64,000 bases of DNA from Planctomycetota bacterium (GTDB lineage Bacteria > Planctomycetota > UBA8108 > SXIK01), in assembly GCA_965223265.1 (NCBI GenBank), contig OZ244999.1, forward strand, positions 6,592,001 to 6,656,000. Reading direction: 5' to 3'. Below are positions 1 through 64,000 of this stretch, piece after piece (within the stretch, counting starts at the first letter, position 1; every line of letters starts with the position of its first letter). Below the pieces are notes generated by a model. It had not been told where the DNA came from and did not search any database. It saw nothing but the letters and a program-made list of their open reading frames with translations. Made by a program: the position numbers and the translations under genes.

Positions 1-214
1 GAACCATGTGCCCTGAAGGCTTTTCGGCCTTTGCGCGGGACGGAGTGCAACCGCCGCAACCGGGACTCGGAAGGGTCGCAGTTCACCCTCGGAGCGGCTA
101 CAGCTCACAGCTCGCCGTCCGTCCCCACAGCCTCCGCAAACACGCGTCGCGGGCGGGGGAGCGAGGTGCGAGTTCGCGACCGCTTCGGTCCCAAGTCAAC
201 GTCCCGACGGCACT

Positions 215-463
215 TCAAGCACGGCGACTGGCGTCCTGCTCCTGGACAAGCCGCATGATCTCCTTCAGGCTATGGTGCTCACGCAGTCGCTTGATCAGCT
301 CCAGACGATCGAACACCTCCTCAGGGTACAGCCGATGCCCTGACTCAGTGCGCTCCGCTTCCGTGATGAGCCCCAGCATGGTGTAGTTGTGGATCGTCTG
401 CCGCGACAGCTCCGAGTAGCGCATCACTTCGCCGATCTTGAACAGCTTCTTCGGTCGCGGCAT
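215..463 (-). CDS. MerR-family HTH transcriptional regulator
   Basis: FKIGEVMRYSELSRQTIHNYTMLGLI...RTESGHRLY is the MerR HTH signature; 82 aa. Confidence 0.9.
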   Translation of the reverse strand: MPRPKKLFKIGEVMRYSELSRQTIHNYTMLGLITEAERTESGHRLYPEEVFDRLELIKRLREHHSLKEIMRLVQEQDASRRA

Positions 464-788
464 GGTCAGTCAGTCTCTTCGTTGCAGTCGCCCGCTCCGC
501 TACCGGCGAGGCAATCTCCGTAAATACCTTGTCGAGCATCGGGGCCGAGAATCTTGAGTCGTTTACAAATTATAAAGTGTCTCCGGCGCCAAGCGAGACG
601 GGCGCCGCGCGCTGGGCCTGCCGAAAACCTAGAATCACCCGCACGCCGGACTGACCTTCGTCTCTTGCGCCGCGTCGAGCTGAGCGTGCGCACCTTTGCC
701 GAACCCCGGGCGGCCCGCCGCTGATAAGATGGTTGTTTGTCGGGCGACTCAGCTCGGTTCTGGCCTCATCGGAGTGGAGGACCTCAAC

Positions 789-962
789 GTGGATAAGAAA
801 GCCAAGAAGAAGATCCAGTTGCTCAACAAAAAAATCTCGAGCCTGCGCCAACAGCTGAAAGGAGCGAAGACTCAACTCGACGACAAGAGTGAAGTTGCTG
901 ACATGGAAGCCCAGCTCGCCAACCTGCTGAAAGAACTCGAAGCGACGAAGCAGTCCGGCTGA
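789..962 (+). CDS. small coiled-coil hypothetical protein (57 aa)
   Basis: GGAGG RBS upstream of GTG at 789; MDKKAKKKIQLLNKKISSLRQQLKGAK has heptad character; start revised from the ORF track. Confidence 0.7.
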   Translation: MDKKAKKKIQLLNKKISSLRQQLKGAKTQLDDKSEVADMEAQLANLLKELEATKQSG

Positions 963-1036
963 GCGACAAGCGCAGCAAAGAACTGCGCCGCCGCGGACAA
1001 GACTCCGAGCCGAGACAGCACGCCGTAGCCCCTATT

Positions 1037-2932
1037 GTGAATTCGACTAGCGAACCAGATTCGAACTATCGTGCCGTAGAAATCGTCGAGCGGCTGACGG
1101 AACAGATGCGCTCGCTTCCTGATCTCGGTAGCCAACGCCTCGCCGAGCTGCGGAACGCCACGCTTGTGCTTCTCGAGACCAAGCTTTTGCCGGAGACTCG
1201 CATCGAGTCTCTGCCGGTGTTCGTCGCCGTTCGCGGCGGTGCCAATGTCGGCAAAACGACGGTGTTCAACGCCCTCGCCGGACAACTGATCTCCCCGTCC
1301 ACCGTCCAGGCAGGCTCTACCCGACACCCTCTCGTTTTCCTCCACGAGAAATGGCGCAGTGCGTTCTTTCCGACGCCATGCTTGGCGGGTGTCGAATGCC
1401 GCGAGCTCAAAGACCCCAGAGAGCTACTCGAAGACGCAGATCGCTCCGACCTGCTCTTTTTCCGTTTTCATGACAGCGCCCGGTCGGAATCGCTCGCCCT
1501 CATCGACTCACCTGACGCGGACAGTTCCGAGCCTTTCAACAGAATTGGGTCGCGCCGTGCCAGCGCCTTGGCGGATCTCACCGTGTTCGTGACGACAGCA
1601 CAGAAGTACAACGACCTCGTGCTCGTTGACGACCTCATCGAAACGCTGCAGCGCCAGGCGCGTGTTTACGCGGTGTTCAACTGTGTTGGAGAAGATGTAG
1701 TTTTTGAGACACTCCTCGCCGATCTGAAGCGGGTCTTGGCGCGGACGCCCGGGCTCCCTGCTCTCTCAGGTGCGTGGAGGCTTCCACTGAGTCACCACCG
1801 ACACCCCGAGGAAGACCTGGGACCGTTCTTGCGGCAAAACCTCGTCGACGAACTTGGTTCTCTGCAGGCCGAGCAGGTCAAACCGAAACTCCTGCGCAGC
1901 ACCGTCGCAACCATCAAGACGAGCACTGATGCCATCACGGACGAGCTCGCCGGAGAGACGGAATTTCAGTCACAGCTCGCGACTCTGATTGAGCTTCAGA
2001 GAAAAGAGTGCACAGACGCCTACGCTGCCGCGTCTCGCCTTGCGTTCCCAGAAGAAAGCGCAGCCTTGGCGAAGGTTCTGCGCTACACCGAAGTTGGCTC
2101 GTTGATCGAGTCGTGGAGTCGGATCGAAAACGCCAATCGCTTGCTCAAGACGTTTGGCCGTGGCATGCGTCTCGTCAACGAAAAAGTCCGTCGTCTTCTG
2201 CTCCTTCTCGCACGGCGCCATGAGGGAACAGTGTCGGAAGAGCGAGGCGGTCTGGAGGAGTACATCGAGACTCGTGACCAGAGTGACGCCGACGCGGCGA
2301 CGAAACACGCCGAGAGTCTGCGCGTTCGCATTGAGAGTTTTCTACGCGATCACGAAGCGACGTCCGCCACGGCGAGGCACCTGCTAGCGAACCATTCAAC
2401 ACCGTCGCAAGCACGCGAGTTCGCTCCCGGTTTTCACGATGCATACCTCGAACACGTTCGAACCATGCCGGACCGTGGTTCGGATCTTTTGCCGCGTGTG
2501 GACGCATGGATCGAAGCGAACCGCTCTACCGTCCGCACACTACAGGCGCTGAGTATGCTATTCAAAATCGGTCTAGGACTCACCGTGGCGTATATCCTGC
2601 CCCCAGCCACGGGCTTCTTCCAAGGCCTGTTTCACATCCTCAAGTGGTTCTATTTCTCCCTTGGCTACCTAGGCGCCAGCTACCTCCTCGCCGTGATCGT
2701 CTCGAAGCGCCTGCCAGACCGAGCAAGATTTCGTGCAGCGCGGCGTACAGCCCTCGAAAACAAAATCGACGAGAGGCTGCTCGAACCGCTGCGCACGGCG
2801 GTGGACGGTCTTCACAGCAAGTCCACGTGCCAAGAGATCTCGCGGCTAACGCACGAGTTGAGCCGCGCGGTCCGCAGCGGCCAAGAGCCCGAGGCTGCGG
2901 CCGCGCAAGTCGAGAGCTCGGGGGACGCTTGA
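1037..2932 (+). CDS. dynamin-like/GTPase-domain membrane protein
   Basis: P-loop GGANVGKT, G2 STRHP, G3-like DSPD, then a helical region and two hydrophobic segments near the C-terminus. Confidence 0.8.
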   Translation: MNSTSEPDSNYRAVEIVERLTEQMRSLPDLGSQRLAELRNATLVLLETKLLPETRIESLPVFVAVRGGANVGKTTVFNALAGQLISPSTVQAGSTRHPLVFLHEKWRSAFFPTPCLAGVECRELKDPRELLEDADRSDLLFFRFHDSARSESLALIDSPDADSSEPFNRIGSRRASALADLTVFVTTAQKYNDLVLVDDLIETLQRQARVYAVFNCVGEDVVFETLLADLKRVLARTPGLPALSGAWRLPLSHHRHPEEDLGPFLRQNLVDELGSLQAEQVKPKLLRSTVATIKTSTDAITDELAGETEFQSQLATLIELQRKECTDAYAAASRLAFPEESAALAKVLRYTEVGSLIESWSRIENANRLLKTFGRGMRLVNEKVRRLLLLLARRHEGTVSEERGGLEEYIETRDQSDADAATKHAESLRVRIESFLRDHEATSATARHLLANHSTPSQAREFAPGFHDAYLEHVRTMPDRGSDLLPRVDAWIEANRSTVRTLQALSMLFKIGLGLTVAYILPPATGFFQGLFHILKWFYFSLGYLGASYLLAVIVSKRLPDRARFRAARRTALENKIDERLLEPLRTAVDGLHSKSTCQEISRLTHELSRAVRSGQEPEAAAAQVESSGDA

Positions 2933-3035
2933 CCTCGTAGCGGGCACACGCCACGGCGTGCCGTCCGCTCACTTGTCAGTCCTGAGCACCGAGTCACCTC
3001 GACACAGGCACGGGTTCACAGAGGTTAACTTAACG

Positions 3036-3806
3036 TTAAGGCACGGGGTCATAACCGCCGCGTGCCAGCGGATGGCAGCGCAGTAGACGCCGCGAACCAA
3101 GCCACAATCCACGCAACACGCCGTGGCGGCTCACCGCTTCACAACAAAACTCGCTGCACGTCGGGTGGAACCGGCACGCCGCGGGAAGCAGAGGCGACAG
3201 GCGTCGCTTGTAGAATCGCAGGCAGCAAACAACCGCACGTTGAAGCGGCGCGGCGTCGGCGCCTAGCGCGTCGCTGCCCTCGGCCACGGAGCGATTCGCG
3301 CCGCTACTCGCTGGCTTTGCTTGGTGCGTTCGAGACGCTGAATGAGTGCCATCGCGTCGAGCTCGACCGCCTCCAGACGCGCTTTTTGCGCCGCCAGAAT
3401 CGGTCCGGCCGCTATGCCTGCCACGCCCCGGGCGCCGGCGTCGCGGTCGCGGCCGCGGCCGAAACGGAGGCGCGCCAGACTCGATGAAGGCAATGCAATC
3501 CCTAAATGCTGCGTCGAATTCGGCAAGAGAGTGAAGGGCCGTCGGCACGAAAACGATGTCGTGGTTCCGCGGCAACGCGCTCTTGTGGCGTCGAAACGTC
3601 TCACGCAGCAGACGCTTCAGCCTTGAGCGTACCGGAGAATTACCCAGTTTCTTCCGCACGACAAGGCCGAGCCGGGAGTCGTCGCGGGCGGTTGGCATGT
3701 AGTGGATGACGAGGTAGCGAGTCCGATAGAGAAACCCGTCGCGGAACACCCGACGATAATCGAGCGGTGTCTTGAGGCGCTCTGCCGGTCTCAAGGTCTG
3801 ACTCAT
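3036..3806 (-). CDS. rnpA-yidD: fusion of ribonuclease P protein component (RnpA) and membrane protein insertion efficiency factor YidD
   Basis: N-terminal [13 protein letters not shown]...[28 protein letters not shown] (RnpA); C-terminal [22 protein letters not shown]...[10 protein letters not shown]...GGYDPVP (YidD); one frame with no internal stop. Confidence 0.88.
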
Positions 3807-4086
3807 CGTTACCAACTATAGACTCTTTATAGACTCTCCCCCGACGCCCTCCAAACAGCGGCGAGCCGAAGGCGTCTCTTGCCGTCATTTATCGCAGGTT
3901 ATGGGGTCTACTCCGTTATCGTCGGCTGCCGCATCTTCATACGATACTCGAGCGCATGGCCCGCTCAACCCTGAGGCCTGAAAAAGGAGCACGGATCTAC
4001 ATAACCTCGGAGGCATGATCCCGCGGCGCAGAGTTGTTCTCCATGCCCAGGCGACATAACGCTCGCCACCGCTCCATGTGGCGAGC

Positions 4087-4114
4087 TTGACAGCGTCACC
4101 TAGGGGCATAGAAT
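4087..4114 (+). promoter_or_regulatory. sigma70-type promoter for the lolCE-lolD pair
   Basis: TTGACA-N16-TAGAAT, followed by an AGGAG RBS and TTG start at 4157. Confidence 0.6.
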
Positions 4115-4156
4115 CCTGTTTCGCCGGACCTCCTTAGCGCCATCAGGAGTTGATCT

Positions 4157-5710
4157 TTGCACAGCGTCATCGGCACGGCTTTCCATCCCCGAACCATCGT
4201 CGTCCTCGTCAGCGTCGGTGTCGTTCTGTGCGTGGTCCTCGTGGCGCTCAACAGAAGCTCGCGCCCCTATCAGACAAGCCTCAGCCGCCGCTACCTATTC
4301 CGCCGCTTCTCGGCGTTCGCCGCGTTCCTGTCGATTGGCTTCGGTGTCGCGGTCATCCTCATCGTCCTCAGCATCATGGGCGGCTATCTGGCAGAGTTCC
4401 GCAAGAAACTTCGAGGACAGGTTTCCGATGTCGTCGTGGAAAGTCGCGAATACTACGGCCTTACAGGGGCGCGCGAGATCAAGACGCGCCTCAGCGGCAT
4501 CGACAACGTCGCGGCGACCTCGACATTCGTCGAGTCGCTGGCTATGTTTCGCAGCCTGGAGCAATTCAACCCTTGCGAGTTGATCGGCATTGATATTGAC
4601 CGTCACCTAGCGGTCAGCGATCTAGGAAGCTATACACTTCGCCCAGAGGAGCTGACTGACGTGCTGTCGCGCGCAGAGCGAGACGCAGACGGCGCCATCG
4701 CGACAGCTTCGAGTCGCCAGATCATCGCTACGGAATTGGTCGACGGGCTCCTGCGTTCACCTGATCGCCCCCCCCTATCGAACGAAGAGTTCGCGCAGCT
4801 CTTCAACGTCGAGACAAGGCGTGAAGTCCTACGGCAGCACAATCACCCAGAGGTATTCCGGGAGCTCCAGCGCGCCCCGCCACAAGGCGTTTTGGTGGGC
4901 GCTCAATTACTTTTTGAGGGTTCCTTGTTCCTCGGTCAAGTACTCAGCGTCGTGACGGTGAAGCCTGGCACCACCGAACATACAGACCTTCAGCTAGTGG
5001 TTGTGGGCGCGTTCAAGACCGGCGCGTTCGAGGCGGATTCTCAGATCCTCTACACCAACGTCCAAACGCTGCGAAACGCCCTAGAACTCTACGATCCAGA
5101 AACTGGCGCACGTCGTTACCAGGGGCTGAAAGTCGCGATCGCTGACCATTCGCGCTTCGAGGAGACACTTGATGAAATCAGGTCGGCACTTGCCGTTCAT
5201 TCACCCGAACTGCGGGCCAGTGCGTGGTATGAACGACGACGCACGACGATGATGGCGGTCGAGCGCGAAATGTTCGTGATCTATTTTCTGCTCGTTCTCC
5301 TCGTCGCTTTCACCGCCTGTATGATTTTGCTCATGCTGCTTCTCACCGTGATCGAGAAGACCCGAGACATCGGAATCTTACTTGCACTCGGCGCAACGCC
5401 TGCCGGCATCGTGCGCGTTTTTCTCATCAACGGACTGACGCTCACTCTGGCAGGCACGATGGCAGGCCTATTGGGCGGCTACGCGTTCTGCCGCAAGATC
5501 AACGAAATCCATGCGGCGTTTCATGGTTTGACGGGGATCCATTTGTTCCCTCCCGAAATCTACGACATGGATAGAATCCCGGTTCGGTTTGACCCTTCGG
5601 ACGTCCTTTTGAGCGTCGCTCCCGCCCTCTTGCTGGGTTTCCTCGCCAGTTTGGTGCCGGCAGTTTGGGCTTCCCGCCATGATCCTGTTAAGGCCATTCA
5701 TCAAGAATGA
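4157..5710 (+). CDS. lolC: lipoprotein-releasing ABC transporter permease (LolC/E, FtsX-like)
   Basis: SIGFGVAVILIVLSIMGG, VIEKTRDIGILLALGA, FPPEIYDMDRIP and PAVWASRHDPV motifs. Confidence 0.88.
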   Translation: MHSVIGTAFHPRTIVVLVSVGVVLCVVLVALNRSSRPYQTSLSRRYLFRRFSAFAAFLSIGFGVAVILIVLSIMGGYLAEFRKKLRGQVSDVVVESREYYGLTGAREIKTRLSGIDNVAATSTFVESLAMFRSLEQFNPCELIGIDIDRHLAVSDLGSYTLRPEELTDVLSRAERDADGAIATASSRQIIATELVDGLLRSPDRPPLSNEEFAQLFNVETRREVLRQHNHPEVFRELQRAPPQGVLVGAQLLFEGSLFLGQVLSVVTVKPGTTEHTDLQLVVVGAFKTGAFEADSQILYTNVQTLRNALELYDPETGARRYQGLKVAIADHSRFEETLDEIRSALAVHSPELRASAWYERRRTTMMAVEREMFVIYFLLVLLVAFTACMILLMLLLTVIEKTRDIGILLALGATPAGIVRVFLINGLTLTLAGTMAGLLGGYAFCRKINEIHAAFHGLTGIHLFPPEIYDMDRIPVRFDPSDVLLSVAPALLLGFLASLVPAVWASRHDPVKAIHQE

Positions 5711-6498
5711 CACAGTCAAATTCACACGACTCACGAGCCGAGACGAATCAAACGACGACGGCAGAAGAGGGCCGAGAGGTCGGCGAGGCGATCTATCGAG
5801 CGGAGCGCATCACGAAGGACTATGTAATTCACAGCGGCAGCATCTCCGTCCTCAAGGGTGTCGAGTTTCAGATTCATCGAGGCGAAATCATTTCAGTCGT
5901 TGGCATGTCGGGAGTGGGCAAGAGTACGCTTCTCAACATCCTCGGGCTTCTGGACACGCCGACGTCGGGCCGCCTCGTCTACCGCGGTCGCGACGAGAGT
6001 TTGAGAGACCGTGACCTCACGACTCTCAATGCACGCCGACGCGCGGAAGTGCGGAATCGGGAGTTCGGTTTCGTCTTTCAGTTCTATCACCTCTTGCCTG
6101 ATTTATCCGTGCTCGAGAACGTGCTCCTTCCGGCCATGATCAGCCATCGGGGTGGCGCTTACAGAAAACTTCGCAAAGAGCTAACGGCACGAGCTAACGC
6201 CTTGCTCGAACAGGTCGGCATCGCGTCGCGACGAGACTTCTCCCCGACTCGCCTCTCGGGCGGCGAACGCCAACGCGCGGCGATCGCACGCGCGCTGATG
6301 AACGAGCCAGAAATCTTGTTCTGCGACGAACCAACCGGCAATCTTGATACTGCGACGGGCGAGAAGATTCATAAAGTGCTGCTTGAGCTCAACCGTTCGA
6401 CAGCCGTCGCGCTTGTCCTCGTGACCCACGAGGGTAGCTTGGCCAACCTCGCAGACCGAAAGCTCTCCATGCGCGATGGACTTTTCGTCGAAGCTTGA
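5707..6498 (+). CDS. lolD: lipoprotein-releasing ABC transporter ATP-binding protein
   Basis: Walker A GMSGVGKS, GFVFQFYHLL, LSGGE signature, DEPTGNLD; ATGA overlap with the permease. Confidence 0.92.
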   Translation: MTQSNSHDSRAETNQTTTAEEGREVGEAIYRAERITKDYVIHSGSISVLKGVEFQIHRGEIISVVGMSGVGKSTLLNILGLLDTPTSGRLVYRGRDESLRDRDLTTLNARRRAEVRNREFGFVFQFYHLLPDLSVLENVLLPAMISHRGGAYRKLRKELTARANALLEQVGIASRRDFSPTRLSGGERQRAAIARALMNEPEILFCDEPTGNLDTATGEKIHKVLLELNRSTAVALVLVTHEGSLANLADRKLSMRDGLFVEA

Positions 6499-6901
6499 GC
6501 CTGGGCCCCGCGACACCGGCGAGATCTCCATGCATCGTGGGATCATCTCCAAGAGTTGGCGAGCAGTCACTCGTCCTGTCAACAGCTGGCGAACAATTCC
6601 CTTAGGCGAGCCACGATTCGTCGCTCTTCCGTGCGACTCGGAAAGGAAAGAAAAAATGGTCTTTACGAGATGAGGAAAAGTTCAGAGAATCGCAGCAGGC
6701 CGTTCGTTGAGTGACGTGGCTTTGGAATCGAATCTTCAAAGCCTCCGGAACGGCCGCGGCGACGCGTGCGGACTCCGTGACCGAATCGAGTCTTGACGCA
6801 CTCTATCCAACGACTCGATTCCTCGGCCGCATGACGGTACGGGGGACTGCGTTAGCCGCCCCAGAAATGCACATCCTCGCACAGCGGACGGAGACTCCTT
6901 C

Positions 6902-8416
6902 ATGGCGATCTTGCGCGTCAAGCAGGGCCCCAACGAGGGCAAGTACTACGAACTCAACAAGGATAGCCTGACGATCGGCCGAGAGCCCGGAGACGGGATC
7001 ATCATCCCAGACACTGGCGTTTCGAGGAAGCATGCGGAAGTCATCGCGATAGGCGAAGTCTTCTTCATTCGCGACCTCGACAGCCGCAACGGAACGTTCG
7101 TGAACGATCAGGCTGTGCAGGAGGAAATCCTCCGGTATGGCGATCGGATTCGCGTCGGCAACACGACGCTCCTGTTCGAAGACAAGCTGTCGTACCTGCA
7201 GGACACGGGACGGCTGATTAAGGATAGCGCCCTAGCGGGCGTCAACCCGAGCTCGACGATCCAGTTCAGCCTCACAAGCGTGCCAGGCACCGCGGCCCAC
7301 GCCGACGTCGACACCGCGGAAAAGCGTGATCTGAATCTTCTCTTTCATATCGCCCACATCATCGGCGAAGAACGAAACCTCTCGGTCATCCACCAGCGCG
7401 TCGCCGAGCTCTTTGGCAGGAACATCGAAGCCGATCATGTCTACGTTCTCTGGACGAGTCGAGACGGCGACAAGGAATTCGAGATTCATGGTCGCTATCA
7501 CGCGAATCCCGACGAGATTGAAAGTGATGACACGCACGGCATCTCGCGCGGCATCGTCAAAGATTGCACAACTCTTCAGCGTGCGACTCTCACTGCAGAC
7601 GCATCGCTGGATCAACAGTTTAGTGCCATGGAGAGCGTCGTAGCCAACCAGCTCCACTCGGTGATGTGTGTACCAATTACAGTTCTGGGAAAGACCCTCG
7701 GCGCTCTTTATACCTACTCGCACCGCGCCGACGCTTTCAGTCCTGAGGACCTTGAGCTTGCGTCGGTCATTGGAATCCAACTTGGTACGGCGGTCGGCCT
7801 ACTCAATGTCGTCCGCAACAGCGATCGATTTTTCCGAGACTCCGTCGGTGTGATCGTCTCGGCGAGCGAGATGCGAACGCCAGAAGCTCGAGGCAACTGC
7901 GAGCGCATGGCGACGTATTCCCTGGCGATAGGTAAGGAACTTGGATTCGAGACGCATGCGCTGCGCAACACATGGCTTGCCGGCATGCTCCACAACATCG
8001 GCCTCATCCCGATGACAGACAGCGAGCGTCGGCAAGAGCTAACTCTCGAAACCAAAAAGAACCACTACGCGCGTGAACTTCTCAAACGCGTTCCAGCACT
8101 CGAGGAAATCCTTCCCGGTATCGAGAGTCAGAACGAGCACTTCGACGGTACGGGCGCACCGGAAGGCAAAAAGGGCAAAGAGATCCCCCTTTTGGCGCGC
8201 ATCCTGGCCGTCGCAGGCGAATTCGACCACTTACTCTACGGCGTCTCTGAAATTGGCGAAGAGATGAGCATCAAGGCCGCACTTCTCAAGATTCGAGACA
8301 ACGCCGGAAAGAAGTTTGACCCCGAGGTTGTCAAGGCGATGCTCATTGCCTACCGCAAGGGACGGCTCTTCAACCAAAAGGAAGAGTTTTTCGAAATCCC
8401 TTTGACGTCAGAGTAG
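6902..8416 (+). CDS. FHA-GAF-HD-GYP-like signalling protein with a degenerate HD-GYP domain
   Basis: FHA motifs IGR, VSRKHA, SRNGTFVN; GAF SVMCVPI...GALY; C-terminal EIPLLARILAVA...FDPEVV. Confidence 0.88.
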   Translation: MAILRVKQGPNEGKYYELNKDSLTIGREPGDGIIIPDTGVSRKHAEVIAIGEVFFIRDLDSRNGTFVNDQAVQEEILRYGDRIRVGNTTLLFEDKLSYLQDTGRLIKDSALAGVNPSSTIQFSLTSVPGTAAHADVDTAEKRDLNLLFHIAHIIGEERNLSVIHQRVAELFGRNIEADHVYVLWTSRDGDKEFEIHGRYHANPDEIESDDTHGISRGIVKDCTTLQRATLTADASLDQQFSAMESVVANQLHSVMCVPITVLGKTLGALYTYSHRADAFSPEDLELASVIGIQLGTAVGLLNVVRNSDRFFRDSVGVIVSASEMRTPEARGNCERMATYSLAIGKELGFETHALRNTWLAGMLHNIGLIPMTDSERRQELTLETKKNHYARELLKRVPALEEILPGIESQNEHFDGTGAPEGKKGKEIPLLARILAVAGEFDHLLYGVSEIGEEMSIKAALLKIRDNAGKKFDPEVVKAMLIAYRKGRLFNQKEEFFEIPLTSE

Positions 8417-8457
8417 CCGTCTCAAGAGCTAGCTTCGAAGCGGTGACGCACGAGGGT

Positions 8458-11400
8458 TTAAGCGACTCCGATGTCGAACTCGAGTTGCTGGTAGGCGAAC
8501 GGGACGAGGTTGAGAAACGGCTGTAGAAGCCAGAGGCTGCCCGTGCCTTGCCCCGGTAACTTTGCGTCGGTCATGTAGAGGACACCGCGGTGCGTCGCCG
8601 TGATCTGCACCGACAACACGACGAGGGACGTCAAGGAGATGTTCGCGGCGCGCAAGTGACCGGCGGTCGCTTGATCATCGGCCATATCGGCGACGATCAA
8701 GGACTCGCCCTTAGCCAGCACGCCCTCGATCACATCGAGGCACAGAATACCCTCTGGTTCGACCTCCAACGCCCCTGCGGAGCTTCGCGCCGCCTCGAGG
8801 CTGAGGTTTTGACCGTTTACGGTCAACCAAAGCGCCGCGTCCCCTCGAAACACCTCGAGTAGTTCATCGAGGAAACGGTCCAGGAATACCTGCACCGAGA
8901 TATCCGACTGCATGAACACCATCAGGTCGTTGACGCGACGCAGGGAGTCCTCGGCGCTGAGCACAGCAGGTTCGTTGGTGTCGCTCTCAGCTGGACTCTT
9001 CGCGGGAGACGACGACTTCTCCGCCTTCGGGATAACCACGCTCTGGCGCCAGTCACGAAATCGCTTCTTCTGCTGCGCCGCATAGTCGTTCCGAAATTCT
9101 TCCGGGAGAATGTCGAACACTTCACGGAATCGCTTCTCCGCGGCTTTGTAGTACTGGGTAGCTTCACGCAAGAGGCGCAAACGGACGAGAGTCTCCGCCA
9201 TTTCAAAATTCGCCTCGCCTGCAAGCTCCGGTGCGACTTGGGAGTCACAGAGAGAGAGTGATTTCTCCAGCAACTGCAAGGCCTCGTTCGCGCCCTCTTC
9301 ACCTGCTTCGCGCTTCAACCTGGCTTCTTCCATGAGGCACTGCACGCGGAGGTGACGGCTATCCATCTCCTCAGCGTAGCACTTCCCTTCAGTCACCATC
9401 CCAGCACCTTCGGCATGGTTGCCTCTCAAGCGCTGGAGCGCGGCGATCTGCAGCAACACTTCGCAGAGACCACAGCGATTCCCTTGTTTAGTGAACGCCG
9501 TCAGAGCGCGGAAGAAATTCCCCTCCGCCTTGGAAAACTCGCCTTGTTCGCGCAGCGCGGCACCTCGAACGACGTAGTTCTGAATGTTCAGGTAGCGCAT
9601 GCTGTACTCTTTCGAGAGTTTCATCGATTCATCGAGGCTCTCCCAACCCTTGTCCGGCTGACCGACTTTGAAGTAGAGCCGTGAGAAGTTGTGCAGCGTC
9701 AGCGCGCGACCGTAGGGATCGCCGATTTCTTCGCTCGTGGCGAGCGCTCGACCAAGGTGCTCCAAGGCTTCGCCATACTCACACCCGACAAGAAAGGCGG
9801 CGGCAAGGTGATTCAGCGAGACGATCGTTTCAGGGATATTCTCGAGATTCTCCTTAATCTCGAGACTCCGACGATGGTACTTGATCGCTTCGCCGATGTT
9901 CCCCTTGTAGAAGTTAGCGCTACCGATGGTGTTGAACACCATTGCATGTTCAAGGCGTTCGGGAACATGCTCGATGACTCGCAGAGCTTCGAGTGAGATC
10001 GCCATGGCCTTGTCGTACTTCCCCATGTTGACATAGACCCACCCGATGCTGTTGAACATCCAAATGCGCTCGATCACGAGATCGTTCTTGCCGAAATTGG
10101 CCAAGTAGTTTCTCGCGTCCTTGTAGCACGTCAGAGCCGAGTCATAGTCGCCCTGTATCTCGTAGACACGGCCTCGGCTGATGTACAACTTGACCACGCG
10201 CTTCGGATCGAGAGATTCGAGCCCCTCGTCGCCCAGGACGACGCTGTAGCTGCGTTCCGCCATTTCGTAGCGACCCATGATCGTGCACAGCTCTCCGAGC
10301 TTCTCGTGCACCTCGACCCACAGCTCAAACCGATCGGCGTCTCCGTCCACCTGTTCCATCACGTACAGGTAGTACTCGCACGCGTCTTCGTTGGCATAGA
10401 TCGCCTTGAGGCGATCCCCTGCCATCATCGCTGTTTCGATCGCCCGGCTGGTCTGGTCACTACGTTGAAAGTGGAACGCCAGTTCTTCGAGGATCTCCTC
10501 TTCGCGGCCGCGGTACACCTCTTCGTAAACCGCAGCGACGTCGCCATGATATCGACGCTTCGTCTCCTCCTCCATGCGATCGTACAGAATCTCACGCATC
10601 TTCGTCTGCTCGATCTGAAAGCGAATCTTACCGCCTTCGAAGGACTTGGAGATCAACCCACTCTGCTCGAGCTCTCGCAGTTCTACAAGCAACGGCACGT
10701 TCGCGAAACGCTCGAATCGTTGGAGGAATCTCGGTGCCGTTGGCTTGTCCAAAACGCTCAAGAGTTCAAGGACTTCTCGCTTTCGTACGTCGAGCTTATC
10801 GAACCGACCGGTGAGCATGTCCTCCATGTTCTGAGGAATGTCGATGCAGTCATAGTTCGCGGCTTTGATGCTCCAACCATCAGCAGAGTGCCTAAGAATC
10901 CCCTCGTCCTGAAGCGTCTTCAGCGTCTCGACGATAAAAAGCGGATTGCCACCGGTCTTCTCCGCAAGCTTGGCGACAAAGCGCTGTGGCACGTCCGTAA
11001 AACTCAGCATTGCGCAGAGAAACTCATAGATCTGAGCTTCCTTGAGCGAGCGGACAATGAGGTCGGTGGATTGTCCAGCCAGTCGCCACTTCTCGAGAAG
11101 ACCGGCCAAACTTTCGGGCGCCGGCTCTTCAGGTCGCATACTCACGACCAGTAGCATCTTCACCGACCTTGAGCTCCGGAGCTCGGCGAGACGTTCGGCA
11201 AAGTGCTCCAAGAGGTCGAGACTTGCATCGTCGACCCAATGCAGGTTGTTGATGATCATCACGTACGGCGAGCTCTCCGCCGCTTCAATCAACAACTGGG
11301 ACACGCGCTCAATGAAGTAGAGCCGCTCTTTGTCGAGCCGCGCGCCTCCTTCGTCGTCTGCGTTACGCTTCGGAAGCTCCGGTAGCAGCTTCGTGATCTC

Positions 11401-12759
11401 TCGTGAGTACTTGCGACACAAGTCCGAGTCGAGACCGAAGCGATAGACGATCTCATTCAGCAACTGGACGAAAGGCTGGTAAGCCTTCTTCGATCCCTCG
11501 TAACAGTTTCCGCAGTAAACACAGAGATCGTTGAGTCGGAGGAAGTGCTGAAACTCTTCGAGCAGTCGCGACTTCCCTGATCCCATTTCGCCGCTGACGA
11601 CGACGACCGCAGGCACCTCCGATGGCGTTCCTCCGCTCTCGGGTTCCTCTTTGGCAGCTTGGTCAACAGGAGCCTCGGCCTCCAGAGACGGGTCGATGCC
11701 GACGAGCTCTGTACTGCCCTCGCTGTCCTGCCGCCCCGGCGCGTAGAACGTCTTCTCGTGTAGTTCCTTGAGAAGATTCATCTCCCGCTTTCGGCCGACA
11801 AGCTTCGCCGAGTAAAAGTAACTGGCTCTCGTCTCTTCCGTCTCGATCTCGAACTTGTATCCCGAACTCCGATTGATGAACTGAATGACGTCTTTGGCAG
11901 ATTGGTACCGCTGCTCGACACGCTCCTCCAAGAGTCGCATGATCAGCGTGCGCAGATACTCAGGATGATTCTTCATGTACATCTCGAAGAGATCGGCACG
12001 CGTGGCGCCCGGCGCAGGCGAGGCGTCCGGGAACCCAGAGAACTCTTGGTAGAACGGCAGGCTGCGGTTGACGACCTGATAGATCGTGACGCCGAGTGAA
12101 TAGAGATCGGCGCGTTTGTCTGGAGTCTGCCCGTTGAGGATCTCGGGAGCCAAGTAGTTCAGCGTCCCCTTGATCGCGAAGCTAAAAGAACCGGTGATTT
12201 TTTCAGCTAGGCCGAAGTCGATCAGTTTGACCTTGGGCTTCGACAAAAGTGCGTCGTCGTCGCCAGTGAAATCCGCGTTTTCAAACTCGACCTTAGAACC
12301 TTCCTGAATGCCGATCGTCTTGTGACGCGTGACGAGGATATTGTCGGGTTTGATGTCGAAGTGCACATAGCCCTGCGCGTGGATGTATTCCAAGGCTCGA
12401 CAGATCTGCACTATGATATCGACGAGTTCTTCGTAGTTGAGGTATTCGGTCGCTGAGAAAAGATCCGTCCCTTTGATGAACTCCGAGACGATGAAATAGT
12501 CGTGCGTCCCCGCGATGCGCCCGAAGTTGAACACCTTCGCCAAGTTCGGATGACGCAAGCGCGTGAGAGCCTCGTACTCCCCTTTCGCCCACACGTCCTG
12601 GTCGTCGAGGTTGTCAGAAACCAGTACCTTGAGCGCGACACGCACGTTGTTGGCGACGGAGTCTTCACAGAGGTAGACACTCCCCATCGCGCCAGCACCG
12701 AGCTTGCGGATGACTCGATATCGATTATTGACCGTGTCGTTGGACTGGAATTCTTGCAT
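8458..12759 (-). CDS. Ser/Thr kinase with P-loop ATPase, TPR repeats and a C-terminal GAF-like domain
   Basis: LGAGAMG, VALK, HFDIKPDN, DFG, YLAPE; Walker A GEMGSGKS; GGNPLF; TPR-like helical repeats. Confidence 0.92.
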   Translation of the reverse strand: MQEFQSNDTVNNRYRVIRKLGAGAMGSVYLCEDSVANNVRVALKVLVSDNLDDQDVWAKGEYEALTRLRHPNLAKVFNFGRIAGTHDYFIVSEFIKGTDLFSATEYLNYEELVDIIVQICRALEYIHAQGYVHFDIKPDNILVTRHKTIGIQEGSKVEFENADFTGDDDALLSKPKVKLIDFGLAEKITGSFSFAIKGTLNYLAPEILNGQTPDKRADLYSLGVTIYQVVNRSLPFYQEFSGFPDASPAPGATRADLFEMYMKNHPEYLRTLIMRLLEERVEQRYQSAKDVIQFINRSSGYKFEIETEETRASYFYSAKLVGRKREMNLLKELHEKTFYAPGRQDSEGSTELVGIDPSLEAEAPVDQAAKEEPESGGTPSEVPAVVVVSGEMGSGKSRLLEEFQHFLRLNDLCVYCGNCYEGSKKAYQPFVQLLNEIVYRFGLDSDLCRKYSREITKLLPELPKRNADDEGGARLDKERLYFIERVSQLLIEAAESSPYVMIINNLHWVDDASLDLLEHFAERLAELRSSRSVKMLLVVSMRPEEPAPESLAGLLEKWRLAGQSTDLIVRSLKEAQIYEFLCAMLSFTDVPQRFVAKLAEKTGGNPLFIVETLKTLQDEGILRHSADGWSIKAANYDCIDIPQNMEDMLTGRFDKLDVRKREVLELLSVLDKPTAPRFLQRFERFANVPLLVELRELEQSGLISKSFEGGKIRFQIEQTKMREILYDRMEEETKRRYHGDVAAVYEEVYRGREEEILEELAFHFQRSDQTSRAIETAMMAGDRLKAIYANEDACEYYLYVMEQVDGDADRFELWVEVHEKLGELCTIMGRYEMAERSYSVVLGDEGLESLDPKRVVKLYISRGRVYEIQGDYDSALTCYKDARNYLANFGKNDLVIERIWMFNSIGWVYVNMGKYDKAMAISLEALRVIEHVPERLEHAMVFNTIGSANFYKGNIGEAIKYHRRSLEIKENLENIPETIVSLNHLAAAFLVGCEYGEALEHLGRALATSEEIGDPYGRALTLHNFSRLYFKVGQPDKGWESLDESMKLSKEYSMRYLNIQNYVVRGAALREQGEFSKAEGNFFRALTAFTKQGNRCGLCEVLLQIAALQRLRGNHAEGAGMVTEGKCYAEEMDSRHLRVQCLMEEARLKREAGEEGANEALQLLEKSLSLCDSQVAPELAGEANFEMAETLVRLRLLREATQYYKAAEKRFREVFDILPEEFRNDYAAQQKKRFRDWRQSVVIPKAEKSSSPAKSPAESDTNEPAVLSAEDSLRRVNDLMVFMQSDISVQVFLDRFLDELLEVFRGDAALWLTVNGQNLSLEAARSSAGALEVEPEGILCLDVIEGVLAKGESLIVADMADDQATAGHLRAANISLTSLVVLSVQITATHRGVLYMTDAKLPGQGTGSLWLLQPFLNLVPFAYQQLEFDIGVA

Positions 12760-12843
12760 CTTCTACCCGATTTAGCCCCCATCAGAAGCTATCCCAGTAC
12801 GTCCAAGCCGGCAAACCTCGCACGCCCGTAACAGCGATCGCCT

Positions 12844-12897
12844 CCGAGAAGGCACCGAGAAGGCACCGAAATGGCACCGAAAAGCACCGAGAAGGCG
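12844..12897. repeat. imperfect 11-bp tandem repeat, 5 copies (CCGAGAAGGCA)
   Basis: ccgagaaggca ccgagaaggca ccgaaatggca ccgaaaagca ccgagaaggcg. Confidence 0.85.
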
Positions 12898-13267
12898 CTG
12901 CGAAGTCACCGCGTCGAGATGAACTCGGAACTTGAAACGCTTACCGGACGTTCACGTCGGCACGCGAGAAGTGCTCGCTGAAGTTTCAGAACTCTACAGA
13001 TGCATATGCTCTCCCCGCCCACGCCGGCACACGCATGGGCCCACACGAGGCGCACGCTCAATGGGCACTGCGAAGCCGTCGCATGAAGCGCTTTTTTTTG
13101 CAGCAATGGGGTCAGCGTGCGGGCACTGCGCTTTCGACGCGAACCGATCGACGCCAGCGCATCAACGCGGCAGACGCCTCGACCGCGCCGCCCGCGACAC
13201 CGACTGCATAGACGACGGAATGAGGCGCCTGGTTGCGCATGTCGCGCTCTGCGCTCGTGGAACGAAG

Positions 13268-15472
13268 CTATTTGTCTGCTGGTGACGATGCTGAGAGGAT
13301 CGATCGGCGCTTGGCTGCCCACATCGGCTCGAGGGTGCCTTCGATTTCGAGCCACCGCAGAGACCCGCGACCGATGCTGATCGTGAGACGTCCGGCGTGC
13401 GGCACCTCCGCTCCCCAGACGAGTTCGTCGTCGCGCGTCGTCACTGCGATGCGCTCCGGCCACCACACGAGCCGAAAGAAACCGTCCACTGCGACGACGA
13501 CGTCACTCTCGTTGACACCGGCGTCCTCCCCATCCGGCAGATCCTCCGGTGCACTCGACACCATCACGAAGTGGTCGCCAAAGCCAACGGCAGCGCGACT
13601 CTCTGGGCCGAGCTGACAGCGCACTGTAGCCGGTGACGTCAACCAATAGATCGTGTCCAAAGACGTCTCCTTCGCAGCGGCTCCGGCCGTCACCCCGTCG
13701 GCAGTTAGGCGGACCGATCGGCGCGCACCACGAAAATCGGACAGGTCCGCATCCACACTCGTGAAGTCGTATCGAAGCCATACGAGGATGGACGCCGGTG
13801 TGGACGAGTTGCCCACAAGGTGAACGCGCGCAGCGTTGAAACTCTTGGCCAGTTCGGCAAGCTCCCTCGGCTGGGTCAGTCCGATTTGCAGAAAGGAATT
13901 CTGCCACTGCTGGACGACCGTCACGGCCTCGCGCGCCCGCTCCGCCGCCCCGACAGCCAACCGCCGCATAGCTCGCACCAAGGACCTCCCCGTGTCGATG
14001 GCGTTGGTTGACGCTCGGACTTCGGCCAGCTCCGCCGCCACTGCCGTCGGGGTGTCGGAAGCTTGCAAACCGGTGACGGACTGCGGCGACGCGGCGGATG
14101 GTGTCGTTGAGCGTGGATCGAGCCGCGGAGTCGCCTGCAGCGGCGCTGGGCTTGAATCACCAGGTGAAACGCTCGGCGGTGCATTGCCTCGCGAACGTCC
14201 GGCCGCTGGCGCCTCAGCCCCGCTGACGCCGCGACGGTCGCGAAGCACCTCAGCGCGTCGGGCTGAAGTGGCTGGCGCTGGCGACGCCGCGCGACCTTGA
14301 GTCCCTTGGTGCGCGTGGCGGCGCACGTTCCCAGTGGAGTATGACCACCCGCCCCAGGTAGCTACCGCCCCCAATGCGACGACCACACACGCTGCGGCGC
14401 ACCAACGCCTCCGACGCGCAGCCCTTGCCACGCCAGATGGCGCGCATCCCAGAGAATCCCCAAGACTCCGGACTCGTTCCTGCAGCTCGGCCGCGCTTTG
14501 CGGCCGCTGCGAAGGGTCTTTCTCCAGACATGCTGCGATCGCTGCTTCGACCGCTGCGGGCACACCCGGAGCGAACTCTCGCACGCCCGGGGGTCTTTGC
14601 GCCCGGTGTGCCTCGATTACGGCCCGCGTCGTCTCACCAACAAGAGGCGGGCGACCGGCGAGCAAGTGAAACCATGTCGCACCCAGGGAGTAGAGATCGC
14701 TCCGCGCGTCCACACGCCCGCCCCGCATCGTCTGCTCGGGAGCAAGGTAGTGTGGCGTGCCACAAAACTCGCTCGTGCTGCCAAGCGCTTCGTCACCCAT
14801 GCGGGTCGAGTAGGCCAAACCAAAGTCGATAAGCTTCACCACGTCTCGATTGTCGACGAGAATGTTCGCTGGCTTCACGTCTCGGTGCACGAGTGAATGC
14901 TTCTCAAGCTGACGCAGCGCGGCACAGACCGTGTCGATGATTGAAACGGACTCATGGACGCTGAAACATCCCTGACGCGCCAGACGCTGCTGCAAGCTCT
15001 CACCGTCGATGTACTCCATCGCGAGGTAGTAGTGCCCGTCTGCCGAGCCTGCATCAAACGCGTGCACAAGATGTGGATGGTCGAGTCGAGCGAGAAGGCG
15101 AGCCGCGTTCATGAAACTGCTCACCACGGTCTCGTCGTGCGCATGGCGCGCCTGGAGCACTTTGAGGGCAACACGTCGATTGAGACGAGTATCCCGAGCC
15201 TCAAAGACGTTGCTCGAGCCCCCGTAGCCGATACGCCGAACCACTTCGTAGGCAGCAATCCGCCGCGGTCCAGTGCGCCTCAGCCGGCGCCGCAAGTCGC
15301 CGAGTTGCGCGTCGGTCAACAACTCTTGACCCGCGAGGATGTCGAGGATGTCCTTGTCGAGCCCCATCGCTTGCGAACGATCGGCGAGTGTTAACGCGCG
15401 ACGCGCGTCGGGTTCGGAGAGCCAGCCGAGCCTAAAAGCCAAACGAGTTGTTTCAAGATCCGCAGGTTTCAC
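13268..15472 (-). CDS. membrane-anchored Ser/Thr protein kinase
   Basis: IGYGGSS, VALK, HRDVKPAN, DFG, GTPHYLAPE; hydrophobic segment after the kinase domain; Pro/Ser-rich linker. Confidence 0.92.
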   Translation of the reverse strand: MKPADLETTRLAFRLGWLSEPDARRALTLADRSQAMGLDKDILDILAGQELLTDAQLGDLRRRLRRTGPRRIAAYEVVRRIGYGGSSNVFEARDTRLNRRVALKVLQARHAHDETVVSSFMNAARLLARLDHPHLVHAFDAGSADGHYYLAMEYIDGESLQQRLARQGCFSVHESVSIIDTVCAALRQLEKHSLVHRDVKPANILVDNRDVVKLIDFGLAYSTRMGDEALGSTSEFCGTPHYLAPEQTMRGGRVDARSDLYSLGATWFHLLAGRPPLVGETTRAVIEAHRAQRPPGVREFAPGVPAAVEAAIAACLEKDPSQRPQSAAELQERVRSLGDSLGCAPSGVARAARRRRWCAAACVVVALGAVATWGGWSYSTGNVRRHAHQGTQGRAASPAPATSARRAEVLRDRRGVSGAEAPAAGRSRGNAPPSVSPGDSSPAPLQATPRLDPRSTTPSAASPQSVTGLQASDTPTAVAAELAEVRASTNAIDTGRSLVRAMRRLAVGAAERAREAVTVVQQWQNSFLQIGLTQPRELAELAKSFNAARVHLVGNSSTPASILVWLRYDFTSVDADLSDFRGARRSVRLTADGVTAGAAAKETSLDTIYWLTSPATVRCQLGPESRAAVGFGDHFVMVSSAPEDLPDGEDAGVNESDVVVAVDGFFRLVWWPERIAVTTRDDELVWGAEVPHAGRLTISIGRGSLRWLEIEGTLEPMWAAKRRSILSASSPADK

Positions 15473-15544
15473 AATAGGCGTGGCTGCTCGCCGACTGAGC
15501 TAGGCCCTTCCGTTCCGGCCGCTCAGCCAGTTCGACGGAGCCTG

Positions 15545-16030
15545 CTAGAGTTCGTCTTCCACGCGCTGCAGCTCACGAAGTGCTTCGTCAGCTTGGCGCA
15601 TGATCGACTCCGCTCGCCTGTGAAGCGGCGCGAACGTCGCGTCACCGTCGGCACTCTCTTGCAGGAGGCTCGTCGCTTCGCGGCAGCGTTCCTTGACCTT
15701 TTCAGTCGCCAAAAAGGCCCAATCGAGGAGTCGTTTCTTCAATCTGAAGTCATCAACGCTTCGCGTCAACGAGAGAAATCCTCCTCGCACGTTACGATCA
15801 AGAATCCTCTGGGCGTCGTCTAGGTAGAGTGTGATCTCCTCTTGGTCGATGAGCCGCTCCGGTAACTGGTCGCTTCCGTCGGCTTGACGTTCACTGGCGT
15901 AGAGCGACGCCAGCATCCAGCCGCAAACGGGCAAAACGGCGAGCAGCGTGGCGCCGAGCACAATGTCCGCGCTTTGGGCCGCCCCAAGTTGGCGTCGGCG
16001 CCGCTGAGCGAAAAGCTGCAGATTGATCAC
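15545..16030 (-). CDS. hypothetical membrane-anchored protein
   Basis: single hydrophobic segment IVLGATLLAVLPVCGWML; co-oriented with the kinase. Confidence 0.6.
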   Translation of the reverse strand: MINLQLFAQRRRRQLGAAQSADIVLGATLLAVLPVCGWMLASLYASERQADGSDQLPERLIDQEEITLYLDDAQRILDRNVRGGFLSLTRSVDDFRLKKRLLDWAFLATEKVKERCREATSLLQESADGDATFAPLHRRAESIMRQADEALRELQRVEDEL

Positions 16031-16109
16031 AATGTTCCTCGTCTCTGGAAATGACTAGGTCCCGGTGAGATCGGACACCCGGGACGCGCAGAAAGCCGAC
16101 GCATCACGT

Positions 16110-16544
16110 TCAGAATCCGGAAACTCGAATGAGGTCGATACGGACGCTCTCCACTTCCTCCGCAACCCGGTCGTAACCTCTGAGCGATTCGGGAAGCTCA
16201 CCGCCCTCAATACGGTGCGGGTCGAACACGAGATTCCACTCTTTCCGCCACTGCTCGACGTCGCTCCGGAGCCTTTCTGCGTGCGCCTTTGCGTCCGGGT
16301 GTTCGCTCTTGAGCTCGGTGGCGACGGTCCGAAGGCGCTTGCGAAGGTCCCCCACTTGGGCCTCGAGGCGCTGGATCTCGGAATTCGGGTCCACGGAAGC
16401 CTTGACGGTCTCGTTGTCGCTCTGGCGCCACACGACGACGGCCACGGCAAGGAGAACGAGCGGCACGACGATCAGAACAATCTTGGGTCCCGGTGAGGAG
16501 GCCCCGCGAGGGGCGCGCGCCTTCCGACGTCCGCTGGTCGCCAT
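16110..16544 (-). CDS. hypothetical membrane-anchored coiled-coil protein
   Basis: ATG at 16544; TM segment IVLIVVPLVLLAVAVVVW followed by a helical region. Confidence 0.65.
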   Translation of the reverse strand: MATSGRRKARAPRGASSPGPKIVLIVVPLVLLAVAVVVWRQSDNETVKASVDPNSEIQRLEAQVGDLRKRLRTVATELKSEHPDAKAHAERLRSDVEQWRKEWNLVFDPHRIEGGELPESLRGYDRVAEEVESVRIDLIRVSGF

Positions 16545-17137
16545 TCTGCGAATCACCTTTCAAAAGTGTTGCGGCTGCCCGGCTGTCACGAAGGCACGAA
16601 CACTCGCGCCACGGATTCCCGGGAATCTCACTGTCGCGCACGACCCTCGTTGGGGGCGGACTGCGCCGCCGGCGCAGCGATCCGTGGAATATTTTAGCAC
16701 CGGGAAAAGGCACCAGGCGCACCAAAATCAGACACTGGAGGTACCGAATCGACTCTGTGTCCCACCGCGTCAATGGGCTGGACAAGGGTTTTCGACGGTT
16801 CGTCACGACCGGCGCGCGGGTTGCTATGAGTCGACGTGAACGAATTCCCGCCGAGTGCGGCTCCACCACCACCAGCGCACCAACGCCCGCCGTTCGGACT
16901 GTGCAGCGGTCCTCCGAGCGAGAACTACCGCCTGCCAGCACTCCCCAACAGCTCCCCTAACGTTTCCTACACAGGCGCACTAACGCATCACTACCTGCGC
17001 CAACGAGAAACCCACCATAAACCTTTTGATTTCTATGGCTTATGCTCACAGAGCACGATCGAGGGTGACGCCACGGATTTCACCCCGCTCAAAGTTGTAA
17101 AGTCATTTGACAGTTTGAGTTTCGACAAAAAAAGCGA

Positions 17138-17166
17138 TTGCAAAGCGGTTCGGGCAGGAATAGAAC
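17138..17166 (+). promoter_or_regulatory. possible sigma70 promoter for the PEP-CTERM gene
   Basis: TTGCAA-N17-TAGAAC in an AT-rich intergenic tract. Confidence 0.35.
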
Positions 17167-17263
17167 AGTTCTTACACTTTTGATTCAGAAACGAGGCCCC
17201 GCGACCAAACTCGTGGGGAGTCAAACGAGGCGCCGAGACCCTATTTTGGGCAGGAGGTTTTTT

Positions 17264-17890
17264 ATGATTCGAACCTTTTCAATTGTTGCCTGTGTTGCAC
17301 TGCTCTGCAGTTCGGTGCAGGCGGAAACCGTGACGTTCGACCTGAACTGCGTGCTCAACAACGACGCCGGGTTCGACCCGATCCCTGCGTCGTTCGGAAC
17401 CGTCACATTGACCGACAACGGTGACAGCGTCGACATCCTGGTGACCCTGTCGACCGGCACGAAGATTCAGTCGATCTACCTCAATGCGGATCAAAGTCTG
17501 CTCGACGCCGGCGCGGACTTCTCGACCGGCTCAAACGACATCACCGAGGACCCGGACTCCATTCCGAACGGGAACAGCCTCGGCGGACTGAAGTTTGACT
17601 TGGCAGACCCGGACAACGGCAACCTCGGGACCTCCCCGTACTCGGAGACGATCTCAGCGGTTGACTCGAATGGCGATGCCATCGACCTCGACGTCGAAGA
17701 TTTCCTCTTCACTTCGGGTGATGGAGTCTACATGGCGATCCATATCGGCGGGCTTCCCGGCGATGGTGAATCGATCTGGGTCGGCGCCAAGCTGCGCCCA
17801 CCGGTGCCTGAGCCAGCCTCCCTCATTCTCATGGGAACGGGCTTGCTCGGAATCGCTGGTCTGCGACGTCGGAAAACTCACTCTGCGTGA
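17264..17890 (+). CDS. PEP-CTERM sorting domain protein
   Basis: AGGAGG RBS; signal peptide MIRTFSIVACVALLCSSVQA; C-terminal VPEPASLILMGTGLLGIAGLRRRK. Confidence 0.93.
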   Translation: MIRTFSIVACVALLCSSVQAETVTFDLNCVLNNDAGFDPIPASFGTVTLTDNGDSVDILVTLSTGTKIQSIYLNADQSLLDAGADFSTGSNDITEDPDSIPNGNSLGGLKFDLADPDNGNLGTSPYSETISAVDSNGDAIDLDVEDFLFTSGDGVYMAIHIGGLPGDGESIWVGAKLRPPVPEPASLILMGTGLLGIAGLRRRKTHSA

Positions 17891-17908
17891 TTTTCCGCTC
17901 GACGAGCG

Positions 17909-17954
17909 AAAACGGGAGACGGATTTTAGATCTGTCTCCCGTTTTTTTTTTTTG
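17909..17954 (+). terminator. intrinsic terminator between convergent genes, probably bidirectional
   Basis: AAAACGGGAGACGGA/TCTGTCTCCCGTTTT stem followed by a long T run. Confidence 0.9.
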
Positions 17955-17976
17955 CGCTTGCTGGCTTTGAGCGCGC

Positions 17977-19041
17977 TCACGCGTGCGCCGGCGTCACGCG
18001 GAGGACCTGCGCGTCCACCGCCGTCCCGGATCGCTGGAGCTGGTAGTCGCCGAGAGCTGCTGGCAGCAACGCCACGTCGCCTTGCCGCAGTGACATCGCC
18101 CCGCTGCTCGGCGCCACAATCTCTGCGCCACCCCCGTAGCCGATGAGGATATGACAGGTCGATGTGGCATCCCGCGGCGTCGTCGTCAGCGGCACCTCTG
18201 CCGCGTCAGCGGCGAGATCGACAAGCTCGATCGAGAAGTACTGGCATTCCAGCAGCGGGCGGACAGCCCCGCCGGGCTCGCCGGCCGCAACGGCGGGGAT
18301 TCGGCTCCACGGGCATTCGACGACCTCGAAGCTCGACACCGACTCCGCCTGCTCGAGGTGCAGCGCACGCGGCGCCCCGTCGAGACCGACGCGGCCCCAA
18401 TCGTAGATGCGATAGGTCGTGTCACAGGTCTGCTGCACTTCTAGCAGAGTGATCCCGCGTCCCAAGGCGTGGATCGTCCCTGCGGGCACGAATACCACAT
18501 CGCCTCGAGCCACGTCGATCCAGCGAAAAAGCTGCTGCTCTTCCGCGCTTGTCAGTCGTTGGCCGCGCCGCTTGAGCGTCTCGAAGAGCTCGCCCTGGGC
18601 GGCGACTCCGTGAACGATCTGGCTGCCGGGCTCGGCGTCGAGAATGATCCAGGCCTCGGTCTTGCCCGCCGCGACGAGGCCTTGCCTGGCGAGATCGTCG
18701 TCGGAGGGGTGCACCTGCACCGAGAGGTTCTGACGAGCGTCGAGGAGCTTGACGAGGAGTGGAAAGGCACCATCCGGTGCCCGCGCCGCGGCGCCCAGGA
18801 GCTTTGTCGGAAAACGCTCGAGAAGATCCCTGAGCCTTGTGCCTTCGTAGGCACCGGACGCGACGCGGCTTAGTTGCTCGTCGACGTCTGAGAGTTCCCA
18901 CGACTCGCCGATCGGTGCGCCGGACTCGGCGACGTTGCGGCCGTAGCGCCGCAGCCCATCGCCGCCCCAGACGCGCTCCTGAAGCTGCGGGACGAAGGTG
19001 ATCGGGTACGGTGTGAAATCCGCTGTCACTCTACTTTGCAC
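17977..19041 (-). CDS. manA: mannose-6-phosphate isomerase, type I (cupin)
   Basis: RVWGG, IGESWE, FPLLVKLLDA, LSVQVHP, KTEAW, PAGTIHA, EVQQTCDTTYRIYDWGR. Confidence 0.93.
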   Translation of the reverse strand: MQSRVTADFTPYPITFVPQLQERVWGGDGLRRYGRNVAESGAPIGESWELSDVDEQLSRVASGAYEGTRLRDLLERFPTKLLGAAARAPDGAFPLLVKLLDARQNLSVQVHPSDDDLARQGLVAAGKTEAWIILDAEPGSQIVHGVAAQGELFETLKRRGQRLTSAEEQQLFRWIDVARGDVVFVPAGTIHALGRGITLLEVQQTCDTTYRIYDWGRVGLDGAPRALHLEQAESVSSFEVVECPWSRIPAVAAGEPGGAVRPLLECQYFSIELVDLAADAAEVPLTTTPRDATSTCHILIGYGGGAEIVAPSSGAMSLRQGDVALLPAALGDYQLQRSGTAVDAQVLRVTPAHA

Positions 19042-19090
19042 TCCTAGCTCCGGCCGGCGCTGGAGTGAGTGGCTCTACCGCGATCGGCTG

Positions 19091-19363
19091 CTACAGCTCT
19101 TCCATCAGGCGCTCAACCGCCTTCTCGATCTTCTCCAGGCTCTCGTAGCGTCCCGTCGAGATGATCTGACGCAGCTCCTCGACTTTTTCCATGCGGATGT
19201 CAGGAACCTCCGCGAGACGGCTCAAGAGCTGCGCGGTTTCGGAAATCTCGGCGCGGTCACCGACCGCCGCGCTCAGCTCCGTCTTCTCTGCTCGTGCGGC
19301 CGAAATCTTCTGCGGCTCGATCCGATTGGGACCCGAGATTCCGCTCGGTCCTTGAATCTCCAT
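19091..19363 (-). CDS. flgM: anti-sigma-28 factor FlgM
   Basis: DRAEISETAQLL...PDIRMEKVEELRQIISTGRY; GGGAGG RBS before ATG at 19363. Confidence 0.85.
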   Translation of the reverse strand: MEIQGPSGISGPNRIEPQKISAARAEKTELSAAVGDRAEISETAQLLSRLAEVPDIRMEKVEELRQIISTGRYESLEKIEKAVERLMEEL

Positions 19364-19520
19364 AGTTTTCCCCTCCCTGGTGCTCTCGGTCCCTGGACGA
19401 CGCGCCCAGCGCGTTCCGGTCAAGAGGCCGACCTGCCGTCGCTCCGGGGGCTCAGTGCCCCAATACGCCGGCACACGAGAGCTCGGGAGAACGACAGGCT
19501 ACGAGATCTGTACTCTTTTC

Positions 19521-19548
19521 TTATCGGCGCCGGTGACAAGAAAGTTTA
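19521..19548 (-). promoter_or_regulatory. sigma-28 (FliA) promoter upstream of flgM
   Basis: minus strand reads TAAA-N16-GCCGATAA; the consensus is TAAA-N15-GCCGATAA. Confidence 0.75.
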
Positions 19549-19650
19549 GCGCTTCCTGAAAAAAAATCCTCTCCCGTTCACTTTTGTTACTCGGACCATG
19601 TTGTGCTCGCGCGGTCGACGCCCCGCAACAGGTAGAGCGCCCGTCGTAAG

Positions 19651-19979
19651 GGACCACAAGCTCACCGCTTAGTTAGCACCCCAGCGATTGGCGGGAACCG
19701 TCAACCAGACGCCCAGCCCGCCGACGTGGGAGGGAGGCAACTCCGCCCCAACCAGAAATGGAGGCGCTGGGAGCGTCAGGAGGCCAAGAAACGACTCAGG
19801 GCACGGTCTCGTCCCCATCGTCACGGCAACCGCTGGCAACGGCGCGTCCGGTGCTCCGCGGAAGGGCCGGAGAGAACTCCCACGTGCACCGAATCTCAGG
19901 GGTGCGGGAACGTCCAAGAACGCTCTGAAGTCCGGTGGGACTCGTCCAGACCGGCGCGGATTGGTCGAGCTTGAGGTTC
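19651..19979 (+). ncRNA. candidate large structured non-coding RNA (~330 nt), family not recognised
   Basis: the ends pair (19651-19667 with 19962-19979); nested helices with three GNRA tetraloops; G-U pairs work only on the + strand. Confidence 0.6.
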
Positions 19980-20037
19980 AGCGGCAAGCAGCCAAGCCCT
20001 CTCCGCCCGGGCGACCGACGTGCGCGGCATCCGGGCG

Positions 20038-20077
20038 AAGAAAGCTCAGTTCAACGCCGACTGGCTGGGCTTTCTTA
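20038..20077. terminator. hairpin/terminator between the RNA candidate and the convergent 20075-23332 gene
   Basis: AAGAAAGCTCAG...CTGGGCTTTCTT inverted repeat overlapping the stop codon of the minus-strand gene. Confidence 0.5.
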
Positions 20078-23000
20078 CTGAGCCTGCAGCTCCAGCACCA
20101 CGTCCCGGCCACCGCCGGACGTCACTGTCAGCGAAGCTTCTGCGACCCGCAGTTTTCGGTCCGCTCCGGAAGCGTAGACGTGGGCCTTCACCGAATAGTC
20201 ACCCGGAACCACGTTGTTGAACGAGAAGCGCCCTTGCTGGTCGGTCCGGAGACTCTGGTTCATGCTCGGATCGGAGCCAATCAAGAAGACCTGCACATTG
20301 GCCCTGCTGGTGCCATCAGGCTCCAGCACCGTGCCCGACACCTGACCGCCGCGCTCAAGGGAGATCTCGAGGTCCTGTGAATCACTCTCGAGGTCGGGGT
20401 TTGCCTTCACTTCAATGGTGACAAACTCGGGATGTCGAATCCGCAGCGTGAGTTCACCGCCCTTGAGGTCGGAGAACGAGAAACGACCGCGGCTGTCGGT
20501 CGTCTGCGTCGGTGTTTTCCGTCCGCCGCCGCCAGACGGGCTCGGGGACACATTGGCAAGGAAGCGGCCGACGCCTTCGACGATGCTGACCCGGGCATTG
20601 AAGACCGGCTCACCGCTTTCAGCGTCGATGATCACACCGTTCACCTGGCCGCCTGACTTGAGGACAATCTCGCCCAAATCAATGATGCCACCAGTCTCGA
20701 CGACGACGTCCGCAATCGTGGCGCCCGAGAAAGCGGGCGCCCGGACCTGCACGTCGTACGTGCCGGCCGGCACGCGCTCGTACGTGAAAATTCCGTCCTC
20801 GGTGTTGAACGTTTGGGCGCGCAGCTGGCTACGGGCACGCCGCGCCTTGCTCCGCGGTTGAGGATGCACCGAAAACGCCGGGACAATCTCGCCCATGGCG
20901 TCCTTGACGACGCCGCGGACCTTGCCGAGCGCCTGCAGCACGACGGATAGCGACTCCCCAACGTCGACCTGGTCGACGAGATAGGTCGCATACTCGTCGT
21001 GGCTCACCTCAAGCTCGACGGTGGAACTCGTCGCCAGTCGCTTGATCTCAAAATGACCGTCGCTCCCGGTTTTGCCACGACTCTCCGAAGCGCCCCGCGT
21101 GAAGTCCCGGGCGATGACAACCGCTCCGATCACTGCCGCGCCGTCCTCGTTCGTGACACGGCCGCTGAGAGTGGATCCGGCGGCGAGCTCGACGTCCACG
21201 TGGCTCTGAACTTCGCCCTCAAGCGCAGCGACACCAGACACAACGGCTTCCATGTAGTCGACGTGGGAGACGACAACGTCGACTGTGCCCGATTCCAAGC
21301 CTTGGAGACGGTACTCGCCGTCGGCGTTGGTCTGCGCGGTCGCGTTCATCGCTGTCGTGGCGGTCTCACCTGGACGTCGGAACGTCACCGAACACCCGGA
21401 GACGGGAATGCCATTGGCGGTAACGCGACCCGCGATCGTCGCGCCGAGTTGTAAGACAATCGGCGGCAGCTCAACCGCACCAGCGCTTTCGAGGAGAAAG
21501 AAATCCGAAATCCCTTCGAGGTATCCCGAGCGCTTGACCCGCACCCAAAGCTCGTCGTTGGCCTCGACGCTGTCGATGGTGTAGCGGCCGTCACGATCGG
21601 TGGATGCATTGGCAATGGTGTAGTCGACACTGCCATTCTGATGCGACTTTTTGACCATGACGCGCGCACCACCGACAGGGTCATTGTTACTGTTGACGAC
21701 CAACCCTGTGAGCACGCCCGTGGCTTCCATCTGGAAGTTGTGCTCGACCTGTTGATTGGCTGTGACGCGCACTTTGTCCTGCTGACGCGCAAATCCGTCG
21801 GCGGTAACCGTGACGTTAACGACGCGACGATCCACCTTGATACCCTGCAGAAGAAAGTTCCCCGCTTCGTCGCTGATCGCTTCCTTGCGTAGGTCCGCCA
21901 CGTCGTTGGCAACGATCCGCGCACCCGGAATCGCGTTGCCGCCGATATCGGTCACGATCCCGGCGATCCGACCGCCGATGCCCATCTTGAGCGTCACATC
22001 CTCGCTTCCAACCTGCAGGCCCTTGCGCCGAAGACTCTCGTAGTCCGGATGAAAGACCGTCAAGTTGTAGCTGCCGTCCTCGAGTGTATCGAGCAGGAAG
22101 CGGCCGTCTTGATCGGACTGCACGCTGTCGTCATTGAAGCGGATAGCGACGATGTCGGGACGCCCCCCGGCGCTACTCCCGATGCGTTGATAGCGGATCT
22201 TCGCGCCGGCGACCGGTTCACCCTCTGGCCCCTCCACGATGCCGCTGATGATGCCGCCAGGCCTGAGCTCAAAACGCAGATCCGCTGCCGACTCGATCTC
22301 TATCTTGGTCTGCGTCGAATTCTGAAAACCCGGTGCCGAGATCACGAAGTTGTAGACTCCACGCCCGAGTGTCTCGAACTGAAACGCTCCGCCGGCATCG
22401 CTGAACACCGTGTCCACTGGCGGGCGCGACTTTGCCAAAATGATTTCGAACATCGCACTGGTGCGCGGCTCTCTGAAGGCATCAACTCTTGCGCCTTCGA
22501 TCGGACCGCCACCGCTCTCAACGACGGTCCCAGCGACGAGATTGCCGGCCGCTAAAGCGACGTTGACCTGCTCACGCGGCGCCGGCACCTTCTGGACCTC
22601 GCCAGGAGAGTAACCAGGGGCGATCGCCCGGATGCTGAACCAGTGCGCTTCGAGACCGTCGAGCTGATAGCTGCCGTCGTCACGTGTCACGGTTTCGGAG
22701 AAGACGTAGTTCGTCATCTTGTCCAGCTCCGTCAGGGCGATCAGGCTTTCCTCCAGATCCGCGCCAGGCGCGGAGAGTTCCTTGAACGCGTAGACCCTGG
22801 CGCCACCGATTCCCGCGCCGGTCGCCTCGTCGATGACGCGACCCGCGATCGAGTTACCACGCTCGAGCTCGAAGACAAGTTCGACGGGAGTCCCCTTGAC
22901 GATGGTGACGCTACGGCGCTCCCCGGTGAAACCGGGACACTGGGCGTGGAACATGAACGCGCCGGGCGGCAACTGAAACTTGAAACTGCCGTCGCGTCCG

Positions 23001-23332
23001 CCGTCGCGCCCCGAATCCCACACGGCCGGACCGGACCGCTGGCCGTCGAACTCCTGGGTCACAACGAGCCGCGCCTGCGCCAAGGTCCGTCCGGTGCCCT
23101 TCTGAGCAACCTTCGCCGTCACATCGACGGCCTCTTGTGTGATCGGCTGCGTGAACGGTGTGCCGGCCACCGGCTCGGCGATATCGTCAACCGACTCAGG
23201 GCTCGTGTCCACGACGGCGGAATCCGGAGTCGCCTGCGGCGGCGGCGCATCGCGCAGGAAGATGAAGAAACCGCCAACGACGGCAAGAATGACGACGGCA
23301 CTGATCAGCGCCGCTTTGGTGACCAGGTTCAT
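20075..23332 (-). CDS. membrane-anchored protein with multiple carboxypeptidase-regulatory-like (Ig-like) repeats
   Basis: N-terminal TM; repeated units of the form IxGxVxDxxGxPxxGAxV...TDxxGxFxxxxL..G.Y. Confidence 0.88.
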   Translation of the reverse strand: MNLVTKAALISAVVILAVVGGFFIFLRDAPPPQATPDSAVVDTSPESVDDIAEPVAGTPFTQPITQEAVDVTAKVAQKGTGRTLAQARLVVTQEFDGQRSGPAVWDSGRDGGRDGSFKFQLPPGAFMFHAQCPGFTGERRSVTIVKGTPVELVFELERGNSIAGRVIDEATGAGIGGARVYAFKELSAPGADLEESLIALTELDKMTNYVFSETVTRDDGSYQLDGLEAHWFSIRAIAPGYSPGEVQKVPAPREQVNVALAAGNLVAGTVVESGGGPIEGARVDAFREPRTSAMFEIILAKSRPPVDTVFSDAGGAFQFETLGRGVYNFVISAPGFQNSTQTKIEIESAADLRFELRPGGIISGIVEGPEGEPVAGAKIRYQRIGSSAGGRPDIVAIRFNDDSVQSDQDGRFLLDTLEDGSYNLTVFHPDYESLRRKGLQVGSEDVTLKMGIGGRIAGIVTDIGGNAIPGARIVANDVADLRKEAISDEAGNFLLQGIKVDRRVVNVTVTADGFARQQDKVRVTANQQVEHNFQMEATGVLTGLVVNSNNDPVGGARVMVKKSHQNGSVDYTIANASTDRDGRYTIDSVEANDELWVRVKRSGYLEGISDFFLLESAGAVELPPIVLQLGATIAGRVTANGIPVSGCSVTFRRPGETATTAMNATAQTNADGEYRLQGLESGTVDVVVSHVDYMEAVVSGVAALEGEVQSHVDVELAAGSTLSGRVTNEDGAAVIGAVVIARDFTRGASESRGKTGSDGHFEIKRLATSSTVELEVSHDEYATYLVDQVDVGESLSVVLQALGKVRGVVKDAMGEIVPAFSVHPQPRSKARRARSQLRAQTFNTEDGIFTYERVPAGTYDVQVRAPAFSGATIADVVVETGGIIDLGEIVLKSGGQVNGVIIDAESGEPVFNARVSIVEGVGRFLANVSPSPSGGGGRKTPTQTTDSRGRFSFSDLKGGELTLRIRHPEFVTIEVKANPDLESDSQDLEISLERGGQVSGTVLEPDGTSRANVQVFLIGSDPSMNQSLRTDQQGRFSFNNVVPGDYSVKAHVYASGADRKLRVAEASLTVTSGGGRDVVLELQAQ

Positions 23333-23597
23333 GGGGCCCTCCGCAACTGTTCAAGGTTTCTCTATTTGGGTGCTGTTCGCTCTCGAAGTGACATCAAAAG
23401 AGCAAGATAGACGCATCGCACCGGTCCAGCCAAACAGCAAATGGCGTTCCGTTAAAGAAAAAACCGTAAGGCGTCTGATCACGGCACCTTAGCAAGAACG
23501 GTGCGCCAGCGGCGGGTGTATCAAACCCACACACTGTGTGCGATTCGCTGGCGAACGAGCAACGGGTCCCCCCGGACGGTTCGCGTACTCGCCCAGC

Positions 23598-26588
23598 TCA
23601 CCTCGCCTTGTTCGGGCTCTCTTGCGCTTCGGACTCTGCCTGGCGCAGAATCTCAGCGGCGCGATCGTGGCCCTGGTCTAGCTCGAGCACCTTGCGCGCG
23701 AACCCCGCCGCACCTCGACGATCACCGCTCGCCAAATAGGCCTCAGCGAGTGCCTCGTAGGAAGCCTGGGGATCGGCGTCGGGATACTTGAGAATCAGGA
23801 GGTGTTCGCGAATGGCCACGTCGTACCTATTGAGCTCCGCCGCCGCCGCGGCAAGCCGCTGATGCAGCTTCAGATCGTACGGCATGACGTAAATCGCCTC
23901 GTTCAGAGCACGAAACACCTTCGAGGCTGCCGCCTTCGTCTCGCCCTCGGCGGACAGGTAGTGCTGGGCGATGAGGAAACGGCACTTACCGTCCTCCGGC
24001 GCATGGCGAGAGAGCTCCTCCAGGTGCACGACCGCCGCCGCAGCGTCATCGTCCTTGTCGAGCTCGAAGAGACGGTAGTAGACGTTCGTGCCGCCGAACG
24101 TTGCGGCCGCGCGCGGCGCCGTTCGTTTCGCTTTCTCATAGTGATCGCGCGCACGTTCGGTGTCCTTCTCAGCGGCGGCGATCTCACCGAGCGCCAGGTG
24201 AGTACGGAACACGAACCTCGTGCCGCCCTCCAGGGCGCGCTCCAACTCCTGACGTGCGGTCTTCGGCTCCTCTGCCTTCAGATGTGCGTGCATACCGAGA
24301 ATGAAGTGAGCGTCTGCGTTGTCGGGATCCTTCTCGAGCACCTTGGCGGCTGTGAACTTCGAGTCCTCTTCAATCGGGCCGTTATTCATCAGATAAGCCC
24401 ACGCCAAGTCGACGAGTTTCTTGGGGTCAGCCTCAATCTCGATGTCGAGCTCCAACGGTGCGATCACGTCGTTGGCAAGCGCTGGTTGATATCCCGTCTC
24501 ACGCGCCCAGGCTTCGATGTAAGCGAAAAAGCGCCGATCGAACTCATCTAGCGAAAGGCTCAGTGCGTCCCGAAAGTTCTCCTCCAACGACTTGTGCTTC
24601 TTGTAACCGTCAAGAATCGCCAAGACGCGATCGAACCCCCACTCCTTCTCGATGAAACGCACGACAAGACAACCCTGAAAGTAGGACATCAGGATCTGAT
24701 TCGGATACTTCGGCTTCGAAAAGCCAAAGTCAAGTTCGCGAATCGGAAGCAAGCGTCCAGACCCGTAGGCGTCAACGACCTCGCGGTCGAAGTTGCGTTC
24801 CCATTCGGGTCGGTCGTGACCCTCTTCGTAGACGCTAAGCCCTTCGGTGAGCCAACGCGGCACGCGATTGTCTGTCATGTTGAGCGTGATCACGTGGGCA
24901 AACTCGTGCCAGGCGACGGCGCCCCAGTTCTGCATCGGTAGGGCGCGCGGGGTCGCCAGCGTGACCAGGTTGCCGAAGCATGCCCCGGCGGCGGCGAGCC
25001 CTTCGAGGCCAATCGTGCGGGCCGAGAACCACTTGTGCGCCGAAAACGCCTCGATATAAACCGGCAGTTTGATCTTCGTCTTATACCGCACGGTCATGCT
25101 GTCGAGAGCCTCTTCCAGCAGCGGCTGTAGGTAGGTCTTGAGCACGTCGTGCTCGGTCTTGGGGACGCGAAACACGAACTGTTCGCTCTCCCAGCTGCTG
25201 TGGTTCTTGTCCATATGCTCGGTCAACAGCCGCGTGTTGAACACCCACGGGTTGAATTTGTCCTGCGCCCACGACTTCTCAAGAAAACTGCGGCCACGCT
25301 CTTCCTCTCCCGTGCGCATACAATTGACGCCGACTGTCGCGTACGCAGGCCAATAGTTTGGGTCCACCTCGAGAGCAAGATCGCAGAACTTCACGGTTTC
25401 GGCGTAGCGGAACTTCGTCTCAATGGCGACAGCGATGGTATGGAAAAACTCAGCGCCGCGCGGATTCAGCTCGAGAGCCTCACTCGCCGCCGCCTCAACG
25501 GCATCCGTTCGCCCCAGTAGGTGATCACACGTGGCCACGAGGCCGCGTGCCCGCAGCGAGCTAGGGTTCAGCTCGACACTACGAACGAAGTCTTTTCTCG
25601 CGGCGTCGAGGCGACCGTCACTCAGCGCGAGGAGTCCCTTTACGAGATGCGCGCGTGCGTGACGTGGGTTCACTTCCAGCGCTCGTTCGACGTATCTCTG
25701 TGCCAGATCGTAGCGCTTGGTTCCGACCTGAAAGTCGACGAGGTAATTGTCGGCCAAGAGGGCTAGAGCGTCCGCACTGTTAGGATTGAGATCGAGAAGA
25801 TCACGGACGCAGTCGCGAGAGTCCGGATAGTTGTACTTATCAAGGAACGCCTGTGCCTGTGCCAGGAGAAGCTCAGGGTTACTATCGTCCTTCTCCTGAG
25901 CTTGCTCGAACATCACTGAATTCGCTTCCTTGTAGCGATTCAACCCGATCAGTGCGCGCCCCATGTCGACCAGCACCTCGGGAGCCATCCGTTCGACATC
26001 TTCGTACGAGGCTTGCTCGTAGATCTCGATGATCTTGTTCCACTCGGTCTCCGCTGCTGCCACGAGGCCTTGGGACGCGAGCGTGCTGCCGAGCCACACG
26101 ATCGACTCGACGTGGCGTGGGTCGATCTCAAGGGCGCGGCGAAACAAAGGCTGCGCCGCCTTCAATTGGCCACGGCGGACGTGCAGCCGGCCGCGGGCTG
26201 CAAGCAGCGTCGGCGAAGAGTCGAACGCTGCGGCCGATTCGAGAACCTTCTCTGCCGACTCGAACTGACCCTGTTCGATCAGTGCCGAAGCCCAAGCTCG
26301 GCGTCCGCGTTCAAGCAAACTGGCCAACGCATCACCGCCAGGCTTCGCTTCCGCGGCGTCCTCGAGCGCGGCGAATCGTTCGACCGCCTCCTCGTAGTCG
26401 CCTTCGAGCAGTGCTGTCGCACCTTCGTCGAAGAGGGCCTTGGGGTCGACATCCGCGGCGACGTTTTCGCCCGCGGCGCACACTGCGTCGCGGATGGTGA
26501 ATCCAAACACGGGCATCATGACAAACGCCATGACGACGACCGACTTGCCGAGCCCCATCGCTTCTCGAAAGCTTCGTTCCTTCATCAT
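23598..26588 (-). CDS. secreted TPR-repeat protein with a peptidase MA-like (gluzincin) domain
   Basis: signal-like N-terminus, TPR repeats, HEFAH...PRWLTEGLSVYEE; start uncertain. Confidence 0.85.
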   Translation of the reverse strand: MMKERSFREAMGLGKSVVVMAFVMMPVFGFTIRDAVCAAGENVAADVDPKALFDEGATALLEGDYEEAVERFAALEDAAEAKPGGDALASLLERGRRAWASALIEQGQFESAEKVLESAAAFDSSPTLLAARGRLHVRRGQLKAAQPLFRRALEIDPRHVESIVWLGSTLASQGLVAAAETEWNKIIEIYEQASYEDVERMAPEVLVDMGRALIGLNRYKEANSVMFEQAQEKDDSNPELLLAQAQAFLDKYNYPDSRDCVRDLLDLNPNSADALALLADNYLVDFQVGTKRYDLAQRYVERALEVNPRHARAHLVKGLLALSDGRLDAARKDFVRSVELNPSSLRARGLVATCDHLLGRTDAVEAAASEALELNPRGAEFFHTIAVAIETKFRYAETVKFCDLALEVDPNYWPAYATVGVNCMRTGEEERGRSFLEKSWAQDKFNPWVFNTRLLTEHMDKNHSSWESEQFVFRVPKTEHDVLKTYLQPLLEEALDSMTVRYKTKIKLPVYIEAFSAHKWFSARTIGLEGLAAAGACFGNLVTLATPRALPMQNWGAVAWHEFAHVITLNMTDNRVPRWLTEGLSVYEEGHDRPEWERNFDREVVDAYGSGRLLPIRELDFGFSKPKYPNQILMSYFQGCLVVRFIEKEWGFDRVLAILDGYKKHKSLEENFRDALSLSLDEFDRRFFAYIEAWARETGYQPALANDVIAPLELDIEIEADPKKLVDLAWAYLMNNGPIEEDSKFTAAKVLEKDPDNADAHFILGMHAHLKAEEPKTARQELERALEGGTRFVFRTHLALGEIAAAEKDTERARDHYEKAKRTAPRAAATFGGTNVYYRLFELDKDDDAAAAVVHLEELSRHAPEDGKCRFLIAQHYLSAEGETKAAASKVFRALNEAIYVMPYDLKLHQRLAAAAAELNRYDVAIREHLLILKYPDADPQASYEALAEAYLASGDRRGAAGFARKVLELDQGHDRAAEILRQAESEAQESPNKAR

Positions 26589-26835
26589 TTCCTTTGATCG
26601 TCTCGCACGCCACGTTGTGTTCTTGTCTTCTTTCAATTTAACCCGAGGTTGGAGAAATGGCGGCGAAAATACGACGGTTCGGGTTCTGGATCACGAAATC
26701 TCTCGGCGACGTGCGAGACCCGTGGACTGCATCACGGGGAAGCCCCCACGGCGCACCAACCCGCCCGCGCTTCGAGTCTCTCACCGTCACTGTACACGGT
26801 CACAGAATTCATTGAGCCTAACGCTTGACAGCCGT

Positions 26836-27810
26836 CTATCGGCGCCGGACAAGGTCTTCGTCGCACGCTGGAGATTGTCGGCGGACAGGCTCGATGTCAC
26901 GCAAGAATCGGCGCGCGTCCACGGCGTAACCCGCCGTCGGTTTGAGGCCGCTTTTCAATCGGCGCCAATACGCGTTGAAAAGATTCATGTGCAGCTCACG
27001 AAGATACTTCGCAAGCATCGAAGCCAAGGCTACTGGTAGTGAGGACTCCTCACTGCCCTTGCTGAAGTGAACTCGCATCTCTGTTTCATGCCGTCGCCGC
27101 CGAAGTCGGTACACCGAAGTCTCATCGGTTTGTTGGTCGATACTAATACTCTGAGGCTTGATCAGCGTGTAGAGATGCGGCGCGTAGCGCTTACGACCGC
27201 CCTGGCGGTCCACGAAAACGACCACGTCTTCACCAGCAAACTGCTTCCAGAGCCGAGTCAGAAACGCGCCGATGGCTTGAAAAGACACCTCGGCCTTGTT
27301 GCCGCGACTCTCGACGCCACGATTGAACTCGTAGACCTCGATCGGGTAGGACGACAGCCCAACGAACTCGACATTCGCCGCCGTCAGGGTAGCGGCCAGC
27401 TGCGACGCGCGTGAACGAAGGACGCCGCTGAAGGTGTCGACCGGCAAGTCCAGATCGGCGGCCGCATACCACGGGTAGCGTTCAAGGTAAGCGTCTGCTC
27501 GACCCTCGGACGATGGGACGACGGCGCCGAGCAAATCGCGAAACGTCTTCGGAATGGACGCCTCGCGAACGCCTAGAAACGGTAGCACCCCCTCCTCCAA
27601 GTTCTGCAGCCCTTGGCGCTGCTGAAAGAGCTTCTTTGAGTCGTCGATCGGCATCCGGCGTCGATCCGGCCGCCGGCAAACGGCCGCGTCCAGCGCCGCC
27701 CACAGGTCGATGCTGACATCTACGTCCGGAAGACGAAAAACGCTGACCGAAACCACCAGCGGCCCAAGCGTCGGGCCATACCCAGCCTCATCGATTCCCG
27801 CGACGATCAT
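26836..27810 (-). CDS. ribonuclease HII-like protein
   Basis: AGIDEAGYGP..GPLVV, DDSKKL, VALASMLAKYLRE. Confidence 0.8.
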   Translation of the reverse strand: MIVAGIDEAGYGPTLGPLVVSVSVFRLPDVDVSIDLWAALDAAVCRRPDRRRMPIDDSKKLFQQRQGLQNLEEGVLPFLGVREASIPKTFRDLLGAVVPSSEGRADAYLERYPWYAAADLDLPVDTFSGVLRSRASQLAATLTAANVEFVGLSSYPIEVYEFNRGVESRGNKAEVSFQAIGAFLTRLWKQFAGEDVVVFVDRQGGRKRYAPHLYTLIKPQSISIDQQTDETSVYRLRRRRHETEMRVHFSKGSEESSLPVALASMLAKYLRELHMNLFNAYWRRLKSGLKPTAGYAVDARRFLRDIEPVRRQSPACDEDLVRRR

Positions 27811-27927
27811 GGCGCCAGGCTAGGGTAGAAGAGCTCACGTTTGCAAGCCCCTTCGCGCCTGTTGCCGTGGATGCTGCCGCGCCTCGCGTTGGTCTCGAGA
27901 TCACCCCACTCCCACGTTCGACGCTAG

Positions 27928-28103
27928 CCCGCCCGAAAAAGTGCTTCGAGCTGAAAACTGGTCGCTTCGCGTCCAGATCGGCCGCGGCGAACGCAGGTAA
28001 TCTCCGAGCCCTCTTCTATAAGATATACACGGCGAGGCTCGCCGCGGCTGATCTGGGCGTGAAGAGGCCGGTATCTCAGCCGAATGACCTTTTCAACGGG
28101 CTG
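27928..28103. mobile_element. MITE-like hairpin element, copy 1 (left end degenerate)
   Basis: flanked by CTAG...CTAG; right end CTTTTCAACGGGCTG; aligns with the reverse complement of 35092-35251. Confidence 0.8.
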
Positions 28104-28338
28104 CTAGGCTAGCAGTAGAATCAGATCACATGAGCCGCGCGCAGCCAGATCAAAGGAATCGCGAGATTTCGCATCGCGAGGCCGATAGAATCGCCGCAGC
28201 AGCAATCAGCTCGGCGGCTCCACCGCTATGGGACACTTTCGCCCGAAAAAGAACGCTTAGCAAACATGAGTAAAGATATCGCCCTGCTTTGGCGAAAGTA
28301 CGTCAGACAGACACTCCATCAGCCGTGCGAGAAAAGTC

Positions 28339-28734
28339 ATGACGTACGTCCACGAAACCGAGAAACGCGAGTTCGTCCGCGTCCACACCGATATTCCCGT
28401 GCGATACAAGTTTCTCAGCCATTCGGTGACGATCGACGAGAATGTCTTCGAAGGGACGACGTGCAATATCAGCAGCCACGGTTTGTTGCTGTTCGGCAAA
28501 GTACCGGGAATGAGCTGGATCCCAGGCTTGCTGATGAGCGAAATCCTTCTCGGTCTCAATATTCTTCTACCGTCGCTCGACATGCCCGTGAAAGCGCTTG
28601 CGCGCGTCGCATGGGTGGAATCTTTCGAAAAGGGGAGCGACAAATGCTCGCTGGGCCTGAAGTATCAAGAGATCGGCAAGGAAGCCCAGGACGAGATTCT
28701 GAAGTACATCATCAAGGCGCAAATCAAGCGCTGA
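28339..28734 (+). CDS. PilZ-domain c-di-GMP-binding protein
   Basis: EKREFVR (RxxxR) and NISSHG (D/NxSxxG) motifs. Confidence 0.88.
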   Translation: MTYVHETEKREFVRVHTDIPVRYKFLSHSVTIDENVFEGTTCNISSHGLLLFGKVPGMSWIPGLLMSEILLGLNILLPSLDMPVKALARVAWVESFEKGSDKCSLGLKYQEIGKEAQDEILKYIIKAQIKR

Positions 28735-29327
28735 GCGGCTGGAACGCGCACGTCCTACGCGGCTTCACCCTCCTGATTGTGCTTCTCGTAGCCGCTTGCC
28801 AGGCGAGTAATCGTAGCGGTGACACGGGATCGCGGCGCAGTGGGTCGTCACGGGAAGGCCTGATCGTCTTTCGTGAGGTTCCTTACCAACTGGGTTCAGG
28901 AAGTAACCCACTGCGAAAGCGGTTCTCACCGCAGACGTTCGTCTTCATGACCGACCCGGATGCATCCGACACCTCGGACGTCCAATCTGATCCGAACGTC
29001 CAAGTGACGACGGGTACCGGTTCTAGCGGCGGCCAGGGATTCCGCGCGACGGCAACCCCCATGGTCCGAGTCGTTTCGCCGCAGTCGTTCGCTGACCTGT
29101 GGGACAACCTTGAGGCGACCGGTCTTTTCAAGCTGCCGCGGTACTCAGGTTCCACGCCTCCGAAGGACGCGAGCTATTTCGAGCTCGAGTCCGAGGGGCA
29201 GCGATGGATCTTTCGCCGGCCGAGTGTCCCCTCGGGCGCGAGACTCGACCCCGATTCACCGGAAACTCAAGCTGCACTTCGGTGGCAGCTGGCGACGAGT
29301 ACGATCGTACAATTCATCGCCCGGTAA
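28731..29327 (+). CDS. putative lipoprotein (start uncertain, possibly CTG)
   Basis: hydrophobic FTLLIVLLVAAC lipobox-like segment; the frame continues to 29327. Confidence 0.55.
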   Translation: MSGWNAHVLRGFTLLIVLLVAACQASNRSGDTGSRRSGSSREGLIVFREVPYQLGSGSNPLRKRFSPQTFVFMTDPDASDTSDVQSDPNVQVTTGTGSSGGQGFRATATPMVRVVSPQSFADLWDNLEATGLFKLPRYSGSTPPKDASYFELESEGQRWIFRRPSVPSGARLDPDSPETQAALRWQLATSTIVQFIAR

Positions 29328-29438
29328 TCATCTACGAAGAACGGCGAAGTACGCTCCACGTGCCGCCATTCTCGAGACGTCGCTACTGACGCACACTTCG
29401 CCGTGCTGGTTCGCCATCTTCCTGCAGGCGTTGAGGTC

Positions 29439-32400
29439 TCAGTTGCACGCAGGAAACGCGCCGCAGTCGAGATCATCCGCCGTCGCATCGCTGCCGCAGG
29501 TCGGATACGGACGTGGCAGGGACGGCTTGCTACCGAAAAGGTGCAGAAGAATCCAGATCGAGTCGGTCACCGTAATGCGACCATCGTCCGTCGTGTCCGC
29601 GGCTTTGCGACAGTCTGGAAACGCACCTTCGCGAAAGAGAAAGTCGAGTCCAAAGATGGCGTCTGCGAGATCCACAAAACCGTCCGAGTTGACATCACCA
29701 CGCCGAAAGCGCGTCACCCCACCGTCGGTGTCAACGCGATCAAACGCGAGCACCTGAGCGGTAACGATCGGGTTCAGGTCTCGGTCGAGGTAGCGTGCGA
29801 TGGCCTGTGGCTTCGTGGGCGGCTGCGGCGCTTCAATTTCCACCGCGAACACCTCCGCGTTCGCGCCCGGAAGACTCAACCCTGAGTCGAATAAGACGCG
29901 ATATGTCACGAACGTGTTGTGCCTAAACGACGCGTACACCAGTCTCCAGTAGTCGACAACACGCTCGTAGACCGCCGCCGCCGCGATTTCGCCGGCAACG
30001 AGGCTGGCTGGCCCCGTGCGATTAGGATCAGCGCTCGGCTCAAAGCGCTCCTCGAGACGGACAACGACGCCGCCTTCGAGAAGAAGTTCGATCTCCCAGA
30101 ACGGCAGTGTCTCGTAGGTACACGAGGCGTATGTGATGCTGAGCGGCGGCTCGGAGTCGAGAAATCCGGTCATGAAAAACGATCCGGCAAGGTGACTCTC
30201 GTCGAAGATGAGCGTCGGCTCGCGCGGCACGTCACCGACGGCGCGAAACTCCAGATCCTGGAGATTGATCTCGAAGCGCGACTCCGGCGCGCTAGCCAGA
30301 GTGAACGCCTGCTCATACGTGTAGCGGTAAATCGTCTCCCCGCCTGTCGACGGCCGCTGCGTGACGCGAAAACGTCCCGCGCTCGCCGGCTGGGCGATCT
30401 CCTGGGTTGGCCCAACGCGGACCTCGTCGATGAGGTCGACGCTGACCGTCCCGGGTCGCCCCTCAAGCACGACCTCGCCGCCCTTGAAACGCACGGTGCT
30501 TTTCGTTGCCAGGGCGATGTCCGGATCTGGATTTGGCGCGTTGACGTCGAGCACACCGCAGACCGTCGTGCCCTCAGGAATCTGTAAAGAAAATATCGGC
30601 GTCGGTGTCGCGTCGGTGGTGAGGAGGAACGGTCGCACCTGCTTGACCGCCAACGAACCGTCTGCCTCGACCTTGAACTCCATGTCGAGCAGGATGTCCT
30701 CGCGATCGCGCCCCCCGAGCGTCACCGGGAAGTTCTGGTCAACGTGCCACATGAATCGTCCGAGTTGTCTCAGCTCGTCGTCCGACATCACGAAACGGTC
30801 TGCAGGGACAAGTGTCGAGCGCGTGGCACGAACGATGTTGACGACTTCGCCGTCCACGACTTCGAGGAGCGACTTCTCTGGCAGCACACCCGGCTCCGGG
30901 CTGACGACGCTCTCCTCGCCGATCTGCGCCGTGACGACGAAACGGTCGTCCCCTGGATTGGCGAGATCCCCCGTGAAAGCAACGCCGTTGGCACGTTCGT
31001 CGATGAACGCGCGGCTCGCGAGGATCCCCATGGCGGCGCTCAACTGCGGGATCTGAAAGAAGGCTCGTTCCTCGTGAGCCCGGAACGTCCAAAGACTCGT
31101 CCATACCTTCTTCAGCGCACGCTCGATCGTTCGTTCGTTTCGATTGCCTGCGTCGCAAATCGATGGCCCGGCGTCGTCGCCGTCCAATTGGTCGGCAAGA
31201 CACGCGCCTGTCGACTCATAGAGGCCCGCGCCGTTGAACTCGAGGAGATCCTCGACGTTCGACGATGATCGAAAGCGCACTTTCGTCTCGCGCCCGAAAA
31301 CTTCCTCCATACGAACAGCGATCAGGTCCAACAAAGATGAGGACACAACGCCGGAATCGCGGGCAAAGTCGCGAAACTCATCAAGTGCAGCAAAACGGCG
31401 GCTCGAGTCCGATTGAAATTCAGGCACAGTGGATAGTTCGGCGAGATACTCCTCGTAGGTCACTTGACGACCGGGATCGAGCGGCGACGGGATCGAATTG
31501 CTGCGCATGAACTCCAGGTAATAGCGCATCGGAATGATGAAGCCACGCTCCTGAAATTCGGTGAACTCCGAGTCAAGAATTGTCTGGAGCCTGGCGAGAT
31601 TGCTGCCCTTGCCGCCGTAGCGCGACTCGGGCGAACTCACCGCCGCGAAATCAATGTCCCGCAGACGGTCAAGGCCGGCGTACTCGGCATCGACAGGGTC
31701 CAGCTCTGAGAGCTTTGGACGATTGGATGCCCAAAACTCCTCTGCCTCAGGAAGTTCGGCAGCACGAACGTCGAAAGTACCAGCCGAAACTTCGAGCCGC
31801 ACCAGTTGACCGTCGTAGGGCTCAAAAACGTCGAGGGCGTTCGCAACGAAAGCGTTCGGCGTACCGCGCCGAGCCGTACGGATTGAAACGTGACTGAGCT
31901 GTCCCTGCGGTGTCCCAGTGATCACACCACCAACAACACCTTCGATGTCGCGGGGTGCCTGGTCAATCACCAGGACATCCTGAAACGTGAAAAGCCCGGC
32001 TTCGTTGGCAGCGCTGAATTCCTCCAGAGTGAGACGCCGCACCCGTCCGTAGCCGACTGCCAGGGTGTACGCTTCATAGTTGCCGCGCGCGGAATCGTCT
32101 TGAAAGAGCACCGGAAAACCTGGGTTGGTCCACTCTTCGGCACGCGCTCGCGCCAGTGGCGTGTCAGGAAGATACGCCAGCGGTTCGAGCGCGAACACGC
32201 CGCTGAGGCGATCGTGCACCGATCTCACTTCAGGCAGATTCAGCGCTTCGGTAGGATCCAGACCGGTATCCGCGACGACCGTAAACGCATAGACAAAGCC
32301 ATCGTCGGCGCGCACGCGCTTCATCGAACCGACGTAGTAATCACGGCTGGCGCGCAGTCCGATCAGCCGGTTGTACTCCTCGGGACCGAGCGCCGGGAAA

Positions 32401-34841
32401 CGTTCGGGAAAGGTCGTAACCAAAAACTCCTGGTGCAGCTGATGGATCGACGTGTTTTGAAACGCCGGCGGCAACAGGTCGGCATCGTCGCGCGCTGGCA
32501 CGACGAACTTGGTCTCCCGCTCTCCGGGCTTCGCGCCGCGCGATGCAATCGCCACATCGAGAAAATCCCGCTGGGTGCAAATACGCGGCAAGAAATCCAG
32601 CGTCGAAGGCGCGCGAGACACATTGAGAAAGGAAATGATCTGATTCTCGGAGCGGTTCACAGCAACGAGGTCGAGGCGCCCGTCGCCGTTCACATCCCCG
32701 GTCGTGGCATAGCGCGGCCCGGTCCGGGGCGGCTCGATCGTAGGTGTCTCAATGAAATAAAAGAGCGGCGTCCGAAACGTGCCGTCGCCGCGGTTGATGA
32801 ACACAGTCAGGTTGAGCGAAAGCTCGTTGACGGTGACAATATCGAGGTGCCCATCACCGTTGTAGTCTCCGGAGGTCATCGTGTACGGCAAGCGAACCGG
32901 GTAAGTGCGCACCGTCTCGAGCCGCATCGCGCCGCGGTTTTCGATGATGGCAAGTTCCGAGCTCGTTTCATTCACCGTCGCCAGATCCTCGTCACCGTCG
33001 CCATCCCAATCGCCGGCAATGACGAAGAACGGTCTTCCGAAAGGGTCGATCGAACCGATATGGGTCAGGGTCCCCAGCGGCGCGTTCTCCAGTATCTCAA
33101 CGCTTCCCGATTGATTTGCTGCCGCCAGATCCAAGTCGCCGTCACGGTCAAGATCGACGGCGACAACGCCGTTAAACCGGCCCGAAATCCTGATCGTCTC
33201 GCTGTTGGCGAACGTCCCATCGCCGCCGTTGCGATAGATGGTGATTGCCGAACCGCTGTTCGCGGTGACGATTTCCGGAAAGCGGTCACCGTCGAGGTCA
33301 GCGGAGATCGAGTAGAATGGATCCCGGCTGCCAAGGTACGTCTCTCGTGACGCAAAGCTCTGACCGTCGTAGTTAAGAAAGACTTCGATCTTGATGTCGA
33401 AAAGGAACGGGACCACGAAATCGAGCTGACCGTTCTGATCGAAGTCATCGACACTGGCCGCATTCAGATAGCCGTCCGACCTATCGGTGTAGCCGATCGA
33501 GAACGCTCCATTTCCGTCGTTTTCGGCGAGAGTGATGAGTCCGCCAGCTCCATGGCCCATGATGGCGTCCACGTCGCCGTCACCGTCGATGTCGCCGAGC
33601 GCCGGCGGGCTGTGCGGTCGGCCGCCGGCACCGTACGTCGTACTCACGAAACTCGTCTCTCGGCCGCTGACGAGGATTCCGAGCGCATCCGAACGCGTCT
33701 TGCCGGTCGCAATGTCAACACCACCGTCACCGTTCAGGTCGGCGATCGCGAGGCTCTGCGAAACGCCCTCGATCGGGAAACTGACGTGAGCTCGCAGTGA
33801 GCCAGATTCGTTGATGATGGCGGCGACTTCACGCGTCGGCAATCCGGCGACAACGTCCGTGTCACCGTCACCGTCGACGTCACCAAGTTCGAAGTGAGTC
33901 GCATCCAGGCGAAACACCGACGCTAAGGCCAACGATCGGTCGGAGCTTGACACCGAGATCACGTGGATACCTTCGCCGCCGAGGACGAGAAGTTCGGGCG
34001 CTTCGTCGCCGCTGAGGTCTGCGGCCCGCACCGCGCGGGCGTCGGCGGTGGCGACCGACTCCGCCCCCCGCTCGAAACCGCTCTCCGTGTTCCACAGAAC
34101 GGCTACCCGTCCGCCCTCAACCAGCGCGATGTCCGGGCGCCCGTCGCCGTCCAGGTCGGACGCCATCATCGCCGCCGGCACCCCTCCTGCGTCCACCGCC
34201 TCCGTCGCAAAACCACGCTCGGGCTGACGGCGCACGAGTGAGAGCTGAGTCGAGTCGGCGTGCGACACGATGATGTCCGTATCGCCGTCGGCATCAAAGT
34301 CGGCGGACGACATCAGGAGACCGCCGATCAGCGCCACCAGATCGGCGTCGCGCGGATACGTTCGTTCGCCGTCGTTCCAAACAAAAAAAACGCCCTCGGC
34401 CCCAAGGCTGGCCACGTCGAGCTCGCCGTCGGCATCGAAATCTCCCACACTGATCTCGAACGTATCCGCGCCAACACGGCGGTAGACGGGGGTGCCGAGA
34501 TCGCCGATCTCGTCTTGATAGAAGATGCCGATCGTGCTACCCGCGGGTCCGAGGCTGGCACTGAGGAGATCCTCCCGGCCGTCGCCGTCGAAGTCACGGG
34601 TTACGACGCGGCGCGGCAGACCGCGCTGCTGAAGCCGTGGCACCGAAAGACCGAACTGGAGTAAGTCCAGCTCGCACTCATCGGGGAACCCGTTGCCGTT
34701 GCAATCCTCGGACACCGAGCTCGAGACGTCGACGGTGTCGTCCGCGCCGTTGCCGTTGCAGTCGGCCGCAGAAACGAACGGAGCCGCCACGAAAAACAAC
34801 CCGAACACGGCGAAGTTGATATTGGCGCCGATGCGTAGCAA
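29439..34841 (-). CDS. secreted FG-GAP-repeat protein with phosphohistidine and PPDK_N/ATP-grasp dikinase domains and a C-terminal dockerin-like module
   Basis: GGAGG RBS plus TTG at 34841; signal peptide; many DxDGDGxxD repeats; LSHVSIR; GGKGSNL; RSSSNVED..NGAGLYES; KQVRP; RRGDVNSDGFVDLAD. Confidence 0.88.
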   Translation of the reverse strand: MLRIGANINFAVFGLFFVAAPFVSAADCNGNGADDTVDVSSSVSEDCNGNGFPDECELDLLQFGLSVPRLQQRGLPRRVVTRDFDGDGREDLLSASLGPAGSTIGIFYQDEIGDLGTPVYRRVGADTFEISVGDFDADGELDVASLGAEGVFFVWNDGERTYPRDADLVALIGGLLMSSADFDADGDTDIIVSHADSTQLSLVRRQPERGFATEAVDAGGVPAAMMASDLDGDGRPDIALVEGGRVAVLWNTESGFERGAESVATADARAVRAADLSGDEAPELLVLGGEGIHVISVSSSDRSLALASVFRLDATHFELGDVDGDGDTDVVAGLPTREVAAIINESGSLRAHVSFPIEGVSQSLAIADLNGDGGVDIATGKTRSDALGILVSGRETSFVSTTYGAGGRPHSPPALGDIDGDGDVDAIMGHGAGGLITLAENDGNGAFSIGYTDRSDGYLNAASVDDFDQNGQLDFVVPFLFDIKIEVFLNYDGQSFASRETYLGSRDPFYSISADLDGDRFPEIVTANSGSAITIYRNGGDGTFANSETIRISGRFNGVVAVDLDRDGDLDLAAANQSGSVEILENAPLGTLTHIGSIDPFGRPFFVIAGDWDGDGDEDLATVNETSSELAIIENRGAMRLETVRTYPVRLPYTMTSGDYNGDGHLDIVTVNELSLNLTVFINRGDGTFRTPLFYFIETPTIEPPRTGPRYATTGDVNGDGRLDLVAVNRSENQIISFLNVSRAPSTLDFLPRICTQRDFLDVAIASRGAKPGERETKFVVPARDDADLLPPAFQNTSIHQLHQEFLVTTFPERFPALGPEEYNRLIGLRASRDYYVGSMKRVRADDGFVYAFTVVADTGLDPTEALNLPEVRSVHDRLSGVFALEPLAYLPDTPLARARAEEWTNPGFPVLFQDDSARGNYEAYTLAVGYGRVRRLTLEEFSAANEAGLFTFQDVLVIDQAPRDIEGVVGGVITGTPQGQLSHVSIRTARRGTPNAFVANALDVFEPYDGQLVRLEVSAGTFDVRAAELPEAEEFWASNRPKLSELDPVDAEYAGLDRLRDIDFAAVSSPESRYGGKGSNLARLQTILDSEFTEFQERGFIIPMRYYLEFMRSNSIPSPLDPGRQVTYEEYLAELSTVPEFQSDSSRRFAALDEFRDFARDSGVVSSSLLDLIAVRMEEVFGRETKVRFRSSSNVEDLLEFNGAGLYESTGACLADQLDGDDAGPSICDAGNRNERTIERALKKVWTSLWTFRAHEERAFFQIPQLSAAMGILASRAFIDERANGVAFTGDLANPGDDRFVVTAQIGEESVVSPEPGVLPEKSLLEVVDGEVVNIVRATRSTLVPADRFVMSDDELRQLGRFMWHVDQNFPVTLGGRDREDILLDMEFKVEADGSLAVKQVRPFLLTTDATPTPIFSLQIPEGTTVCGVLDVNAPNPDPDIALATKSTVRFKGGEVVLEGRPGTVSVDLIDEVRVGPTQEIAQPASAGRFRVTQRPSTGGETIYRYTYEQAFTLASAPESRFEINLQDLEFRAVGDVPREPTLIFDESHLAGSFFMTGFLDSEPPLSITYASCTYETLPFWEIELLLEGGVVVRLEERFEPSADPNRTGPASLVAGEIAAAAVYERVVDYWRLVYASFRHNTFVTYRVLFDSGLSLPGANAEVFAVEIEAPQPPTKPQAIARYLDRDLNPIVTAQVLAFDRVDTDGGVTRFRRGDVNSDGFVDLADAIFGLDFLFREGAFPDCRKAADTTDDGRITVTDSIWILLHLFGSKPSLPRPYPTCGSDATADDLDCGAFPACN

Positions 34842-35091
34842 AAAACCCTCCCGCGGTGACGTGAATATGCCTCTTGTTCGCCCGACCAGGCGCACGACCC
34901 CCCACGAGTCTCTCGGCTCCCCCGTCCATTCGACAAGAGTGCATCGTACCGGATCAACGGCGCGTTTCCGAGTCGGTTTTGCCTCGGTACGGATCGACGC
35001 CGCGACGCAGCTGACACACCCGCTCAAGAAACGAATTCACGAACTAGCGCAAGAACCGTCACGCGGTCGGAGCCGTCGTCGGCGCGGTTAA

Positions 35092-35251
35092 CAGCCCGTT
35101 GAAAAAGTCATTCGGCCGAAGAAACTGGCCTCTTCACGCCCAGCTCGACCGCGTCAATACTCGAAAATCCCGAAGATTGCCTGCGTTTGCCGCGGCCGAT
35201 CTGGACGCGAAGAGACCAGTTTTCGGCTCGAAGCACTTTTTCAACAGGCTG
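35092..35251. mobile_element. MITE-like hairpin element, copy 2 (160 bp)
   Basis: terminal inverted repeats CAGCCCGTTGAAAAAGT / ACTTTTTCAACAGGCTG; flanked by TTAA at 35088-35091 and 35252-35255. Confidence 0.88.
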
Positions 35252-38200
35252 TTAAGTGTGCGTTCAGCCTGTCAGCGATGCACTCAAGGTTTTCCGCCGC
35301 CAGAACCTCGTGGTGAGACCCCGCAACGGAAACAACCGTGACGCCCCCGGAAGCGACTTCGCCCCAGCCGAGATCGGGACGGTCGCGGTTGATCCATGCC
35401 ACCTCCTCGGCTCGGAAGAGCACAACCTGCCCGTCATAGATGCCCGGTCGATAGCGTTTTCGGGCCGGGCGTGTGACGCACTCGAAGAAGTGCTCGGCCT
35501 CGAGCTTCACCGGGAGACTTCGGCCGAGTCGGTGACACAACTCACCACCCGCAAGAAGCGCGAGACGGCGCAGACGCTGACGTGCGGCGCGCGCCGATGT
35601 CGTGAGATTGCCAACACCGCTTCGCAGCAGATACCCGAACTTCGCAGTCGGAGATAGCGCATCCAGTGCTTGCGCGTGCTGCTTCCAGTCCGTTCGGCGC
35701 AAAAACGCGCTCGGCAAACTCGTGTCCAGTACCGCGAGCAAAGACACTCCGCAGCCTCGGCTACGGAGTTGCCGAGCCATTTCGAGCGCGACGAGCCCGC
35801 CAAACGAGTAACCGCACAATCGGTACGGTTCAAGCGGAGGAACGCGCGTCACAAGCTCGTCGACGTAGAGCGCTGCGAGTGCCTCGACGGTTGCCGGTCG
35901 TGCGTCTAAAAATGCCCGCATCGGCGGCTGAACCGCAAGGACAGGAACGCCCTCCTCGAGACGTTTCGCCAACTCGACGTAGTGGTGAACGCGCCCCTTG
36001 CCGCAGTGAACACAAATGAGCGGCGATCGATCGCCCCCGTCGCGCAGCGGCACGAGGATCTCAGTCGACGACGAGCGCGATCTTGATCGAGCGGACGAAG
36101 CGGATGGAGGGGAGGATTGCGTGACATCGAGCGCCGCAGCCATCCCCTCCAGTGCGGGCGACTGAAACACGGAGGCCAATGACAGCTCCGCTCGGAACTC
36201 GCGCTTGACGTGCCGAACGAGCTCCAGCGCCAGAAGAGAGTGACCGCCAAGCTCAAAGAAGTCATCCGCTATGCCGACGCGCTCGACCCCAAGCAAATGA
36301 CACCAAATCGTCGCGAGCCGCCGCTCGGTCTCGCTCCGCGGCGGCTCGAACCGGCGCGCCCCAACGCGAGTACCGGCGAGTCCGCCCGAGCGGTCGACTC
36401 GTGTGCGGTCGCCGGTCTCGAGGTCGTCTGCCGAGTCGCAAATCGCGGGCAGTGCACGTCGGTTCACTTTCATGCTGGTTGTCAGCGGCAATGACTCGAG
36501 CTGGACGTAGTGCGACGGGATCATCACGGTCGACAGTTTCGTGCGCAGAAACTCGTCCAGTTGGCGCGATGTCGGGACGACGCCAGCTGCAGTGACGAAG
36601 TAGGCAGCGAGGCGTCCTCCATGTGCGTCTGGCCACAGACGAAGTGCCGCCGCATCGATCGATTCATGTTCGCAAAGCGCTTCTTCGATGGGGGCAACGT
36701 CGACGCGCTGGCCGCGCACCTTGACCTCGAGACCAAGTCGCTGGAGGACCTCGATGCCGCCGTCCGGACGCGCCCTGCCGTCGTCACCAGTGTTCAAGCT
36801 GCGCCGCGTGGACTTTGCTCGCGGCCTTTCCGACGCCGAGGAGCATTCCCCGCGTCCCAACCAAGCGTGAGGCGATGCCGCCAAGAATTCCGACTCGACG
36901 CAGATCTGGCCACGAATGTCGGTCTCGTCGCCGGTCGCATTTCGTAGGGACATGCGCACTCCTCTCACAGCTTCGCCAATCGAGAGTCGCTCGCGTCGCA
37001 CGTCGCTGGTGTGACTGTACCGTGCCCAGCTGACGAGCGAGCACTCCGTGGAACCGTAGAGGTTAAACAGTGTGCAGTCGCTTGCCGTCACCGCACGGAA
37101 AACATCGAAGTCTGCACGCGTCGCTGGTTCTCCGCCAAGGACCACGGCACGCAGCGAACTTTGAACCAGATCCGCCCCATCGCGAGACCCTAACGCTGTT
37201 TGCTCGCGATCGGCGGACGATCGTGAACTCCACAGCGCGCGGAAGACCGTCGGCGTTGAGTGAAACACCGTCACATTGGCGTTCGAGATCCATGCCTCGA
37301 GTTCCGTCGCGCCATCTGTGTCGAAGCCCCAAGGTAGTAGCTCTGCGCCAGCGAGGAGGGCGCCGAAGGTATCGAGAAGAAACGCGTCGAAAGTGTAGGC
37401 TGCGAGGAGAAGGAAACGGTCGCTCGGACGCGCGTCGAGCATGCGCTGGTAGTTGTCGACGTGGTGTAGGAGCGCTCGCTCGCTTTGCACCACTGCTTTC
37501 GGCGCCGCGGTCGATCCGGATGTATACAACAGGTACGCGGGTCGATGGTCGCGATGGTCGCGATGGCCAGCCACCGCCTCAGCCGACGTGCTCGCTTCAA
37601 GAATTTGGTCGCAGATGATGACTGTGCGCCCCGCCCCAGCCGCTTGGCGCGCCAGCGCCTCGTGCGCGGAGTCAGCGATGACGAGCTCGGCGTCGGCGTC
37701 GGAAAGTATGGCGGCGAGACGCTCACGGGGCTCCTTTGTGTGCATCGGCACGAACGTCTTGCCCGCTTTGACGACCCCTAGAAGAACCGCTACCATCGGC
37801 GCGTCGTGCTCAAGAAGGAGCGCCACGCGGCCGTCGCGATCACCAAGGCGATCATGAACTGCAGCGGCAACGGCTGTCGAGCGACGATCCAGCTCGTCGT
37901 ACGACCAACGGTAGCGCGGACTCCTGACCGAGCCGCGGGGACCGTGTTTTCGCACGACCTCCGCGAATCTCTCGGCGATCGACGCTTGGCCGCACGGCCG
38001 TTCATTCTTGTTTGCTGCAACCGCCGCCAAGGGTTGGTTCTGCGAAGTCGACGCGAGAGACGCGATCGCGACACTGGAATCCACCACCGCCGCACAAAGC
38101 AGTCTCTGGTATTGAGCGAGAAGCCATTCCACGGTCTCAGGCTCGTAGCGCTCGCGGCGAAATCGGCAGACGCACTCAAGTCCGGCGCTGGTGTGTTCGA

Positions 38201-39503
38201 AGGCGAATTCGAGATCGAGTCGTGCGAACGGCGACTCCAGCTCAACACGCTCCATACGCAAGCCGCTCTCGCTCGCCAGCGCCTGAGGATAGTTCCGCAG
38301 CTGCAGAGATACCTGCGCGAGCCCATGGTCTGCTGCAGTGCCGTTCGGCCGCGCCGCTTCAACGATCTTCTCAAACGGTAAGTGCGCGTGCTCGTAGACG
38401 CCGAGGGCTACCTGGCGAACGCGCCCGAGGAATTCGGCGAAGGATGGCTCGCCAGCCGCATCAAGGCGCAGGATGACGGTGTTGACGAAAAAGCCGATCA
38501 TCTCTTCGGTCTCGAGGAGCGATCGACCGGCGACCGGAGTCTCGATCCGGAGATCCGTCTCGCGTGTCTGATGCGTCAGGAGCACTCCGAGTCCTGCAGC
38601 GAGTGCCATGAAAAGCGTGGCTTCCCGCTCCGCCGCTAGCTGCGTGAGCTGCTCTGCGAATCGACGCGGCCACGTCACTCTCACCGCAGACCCGGCCGCC
38701 GCCGACTCTGTTCCGGACGTGCGCAGCGAGGATCGATCTGCAGCGACGTCGAGCGCCACTGCAGGTCTGTCCAGGTAGCGGCTCCAAAACGCCACTGAGT
38801 CTCGCATCGAAGCATCCGCGACGAACTGTCGGCGCTGCCACGCGGCGAAATCGGCGTACTGCAGCTTCTGCCTTTCGAGCTCGATCGTGTCGCCCCGAGC
38901 GAGCACGTGATAGGCGCGGTTCAGTTGGTCGACAAAGAGATTCCACGACCAGCCGTCGAAAACGCTGTGATGCGCGACAATCACTAGCATGTGAGCGTTC
39001 CGTTCGAGCTGCAGCAGACAGCCGTGGATGAGAGGTCCTTCGGCAAGCGAGATTCGCTGACGTGCAAGCGCCTGGGCTTCCTGCGTGCACGCCGCGTCGC
39101 GCTCCGCGACCGGCACCGACGTGAGATCGACATCGCGCAGGACAAACTCAACGCTCGGCTTGACGAGCTGCACGGGCAAAGAGTCGCTGTCGTGATACAC
39201 CGTACGCAGAATGTCGTGACGCGTGAGCAGCGTGTTGAGACTCTCCTTGAGGACATCGCGCTGGAGATCGCCGCTGAGTCGTAGCCCTCGCAGCGTGTTG
39301 TAGACGATCGCTCCAGGGTCGATCTGGTCGAGCAACCAGAGGCGCTGCTGACCGAAGGAGAGCAAGGCCGGTTCGTCGGGAGGACGCGCAGTTAGGGCGA
39401 CAACTCGTGGCTGTCCGCTGTCACGCTTTGCCTTTAACCGCGCCAAGAGCTGCGACCGCTGCTGAGGTGACAGTCGCGCCAGACGCGCGTCGAGATCACT
39501 CAC
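35241..39503 (-). CDS. single-module NRPS (C-A-T-TE)
   Basis: LSFGQQRLW, HHSVFDG (C); YTSGST, NLYGSTE (A); FFELGGHSL (T); GYSFGG (TE); GGGAGG RBS before GTG at 39503. Confidence 0.92.
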   Translation of the reverse strand: MSDLDARLARLSPQQRSQLLARLKAKRDSGQPRVVALTARPPDEPALLSFGQQRLWLLDQIDPGAIVYNTLRGLRLSGDLQRDVLKESLNTLLTRHDILRTVYHDSDSLPVQLVKPSVEFVLRDVDLTSVPVAERDAACTQEAQALARQRISLAEGPLIHGCLLQLERNAHMLVIVAHHSVFDGWSWNLFVDQLNRAYHVLARGDTIELERQKLQYADFAAWQRRQFVADASMRDSVAFWSRYLDRPAVALDVAADRSSLRTSGTESAAAGSAVRVTWPRRFAEQLTQLAAEREATLFMALAAGLGVLLTHQTRETDLRIETPVAGRSLLETEEMIGFFVNTVILRLDAAGEPSFAEFLGRVRQVALGVYEHAHLPFEKIVEAARPNGTAADHGLAQVSLQLRNYPQALASESGLRMERVELESPFARLDLEFAFEHTSAGLECVCRFRRERYEPETVEWLLAQYQRLLCAAVVDSSVAIASLASTSQNQPLAAVAANKNERPCGQASIAERFAEVVRKHGPRGSVRSPRYRWSYDELDRRSTAVAAAVHDRLGDRDGRVALLLEHDAPMVAVLLGVVKAGKTFVPMHTKEPRERLAAILSDADAELVIADSAHEALARQAAGAGRTVIICDQILEASTSAEAVAGHRDHRDHRPAYLLYTSGSTAAPKAVVQSERALLHHVDNYQRMLDARPSDRFLLLAAYTFDAFLLDTFGALLAGAELLPWGFDTDGATELEAWISNANVTVFHSTPTVFRALWSSRSSADREQTALGSRDGADLVQSSLRAVVLGGEPATRADFDVFRAVTASDCTLFNLYGSTECSLVSWARYSHTSDVRRERLSIGEAVRGVRMSLRNATGDETDIRGQICVESEFLAASPHAWLGRGECSSASERPRAKSTRRSLNTGDDGRARPDGGIEVLQRLGLEVKVRGQRVDVAPIEEALCEHESIDAAALRLWPDAHGGRLAAYFVTAAGVVPTSRQLDEFLRTKLSTVMIPSHYVQLESLPLTTSMKVNRRALPAICDSADDLETGDRTRVDRSGGLAGTRVGARRFEPPRSETERRLATIWCHLLGVERVGIADDFFELGGHSLLALELVRHVKREFRAELSLASVFQSPALEGMAAALDVTQSSPPSASSARSRSRSSSTEILVPLRDGGDRSPLICVHCGKGRVHHYVELAKRLEEGVPVLAVQPPMRAFLDARPATVEALAALYVDELVTRVPPLEPYRLCGYSFGGLVALEMARQLRSRGCGVSLLAVLDTSLPSAFLRRTDWKQHAQALDALSPTAKFGYLLRSGVGNLTTSARAARQRLRRLALLAGGELCHRLGRSLPVKLEAEHFFECVTRPARKRYRPGIYDGQVVLFRAEEVAWINRDRPDLGWGEVASGGVTVVSVAGSHHEVLAAENLECIADRLNAHLTAC

Positions 39504-39519
39504 GATCACCCTCCCGGAC

Positions 39520-41562
39520 TCAGACGGTCCGGACTTCACTTTGATCGCCGGCGTCAAGCTGGTCGCCGCCGAGCAAGCGCTCGAGCTCGTCCGGAGACAG
39601 CTGCTCGAGTTCTGAAGCGAGGGCCTCGATCTCGCCTCCGATCACGACCGCATCCGAAGCATCGGGACGCGCTTCGCCCGTCGATTGGCCAAGCTCGTCT
39701 AGCGCGGCAGCGAATTCGTGCAGTTTCGGTGTGACGAAAAAGAGTCGAATCGGGGCGGCCTCGAATCCGGTTTGCTGCAATCGCGCGAGGATGCGAGCGG
39801 CGCGGATCGAGTCGCCACCGAGCTCGAAGAAGTGATCGTTTCGTCCCACCGAGTCGATGCCGAGAGCGTCCTTCCAAAGCCCAGCGAGCAGAGTCTCGGT
39901 CGGAGTTCCCGGGGGAACGAAGGAACTCGCTCCGTCTGACGCGTCGGTGATCCCCAGTCGCTCGGCCAGACCGATTCTCTGCAGTTTTCCGGTCGGCCCT
40001 TTCGGGATGTCATCGACGAAGATCAAGCGCTTCGGCGTCTTAAACGACGATAGCCGCTCGAGGAGGAACTCTCGCAGCTCGGTTTCCGTCGGCGAGGACT
40101 GGGACGCAAGGACAACCGCCGCCGCAACCTCTTCGCCAAGCGCTGCATGCGGTACCCCGAACGCAACAGCCTGCCGTACGCCTGGATGGCTGAGGAGCGC
40201 TTCGTCGATCTCGCGTGGGGCAATCGTCTCGCCGCCGCGGTTAATGATCTCCTTGAGTCGGCCGGTGAGAAAGAGATACCCGTCGGCGTCGAAATACCCC
40301 TGATCCCCGGTGCGAAACCACCCGTTCTCAAACGCTGCGGTGTGCGCCGACACTTTGCCGCCACTTGTACCGTTGTCACCGTCGATGCTGGCATGCTCCA
40401 CATGGACATTGCCACTGGCCGCAGCAACGTCGTCAACCGGGACCACGTATCCGGACATGACGTTCTCGCCCCGGATGACAACCTCGCCGACTTCTCCCTG
40501 GGGCAAAAGGCGTCCGTCGCCGCCCATGATCGACACGTCAGGGCCTTGCGAGATCCCGACCGAACCCGGCTTGCGCGCTGCTGGCGGCAGAGGGTTCGAG
40601 CACATCTGATGCGCCGCTTCGGTCATGCCGTACGCTTCGACCACCGGGGCACCGAAGACCTGCTCGAGCTCCCTCATGACTGCGGGCGGTAGTGATGCCG
40701 ACGACGAACGAATCAATCGAAACGGCGCCGCAGAAGAAAGCGCATTTGGGTCGTCGCGGAGCGTCGACAGAATCGCCTGATGCATCGTCGGCACCGCCGT
40801 ATACCAGCTAGGACAAAGCTCGTCGACCCAGTCCGTAAATCGTTCGGCCGAGAATCCCGGCGTACAGACAACACAGCCGCCGGCATGAAGTGACGCCAAG
40901 AGTGCCGCCACAATTCCATGAATGTGGAAGAGCGGCATGATATTGAGACACGTGTCTTGCGGCGACAGGGCCAACGTCGCTGCAACGTTGCGCGCCGAAG
41001 CGCAAAGGTTCGCCTGCGACAGCGGCACGATTTTTGGCCTCGACGTCGTGCCGGAGGTGTGCAGTACGAGCGCCGTATCGCTAGCACATGGCAAACCCGC
41101 GCTCGATGCGCCAGCGTGCAGTCTCCCGTCGGTAGTGAGCTCGAAAGTTCCGGCGGCAGCGTCTGGATCGGCCTTCACGCGCAGGACGCGGATGCCGCGT
41201 GCGGCGGCGACCTCCACCGCAGGGGAATCGTCACCGGCCGCGACGACCAGCGCCTTGGCTTTCAGATCATGCAAATAGAAGTCGAATTCAGGCGCCCGGT
41301 AACGCGGATTGAGGGGCGCGCTGACGCTGTGACTCGCAACCGCGAGCAGGGTGGCGGCCATCTCCGGACCGTTGTCGAGAGCCAAGGCGACCGAATCGGC
41401 GGCGCCGATACCGGCAGCTCTGAGTGCTGCACCGGCCGCTTGCACGTGCTCCCACAGCATGCGGTAGGAGGAGGGGGCACGGCCCGGAGCAGTGATGGCG
41501 ATGGCGCCGGGCTGCAGCCGCGCTTGCCGTTCGAGGAGTTCCGCTAACGTCGTGTGATCCAA
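39520..41562 (-). CDS. acyl-adenylate ligase (oxalate-CoA ligase-like) fused to a carrier protein domain
   Basis: LHTSGTTSRPK, MPLFHIHG, WYTAVPTMHQ, EAYGMTEAAHQMCSNPLPP, KGPTGK; carrier motif FFELGGDSI; GGAG RBS plus TTG at 41562. Confidence 0.88.
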   Translation of the reverse strand: MDHTTLAELLERQARLQPGAIAITAPGRAPSSYRMLWEHVQAAGAALRAAGIGAADSVALALDNGPEMAATLLAVASHSVSAPLNPRYRAPEFDFYLHDLKAKALVVAAGDDSPAVEVAAARGIRVLRVKADPDAAAGTFELTTDGRLHAGASSAGLPCASDTALVLHTSGTTSRPKIVPLSQANLCASARNVAATLALSPQDTCLNIMPLFHIHGIVAALLASLHAGGCVVCTPGFSAERFTDWVDELCPSWYTAVPTMHQAILSTLRDDPNALSSAAPFRLIRSSSASLPPAVMRELEQVFGAPVVEAYGMTEAAHQMCSNPLPPAARKPGSVGISQGPDVSIMGGDGRLLPQGEVGEVVIRGENVMSGYVVPVDDVAAASGNVHVEHASIDGDNGTSGGKVSAHTAAFENGWFRTGDQGYFDADGYLFLTGRLKEIINRGGETIAPREIDEALLSHPGVRQAVAFGVPHAALGEEVAAAVVLASQSSPTETELREFLLERLSSFKTPKRLIFVDDIPKGPTGKLQRIGLAERLGITDASDGASSFVPPGTPTETLLAGLWKDALGIDSVGRNDHFFELGGDSIRAARILARLQQTGFEAAPIRLFFVTPKLHEFAAALDELGQSTGEARPDASDAVVIGGEIEALASELEQLSPDELERLLGGDQLDAGDQSEVRTV

Positions 41563-41784
41563 GTGACGTCTCCATCTGCTGACTATGCGATGGAGAAGGA
41601 TAGGATGCGGAAGCCGCGGCAGCGAAGAGGTCGACGATGTTATCGAGCCTCCGGGGCGGGCGAATCGGCGCGCCGGGAGCCACGCCGTCACACGCACGAC
41701 GTCGAACGCCTGGGGTGCGGATGTCACACCGTGACGACGAAGAGCGACAACGGAGCCGCCACGGCCCTCGAAGTAAGCGGCCGG

Positions 41785-42078
41785 CTACGACTCGATGATC
41801 TCTTTGGAGTCGTCAACAGTCGTACTTCCCGCTTGAAACTGGAGTCGCACCGTCTTACCCACTGAATCTTTCGGAAGCAGAAAGGAAATCTTGTACTTCA
41901 TGACGGGCGTCGTGCTCTCCGCCGCGTCTTTCGGCGCGCCCAAACGGATCAATCGATGCGGCAACTCGGACTCGCCGAGAGTCACGCGGCCGCTTGGCGC
42001 CCCCTCGTCGGACGTCGCGGTGTACGACTGGTGGACACCTGCGAGGATTTTGTCTGGATAGTTGATGCTCAAAGCCAT
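41785..42078 (-). CDS. small hypothetical protein (97 aa)
   Basis: AAAGGGA RBS before ATG; protein-like composition. Confidence 0.6.
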   Translation of the reverse strand: MALSINYPDKILAGVHQSYTATSDEGAPSGRVTLGESELPHRLIRLGAPKDAAESTTPVMKYKISFLLPKDSVGKTVRLQFQAGSTTVDDSKEIIES

Positions 42079-42389
42079 TTGAATCCCTTTCAGATGACTT
42101 TAACCCAGCGCCTGCAAGAGACTGCTGAGGCGTTCTACCGCCATCCCGTGCAGGCACTGCGGTTGACTCTGACGCCGCGAACCGGCGGTGAGCCGAGACA
42201 GCGTCGGGACGAAAAGGTGGAAGCATAGCAGAATCCGAGCGCGGTTCAAAGCAGCGGCGAGGGCGATCGGCTGTTAGCATGAACGATCCTGCCTGGACGC
42301 GCGCAGCACGGCGCGACCTCACGGCCGGTCAAAGGCTCCGCCGACACAACCCACCTCCCTACCAATCAACTCTTCCGGTGCTCTCTAAC

Positions 42390-43223
42390 ATGTCCCAAGC
42401 GTCGTCCCGCAACTGGTTCCGCGAAGCGTTTCGAGCGGAGTACAGAGATGTCTACGCCGGCAGGACCCAGGAGGACGCCGAGCGCGCGGTCAAGGCAGTC
42501 GTGGCGGCTCTGCCGCTGACCGCACACGATATCGTGCTCGACCTTTGCTGCGGCCACGGCCGGCACCTGCGAGCGCTTGCCCGCCTGGGAATACCCAGCG
42601 TCGGCGTCGATCTCTCCGCAGATCTGCTGCGGCTCGCGTCCGCTGAGCTTCGTGGCAAAAAGCCACACGCCACGGCGGCCACTTCGCCCCGATTGGTGCG
42701 CGGAGATATGCGCCGTCTGCCGTTCGCGGCGTCGTTTACCGCTGTGGTCAACTTCTTCACCAGCTTCGGCTATTTTGAAACCGATCGCGAGAACGAACGC
42801 GCTGCAGCGGAGATAGCACGCGTGCTACGCCTCGGCGGACGGTTCTGCCTCGATCTCATGAATCCGACGCGCACTCTCAAGGAACTGAAGCCGCACACGC
42901 AGCGCACGGCCGGACGACTCGAGATTGTCGAGACGCGGCGCTTCGATCAGCAGCACAAGCGCATTGAGAAGCGCGTCGAGCTTTCGCACCCTGACTGGCC
43001 GGAGCCGCGTGGTTACGTCGAGTCCGTCAGACTGTTCACCGCTGACGAGATTGAGCGTCTACTGGCGGCTCAGGGACTGAACGTGGAACGCGTCGTGGGT
43101 GATTTCAACGGAAGTCCGTTCGACGGTGGGAGTGAGCGGATGATCGTTCTCGGGTCAAAAACCGCACCGCCGCCCGCATCGGGTGCGAAGCGAGGGACAC
43201 TCGCCCGGCGGGAGGAGTGGTGA
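42390..43223 (+). CDS. class I SAM-dependent methyltransferase (candidate bacillithiol N-methyltransferase)
   Basis: VLDLCCGHGRH, GVDLS, GDMR, FTSFGYF; directly upstream of bshC. Confidence 0.88.
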   Translation: MSQASSRNWFREAFRAEYRDVYAGRTQEDAERAVKAVVAALPLTAHDIVLDLCCGHGRHLRALARLGIPSVGVDLSADLLRLASAELRGKKPHATAATSPRLVRGDMRRLPFAASFTAVVNFFTSFGYFETDRENERAAAEIARVLRLGGRFCLDLMNPTRTLKELKPHTQRTAGRLEIVETRRFDQQHKRIEKRVELSHPDWPEPRGYVESVRLFTADEIERLLAAQGLNVERVVGDFNGSPFDGGSERMIVLGSKTAPPPASGAKRGTLARREEW

Positions 43224-43230
43224 AGACGCG

Positions 43231-44865
43231 ATGGCCAGCTTGACTCTTCGCACCCTCGGTCAGCACTGGCTCGAAATGGCGCCGTACCAGCCCCGCGTCG
43301 CGACAGCGGACGGTGATGAGTGGTTCCTGATGGCTGAGCGTTTTCGACCGGCCTACGGCTTCGACGACGCGACCGTCCGCGAGCCCGCGTGCGGTCGCGA
43401 CCGCATGCGCGATGCCTTCTCGCAGACCTACGCGGAGTGGGACCTGCCGCACACCGCGGAGACTCAGACCGCGCTGTCGAGAGTCGGATCGCCAGGCACG
43501 GCCGTCATCGTCACCGGGCAGCAACCAGGTTTCCTAGGCGGACCGCTCTACACGCTCTACAAAGCTCTCTCCGCTGTGGCGCTGGCGCAAGCTTATCGTC
43601 AGCAAACGGGACGCGCCTGTGTAGCGGTCTTCTGGGTCGCGGGTGACGACCACGATCTCGACGAAGTCCGCACGGTGCGCTTTCCTGGCGCCAGCGGCGA
43701 AGATGTCGTGTTCTCGTTCAGCGCGCCCGTCGATCGGCGGCCGATCTCCGACTATGAGATCAGCACGGACGACCTAGCGACGCTCGAGGCCGCCGCCGCA
43801 CACCTCGCACCGCGGCGTTTTGGGAGCGTCGCGCGTGAGTTGATCGAGCAGTATCGCGGTCGCAACTTGGCGAGCGGCTTCGCCGCGATGCTGCACACGG
43901 TGCTTGGAAAACACGGCCTCCTCTGTTTGGATCCAGTGCACTTGCGCCCCCTTGCCGCCGAAGTCGTCAAACAAGTCATCGAACGCCCTGACGGTGTGCT
44001 GGATGCCATCACGCGCGGACGATCTGAAGTGACAGCCAGCGGCCTGAAGCCTTTCGTCGCCGCGCGTCTGCCGCTCTTTCTACTGGAGAACGGTGCTCGA
44101 CACCATCTCTCACCCGCGGAAGGCGGCCTCGAAATCGATGGCGTCGGCCGGCACCTGTCGACGGGTGCGCTCATTGAACGCCTACGCACGTCGCCGCGTC
44201 TCTTCTCGGCGGGCGCGCTTCTTCGGCCGTTCGTGCAGCAGTACACGCTCCCCGCCATCCTCAGTGTCGGCGGCCCAGCAGAAGTCGGTTACTTCGCCCA
44301 GCTCGGCCCGCTCTCGCGGCTGCTCGGCATCGAGTCGCCGCCGATTGCGTTGCGTCTGCATGCGACCATCATTGATGGCCGCTTGGTCCCGATCGTCTCT
44401 CGGTTCGACGATCAAGCCATCGCGCGGGCGAAGTCAGCGGCCGGACTCGTCGCCGATCGCGACGCGCCGGACTCGCTCGCCGGCCTTGATGCTCTCGCCG
44501 CGACTGTCGCGAATGCTCTAGAGGACGCGGCGAGCGAGGTGCCCGCCGGGATTCCGAGCGCCAAGCGGCTCCCCGGCAGCGCTGACAAGATCGTCAGGGA
44601 CATTCGTCACTTCAAGGATCGTGCGCTCAAGGCGTGGGCAGAAAACCAGAAGAACGAACTGGCGCAAGCCCGCAAGTTGTGGAACTACGTCTATCCGTCA
44701 GGTGGGCTTCAAGAACGCCGCTGGGGTTTCCTTCACTTTGTCGCCAAGCACGGGGTTGACTGGATCGACTCCTTGATCGCTGCGATCGCCCAAGAACCGT
44801 TCGAGCTATCCCATCGTTGGCTGCTCTTCGATGCGCAAAAGGGTGACGCGCGGACAAACGACTGA
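43231..44865 (+). CDS. bshC: bacillithiol biosynthesis cysteine-adding enzyme BshC
   Basis: VTGQQPGFLGGPLYTLYKA, FWVAGDDHDLDE, GGPAEVGYFAQL, PSGGLQER. Confidence 0.92.
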   Translation: MASLTLRTLGQHWLEMAPYQPRVATADGDEWFLMAERFRPAYGFDDATVREPACGRDRMRDAFSQTYAEWDLPHTAETQTALSRVGSPGTAVIVTGQQPGFLGGPLYTLYKALSAVALAQAYRQQTGRACVAVFWVAGDDHDLDEVRTVRFPGASGEDVVFSFSAPVDRRPISDYEISTDDLATLEAAAAHLAPRRFGSVARELIEQYRGRNLASGFAAMLHTVLGKHGLLCLDPVHLRPLAAEVVKQVIERPDGVLDAITRGRSEVTASGLKPFVAARLPLFLLENGARHHLSPAEGGLEIDGVGRHLSTGALIERLRTSPRLFSAGALLRPFVQQYTLPAILSVGGPAEVGYFAQLGPLSRLLGIESPPIALRLHATIIDGRLVPIVSRFDDQAIARAKSAAGLVADRDAPDSLAGLDALAATVANALEDAASEVPAGIPSAKRLPGSADKIVRDIRHFKDRALKAWAENQKNELAQARKLWNYVYPSGGLQERRWGFLHFVAKHGVDWIDSLIAAIAQEPFELSHRWLLFDAQKGDARTND

Positions 44866-44915
44866 CCGCCAACGCAACAAGACCAGGCAGGACGAAAGGA
44901 AGACATCGCGACAAC

Positions 44916-45674
44916 ATGTTCGACATTAAACGAGCTAAACCTTGCGACATCGTCGCCTTCACGGCCCACCCCGACGACGTCGAGTTGAACTGTGCCGGCA
45001 CGTTGGCGTTGGCGGTGAAATCAGGTCGTACCGCCGGCGTCGTCGATTTTTGTCGTGGCGAGCTGGGAACCCGCGGCACGCCTGAGATCCGCGACGCCGA
45101 AGCGGCGGCGGCGGCTAAGGCACTTGGGCTCACATGCCGTATCAACCTGGAGCTCGGCGATGGCCATCTTCGCGACAACGACGAGACGCGAAGGCTCGTC
45201 GTCGAGGTGCTGCGCCGCATGCGGCCGCGCGTCGTGATCGCACCGCCACTCGTCGATCACCATCCCGATCATGTTGCCGTGGGCGAGATCCTCAGCCGCA
45301 CCGTCTACCTCGCGGGTGTCGCCAAGTACGCGCCGGGTGGCGAGCCGCTTCGGCCGCACGCGCTGCTGCATTACGTGGGCAGTCAAATCGTCACGCCGAA
45401 AATCGTCGTCGACGTCACACCCGTCTGGCAAGAGCGTATGGATGCGACGCTCTGTTTTCGTTCACAGTTTTACCGCGAGGGATCGTCGGAAGGTTCGACA
45501 CGGATCGCGCATCCAGAGTTTCTCAGTGCCATTGAGGGTCGCGCACGACATTTCGGCTCGACCATTGGCGCCACGTTCGGCGAAGCCTATACTTCCCCAG
45601 AGCCTGTGCCGGCGCGCGACGTGGTGAGGCTCTATTCCGAGGAACCCTGGCGCCCCGTCGATGGTGAGGGCTGA
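44916..45674 (+). CDS. bshB1: bacillithiol biosynthesis deacetylase BshB1
   Basis: AHPDDVELNCAGT, GELGTRGTPEIR, HPDH, FRSQF. Confidence 0.92.
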   Translation: MFDIKRAKPCDIVAFTAHPDDVELNCAGTLALAVKSGRTAGVVDFCRGELGTRGTPEIRDAEAAAAAKALGLTCRINLELGDGHLRDNDETRRLVVEVLRRMRPRVVIAPPLVDHHPDHVAVGEILSRTVYLAGVAKYAPGGEPLRPHALLHYVGSQIVTPKIVVDVTPVWQERMDATLCFRSQFYREGSSEGSTRIAHPEFLSAIEGRARHFGSTIGATFGEAYTSPEPVPARDVVRLYSEEPWRPVDGEG

Positions 45675-45840
45675 GCGAAGAAACGAAGAAGGAAGATGGA
45701 AGAAGAAAGAAGAAAGAAGAAGAAAGGATGCGACCGAAGACGGCGACGACGTTGAAAGAGTCTCACGACAAGACTGCAGCAGCAGAAGGAGACACACCCG
45801 TGGCGAATTCACGACAGGCAACAAACGGCGGGATGGGTGA

Positions 45841-46977
45841 ATGAAGCTCGGGATCGTATGTCATCCCACCTACGGGGGCAGCGGTGTGATGGCCTCGGAG
45901 CTCGGCCTGGCGCTCGCGGCACGCGACAACGACGTGCACTTTTTCAGCCATGAGTTACCGTTTCGCGTTCCGGCGCGCCATCCCAACACCAGCTTTCACC
46001 GCGTTGACGTCACGTCTTACCCGCTCTTTAAATACCCGCCGTACACCTTGGCACTGGCCAGCAAACTCGGTGAAGTGTGCCGGTCGCATCAGCTCGACAT
46101 CATCCACGTTCACTACGCGATTCCGCACGCGATCTCGGCGTATCTTTGCCGCAAGCTTCTCGGAACCGACCGACCGAAGATCTTGACGACGCTGCACGGC
46201 ACCGACATCACACTCATCGGCATCGACAGTTCGTTCTATGAGATGACGCGCCTCGGGATCAACACCAGCGATGCGGTCACCGCGGTGTCGAAATCGCTTG
46301 CCGCGGAGACGGAGCTTCGGTTCAAGCCGACGCAGAAGATCCGCATGATTCCAAACTTCGTCAACCTAGACGAGTTCAACCCGGCACGGCGTAGCCAGGG
46401 TCTACGCTCGCGGCACGCGCAGGGGGCGGACTTTCTTCTCGGTCACGTATCGAACTTCCGCTCCGTCAAGCGTGTTCGCGACGTCGTCCGCACGTTTCAT
46501 CTCCTCGAGAAAAAGTTGTCCGCACGCCTCCTCATGATCGGCGACGGAGTGGAACTCGAGCCGGCGAGGCATCTGGCGGCAGAGCTTGGCCTGTCGGAAC
46601 GTGTGAGCTTCCTCGGCGCGATCAATAACGTCGGAGACGTTCTCGCGCAACTCGACCTCTTCCTCCTGCCGAGCGAATACGAGAGCTTCGGCCTCGCCGC
46701 GCTTGAGGCGATGGCGAGTGGGGTGCCGGTCATCGCGACGCGGACAGGCGGAGTGCCAGAGGTCGTTGAGGATGGCGTCTGCGGGATTCTCTGCCAGATC
46801 GGAGACTACGCTTGCATGGCCGCGGCTTGCGAGGCAGTCCTCCGCGACCCTGATCGACATCAGCGCATGCAAGAGGCAGTACGTGAACGCGCGACGCAGC
46901 GCTTCGCGCAGGCACCCGTCGTCGACGAATACGAACGGCTCTACAAGGAGCTTTTGGCAGCAGAGACGGAAACGTAA
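45841..46977 (+). CDS. bshA: N-acetyl-alpha-D-glucosaminyl L-malate synthase BshA
   Basis: MKLGIVCHPTYGGSG, HVHYAIPHA, TTLHGTDIT, SNFRSVKR, ESFGLAALEAM. Confidence 0.95.
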   Translation: MKLGIVCHPTYGGSGVMASELGLALAARDNDVHFFSHELPFRVPARHPNTSFHRVDVTSYPLFKYPPYTLALASKLGEVCRSHQLDIIHVHYAIPHAISAYLCRKLLGTDRPKILTTLHGTDITLIGIDSSFYEMTRLGINTSDAVTAVSKSLAAETELRFKPTQKIRMIPNFVNLDEFNPARRSQGLRSRHAQGADFLLGHVSNFRSVKRVRDVVRTFHLLEKKLSARLLMIGDGVELEPARHLAAELGLSERVSFLGAINNVGDVLAQLDLFLLPSEYESFGLAALEAMASGVPVIATRTGGVPEVVEDGVCGILCQIGDYACMAAACEAVLRDPDRHQRMQEAVRERATQRFAQAPVVDEYERLYKELLAAETET

Positions 46978-49205
46978 TGGTCAAAGCGGTCGCGGAAATC
47001 GCCGTCAATGTGCCGCTCGAGAGACTGTTTCACTACGAGGTTCCTGAGCGACTTCAGACGAAGCTACGCGTCGGCCATCGAGTGCTCGTCCCTTTCGGGC
47101 CGCGGACCACGACCGGCGTCTGCGTTGGACTACCGGCGACCACCGATATAGAAAAACTTAAGCCGATTCGTGAGCTGCTTCACCCAGACTGTTTCTTCGA
47201 CGCGCATCTTCTTGCATTCACACGCTGGATCGCCGACTACTATCAGGCTGGTTGGGGCGAGGTGCTGGAGGCAGCGCTGCCGCCCTCAGTGCGCAGTGGG
47301 GCGACACGACGGCAGGTCGCGTGGATCACGGCTGACAGACCGGCCGAGGAATTGAACGCCACCGCCGATCGCGTTGAGAAGAAGGCGCCCGTGCGTGCAC
47401 GACTGTTGCGGTTGCTGGCTCTCGAGCCAGGACCCCACGAGCGTTCCGCTCTTCTTCAGCGCGCCGACGCCAAGTCGGGCGCGCTCAAGTGGTTCATGGA
47501 CGGCGGCTGGGTGACGCTTGAGACACGCGACTACGAACGGACCCGACCTAACGTCGATCTCGATAGTCTGGAGAGCCGCAGCGGGGACGAGCTGCATCCC
47601 GATCAGTGCCGAGCGCTCGAGGCGTTCGACGCGGCTCTGGAGAAGGGCGGCTTCGCACCGTTTTTGATCCACGGCGTCACGGGTAGCGGCAAGACCGAAG
47701 TCTACATCGAAGCCCTTCGCCGCGTGTTCGCCCGCGGTCAACGTGGACTCGTGCTGGTACCCGAAATCTCGCTGACGCCACAGACGGTGCTCCGGTTTCG
47801 CCGTGGATTTGAGGGCGCGTCCGTTGCCGTGCTGCATTCGATGCTGAGCGAGAGCGAACGACGCACGGAGTGGAAAGCCATCCACCGTGGTGATGCGCAG
47901 CTGGTGATCGGTGCCCGCTCGGCGGTGTTCGCGCCGATTCGGGAGCTCGGTCTCATCGTTGTCGACGAAGAACATGAACCGAGCTACAAACAGGAGTCTT
48001 CGCCACGTTACAGCGGTCGCGACGCGGCCGTCGTGCGCGCCCACATGCTCGGGATCCCAGTGCTGCTTGGGTCGGCGACGCCGAGCCTCGAGACGTTCGC
48101 CAACGGCCAAAGTCAGAAGTACGGAGTGATGCGGCTGCCACGCCGCGTCACGTCCCACCCCCTACCGACCATCACCACCGCGACGCTCGACAATGAGTTC
48201 TATCGCAGCGACGGCTCCGGCTTGATCAGTGGCAAGCTCGATCGATTGATCCGTAAACGGCTGCAGTCAGACGAACAGGTACTCCTGTTCCTGAACCGTC
48301 GCGGCTTCGCGACCTACGTCCATTGCGTCCGCTGCGGCTACGTCGCACACTGCTCGGAGTGCGACATCACGCTGACGTTTCACCGCGGGGAGAGCTCGCT
48401 GCGATGCCACTATTGCGGGCAGCGGCTCGCTGTGCCCCCCGAGTGCCCCGACTGCCAAATGCCGCACCTAAGGCGCTCCGGTGTCGGCACCGAGAAGATC
48501 TTTCATGCTCTCCAGGAACGCCACGAAAACGCGCGCATCGCCCGCCTCGACCGTGACACCATCCGCACACAAGATGCTTTGGAGGAAACCCTCGGCAAGT
48601 TCGGACGCGGCGAGTACGACATTCTTGTCGGCACGCAGATGATCGCCAAAGGGCACGATTTTCCGAACGTCACGCTTGTCGGAATCGTTAACGCTGACAC
48701 TGGCTTACATTTTCCCGATTTTCGCGCTGCCGAGCGCACGTATCAGTTGATTACTCAGGTTGCAGGTCGGGCTGGACGAGGTGCACGGGCTGGGCACGTG
48801 ATTGTGCAGACGTTTCACCCGGAGCACTATGCCATCCGCTGCGCGGTGAGCGGCGACGAAGAAGAGTTCTATCGCCGCGAGGTCGAGGTGCGCCAATCGA
48901 TGGGCTATCCGCCGTTCGGATTCCTCACGAAATTGCTCGTTCAGGGCAAGGACTCAGACAAAGTCGAAAACGAAGCAACTCGCTGCGCCGACCTGCTGCG
49001 GCAGGAAGACTCCGGTTGCCAGATCTTGGGCCCCGTGCCGGCGCCGATCGCCAAAGTGCAGGGGCGCCACCGCTTCCAAGTCCTTGTCAAATCCAACTCG
49101 CGCACGTCGCTGCACGATGTCGTCGCAGCTCTGCGTCGGCAGTCGAAGTCACGCCGTGGCGGCGTCGAAGTACAGATCGACGTCGATCCATACTCGATGT
49201 TGTGA
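46977..49205 (+). CDS. priA: primosomal protein N' (helicase PriA)
   Basis: GVTGSGKTEVY, LVPEISLTPQ, DEEHEPSYKQ, two CxxC pairs, QVAGRAGR; TAATG overlap with bshA. Confidence 0.96.
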   Translation: MVKAVAEIAVNVPLERLFHYEVPERLQTKLRVGHRVLVPFGPRTTTGVCVGLPATTDIEKLKPIRELLHPDCFFDAHLLAFTRWIADYYQAGWGEVLEAALPPSVRSGATRRQVAWITADRPAEELNATADRVEKKAPVRARLLRLLALEPGPHERSALLQRADAKSGALKWFMDGGWVTLETRDYERTRPNVDLDSLESRSGDELHPDQCRALEAFDAALEKGGFAPFLIHGVTGSGKTEVYIEALRRVFARGQRGLVLVPEISLTPQTVLRFRRGFEGASVAVLHSMLSESERRTEWKAIHRGDAQLVIGARSAVFAPIRELGLIVVDEEHEPSYKQESSPRYSGRDAAVVRAHMLGIPVLLGSATPSLETFANGQSQKYGVMRLPRRVTSHPLPTITTATLDNEFYRSDGSGLISGKLDRLIRKRLQSDEQVLLFLNRRGFATYVHCVRCGYVAHCSECDITLTFHRGESSLRCHYCGQRLAVPPECPDCQMPHLRRSGVGTEKIFHALQERHENARIARLDRDTIRTQDALEETLGKFGRGEYDILVGTQMIAKGHDFPNVTLVGIVNADTGLHFPDFRAAERTYQLITQVAGRAGRGARAGHVIVQTFHPEHYAIRCAVSGDEEEFYRREVEVRQSMGYPPFGFLTKLLVQGKDSDKVENEATRCADLLRQEDSGCQILGPVPAPIAKVQGRHRFQVLVKSNSRTSLHDVVAALRRQSKSRRGGVEVQIDVDPYSML

Positions 49206-49258
49206 ACACGCAAGGCTCAAGGCGCTTTTCAAACCTGCATCCAGGCGGGATCGCCGCG

Positions 49259-50593
49259 TTAGCGGACGAGGACGAAGCTGTCGGACTCAGGCTCTAAGAT
49301 CACGACCCCGATGTTGTCGATCGGTGCGCCAGGGCCGATGTTCACGCCTGGGGCTCCCGTCACATCGAGCAGGTCGCCGGGGTTGGCGGCCTCCTCGAGG
49401 ATGCCACCACTATCGATCGTGTATGCCGAAGCAAACACGCCGTCGATGCCATAGAAAAACAGCGAACCGCCAAACTCGATGAAGCCGAAGTCGATCGCGT
49501 TGGACGGAGCACCGATCTGGTCCGCAAGATCTGACACCGAGAGGATGGTCAAACCGTCCGCTGACACCGATCCGATTCCGTGCCCGCGGCCGTTGTTCGA
49601 AATCAGGATGTAGAGGGTATCGTCGGCCGGTTCGGTCGTCAGCTTGACGACACCGATGTTGGTGAAGCCCGGGAAGATCGCGGCGAAATCCGTCGCGTCG
49701 GCCCATGCTTCGATCGTCCCATTGATTTGGATGCGGACGACTGTCGCGGTTGAGACAAAGAACGCAAAGAGGTCGCCACTGAGCGGGGCGCGAGCCCAGC
49801 CCACGATGAGTGCATCAGCCTCGGCGACTCCGGCAGCAGCCGCGAGGTCAGCCGCCGTGACAAAAACGGTGGCAGCGCCAGTGTTGGCGAAGAGGAGTAT
49901 GTCCTTCGAAACCGCGTCCTGAGCAATCACCTGGTTCGCGGTGAGGTGTCGCGGCAGATGCGCCTGCGCCGAAGCGCCGCCCGTCGCCATCGTCATCTGC
50001 GCCTCGGTGGAATGGATCTGAGGCGTACCGTTGGTGGCAAGTCGCAGCAGCAGCCCAGAGGTCGCGTCCGCCGTGACGACTTGATCGCCAAACGTACCAC
50101 CGATCAGTTGGTCAAAGGGGCCCAGGCTGACGGTGGTCTCGCCTGTAAGGGCGGTGATATCTGTCTCGCTGGTGAAGATCGCCGGCGTCCCGTCGACGGC
50201 CAGGATCAACACCGATCCGGATTCGGCGTCGAAGAAAATCACCGGTCCACCCGCCGTGGCGAACATGTGCAGCGGGTCGAGCGCCCCGAGCCCAGTCAAC
50301 GCCAACATGGCGCCGGGCGCCGTGAACAAGGTCACATCATTCGTATCGACGGGGTCGTCACCGCCTCCGCCGCTCGAGCATGACAATGCGCTCAGGGTGA
50401 TGAGGAGTCCAGCGAGGGCCACGACTCCACGGGCTGGGACGCAATCGACAAAACCGACTGTTCGGCACTCCGAAGGGCGCCGCGAAGGGCGCCGCGAAGG
50501 GCGCCGCGAAGGGCGCTCTGCGGACGACAAATTGTGACGATGCGGGCTCTCCCGAACGTCTTCATAGTCTGCCAGACTGTGATCCTTACGCAT
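49259..50593 (-). CDS. putative lipoprotein of unknown function
   Basis: GGAGAGG RBS before ATG at 50593; hydrophobic stretch ending LSALSC-SSGGGG; internal repeats of about 55-60 aa. Confidence 0.7.
   Translation of the reverse strand: MRKDHSLADYEDVRESPHRHNLSSAERPSRRPSRRPSRRPSECRTVGFVDCVPARGVVALAGLLITLSALSCSSGGGGDDPVDTNDVTLFTAPGAMLALTGLGALDPLHMFATAGGPVIFFDAESGSVLILAVDGTPAIFTSETDITALTGETTVSLGPFDQLIGGTFGDQVVTADATSGLLLRLATNGTPQIHSTEAQMTMATGGASAQAHLPRHLTANQVIAQDAVSKDILLFANTGAATVFVTAADLAAAAGVAEADALIVGWARAPLSGDLFAFFVSTATVVRIQINGTIEAWADATDFAAIFPGFTNIGVVKLTTEPADDTLYILISNNGRGHGIGSVSADGLTILSVSDLADQIGAPSNAIDFGFIEFGGSLFFYGIDGVFASAYTIDSGGILEEAANPGDLLDVTGAPGVNIGPGAPIDNIGVVILEPESDSFVLVR
50471..50516. repeat. 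12-bp tandem repeat, about 4 copies (CGAAGGGCGCCG)
   Basis: three exact copies plus a partial copy; encodes RRPS units on the minus strand. Confidence 0.9.
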
Positions 50594-50736
50594 GGAACCT
50601 CTCCAAGAATTAGCGAACACCACCGACTATACCACGCGGTCAGTTGCGACAAAGCGGCGAAAAAAAGTCGTGGCGACGTGTCACTTCGCTACAAAATCTT
50701 CTTTCGAAAGAGCTCCAAACGTCCGAAAAAGAAGAT

Positions 50737-52170
50737 GTGAACGAACCACAACGAAGCCACCCAGAGTCCCAACGCGAGCTGCTTCGACGCTTGCCGCAAA
50801 TCGAGAAGCTGCTCCAACTACCGAACGTACGCCAGTTGACGGAAGTTCCGCACCTCGAGCTGGTGCGGACGCTTCGCCGGGTCGTCGAGCGTCTCCGCGA
50901 CGAGATCCTGCGCGGCAAGCTCGACGGCAACACGCTGGACCGCGAACTGGCGCCTGCACGCATCGCGGAGCGAACACACCACGAACTGCGGCTGCGGGCA
51001 GCGTCGGCGTACGGGCGAGCGATCAACGCCACCGGCGTGATCCTCCACACAGGTCTCGGCCGCGCGGTGCTGCCTCAGCCTGCCGTTGACGCCGTGTCCA
51101 ACGCGCTGCGCGGATACTCGGTGGTCGAAATCGACCCTGTCAGCGGCGATCGCAACCACCGCGAACATGCTGTCGCCGCAATGCTGGTAGAGCTCACCGG
51201 TGCCGAGGCAGCCGTGGTCGTCAACAACAACGCCGCCGCGGTGCTGCTCATTCTTGCGGCCCTCGCGCGCGAGCGGGAAGTGATCGTGTCGCGCGGCGAG
51301 CTCGTCGAGATCGGCGGCTCGTTCAGAGTGCCCGAGATCATGGCGGAAAGCGGCAGCCGGTTGGTGGAAGTCGGCGCAACCAATCGTACGTACACGCGGG
51401 ACTACGAAGGCGCGATCAACGCGGCGACAGCACTCCTTCTGCAGGTGCACACGTCGAACTACGCCATACGCGGCTTCGCACACCAGCCACCACTGCAGGA
51501 GCTGGTTAACCTCGGGCGCCGACACGAGATCCCGATCGCATGCGACCTCGGATCTGGCTGCTTCGTCGAGTTGAGCTCTTACGGCTTCGAACCGGAACCT
51601 CTTGCGTCCGACGCCATCACCGCTGGAGCGGATCTTGTCTCTTTCTCCGGCGATAAGCTTCTCGGCAGTTGTCAGGCTGGGATCATCGTCGGCAAGCGAG
51701 CGCTCGTCGCGAGACTGCGCGCGCACGCGCTCTTTCGACCGCTGCGCGTCGACAAAACCACGCTCGTGCTTCTTGAAGAAACACTCCGCGCCTATCGAGA
51801 CCCGTCTAGTCTATGTGAGACGATTCCGACGCTGCGGATGATCGCGACACCACTCGCGGACGTCGAGAAGCGAGCGCAGCGCTACGCCGCCGGCATGCGT
51901 GACCGTTGTCGTGAGCTCGAAATCGAGGTCGTCAAGTCGGCGGCACAAGCAGGAAGCGGCGCGCTGCCCGATCAAGAGATTCCGAGCTACGCGGTCAGAC
52001 TCCAGCACCAGCAAATCAGTGCCGAGGAGCTCGCACGGCGGCTTAGGGTTCATTCGCCGCCTGTCTTCGCCCGCTGCAAGAGCGACGCGGTCTTTCTCGA
52101 CTGCCGGACGATTCTGCCGCAGGACGAGCACGACATCGTCATCGCCGTGACCCGGTGCGCCGCGGTTTGA
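50737..52170 (+). CDS. selA: L-seryl-tRNA(Sec) selenium transferase
   Basis: INATGVILHTGLGRA, VNNNAAAV, SRGELVEIGGSFRVP, EVGATNRT, FSGDKLLG; start at GTG 50737 is tentative. Confidence 0.95.
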   Translation: MNEPQRSHPESQRELLRRLPQIEKLLQLPNVRQLTEVPHLELVRTLRRVVERLRDEILRGKLDGNTLDRELAPARIAERTHHELRLRAASAYGRAINATGVILHTGLGRAVLPQPAVDAVSNALRGYSVVEIDPVSGDRNHREHAVAAMLVELTGAEAAVVVNNNAAAVLLILAALAREREVIVSRGELVEIGGSFRVPEIMAESGSRLVEVGATNRTYTRDYEGAINAATALLLQVHTSNYAIRGFAHQPPLQELVNLGRRHEIPIACDLGSGCFVELSSYGFEPEPLASDAITAGADLVSFSGDKLLGSCQAGIIVGKRALVARLRAHALFRPLRVDKTTLVLLEETLRAYRDPSSLCETIPTLRMIATPLADVEKRAQRYAAGMRDRCRELEIEVVKSAAQAGSGALPDQEIPSYAVRLQHQQISAEELARRLRVHSPPVFARCKSDAVFLDCRTILPQDEHDIVIAVTRCAAV

Positions 52171-52355
52171 GTATGCCGTGTAGCGACGCCGCGTGAAGAA
52201 CTCGCACAGAGGACGAGTAAACCAGCGGCGCAGAAGCCGCACTGGGGAAGGCAGCGATTCCGCAACGCGGGTAGCGAGCGCGATCCATCTGGCGATGCCT
52301 CGCGAGGTTAGCGGCGCCGACGGATGATGGAGCAAATTCGCATTCGACAGACCAC

Positions 52356-52383
52356 TTGTTTTTGGCTACGTTTCTGGTATAGT
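52356..52383 (+). promoter_or_regulatory. IS-internal sigma70 promoter, probably giving a leaderless mRNA
   Basis: TTGTTT-N16-TATAGT with a TG just upstream of the -10; ATG 6 nt downstream and no RBS. Confidence 0.5.
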
Positions 52384-52389
52384 AGTAAT

Positions 52390-52734
52390 ATGTCAGGAAA
52401 ACAGCGGCCTTCCAGGAGCAGGATGAGCAGGGCGGAGCGTGACCTGCGCTCCCGGCTTACCAAACTCCTGCATTCCGATGCGATCATCCGCGGAAGCCTC
52501 ACCGTTCGTGAGCGTACCTGCGGGAAGTCAAGCTGCCGCTGCGTCACCAAGGGAGAGAAACACACGGGACTCTATCTCGTGGTCAGTGAGGAGGGAAAGT
52601 ACCGGCAGATCTTCGTCCCCAAGGCGTTCGAGGACGACGTGCGTCGGTGGGTTGAGAGCTACGCCAACGCCCGAACCCTGCTCGAGGAGATTTCGAAGCT
52701 TCAGCACCAGAAGCTCCGAAAAAGGGAGAAGTGA
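52390..52734 (+). CDS. IS accessory protein (DUF6788-like, Cys/His cluster)
   Basis: IRGSL..RERTCGKSSCRCVTKGEKH..LYL. Confidence 0.8.
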   Translation: MSGKQRPSRSRMSRAERDLRSRLTKLLHSDAIIRGSLTVRERTCGKSSCRCVTKGEKHTGLYLVVSEEGKYRQIFVPKAFEDDVRRWVESYANARTLLEEISKLQHQKLRKREK

Positions 52735-52738
52735 AGCA

Positions 52739-53968
52739 ATCCTTCGTCGGCTTCTGGCCTACGCCAGGAAGATCATAGGGCTTCCTGCTGTCCTCGATAC
52801 AGTCACTGACAGCCGCCAGTGCCCTCGGATTTCCACTGGCGTCGTGGTCAGAAGTGCGTTCGTGATGTTCCTGACGCGTCTCGGCAGTCTCAACGCCTTG
52901 GAGCAGACGCGGGAGAGCAAGTTCTGGTCCCGGTGGATTGCGGGCGATCTCCCAAGCGCAGATTCGATGGGACGGATCTGCGCCGTCGTCAATCACGACG
53001 ACCTACGAGCTGCTATTCATCACCTTTATAGCCGACTCAAGCGGAACAAGGCGCTCGTCGCTCCGTGGCACGGTTTGACCACTCTTGTGCTGGATGGACA
53101 TGAATCGCACTCAACGTACCGACGGCGTTGCACCGGCTGCCTGGAGCGAGAAATCACCGTCAAGAACAGGAGCGGCGAGACGGAGACGCGCAAGCAGTTC
53201 TACCACAGGCACGTCACAGCTCAGCTCCTGACCGACAGTTTTCCTCTGTTGCTCGATGCCGAGCCGATTCGCCCGGGCGAGGATGAGGTGGCCGCAGCCA
53301 TGCGACTGCTTGAGAGAGTTCTCAGAAGCTACCCGAGAGCATTCGACGCCGTTGTCGCTGACGCGCTCTACGCCGACCCTAGGTTCTTCAAGTTCGTTCG
53401 AGAACGCGGCAAGCACGTGCTCGCAGTGCTGAAGAACGAGAAGCGTGATCTGATCCGAGACGTTCGCTCCCTCTGCGAGGTCAGGGCTCCGGTCGAGATC
53501 TTCTCCGGCAAGAGGAAGTGCCAGTGCTGGGACGTCGATGAACTCGAATCCTGGCCACAGGCCGGCATGCCGGTACGGGTGGTGCGAAGCGTGGAGCGGT
53601 GGTCACTGCGCCGCCAGCTCGACGGCCAACCCGAGGAGCAGATCTCGGAATGGTTCTGGGTGACCACCTTGCCTGAGAGCTTGGCAAGCACGGTGGCCGT
53701 TCGCGAAATCGGTCACTCGCGTTGGGCAATCGAGAACAAGGGCTTCAACGAACTGGTGACGCGCTGGCATGCAGACCACGTCTACAAGCACGACGACGAT
53801 GCGATGCTTACGTTCTGGCTCGTTTGCCTCATCGCGTGCAATACGTTCCAGGCATTCTTCCTGCGCAACCTGAAGCCGCAAGCGCGTGCCAACTGCAGCA
53901 TGCTCCACTTGGCCCGCCTGCTCTCCTGCTGCCTCTACGCCGGGATCCCCAGCCGCAGCCCTGGCTGA
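52739..53968 (+). CDS. DDE transposase (start uncertain)
   Basis: LVLDGHE, VVADALY, RWAIENKGFNEL give a DDE triad; lies inside the IS ends. Confidence 0.88.
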   Translation: MLRRLLAYARKIIGLPAVLDTVTDSRQCPRISTGVVVRSAFVMFLTRLGSLNALEQTRESKFWSRWIAGDLPSADSMGRICAVVNHDDLRAAIHHLYSRLKRNKALVAPWHGLTTLVLDGHESHSTYRRRCTGCLEREITVKNRSGETETRKQFYHRHVTAQLLTDSFPLLLDAEPIRPGEDEVAAAMRLLERVLRSYPRAFDAVVADALYADPRFFKFVRERGKHVLAVLKNEKRDLIRDVRSLCEVRAPVEIFSGKRKCQCWDVDELESWPQAGMPVRVVRSVERWSLRRQLDGQPEEQISEWFWVTTLPESLASTVAVREIGHSRWAIENKGFNELVTRWHADHVYKHDDDAMLTFWLVCLIACNTFQAFFLRNLKPQARANCSMLHLARLLSCCLYAGIPSRSPG

Positions 53969-54327
53969 CCGCTTCGGTCACGACTCGCTCACCGGGGCAC
54001 TTACCTCCTACCTCAAGCCTCACCTGTCAGAGGCCCGGGGAATCCCTCCCCCAACTCCCTCTGACGCCTCTCCCACGCCACAGAGCTCGCCTCCCGCGAC
54101 CCTTCTCACCGCGCCATTTGCTCCATGCGAACCTGCGACACGCCAAAAACCGTCCCTCCATCTATAACCGAAGGCTCCACGCAGCAGGATTGCGGAACCG
54201 CTGTGGGGAAGGCGGTCATGTAGAAACTCGACCGTCGTGCGGGTTAGAATGGAGGCCGGATGGGACCTCTGTTGTCGACGTCGACAACGCTCGGCAAAAC
54301 AACGATCGACTCGAACGCGCAAGAACG

Positions 54328-55386
54328 ATGAACACCTCGACGCGAGCGCTTGTTTACACCCTGGTTTGTCTTTCGGCCCTGATGGCCTTTCCTTTCGTTC
54401 CGGTCGCCGGGAAAGCAGACAACCGCCTGCCAGCAAATGACCTTGGCGCCCCCGAGGCAGCAGGGAATCGCTCGACGACGCGAGCCAGCCGTCGCGCGCC
54501 AGACGATACCGACACGTCAAAAAAGAAAAAGAAGAGAGGCCGCAAGAAGAAGAAAAAGAAGAAGAGAAAAAAACTCACGTTTCGTCGGGTCCTCGAGCTC
54601 AACTCAGCACAGATCTTCGGTGGTGCCACGAAGTTCATCGACAAGGATACGATCGAGATCACCTTCGATCGGGCTGGGCAATTCGTCGCCGGCTTCACGG
54701 GCGGCGGCATGCATGACGACACGAGCCCCGCGATGGTCGGGGCGAATCGTCGCTTCATCATGAAGGAAGACAAGGTGTACCCCGGCCTTTGTGTGTGCGG
54801 CCTCGGTCAAGGCTTTTGGCAGTCACGATTTCCTCTTAAGGGCGCTACTTGGATCAAGGTTGGCTTTCGCATTCCGAACTTCATTGGCCCTGAATCTCAG
54901 TTCACCGCCATCACCAACTGGAACCCAAAGGTCAAGGCTGGCTTCGCGACGAGTTTCTTTCATCGGGTCAGCGTGCTCGTGCGCGGCACACCTCGCGAGT
55001 CTCGCCTGACACCGCACCGTGAGTACCAAAAACCGGCGCGCGATTGGTTTCCGCGTCACGGCGAATCTGTGCCGTGCGAGTACGGATTTCGCGACGACGA
55101 ATTCATCGTGAGCACCAAGATCGACAAAACGCTCGAGATGGTCAAGCTCAGTCGACGCAAGGATCGCGGTGGTTACGTGGCGTTCAGTTTCAGCAAACTG
55201 GTCTTCACGTTCGACAATCTCGTCATCCGAGGGACACTCGACCGCGAGTGGTGTGAGAGCGAGCTACGCCGACTGAAGAAGGAGGGAAAGCTGATCACAA
55301 AGGAGCCAAAACCTCCCTCGCCGGAAGAACCGAAAAGCGAAGGCGACGCGAAAAACCGCGCTGAGCGTAGAGATCCTCTCGAGTAA
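54328..55386 (+). CDS. secreted hypothetical protein with a poly-Lys tract
   Basis: ATG at 54328 followed by a signal-like segment ALVYTLVCLSALMAFPFVPVAG; the upstream part of the ORF call lies inside the IS. Confidence 0.7.
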   Translation: MNTSTRALVYTLVCLSALMAFPFVPVAGKADNRLPANDLGAPEAAGNRSTTRASRRAPDDTDTSKKKKKRGRKKKKKKKRKKLTFRRVLELNSAQIFGGATKFIDKDTIEITFDRAGQFVAGFTGGGMHDDTSPAMVGANRRFIMKEDKVYPGLCVCGLGQGFWQSRFPLKGATWIKVGFRIPNFIGPESQFTAITNWNPKVKAGFATSFFHRVSVLVRGTPRESRLTPHREYQKPARDWFPRHGESVPCEYGFRDDEFIVSTKIDKTLEMVKLSRRKDRGGYVAFSFSKLVFTFDNLVIRGTLDREWCESELRRLKKEGKLITKEPKPPSPEEPKSEGDAKNRAERRDPLE

Positions 55387-55404
55387 GGAGCGACGGGGAA
55401 GTCG

Positions 55405-56676
55405 ATGAAGAGAACTTTCGAGGCTGCCGAGTTAGAGATCAAAAGACTCGGCGACCCGACCATTCCATCGCCGCTGAAGGATGCCCTGTTTGTAGAAGAC
55501 GAGGAAGGGGTGGCCTCGACGTGTCTGCGCTCGGATCTGACGACGCGATCGAGCCTGCCCGGTTTCTTCGAGATGGCTGGACCGCGGCGCACAATCTTCT
55601 TCGACCCCACCGAAACGACGTGTGCGATCGTCACCTGCGGCGGACTCTGCCCTGGCCTCAACGACGTGATCCGGGGCCTGACGATGCAGCTCTACGAAGG
55701 CTACAACGTCCGCCAGGTGCTCGGCCTACGCTATGGCTACCAAAGCCTCGTGGAGAGCTATGGACACAAGCCACTCGTACTCACCGCGAGCAGCGTCGGC
55801 GAGATCCATCGCCGTGGCGGTACCGTGCTCAAGTCGTCACGTGGTGATCAAGACCCTGTATCCATGGTCGACTCGCTGGAGCGTCTCGGCATCGACGTGC
55901 TGTTCGTCGTCGGTGGCGACGGAACGATGCGGGGAGCGAGTGCGATCGTGGAAGAAATCGAAAGGCGCGGCGGAACCATCGGCGTCGTCGGCATCCCAAA
56001 AACGATCGACAACGACATACCGGTGATCCAAAAGACGTTCGGCTTTGAGACGGCCGTCGCCGAAGCCGTGCGAGCAATCGATTGTGGCCACATCGAAGCC
56101 CACGACAACCCCCGCGGTGTTGCTGTGGTGAAGCTCATGGGTCGGGATGCAGGCTTCATCGCCGCCGCCGCAACCGTCGCTAGCGGCGACGTAAACTTCT
56201 GCTTGGTGCCCGAGGTCGAGTTTGGACTGGGAGGCAAGAATGGCCTCTACGACGCACTGGCGCGTCGACTTGACAAGCGAGGGCACGCCGTCATCGTCGT
56301 TGCCGAAGGTGCCGGCGAAGAGCTGTGCGAAACCGCTGGTACTGACGACATAGGAATTTTGCTGCGCGACCGCCTCAAGGCCGAGTTTGCGCGTCGAGGC
56401 GAACCCCTATCGCTCAAGTACATCGACCCGAGCTACATGATTCGCAGCGTGCCGGCCACGGCCGACGACTCCGTCTTCTGCGCGCAGCTCGCGCATCACG
56501 CCGTTCACGCCGCGATGGCGGGACGGACAAGCATGCTGACGGGATATTACCACGACCATTTCGTCCACATTCCGCTCCGGCTCGTGATCGGTCACACGAA
56601 GCAGCTCGATCTGAGCGGCAAACTGTGGCGCGCGGTCCTCGAATCGACGGGTCAACCGCGCGAGTGGCGACGCTGA
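55405..56676 (+). CDS. pfkA: ATP-dependent 6-phosphofructokinase
   Basis: TCGGLCPGLN, GGDG, PKTIDND, KLMGR, YIDPSYMIRS. Confidence 0.92.
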   Translation: MKRTFEAAELEIKRLGDPTIPSPLKDALFVEDEEGVASTCLRSDLTTRSSLPGFFEMAGPRRTIFFDPTETTCAIVTCGGLCPGLNDVIRGLTMQLYEGYNVRQVLGLRYGYQSLVESYGHKPLVLTASSVGEIHRRGGTVLKSSRGDQDPVSMVDSLERLGIDVLFVVGGDGTMRGASAIVEEIERRGGTIGVVGIPKTIDNDIPVIQKTFGFETAVAEAVRAIDCGHIEAHDNPRGVAVVKLMGRDAGFIAAAATVASGDVNFCLVPEVEFGLGGKNGLYDALARRLDKRGHAVIVVAEGAGEELCETAGTDDIGILLRDRLKAEFARRGEPLSLKYIDPSYMIRSVPATADDSVFCAQLAHHAVHAAMAGRTSMLTGYYHDHFVHIPLRLVIGHTKQLDLSGKLWRAVLESTGQPREWRR

Positions 56677-56710
56677 AAGCCGCGCCGTGGCGACGCTCGT
56701 CGCGATGAGA

Positions 56711-58180
56711 TTATGCCAAGATTTCATGCACGACGCGGCATGCTCGTCCGCTGGTCATCTGGGTCTCACGGCCGTTGTGGACGTAGACGAGTTCTTCGTG
56801 CTGTAGCCCAAAGAGGTGGAAAAGCGTCGCTTGAAAATCGTTGAAGCTGACCTTGTCAACCGCCGCACGATGGCCGAACTCACACGTCTCACCGTACGTG
56901 ACTCCAGGACGGACTCCCCCACCTGCGAGCCAAATGGTGAACCCTTCGCCATTGTGATCTCGTCCTCCGACCTTGGGATCGCCCTCGCTGACGGGCAGAC
57001 GCCCAAACTCGCCGCCCCAGTGCACCAAGGTCGTCTCTAACAACCCGCGCTCCTTCAGGTCCGTCACTAGTGCCGCGCACGGTTTGTCAGTCTTTCGACA
57101 GATCGCAGGCAGCCGTTCCCGCATCTTGGTGTGCGAATCCCACGGCTGACTGTTGAGAAAGAGCTGGACGAAACGAACTCCGCGCTCGATGAGACGTCGC
57201 GCGATCAAACACCGAGTGCCGTACTCCCTCGTCAGCGGATCGTCGAGGCCGTAGAGCTTCTTTGTCGCTTCCGACTCACTCGCGACGTTGAGAGCTTCCT
57301 TCGCTGACGACTGCATGCGTGCCGCCAACTCATAGCTCGCGATTCTTGCTTCCAGGTCGGACTCTCCTGGATGACGTTCGAGGTGATCGCGGTTGAGGTC
57401 TTGGAGAAAGTCCAGGTTTTGCCGCTGCCGCTCACCCTTGAGGTGCGCTGGCGGCACGAGATTGAGAATACGGGGCTCCCGCGGGCGAATCACGGTGCCC
57501 TGATAGAGGGACGGCAACCAGCCGCAAGACCAGTTCCGCGACTTCAGCGTTGGTAGTCCCCCGGGGTCGGTGAGAACCACGTAGGCGGGTAGATCCTGGC
57601 TCTCTGCACCAAGACCGTACGTCAACCAGGCGCCGAACGTCGGCCGATCCGGACGGTTGAGTCCAGTGTTGATACGCCGGAGCGATGCACCGTGATCGTT
57701 GGTGTCGGTGTGCATCGATCGGATGACACAGAGATCATCGACGATCCTCGCAGTGTGCGGAAGAAGCTCGGAGACCGGCGTACCGCATTGACCGTGCCGC
57801 GCAAACTTCCATGGACTGCCGAGAAGACGCTTCGTCGCGCGGTTGAAGAAGCTGAAAACGACGCTACCGTCATACGACTGGCCGTCACGCTTGGTGAGCT
57901 CAGATTTGGGGTCGAAGAGATCGACTTGGCTCGGGCCACCGTGCATGAAGAGCGAAATCATCGCGCGCGCTCGAGGTTTGATCTGCGGCGCCTTCGGTGT
58001 CAAATCGAACGACTGGCTCTGTTGACCGATCGTCCGCGGAATTGCGAGCAGACGTTCTTGCTTCAGGAGCCAGGCGAGCGCAAGGCCACCGACACCGAAC
58101 GTCCCTCGTCGCAAAAACTCGCGGCGCGGCGACTCACTCCTCCAGCTGAATTCGGAATTCCCAGGATCGATCAGACTCAT
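56711..58180 (-). CDS. DUF1501 domain protein with a Tat-like RR leader
   Basis: RREFL, FMHGGPSQVDLFDPK, ERGVRFVQL, WGGEFGR, GRDHN. Confidence 0.92.
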   Translation of the reverse strand: MSLIDPGNSEFSWRSESPRREFLRRGTFGVGGLALAWLLKQERLLAIPRTIGQQSQSFDLTPKAPQIKPRARAMISLFMHGGPSQVDLFDPKSELTKRDGQSYDGSVVFSFFNRATKRLLGSPWKFARHGQCGTPVSELLPHTARIVDDLCVIRSMHTDTNDHGASLRRINTGLNRPDRPTFGAWLTYGLGAESQDLPAYVVLTDPGGLPTLKSRNWSCGWLPSLYQGTVIRPREPRILNLVPPAHLKGERQRQNLDFLQDLNRDHLERHPGESDLEARIASYELAARMQSSAKEALNVASESEATKKLYGLDDPLTREYGTRCLIARRLIERGVRFVQLFLNSQPWDSHTKMRERLPAICRKTDKPCAALVTDLKERGLLETTLVHWGGEFGRLPVSEGDPKVGGRDHNGEGFTIWLAGGGVRPGVTYGETCEFGHRAAVDKVSFNDFQATLFHLFGLQHEELVYVHNGRETQMTSGRACRVVHEILA

Positions 58181-58303
58181 AACACACTCGGTATTCGGTT
58201 ATTCCGTCCGCAGTCGCCGTGCACACGAACCTCACTCCAACGTCCGCAAGGAATGACCAACTGAAGGTGCCTCCTGCGGTCGTTCTTCGCAAGTGTTGGG
58301 GTC

Positions 58304-61006
58304 TCAATCGACATATAGGAATTCGTTCGTTCCCAAAAGAGCATGGCACAGATCCGTGAGCGCGATCAACTCGTGATCAGGAGCTTTTGTCACCGCCTGC
58401 GACGCGCGTCCAGGTTGCGGAGACGCAGTCGCCGATTCTTCCGTTGCCGCGGAGGTCGCGATCGAATGTTCCACTCTTTGTGCCAGGAAAGACTTGCTGC
58501 GCTCAATCTCACTCGGCGCGGGCCGACGGCCGAACGCTAGTTGCCAGGCACGGACAATCTGGTCGGCCCTGCTGCTGCCAGCTTCGCGGCGCAGCCGCCG
58601 CGCGAATCGTTCGGCCGCGCGCAGCGCAAAACCGCTATTCATGAGCATGAGCGACTGTGTAGAAACCGTCGACGACGTCCGCCGCTCACAATTCACTTCC
58701 ATGACGGGCATGTCGAATTGTCTCAGCATCGACACCGGCATGCTGCGTCGCACTTGAGCATAGAGAGTGCGCCGATTCCTTTCAAGCCGCGCCGCGGAGT
58801 CATGGTCGGAAGATTCAATGCTCTTTTCATCGGCGGCCGGGAGCGGACCAACGACGATTTGTCCGACCTCATCTTCGACGACAGGCACCGGAGGGCCGAA
58901 CATCTTTGCGTTCAACACACCGCTGACAGCGAGGATTTGGTCGCGGATCACCTCCGCCTCCAGGCGCCGTATCGGAAAGCGCCAGTAAGCGACGTTGCCT
59001 GCGTCGATCGAGTCGCGAACCGGATCGCGCCGCGAGCGTTGACGGTAAACCGTCGAGGTCATGATGAGCTTATGGAGGCGCTTCACACTCCAACCGCTGG
59101 CCACGAACTCGCTCGCCAGCCAGTCGAGCAACTCGGGATGCGTCGGCAGGTCTCCCAAGCGGCCGAAGTCAGCGGGCGTCGCGACGAGCCCTCGTCCAAA
59201 ATGGTGCATCCAAACACGATTCACGATCACGCGCGCGACGAGAGGGTGCTCGCCCGAAGTCAGGTAGTGCGCAAACGCTAGGCGGCGCCCCGTCGACGGC
59301 AAGCCCGAGTCATCAGGTGCGATCTCGAGCCGCTGCCCCTCTGGCCTGGCGACCGACAACCCGCCCGGTCCGATCGCATGCCGCGGCTGACTCACGTCGC
59401 CGCGATGCAGCAGGTGCGTCGTCGGCACCTGGCCGGGAACCTCGGTCAACACTCGTAGGAAATCCTCGAACGGCTTACGAGCACGGATGGCGTTCATCCG
59501 CTCGTCATACTTCTTCAGATCGTCCGCTGACGCTTGGTTGTACTGATAGAGATTACCTGCGTGGAGACGCAAGAACGGATATCGGCGAAAGATCTCCTTT
59601 TGCTCTTCGGTCCGCTTGTCGCCTGGCGTGTAGTAGGCAACACGAATGGCTTCGCGTCGCGAGGCCTCAAACTTTTCGAGCTCTTTGTCGAGCGCGGCGG
59701 CGATGTATTGCTTCTGCTTTGCGGCCCGCTCGGCGGCAACTGCTTGTGCTTCCGCTTCGATCGCCGCCGCGCTCGTACGGTCATCATCGGTGGCCAGAGA
59801 AATTCGCCGCGCAGCCGGCACACGCCAATTCTTGGCGTCATACGCCGGCTCGAAGATAGCACGCACGCTGTAGTAGTCGGTCTGAAGAATCGGATCGTGG
59901 CGATGGTCATGACAGCGGGCGCAATCGAGCGTCAAGCCGAGCAGCGCGCCGGAGACGATCTTGATGGTGTCGGCGACGACCTGCTGGCGGGCCGCCTGTT
60001 GATCCGGCGCGCCAGACCCCGTGCCATCCGCCGCCATACGCAAGAATCCGGTCGCCGTGAGCTTCTCGATCGCCTCAGAGCTCAATCTCTCATAAGGCGG
60101 CGCCACCAGCTCGTCTCCCGCCAACTGCTCAACGATGAACTGATCGAATGGTTTGTCAGCGTTGAACGAACGCACAACATAGTCGCGATACTTGTAGGCA
60201 AAACTCCTGACCGGATCGGAGATGGTGTAGCCCTCCGAGTCGGCATACCCTGCGACATCGAGCCAATGGCGCCCCCACCGCTCCCCGTAACGCGGCGATG
60301 CGAGTAGTCGATCGACCGCACGTTCGTACGCGCCCACACCCGTGTCGGCCAAGAGCTCATGGACTTCATCAGGCGTCGGCGGTAGTCCGGTCAGGTCGAG
60401 CGCGGCGCGGCGCAAGAGAGTCGTGTGCTCGGCGTCGCGCGAAAACGTCAAACCCTGCGCCTCCATCGCCGCGACGAGGAACGCATCCACCGGCGTTCGC
60501 ACACGGTCCTTCGACACGACTTCGGGAACCGACGGGCGGTGAAGAGGCTGAAACGACCAAAACTCACGGTCTTCTGGCGTGATGCCGATTCCGGGCGCCA
60601 GCTGTTCTGGTTCCGGGCGTGCAGTCTGTGCCCCGCCGGCGATCCAATCGCGTATCAACGCGACCTCTTCGTCCTCGAGCTTCTTCTCGCGCGGCGGCAT
60701 CTCGCCGCTGCGGATGCGGGTCAAAAGCAGACTCGCGTTCGGCTTCCCCGGCGCGATGGCTGGCCCGGAGTCACCACCTTTGACACCCAAGCGGCGCAGG
60801 CGCAAATCGAGACCGCCTTCGATTTCTGCTTCGCCACCGTGACAGTCAAAGCAGTAGATCTTGAAGATCGGCCGGATGTGTTTCTCGAAACTAAGTGAAC
60901 TAGCTTCCGCACCAGCGACAGTCGCTGGCACCGCCGCTCCCGCGGCGCCGGCAAACAGCACAAGCAACGCGGCGGCTGAGAAGCGTTGGGCGGAAGGAAG
61001 AAACAT
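58304..61006 (-). CDS. planctomycete cytochrome c / DUF1549-DUF1553 (PSD1) protein
   Basis: CFDCH, WSFQP, YGERWGRHWLD, CARCHDH, HPELLDWLA, NEFLYVD. Confidence 0.93.
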   Translation of the reverse strand: MFLPSAQRFSAAALLVLFAGAAGAAVPATVAGAEASSLSFEKHIRPIFKIYCFDCHGGEAEIEGGLDLRLRRLGVKGGDSGPAIAPGKPNASLLLTRIRSGEMPPREKKLEDEEVALIRDWIAGGAQTARPEPEQLAPGIGITPEDREFWSFQPLHRPSVPEVVSKDRVRTPVDAFLVAAMEAQGLTFSRDAEHTTLLRRAALDLTGLPPTPDEVHELLADTGVGAYERAVDRLLASPRYGERWGRHWLDVAGYADSEGYTISDPVRSFAYKYRDYVVRSFNADKPFDQFIVEQLAGDELVAPPYERLSSEAIEKLTATGFLRMAADGTGSGAPDQQAARQQVVADTIKIVSGALLGLTLDCARCHDHRHDPILQTDYYSVRAIFEPAYDAKNWRVPAARRISLATDDDRTSAAAIEAEAQAVAAERAAKQKQYIAAALDKELEKFEASRREAIRVAYYTPGDKRTEEQKEIFRRYPFLRLHAGNLYQYNQASADDLKKYDERMNAIRARKPFEDFLRVLTEVPGQVPTTHLLHRGDVSQPRHAIGPGGLSVARPEGQRLEIAPDDSGLPSTGRRLAFAHYLTSGEHPLVARVIVNRVWMHHFGRGLVATPADFGRLGDLPTHPELLDWLASEFVASGWSVKRLHKLIMTSTVYRQRSRRDPVRDSIDAGNVAYWRFPIRRLEAEVIRDQILAVSGVLNAKMFGPPVPVVEDEVGQIVVGPLPAADEKSIESSDHDSAARLERNRRTLYAQVRRSMPVSMLRQFDMPVMEVNCERRTSSTVSTQSLMLMNSGFALRAAERFARRLRREAGSSRADQIVRAWQLAFGRRPAPSEIERSKSFLAQRVEHSIATSAATEESATASPQPGRASQAVTKAPDHELIALTDLCHALLGTNEFLYVD

Positions 61007-61369
61007 GAGAGCTCCGTTCGGTCGAACATCCGTGACGGCGAGTAGAAATCGACGGTATCCGCCCGCAAACGCAGCAGCAAGTCAAAACAGAACGGCGGCT
61101 GAGGGTCGAGTTTGACCATCTCGCGTCGAGCCGGGGAGCGCCAGAAGCGCCGAGGGCAATGAGCGACTCCGGAGCGACCCCACACTGGCCGAGGGACGAG
61201 CTTGGGCAGCCGCGCTCCCCGAAAATTCGACTCGAACTCGGCGACAAGAGGCCCGTCGAGACGAATTTTGTCTGCAACCGGATCCGTCAGTCGTTGGGAG
61301 GTGCACGAGCCGAATGAACAGCCCGTTGAGGAGTCACCCTCCCAACACATAGCGAAAGGTAGAGAACAA

Positions 61370-63583
61370 ATGCCCCGCAACGATCGACAACGTTTTCGTC
61401 GCCGGATCAAATCCCCGCTGCCGACCATCGCCATCCTCGCCTGCTTCGCCGTCTTGTCGCCGCCTGCTGCAGCGCAGATCAAGACCTGGAGAGCCGGTGG
61501 ATCCGATCTCTGGTCGCATGGATCGAACTGGACTCCGAGCGGCGTCCCCGAGATCAACGAAGGAGTCGTCATCGACGTTGCGCGCCTCGTACTCCTCGAT
61601 GAAGATTCAGCGGCACTCGCCGGAATCGCGGTCGTCAACGGCGGCGCTCTGGTGACAAACGATTTCGAACTCCAAGTGGATCGAGGCACTGGTGTGACTC
61701 GCGTCCAGCGGAGTGGATCTCAGATTGTCGCGTCGAGAAACTCCAGTCCCAAAGACGCCTCCCTGCGTACGACAATCCTTCAGGTCATGGACGATGGAGC
61801 CTTAACCATGAACGGAGGACGTGCCGTGGTCAACCGCAGCGTGGCACTCGTTCGGCGCGGGCGAATCGACGGCCACGGGACCATGATTGTGCGCGGGGAC
61901 CAGGTCTCAAAGCTCTCAAACGCTGGGCTGATCGTCTCCCGAGACGGTCGCCTGGAGATCGTCTCGGAAGGTGAAGGCAGTTTCGATCTCGACGCCGGCG
62001 GCGAAGGGAGTCTGCAGGTTACGACCGGTTCAGAGCTCGTCATCAGCAGCGACGTGCGCGACACGTTTGGGAGCTCGATCCACATCGCTGGGGACGCCCT
62101 GCTCAGGATTGACGCCGGTCTGAAGCTCACCGGCTTCGATCCAGGTCAATTGATCTTCGAGGCAGGCGACGAGGTCGCTCGCCTCGAAGGTGGACACTAC
62201 GTCAGCCACGGTGAGGTCCTAGTTCGTAGCGGCACCGTGCACCTCGACGTCGCGTCCTTCATCAACGAATCTGGGGGCAGCATAGACGTCGACGCAGAGA
62301 CAGAAATGTTTCTCGGCACAACGCTGGAACAACGAGGTACGCTCACGCTCACGGGTGGTACGGTGTCAGGAAACCAAATTGTCAACAGCGGCGAGATCAT
62401 GGGCTACGGGCGCATCCTGACCGTCGATATCGACAATAACGGCACGCTGTCAGGTCGAGGTGGTCGGCTGATCATCGACACGGCAGCACGATTTCCAGAT
62501 ATCGACGGATCGCAGGCTGGCGGCCGGATCAACGCCATCAAAGGTGACGTCGAAGTGAGTTTTCCTGCCGACAGCGCCGCTGTCTTCTCGGGTCACCTGC
62601 GTGTGTCGAACGGGAACACGTTCTTCGTGGGTGGCCACACGGTTCTTCTTGGGGAGAGAGCAACGGCGCGTTTCGCGGGCGGCAATTTCGTCGGCGGCGG
62701 TCTCACTCAGAACCCGGGCTCTGGCCCGATCATCGTCGAGGGGGACGCCGAATCGAAAATCGACTCACGCGCCCTCAGCCTACTCAACGAGTCGGTAAAG
62801 CTGGGGGCACCCCTGCGCTTGCTGGGCCGCACCGCGATCAGTGGGTCGGCTCAGATCACGGGAGCCGGTGGGTTGATCATCGATCGAGCTGGGGTGGTGG
62901 AGACGCGGGACGGCGCCGTTATCAGCACCGCCCTCGCAAACGAAGGGGAACTTACTGTCGGCCATGAAATCGACGGACCGAGCCTCTTGACGATCGATCA
63001 GTACTTGCACACCGGACGGCTGAGACTTGACTTCGCGCGAGCGGAGAAGGGGGGCTACGACCGCGTCCTCGTGATGGGCAACGTCAAGCTGGACGGGGGA
63101 ACGCTGGAAATCAACTTCGTCGACGGATATCGCCCGCAGCCCGGCGACGCTTTCGCTGTCATGACGGCGGTTGGCTCGATCGAAGGCGGATTCACAACGC
63201 TCGACATCCCCGAGCTCGGCGACGCTCTGCACGCACGCGTAGACGTCGAGGTCAGCGGCGTCACCGTGGTCTTCACCAGCGAGCTTGGCGAGGCAGGCTT
63301 CCAGCGTCCGGGCGACTGCAATCAAGATGGCGAGCTCGATCTCTCCGACCCTCTCTGCACTCTCAGGCACCTCTTTCAGGCGACTTCAGACCCGGCGCCG
63401 TGCGACGGGGGTGCCTTCGGCGCCGGCACGACAACCCTACTCGACAACAACGGCGACGGCAGCGTCGATCTCTCTGACGCCGTCTACATGCTGTCGTTTC
63501 TTTTCACCTCCGGTGCCGAGCCAGTTCTCGGCGGATTCAAATGCGTCAGGATCTCGGGCTGTCCGAACGCATGCCCACTTTAG
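61370..63583 (+). CDS. secreted Gly-rich beta-repeat (autotransporter-passenger-like) protein with a C-terminal dockerin-like module
   Basis: signal peptide ending PAAA-Q; W..GSNW motif; GYDRVLV..LDGGTL; QRPGDCNQDGELDLSD...DNNGDGSVDLSD. Confidence 0.8.
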   Translation: MPRNDRQRFRRRIKSPLPTIAILACFAVLSPPAAAQIKTWRAGGSDLWSHGSNWTPSGVPEINEGVVIDVARLVLLDEDSAALAGIAVVNGGALVTNDFELQVDRGTGVTRVQRSGSQIVASRNSSPKDASLRTTILQVMDDGALTMNGGRAVVNRSVALVRRGRIDGHGTMIVRGDQVSKLSNAGLIVSRDGRLEIVSEGEGSFDLDAGGEGSLQVTTGSELVISSDVRDTFGSSIHIAGDALLRIDAGLKLTGFDPGQLIFEAGDEVARLEGGHYVSHGEVLVRSGTVHLDVASFINESGGSIDVDAETEMFLGTTLEQRGTLTLTGGTVSGNQIVNSGEIMGYGRILTVDIDNNGTLSGRGGRLIIDTAARFPDIDGSQAGGRINAIKGDVEVSFPADSAAVFSGHLRVSNGNTFFVGGHTVLLGERATARFAGGNFVGGGLTQNPGSGPIIVEGDAESKIDSRALSLLNESVKLGAPLRLLGRTAISGSAQITGAGGLIIDRAGVVETRDGAVISTALANEGELTVGHEIDGPSLLTIDQYLHTGRLRLDFARAEKGGYDRVLVMGNVKLDGGTLEINFVDGYRPQPGDAFAVMTAVGSIEGGFTTLDIPELGDALHARVDVEVSGVTVVFTSELGEAGFQRPGDCNQDGELDLSDPLCTLRHLFQATSDPAPCDGGAFGAGTTTLLDNNGDGSVDLSDAVYMLSFLFTSGAEPVLGGFKCVRISGCPNACPL

Positions 63584-63742
63584 CGCCGCGCTGAGTAGAA
63601 GACTCCTTAGACTGAACACACTTCGCCGATCACGGCAGGCGACGGCCATCGAGCCGATGCCTGCCGTGTCGTTTGCGTAGCAGAAACCGTGACGTTATTC
63701 TGTCTGCCGCCAATTCCATTGACACGAAGGACGAATCGAGCG

Positions 63743-64000
63743 ATGCACAAACTAGCTGAAGTGATGAAGGAGCTTTCGAGGCACGGCAGCGAGACAGTCA
63801 GGAAGACTCTCAGACGACACGGCGCTTCCGAACACATCCTTGGTGTCAAGATCGCGGATCTTAAGGTCATTGCCAAAGAAATCAAAGGCAATCAAGATCT
63901 CGCGATGGAGCTCTACCGAACCGGAATCGGAGACGCCCAATACCTTGCCGGTCTGGTGGCTGACGGTCGCGTCATGTCGAGGAAAGAACTAGAGTCATGG
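63743..64000 (+). CDS. DNA alkylation repair (AlkD-like) protein, truncated by the window end
   Basis: own translation: MHKLAEVMKELSRHGSETVRKTLRRHGA..LGVKIADLKVIAKEIKGNQDLAMELYRTG..DAQYLAGL; open to the end of the window. Confidence 0.78.
   Translation, partial: MHKLAEVMKELSRHGSETVRKTLRRHGASEHILGVKIADLKVIAKEIKGNQDLAMELYRTGIGDAQYLAGLVADGRVMSRKELESW

Follow-up and report, generated by a model that had tools for sequence, protein, structure and literature searches.

A putatively exported planctomycete protein combining FG-GAP propellers with a dikinase core of GWD-type domain order

The minus-strand gene at positions 29439-34841 of the window, by which we mean the whole 64-kb stretch of Planctomycetota DNA analyzed here, is real and intact. 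It encodes a protein of 1800 aa whose parts come in the order signal peptide, 14 FG-GAP blades, a small domain of no known family (N-domain), phosphohistidine domain (His domain), ATP-grasp domain (PPDK_N), a further domain (unk2), and dockerin-like tail. Our best explanation, to which we give a probability of roughly 0.55, is that this protein is an exported dikinase whose domains are ordered as in plant glucan water dikinases (GWD) and which would phosphorylate a polymeric target through its histidine outside the membrane. A preliminary description, made from the sequence, had reported the gene and this architecture, and all the motifs it quoted were found in the translation. The dikinase module is present in a single copy within the window. 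The features are listed below in window coordinates, with residues in the numbering of the listed open reading frame (ORF); subtracting 62 gives positions in the 1800-aa protein.

34846..34852, minus strand: Shine-Dalgarno-like GGGAGG(G), 4-5 bases upstream of the TTG (direct sequence reading)
29439..34841, minus strand: whole gene, 1800 codons plus stop, TTG start (ORF list, translation, start context)
34764..34841, minus strand: predicted Sec-type signal peptide, ORF residues 63-88, predicted cleavage VSA/A or SAA/D
34668..34763, minus strand: two DCNGNG...D Ca-type motifs and three Cys, ORF residues 89-120 (motif scan)
32583..34640, minus strand: FG-GAP region with 14 repeats, ORF residues ~130-815 (Pfam and spacing of Ca motifs)
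32088..32552, minus strand: N-domain, small alpha/beta, no known family, ORF residues 826-980 (AF2 models)
31728..32087, minus strand: swivelling beta/beta/alpha phosphohistidine domain, ORF residues 981-1100 (fold matches)
30609..31622, minus strand: ATP-grasp nucleotide-binding domain, PPDK_N, ORF residues 1136-1473 (Pfam PF01326, E 9.3e-13, above cut-off)
29718..30596, minus strand: unk2, ~300 residues after the ATP-grasp domain, ORF residues 1478-1770 (no Pfam match)
29523..29702, minus strand: dockerin-like pair of Ca loops, ORF residues 1776-1835 (phmmer)
29442..29522, minus strand: Cys-rich C-terminal tail, three Cys within the last 19 residues

The ORF list has an entry longer than the gene (29439..35027); the gene itself starts at the TTG at 34841. 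We preferred this codon because the upstream extension consists of 62 residues without relatives, and because P0002, a database protein of 1800 aa that is 100% identical to the gene product, and the starts of the paralogs concur. A scan for promoters and terminators around the gene gave no signal above shuffled expectation.

The protein belongs to a bacterial family with at least 1852 representative clusters (E<=1e-30), found in Planctomycetota, Myxococcota, Omnitrophota, and others, also in Chloroflexota and Verrucomicrobiales. The best 120-150 matches listed in our protein searches were all members of the family itself. Its members come as full forms of ~1800 aa, as forms of ~1000-1100 aa, and as minimal forms of ~700 aa that have neither propeller nor unk2; the roughly 1000-residue dikinase core also occurs without any propeller. 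Full-length relatives carry automatic names such as 'FG-GAP-like repeat-containing protein' or 'VCBS repeat-containing protein', and certain relatives bear the source name 'pyruvate, water dikinase'. One genome apparently holds at least 30 copies (30 among the 120 relatives listed). Our literature search retrieved no paper on this family, nor on an exported FG-GAP- or dockerin-linked dikinase. The ORFs around the family genes of 79 loci were clustered, and no conserved neighbour was found beyond closely related syntenic loci of metagenome-assembled genomes. There is therefore no conserved phosphatase, transporter, or cohesin next to the gene at these loci. One cluster that had the appearance of a conserved neighbour was made of shadow ORFs opposite the family gene, and was discarded.

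The ATP-grasp domain, already noted from the sequence, is of the type of PEP synthase (PEPS), PPDK, and rifampin phosphotransferase (RPH), and on this Pfam, PDB profile, and Foldseek searches all agree. More precisely, the profile search retrieved PEPS (8a8e, E 4.5e-9), and Foldseek retrieved RPH (5hv1, E 1.5e-16), PEPS (2ols, E 4.1e-12), HpeI (9goj, E 5e-11), and PPDK (1kbl, E 4.5e-7). PEPS, RPH, and PPDK were reached with the family profile; when the C-terminal 903 residues were searched against the PDB as a single sequence, only weak dockerin matches came back. The motifs of the domain start at residues 1138 (GGKGSNL), 1251 (RFRSSSNVED), 1265 (NGAGLYES), 1306 (KKVWTSLW), 1346 (ANGVAFT), 1448 (DMEFK), and 1462 (KQVRP). 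Within them, K1140 is kept in 324/326 relatives, R1253 in 329/331, and E1450 and Q1463 each in 325/325. By analogy with PPDK, this Lys, Arg, Glu, and Gln are putative nucleotide and Mg ligands. A PPDK_N domain in which these nucleotide-site residues are conserved in at least 98% of relatives points to membership of the dikinase superfamily, and with the catalytic and nucleotide-site residues all present, the core is apparently active. The domain also has a family-specific insertion, Cys1276-x14-Cys1291, whose two cysteines are retained in 327/331 and 327/329 relatives.

The phosphohistidine motif, for which a His codon near 31890 had been proposed, is where it was expected. The catalytic residue is His1046 (His984 in the 1800-aa numbering), its codon occupies 31890-31892, and it lies within QLSHVSIR. 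In AF2 models of the core (pLDDT 89.1 and 92.5), this histidine begins a short helix (model residues 221-229). Foldseek matched the domain to RPH (5hv2, E 5.5e-5) and PPDK (5jvj, E 1.3e-4), and further to the phosphoryl-carrier domain of PPDK (2fm4, E 7.6e-3) and to Enzyme I (1zym, E 1.9e-2). The modelled beta/beta/alpha fold, with the histidine at a helix start, thus has the features of a swivelling-His dikinase domain. The catalytic His is retained in 320 of 323 relatives and absent in three. GWD1_pHisD (PF22973) is the sole Pfam His-domain model that relatives match, and all these matches are sub-threshold (39/103 relatives: 16/38 in one set, best E 6.3e-4, and 23/65 in another, best E 3.7e-3); the present protein itself scores 11.8 bits (E 0.19) for a cut-off of 27 bits. 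PEP-utilizers (PF00391) matched 0 of the 103 relatives in the Pfam scan. As had been noted from the sequence, there is no sign of a PEP/pyruvate TIM barrel, the Pfam scan of the protein having found neither PEP-utilizers_C (PF02896) nor PEP-utilizers.

Directly upstream of the His domain, where the preliminary description had placed an unknown domain, lies the N-domain, which is found in every family member. In the AF2 models it spans ~150 residues and has five strands and four helices, and no PDB match specific to it was present among the ~50 Foldseek matches listed. H40, Y60, and G75 (domain numbering) are invariant, K15, P19, and R70 nearly so, and its position and conservation make it a candidate acceptor site. 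Since there are minimal relatives without any propeller, the acceptor site for catalysis cannot lie in the propellers. The many FG-GAP repeats described earlier are well borne out by Pfam (FG-GAP_3, E 4.7e-60; FG-GAP, E 2.2e-30) and by 14 Ca-type Dx[DN]xDG motifs spaced by ~48 residues, 13 of them fitting the pattern and the one near residue 337 being degenerate. This number and spacing of motifs suggests two seven-bladed Ca-binding propellers. They form the most variable region across paralogs (mean identity 0.31), followed by unk2 (0.41), the His domain (0.58), and the ATP-grasp domain (0.62). Some paralogs are mosaics, with cores 96-100% identical and propellers 34-41% identical. The putative targeting modules vary and the catalytic core is kept.

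The second unknown domain reported from the sequence corresponds to unk2, for which the Pfam scan of the protein gave no match, the family profile no PDB sequence match in that part, and the Atlas search only scores of 0.80, which is noise level. It has a conserved YW.L.Y.A..H motif, with HHN in the relatives that we read, and occurs in the ~1000-1100-aa and ~1800-aa forms. The dockerin-like tail is the least supported part of the architecture. There, phmmer aligned the region to solved type I dockerins, its sole direct matches, at E 0.028-0.23 with both Ca loops covered, and Dockerin_1 matches 10/38 aligned relatives at the same position, but the Pfam scan of the present protein gave no Dockerin_1 match. 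Short forms of the family show a Cys-rich tail similar to the one that ends this protein.

The protein is predicted to be exported and to act outside the cytoplasmic membrane, as had been proposed. We read it so because there is a leader at the supported TTG start, because leaders recur across the family, because the partner domains are of extracytoplasmic type, and because the Cys pair of the ATP-grasp insertion is near-invariant. The N-terminus has an n-region with one Arg, a 16-residue hydrophobic core, and then V-S-A-A before D. All 29 long paralogs start with a hydrophobic leader followed by xDCNxNG, a DCNGNG-type motif being thus kept at the mature N-terminus. A hydrophobic 10-mer is found within the first 45 residues of 243/280 N-complete family members, compared with 349/7773 (4.5%) of internal control windows. 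The short and minimal relatives start with signal or lipoprotein leaders, a lipobox-like motif occurring in 57/86 family forms of at most 820 aa, and by these sequence heuristics nearly all family members carry signal or lipoprotein signals. Apart from FG-GAP, fusion partners of the module are Lcl_C, lamin-tail, CHB_HEX_C_1, Fn3, beta-helix, BNR_2, dockerin, TSP3, and EGF-like domains, mostly of extracytoplasmic type. One family variant bears a CHAT domain.

The mechanism that we favour, an exported dikinase acting on a polymer, would run as follows. The ATP-grasp domain would bind a nucleoside triphosphate, His1046 would accept the beta-phosphate, and the gamma-phosphate would go to water. 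The His domain would then swing to the adjoining N-domain, where the phosphate may pass to a hydroxyl of the acceptor. The setting would be the periplasm or the cell surface, with the two propellers, unk2, and the dockerin-like tail positioning the enzyme on a polymer, in all likelihood a glycan or some other polymer of the surface, and the paralogs would share one chemistry and differ in their targets. The main difficulty for this explanation is the supply of ATP, since we know of no ATP pool beyond the cytoplasmic membrane in bacteria; it could come from nucleotide that leaks or is released, or from an undescribed periplasmic supply. Running the enzyme in reverse is chemically unattractive because phosphomonoesters cannot phosphorylate histidine. 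We also counted against this explanation the lack of a CBM and of a conserved neighbour, the sub-threshold scores of GWD1_pHisD, and the three relatives without the His.

Among other explanations, the protein could be a small-molecule phosphotransferase akin to RPH, phenolic phosphate synthetase, or HpeI, acting in the periplasm or at the surface on a soluble hydroxylated substrate (an antibiotic, a phenolic, or a signal), with propellers that serve as anchors only. The fold of the ATP-grasp domain is indeed closer to RPH (1.5e-16) and HpeI 9goj (5e-11) than to PPDK (4.5e-7), a ~150-residue N-domain fits a small ligand, and PMC13553574 describes RPH relatives that phosphorylate diverse polyphenols. 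However, the domain order is unlike that of RPH, no RPH substrate domain was matched among the Foldseek hits listed, the ATP problem is unchanged, and at least 30 paralogs with hypervariable propellers suggest targets that are large or diverse, so that we hold this reading to be unlikely. The ATP problem would be solved if the protein were a prey- or host-directed effector, acting where lysis or delivery makes the cytosol of another cell accessible, on the ATP and a target of that cell. Myxococcota and Omnitrophota, where the family is common, have been described as predatory or host-dependent lineages. A preprint (bioRxiv 10.1101/2023.11.21.568195), the title of which makes a link to predatory cell-wall attack, lists PPDK_N as one of the 20 most frequent domains in the giant proteins of Omnitrophota. 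Yet our domain scans found no translocation or toxin-delivery domain, the 79 loci have no immunity-like conserved neighbour, and the lipoprotein anchoring of minimal forms and the dockerin tails make it likelier that the producing cell retains the protein. The family is also present in Chloroflexota and Verrucomicrobiales, neither of which is known as predatory, and we regard such an effector as less probable still.

Below it we place a nucleotide scavenger or sensor that has water as its sole acceptor and splits external ATP to AMP plus two phosphates, or reports on external nucleotides. Such an enzyme could dispense with an acceptor domain, as dikinases of this type already pass the gamma-phosphate to water; this fits poorly with a conserved N-domain (invariant His and Tyr; near-invariant Lys and Arg) that occupies the position of the acceptor domain of GWD1. 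Simpler phosphatases and nucleotidases perform ATP scavenging, which tells against such a scavenger, and dozens of paralogs with variable propellers would be hard to account for, even if CBMs are said in PMC13553574 to influence the ATP consumption of GWD1. That the core is a pseudoenzyme, a non-catalytic binding module on a surface adhesin, would agree with the adhesin-like propellers, the dockerin-like tail, and the loss of the His in 3/323 relatives, but is very improbable given that catalytic and nucleotide-site residues are found in >98% of 323-331 relatives from several phyla and that the catalytic domains are the best conserved among paralogs. Least probable of all is an ordinary cytoplasmic relative of PEPS or PPDK with a mis-called start. 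It draws on a weak similarity to the NCBIfam PEP synthase model (E 7.9e-5, 20.9 bits for a cut-off of 598 bits) and on the relatives named as pyruvate, water dikinases, and it is contradicted by the Pfam results in the protein and in 103 relatives, from which PEP-utilizers and PEP-utilizers_C are absent. The reversed domain order, the FG-GAP Ca sites, and the dockerin-like tail stand against it as well, as does the support of P0002 and of the paralog starts for the TTG at 34841 over an upstream stretch of 62 residues without relatives.

The swivelling-histidine dikinases known so far are enzymes of the cytoplasm or of plastids, and the export signals and extracellular-type partner domains of this family, together with the intact ATP site, contradict the textbook view that no ATP-dependent enzymes work outside the bacterial cytoplasmic membrane. 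The architecture thus raises the question of where an extracytoplasmic enzyme would obtain its ATP, a question that would become directly testable in the periplasm or at the surface if the protein is active there. Such activity would also mean that extracellular polymers are modified in a new way, by phosphorylation; in plants, phosphorylation by GWD loosens starch granules. Among bacteria, it would further provide a candidate relative for tracing how the plant starch dikinases originated. We know of no prokaryotic counterpart with a GWD-like order, and our literature search found none described. A more far-reaching reading, which we advance tentatively and consider possible rather than probable, is that these proteins are the first to be seen of a widespread class of polymer dikinases, extracytoplasmic and driven by ATP, in Planctomycetota, Myxococcota, Omnitrophota, and others, implying a nucleotide supply outside the membrane, and that GWD/PWD either descend from them or have in them their bacterial sister group. 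The latter part is suggested because they have a His-then-ATP-grasp order that is otherwise specific to plants, and because their His domain is GWD-like. Finally, the exchange of propellers onto near-identical cores offers a natural model for how surface proteins shuffle their modules.

The resemblance to GWD and PWD (EC 2.7.9.4, 2.7.9.5) that had been claimed holds in part. As in these enzymes, the His domain lies directly before an ATP-grasp domain on its C-terminal side and there is no PEP/pyruvate barrel. PMC13553574 gives this His-then-ATP-grasp order for potato GWD1 and contrasts it with those of PPDK and LmRPH. A domain on the acceptor side, putatively so in the present protein, directly precedes the His domain in both proteins, L-S stands before a catalytic His that starts a short helix (conserved L990 and H992 in GWD1), the His domain is built of about seven strands and three to four helices, and the ATP-grasp domain is closer to RPH than to PPDK. 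The matches to GWD1_pHisD are weak and sub-threshold. An Atlas search of the core placed a Streptophyta cluster with PPDK_N, GWD1_pHisD, and CBM_20 at rank 30 of the 30 nearest named clusters (score 0.90), which is a lead only, and also gave a hint of small bacterial proteins that combine PPDK_N and GWD1_pHisD. The differences are nonetheless large. GWD1 has CBM45 and PWD has CBM20 where the present protein has FG-GAP propellers, and no CBM family was found in the Pfam scans of the protein and of 103 relatives. The central domain of GWD1 (residues 483-926, PDB 9HA9) is all-helical and spans 444 residues according to PMC13553574, in which it is the only domain solved, whereas the preceding domain here is alpha/beta and has ~150 residues; 9HA9 was not among the ~50 Foldseek matches listed. 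As far as the accessible part of PMC12892837 goes, no solved GWD catalytic structure is reported. The signal peptide, two propellers, unk2, dockerin-like tail, and Cys-x14-Cys insertion also set the present protein apart, as does its membership of a bacterial and highly multicopy family. Without CBM45 or CBM20, without the all-helical central domain, and with its predicted export, the protein is not supported as a member of GWD/PWD.

The best fold matches for both domains are to RPH (Listeria; 5HV1, 5FBS) and its relatives (Bacillus phenolic phosphate synthetase; Rhodococcus HpeI, 9GOJ), with which the protein is predicted to share water-dikinase chemistry by a swivelling His. RPH is cytoplasmic and has the order ATP-grasp, substrate domain, His, which is reversed here, the His domain coming before the ATP-grasp domain; the matches listed by Foldseek included no similarity to the rifampin- or substrate-binding domain of RPH. 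PEPS and PPDK have a homologous ATP-grasp domain and the same His-domain fold. They differ in that they begin with an N-terminal ATP-grasp domain, after which come the His domain (PF00391) and then the PEP/pyruvate TIM barrel (PF02896), so that their order is again the reverse of the present one. In its signal peptide, Ca propellers, and tail, the protein is similar to planctomycete FG-GAP/VCBS-repeat proteins with dockerin-like tails, whose automatic names overlook a dikinase core of ~1000 residues.

The window protein is, judging from its leader, exported, and its core has all the parts of a swivelling-histidine water dikinase, in the order found in plant glucan water dikinases (GWD). Its gene lies in a single long ORF of the minus strand (29439..35027 in the ORF listing of the window), the first 62 codons of which are without support as coding. 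The start codon read from the sequence is TTG at 34841, with GGGAGGG upstream at 34852-34846, and a 100% identical public protein of 1800 aa (P0002) begins at this TTG. The N-terminus then shows one Arg and 16 hydrophobic residues as a core, with V-S-A-A ahead of Asp89 (residues numbered in the ORF translation, 62 higher than in the 1800-aa protein), plausibly a Sec signal, in agreement with the signal peptide proposed in the preliminary description. Every motif quoted there was located in the translation, the candidate phospho-histidine being His1046 (codon 31890-31892). The window holds one copy of the dikinase module. Other long ORFs within 29439-34841 (e.g. 31890-33350, plus strand; up to 486 aa) were rejected as shadow frames of this 60% G+C gene.

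At E<=0.01, Pfam finds FG-GAP_3 (E 4.7e-60), FG-GAP (E 2.2e-30), and PPDK_N (E 9.3e-13, residues 1136-1473) in the window protein and no other domain, thus neither the PEP-utilizers His domain, nor a dockerin, nor the PEP/pyruvate barrel whose absence had already been remarked. NCBIfam gives a likeness to PEP synthase only, far below threshold. The 14 Ca-type motifs of residues 145-778 (one degenerate) are spaced by about 48 residues, which argues for two seven-bladed propellers. As for the dockerin-like tail of the preliminary description, residues 1776-1835 align with solved type I dockerins over both Ca loops, but at E values of just 0.028-0.23 and with no Pfam dockerin.

The catalytic residues are almost always kept. 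When 331 family proteins were aligned to a profile of 38, counting the sequences that cover each column, His1046 was kept in 320/323, Lys1140 (GGK) in 324/326, Arg1253 (RSSS) in 329/331, and Glu1450, Gln1463, and Arg1465 each in 325/325. By analogy with pyruvate phosphate dikinase (PPDK), we take the last five to be nucleotide and Mg ligands, and the alignment of the family to PEP synthase is consistent with this assignment. AlphaFold2 gave confident predicted models of the 665-residue core (pLDDT 89.1, pTM 0.75) and of the His domain with the small alpha/beta domain preceding it, hereafter N-domain (pLDDT 92.5, pTM 0.79). Helix 221-229 of the model starts at the catalytic His, as in known enzymes. 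The His domain also matched further swivelling beta/beta/alpha proteins, and no N-domain-specific PDB match was among the Foldseek matches listed.

Foldseek matches of the predicted core domains in the PDB
ATP-grasp: rifampin phosphotransferase (RPH) 5hv1, E 1.5e-16
ATP-grasp: PEP synthase 2ols, E 4.1e-12
ATP-grasp: HpeI 9goj, E 5e-11
ATP-grasp: PPDK 1kbl, E 4.5e-7
His domain: RPH 5hv2, E 5.5e-5, 115 columns, rmsd 3.4
His domain: PPDK 5jvj, E 1.3e-4
His domain: isolated PPDK phosphoryl-carrier domain 2fm4, E 7.6e-3
His domain: Enzyme I 1zym, E 1.9e-2

With residues 1000-1500 of the translation as query, 7998 scored candidates contained 350 relatives, 1024-3259 aa long, and scoring 8000 for shorter relatives yielded 465. 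A profile search over all 1.84 billion representatives returned 5655 proteins at E<=1e-3, of which 3059 passed E<=1e-10 and 1852 passed E<=1e-30; the best 150 of these 5655 all belong to the family, two of them being 3336 and 6419 aa long. In a one-genome-per-species collection, a relative is encoded in at least 558 of the 574 stretches taken as candidates; the best identity was 56%, so this collection does not contain the source genome. According to their record titles, the 79 loci kept belong to Planctomycetota, Verrucomicrobiales, Omnitrophota, Myxococcota lineages, Anaerolineae, Caldilineae, Sumerlaeia, and Kiritimatiellae. In the databases, the relatives go under generic names (VCBS or FG-GAP-like repeat-containing protein, PEP/pyruvate-binding domain-containing protein, or pyruvate, water dikinase). 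The core is also embedded in giant multidomain proteins, namely P0299 (3336 aa, with beta-helix, CHB_HEX_C_1, Fn3, lamin-tail, and TSP3 domains), P0300 (6419 aa), and a 3617-aa ORF of locus L071 (779-11632). Comparison of the four main architectures leaves an invariable core of the N-domain (about 150 residues), the His domain, and the ATP-grasp; unk2 is a domain of about 300 residues that follows it.

Main architectures of the family
About 1800 aa: leader, propellers, core, unk2, dockerin-like tail
About 1070-1100 aa: leader, core, unk2, dockerin-like tail; propellers missing
About 1000 aa: leader, core, unk2; dockerin missing
About 700-770 aa: leader, N-domain, His domain, ATP-grasp, nothing more

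A leader is present on every form inspected. A hydrophobic 10-mer (mean Kyte-Doolittle >= 2.0) occurs in the first 45 residues of 243 of the 280 N-complete proteins, versus 349 of 7773 segments of 45 residues taken from inside those proteins, and several proteins scored negative plainly have a wrong start or are borderline cases. A lipobox-like motif is found in 57/86 forms of at most 820 aa versus 20/194 longer ones, and some minimal forms have EGF-like Cys-rich leaders. Partner domains in 29 variant architectures include FG-GAP, Lcl_C (8 proteins), and a lamin-tail domain (9), with CHB_HEX_C_1, Fn3_assoc, beta-helix, fn3, and TSP3 in one 3336-aa variant, as well as BNR_2 plus dockerin, and CHAT in one. 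Most such domain types are extracytoplasmic. About 19 residues are inserted in the ATP-grasp compared with PEP synthase, Cys1276 and Cys1291 among them (kept in 327/331 and 327/329 relatives). This Asp/Gly-rich Cys-x14-Cys loop (residues 1276-1291; window ~31155-31202, minus strand) may be a disulfide, or a Ca loop, specific to the exported family.

By homology, we infer that a nucleoside triphosphate bound to the ATP-grasp would give its beta-phosphate to His1046 (autophosphorylation), that the His domain would swing to the N-domain, and that at a site there the phosphate would be passed to a hydroxyl. Indirect evidence suggests the N-domain as the acceptor site: where it lies in the core, that no form lacks it, and that a His and a Tyr in it are invariant and a Lys and an Arg nearly so. 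The evidence for a polymer as the acceptor is likewise indirect, namely the variable targeting modules; in a less likely rival, the core is a small-molecule phosphotransferase.

The chief objection to an extracytoplasmic dikinase is the source of ATP. A prey-directed effector drawing on foreign ATP is one rival to be considered here, and a nucleotide scavenger or sensor another. Two further rivals are very unlikely: a pseudoenzyme, which the retention of the catalytic residues speaks against, and a mis-annotated cytoplasmic PEP synthase.

Among the best 120 of the 350 matches, 30 (the window protein included) are recorded on a 9,179,496-bp contig, most simply a single chromosome. The 29 long paralogs have a mean pairwise identity of 43%, which rises by region from the propellers (0.31) through unk2 (0.41), N-domain (0.47), dockerin-like tail (0.52), and His domain (0.58) to the ATP-grasp (0.62). 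Eight of the 30 have a core whose nearest sequence belongs to another source. In the trio P0012/P0013/P0017 and the pair P0039/P0040, the cores (N-domain to tail) are 94-100% identical and the propellers just 36-41% (34-41% over all eight mosaic paralogs named here), the change being abrupt and near residues 740-780; P0055 is 100% identical to P0056 and P0058 in the His and ATP-grasp domains, 48% in unk2, and 60% in the tail. These mosaics, all encoded outside the window, indicate that modules were exchanged or homogenised independently, and the breakpoints at the propeller/core border suggest cassette exchange or gene conversion. The window protein is itself no such mosaic: P0003, the relative nearest to it, is 50-75% identical throughout.

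No gene is consistently adjacent to the family gene across the 79 loci, where one apparent neighbour cluster was dismissed as shadow ORFs opposite the family gene. Several other genes of the window are listed here.

17138-17890, plus: small protein, matched by Pfam to the PEP-CTERM sorting motif at E 5.7e-8
20075-23332, minus: 1085-aa protein with about eleven CarboxypepD_reg-like domains
23598-26636, minus: adjoining 1012-aa protein with TPR and Peptidase_MA_2
35241-39557, minus: C-A-T-TE NRPS (Pfam), upstream of the dikinase gene
39520-41727, minus: adenylation-carrier protein (Pfam), its ORF overlapping that of the NRPS by 38 bases
61202-63583, plus: 793-aa secreted-looking protein with a weak G8-domain match

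The NRPS pairing is not conserved beside relatives at the 79 loci. Downstream of the dikinase gene, an RNase HII-like gene and one for a hypothetical protein are found; the window holds no evidence of a functional link to the neighbours, and a promoter/terminator scan of the locus gave no signal above shuffled expectation. The 1085-aa and 1012-aa proteins are large envelope-type proteins encoded close to the dikinase gene. By eye, the 793-aa protein ends in two Ca loops and a Cys-rich stretch like the dikinase gene, a tail that suggests a sorting or docking module shared within the genome. At nine loci that share several flanking clusters (L005, L006, L008, L009, L010, L018, L031, L037, L077), the family gene has, about 44-160 bases downstream and on its own strand, a gene for a leader-bearing protein of 256-296 aa, which was not seen at the other 70.

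The catalytic machinery is already known. What appears new, judging from sequence, is the GWD-type order in bacteria, the acceptor-side domains, and the predicted location outside the cytoplasm. Full-text literature searches turned up no description of an exported dikinase linked to FG-GAP repeats or a dockerin; what comes closest is a preprint's figure legend, where PPDK_N is listed with the 20 most frequent domains in giant proteins of Omnitrophota (bioRxiv 10.1101/2023.11.21.568195).

As for GWD itself, a 2026 review states that no high-resolution structure of GWD or PWD (phosphoglucan water dikinase) exists (PMC12892837). According to a JBC 2026 study (PMC13553574), potato GWD1 starts with CBM45_1 and CBM45_2, continues with a central domain that is all-helical (483-926) and a His domain of seven strands and three helices (931-1050, with His992), and has its ATP-binding domain (1069-1387) after these, an order that differs dramatically from PPDK and RPH. 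The same study finds that RPH gives a better superposition with the GWD1 ATP domain than PPDK does, and that V989 and L990, preceding His992, are highly conserved. At E<=1, the Pfam model of the GWD1 His domain (PF22973) matches 16/38 (best E 6.3e-4) and 23/65 (best E 3.7e-3) family members, and the window protein at E 0.19 over the His-bearing stretch (11.8 bits versus a 27-bit cut-off); PF00391 (PEP-utilizers) matches 0/103. The 30 nearest named Atlas clusters comprise 27 bacterial ones with PPDK_N only, one with PEP-utilizers in 26% of members, a bacterial one with GWD1_pHisD in 15%, and one from Streptophyta (GWD1_pHisD 100%, CBM_20 12% of members, score 0.90); we treat the Atlas result as a lead only.

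The GWD/PWD likeness of the preliminary description is upheld in some respects and not in others. Membership in GWD is doubtful, because CBM45 and CBM20 are missing (none in Pfam scans of the window protein and 103 relatives), the pre-His domain is small and alpha/beta whereas that of GWD1 is large and helical, and the window protein, unlike GWD1, is predicted from its leader to be exported. The window protein and GWD1 share the order of His domain then ATP-grasp, an acceptor-side domain joined directly to the His domain, seven strands in the latter (with three to four helices in the window protein), a Leu at -2 from the catalytic His (the L-S-H context), and an ATP-grasp closer to RPH than to PPDK.
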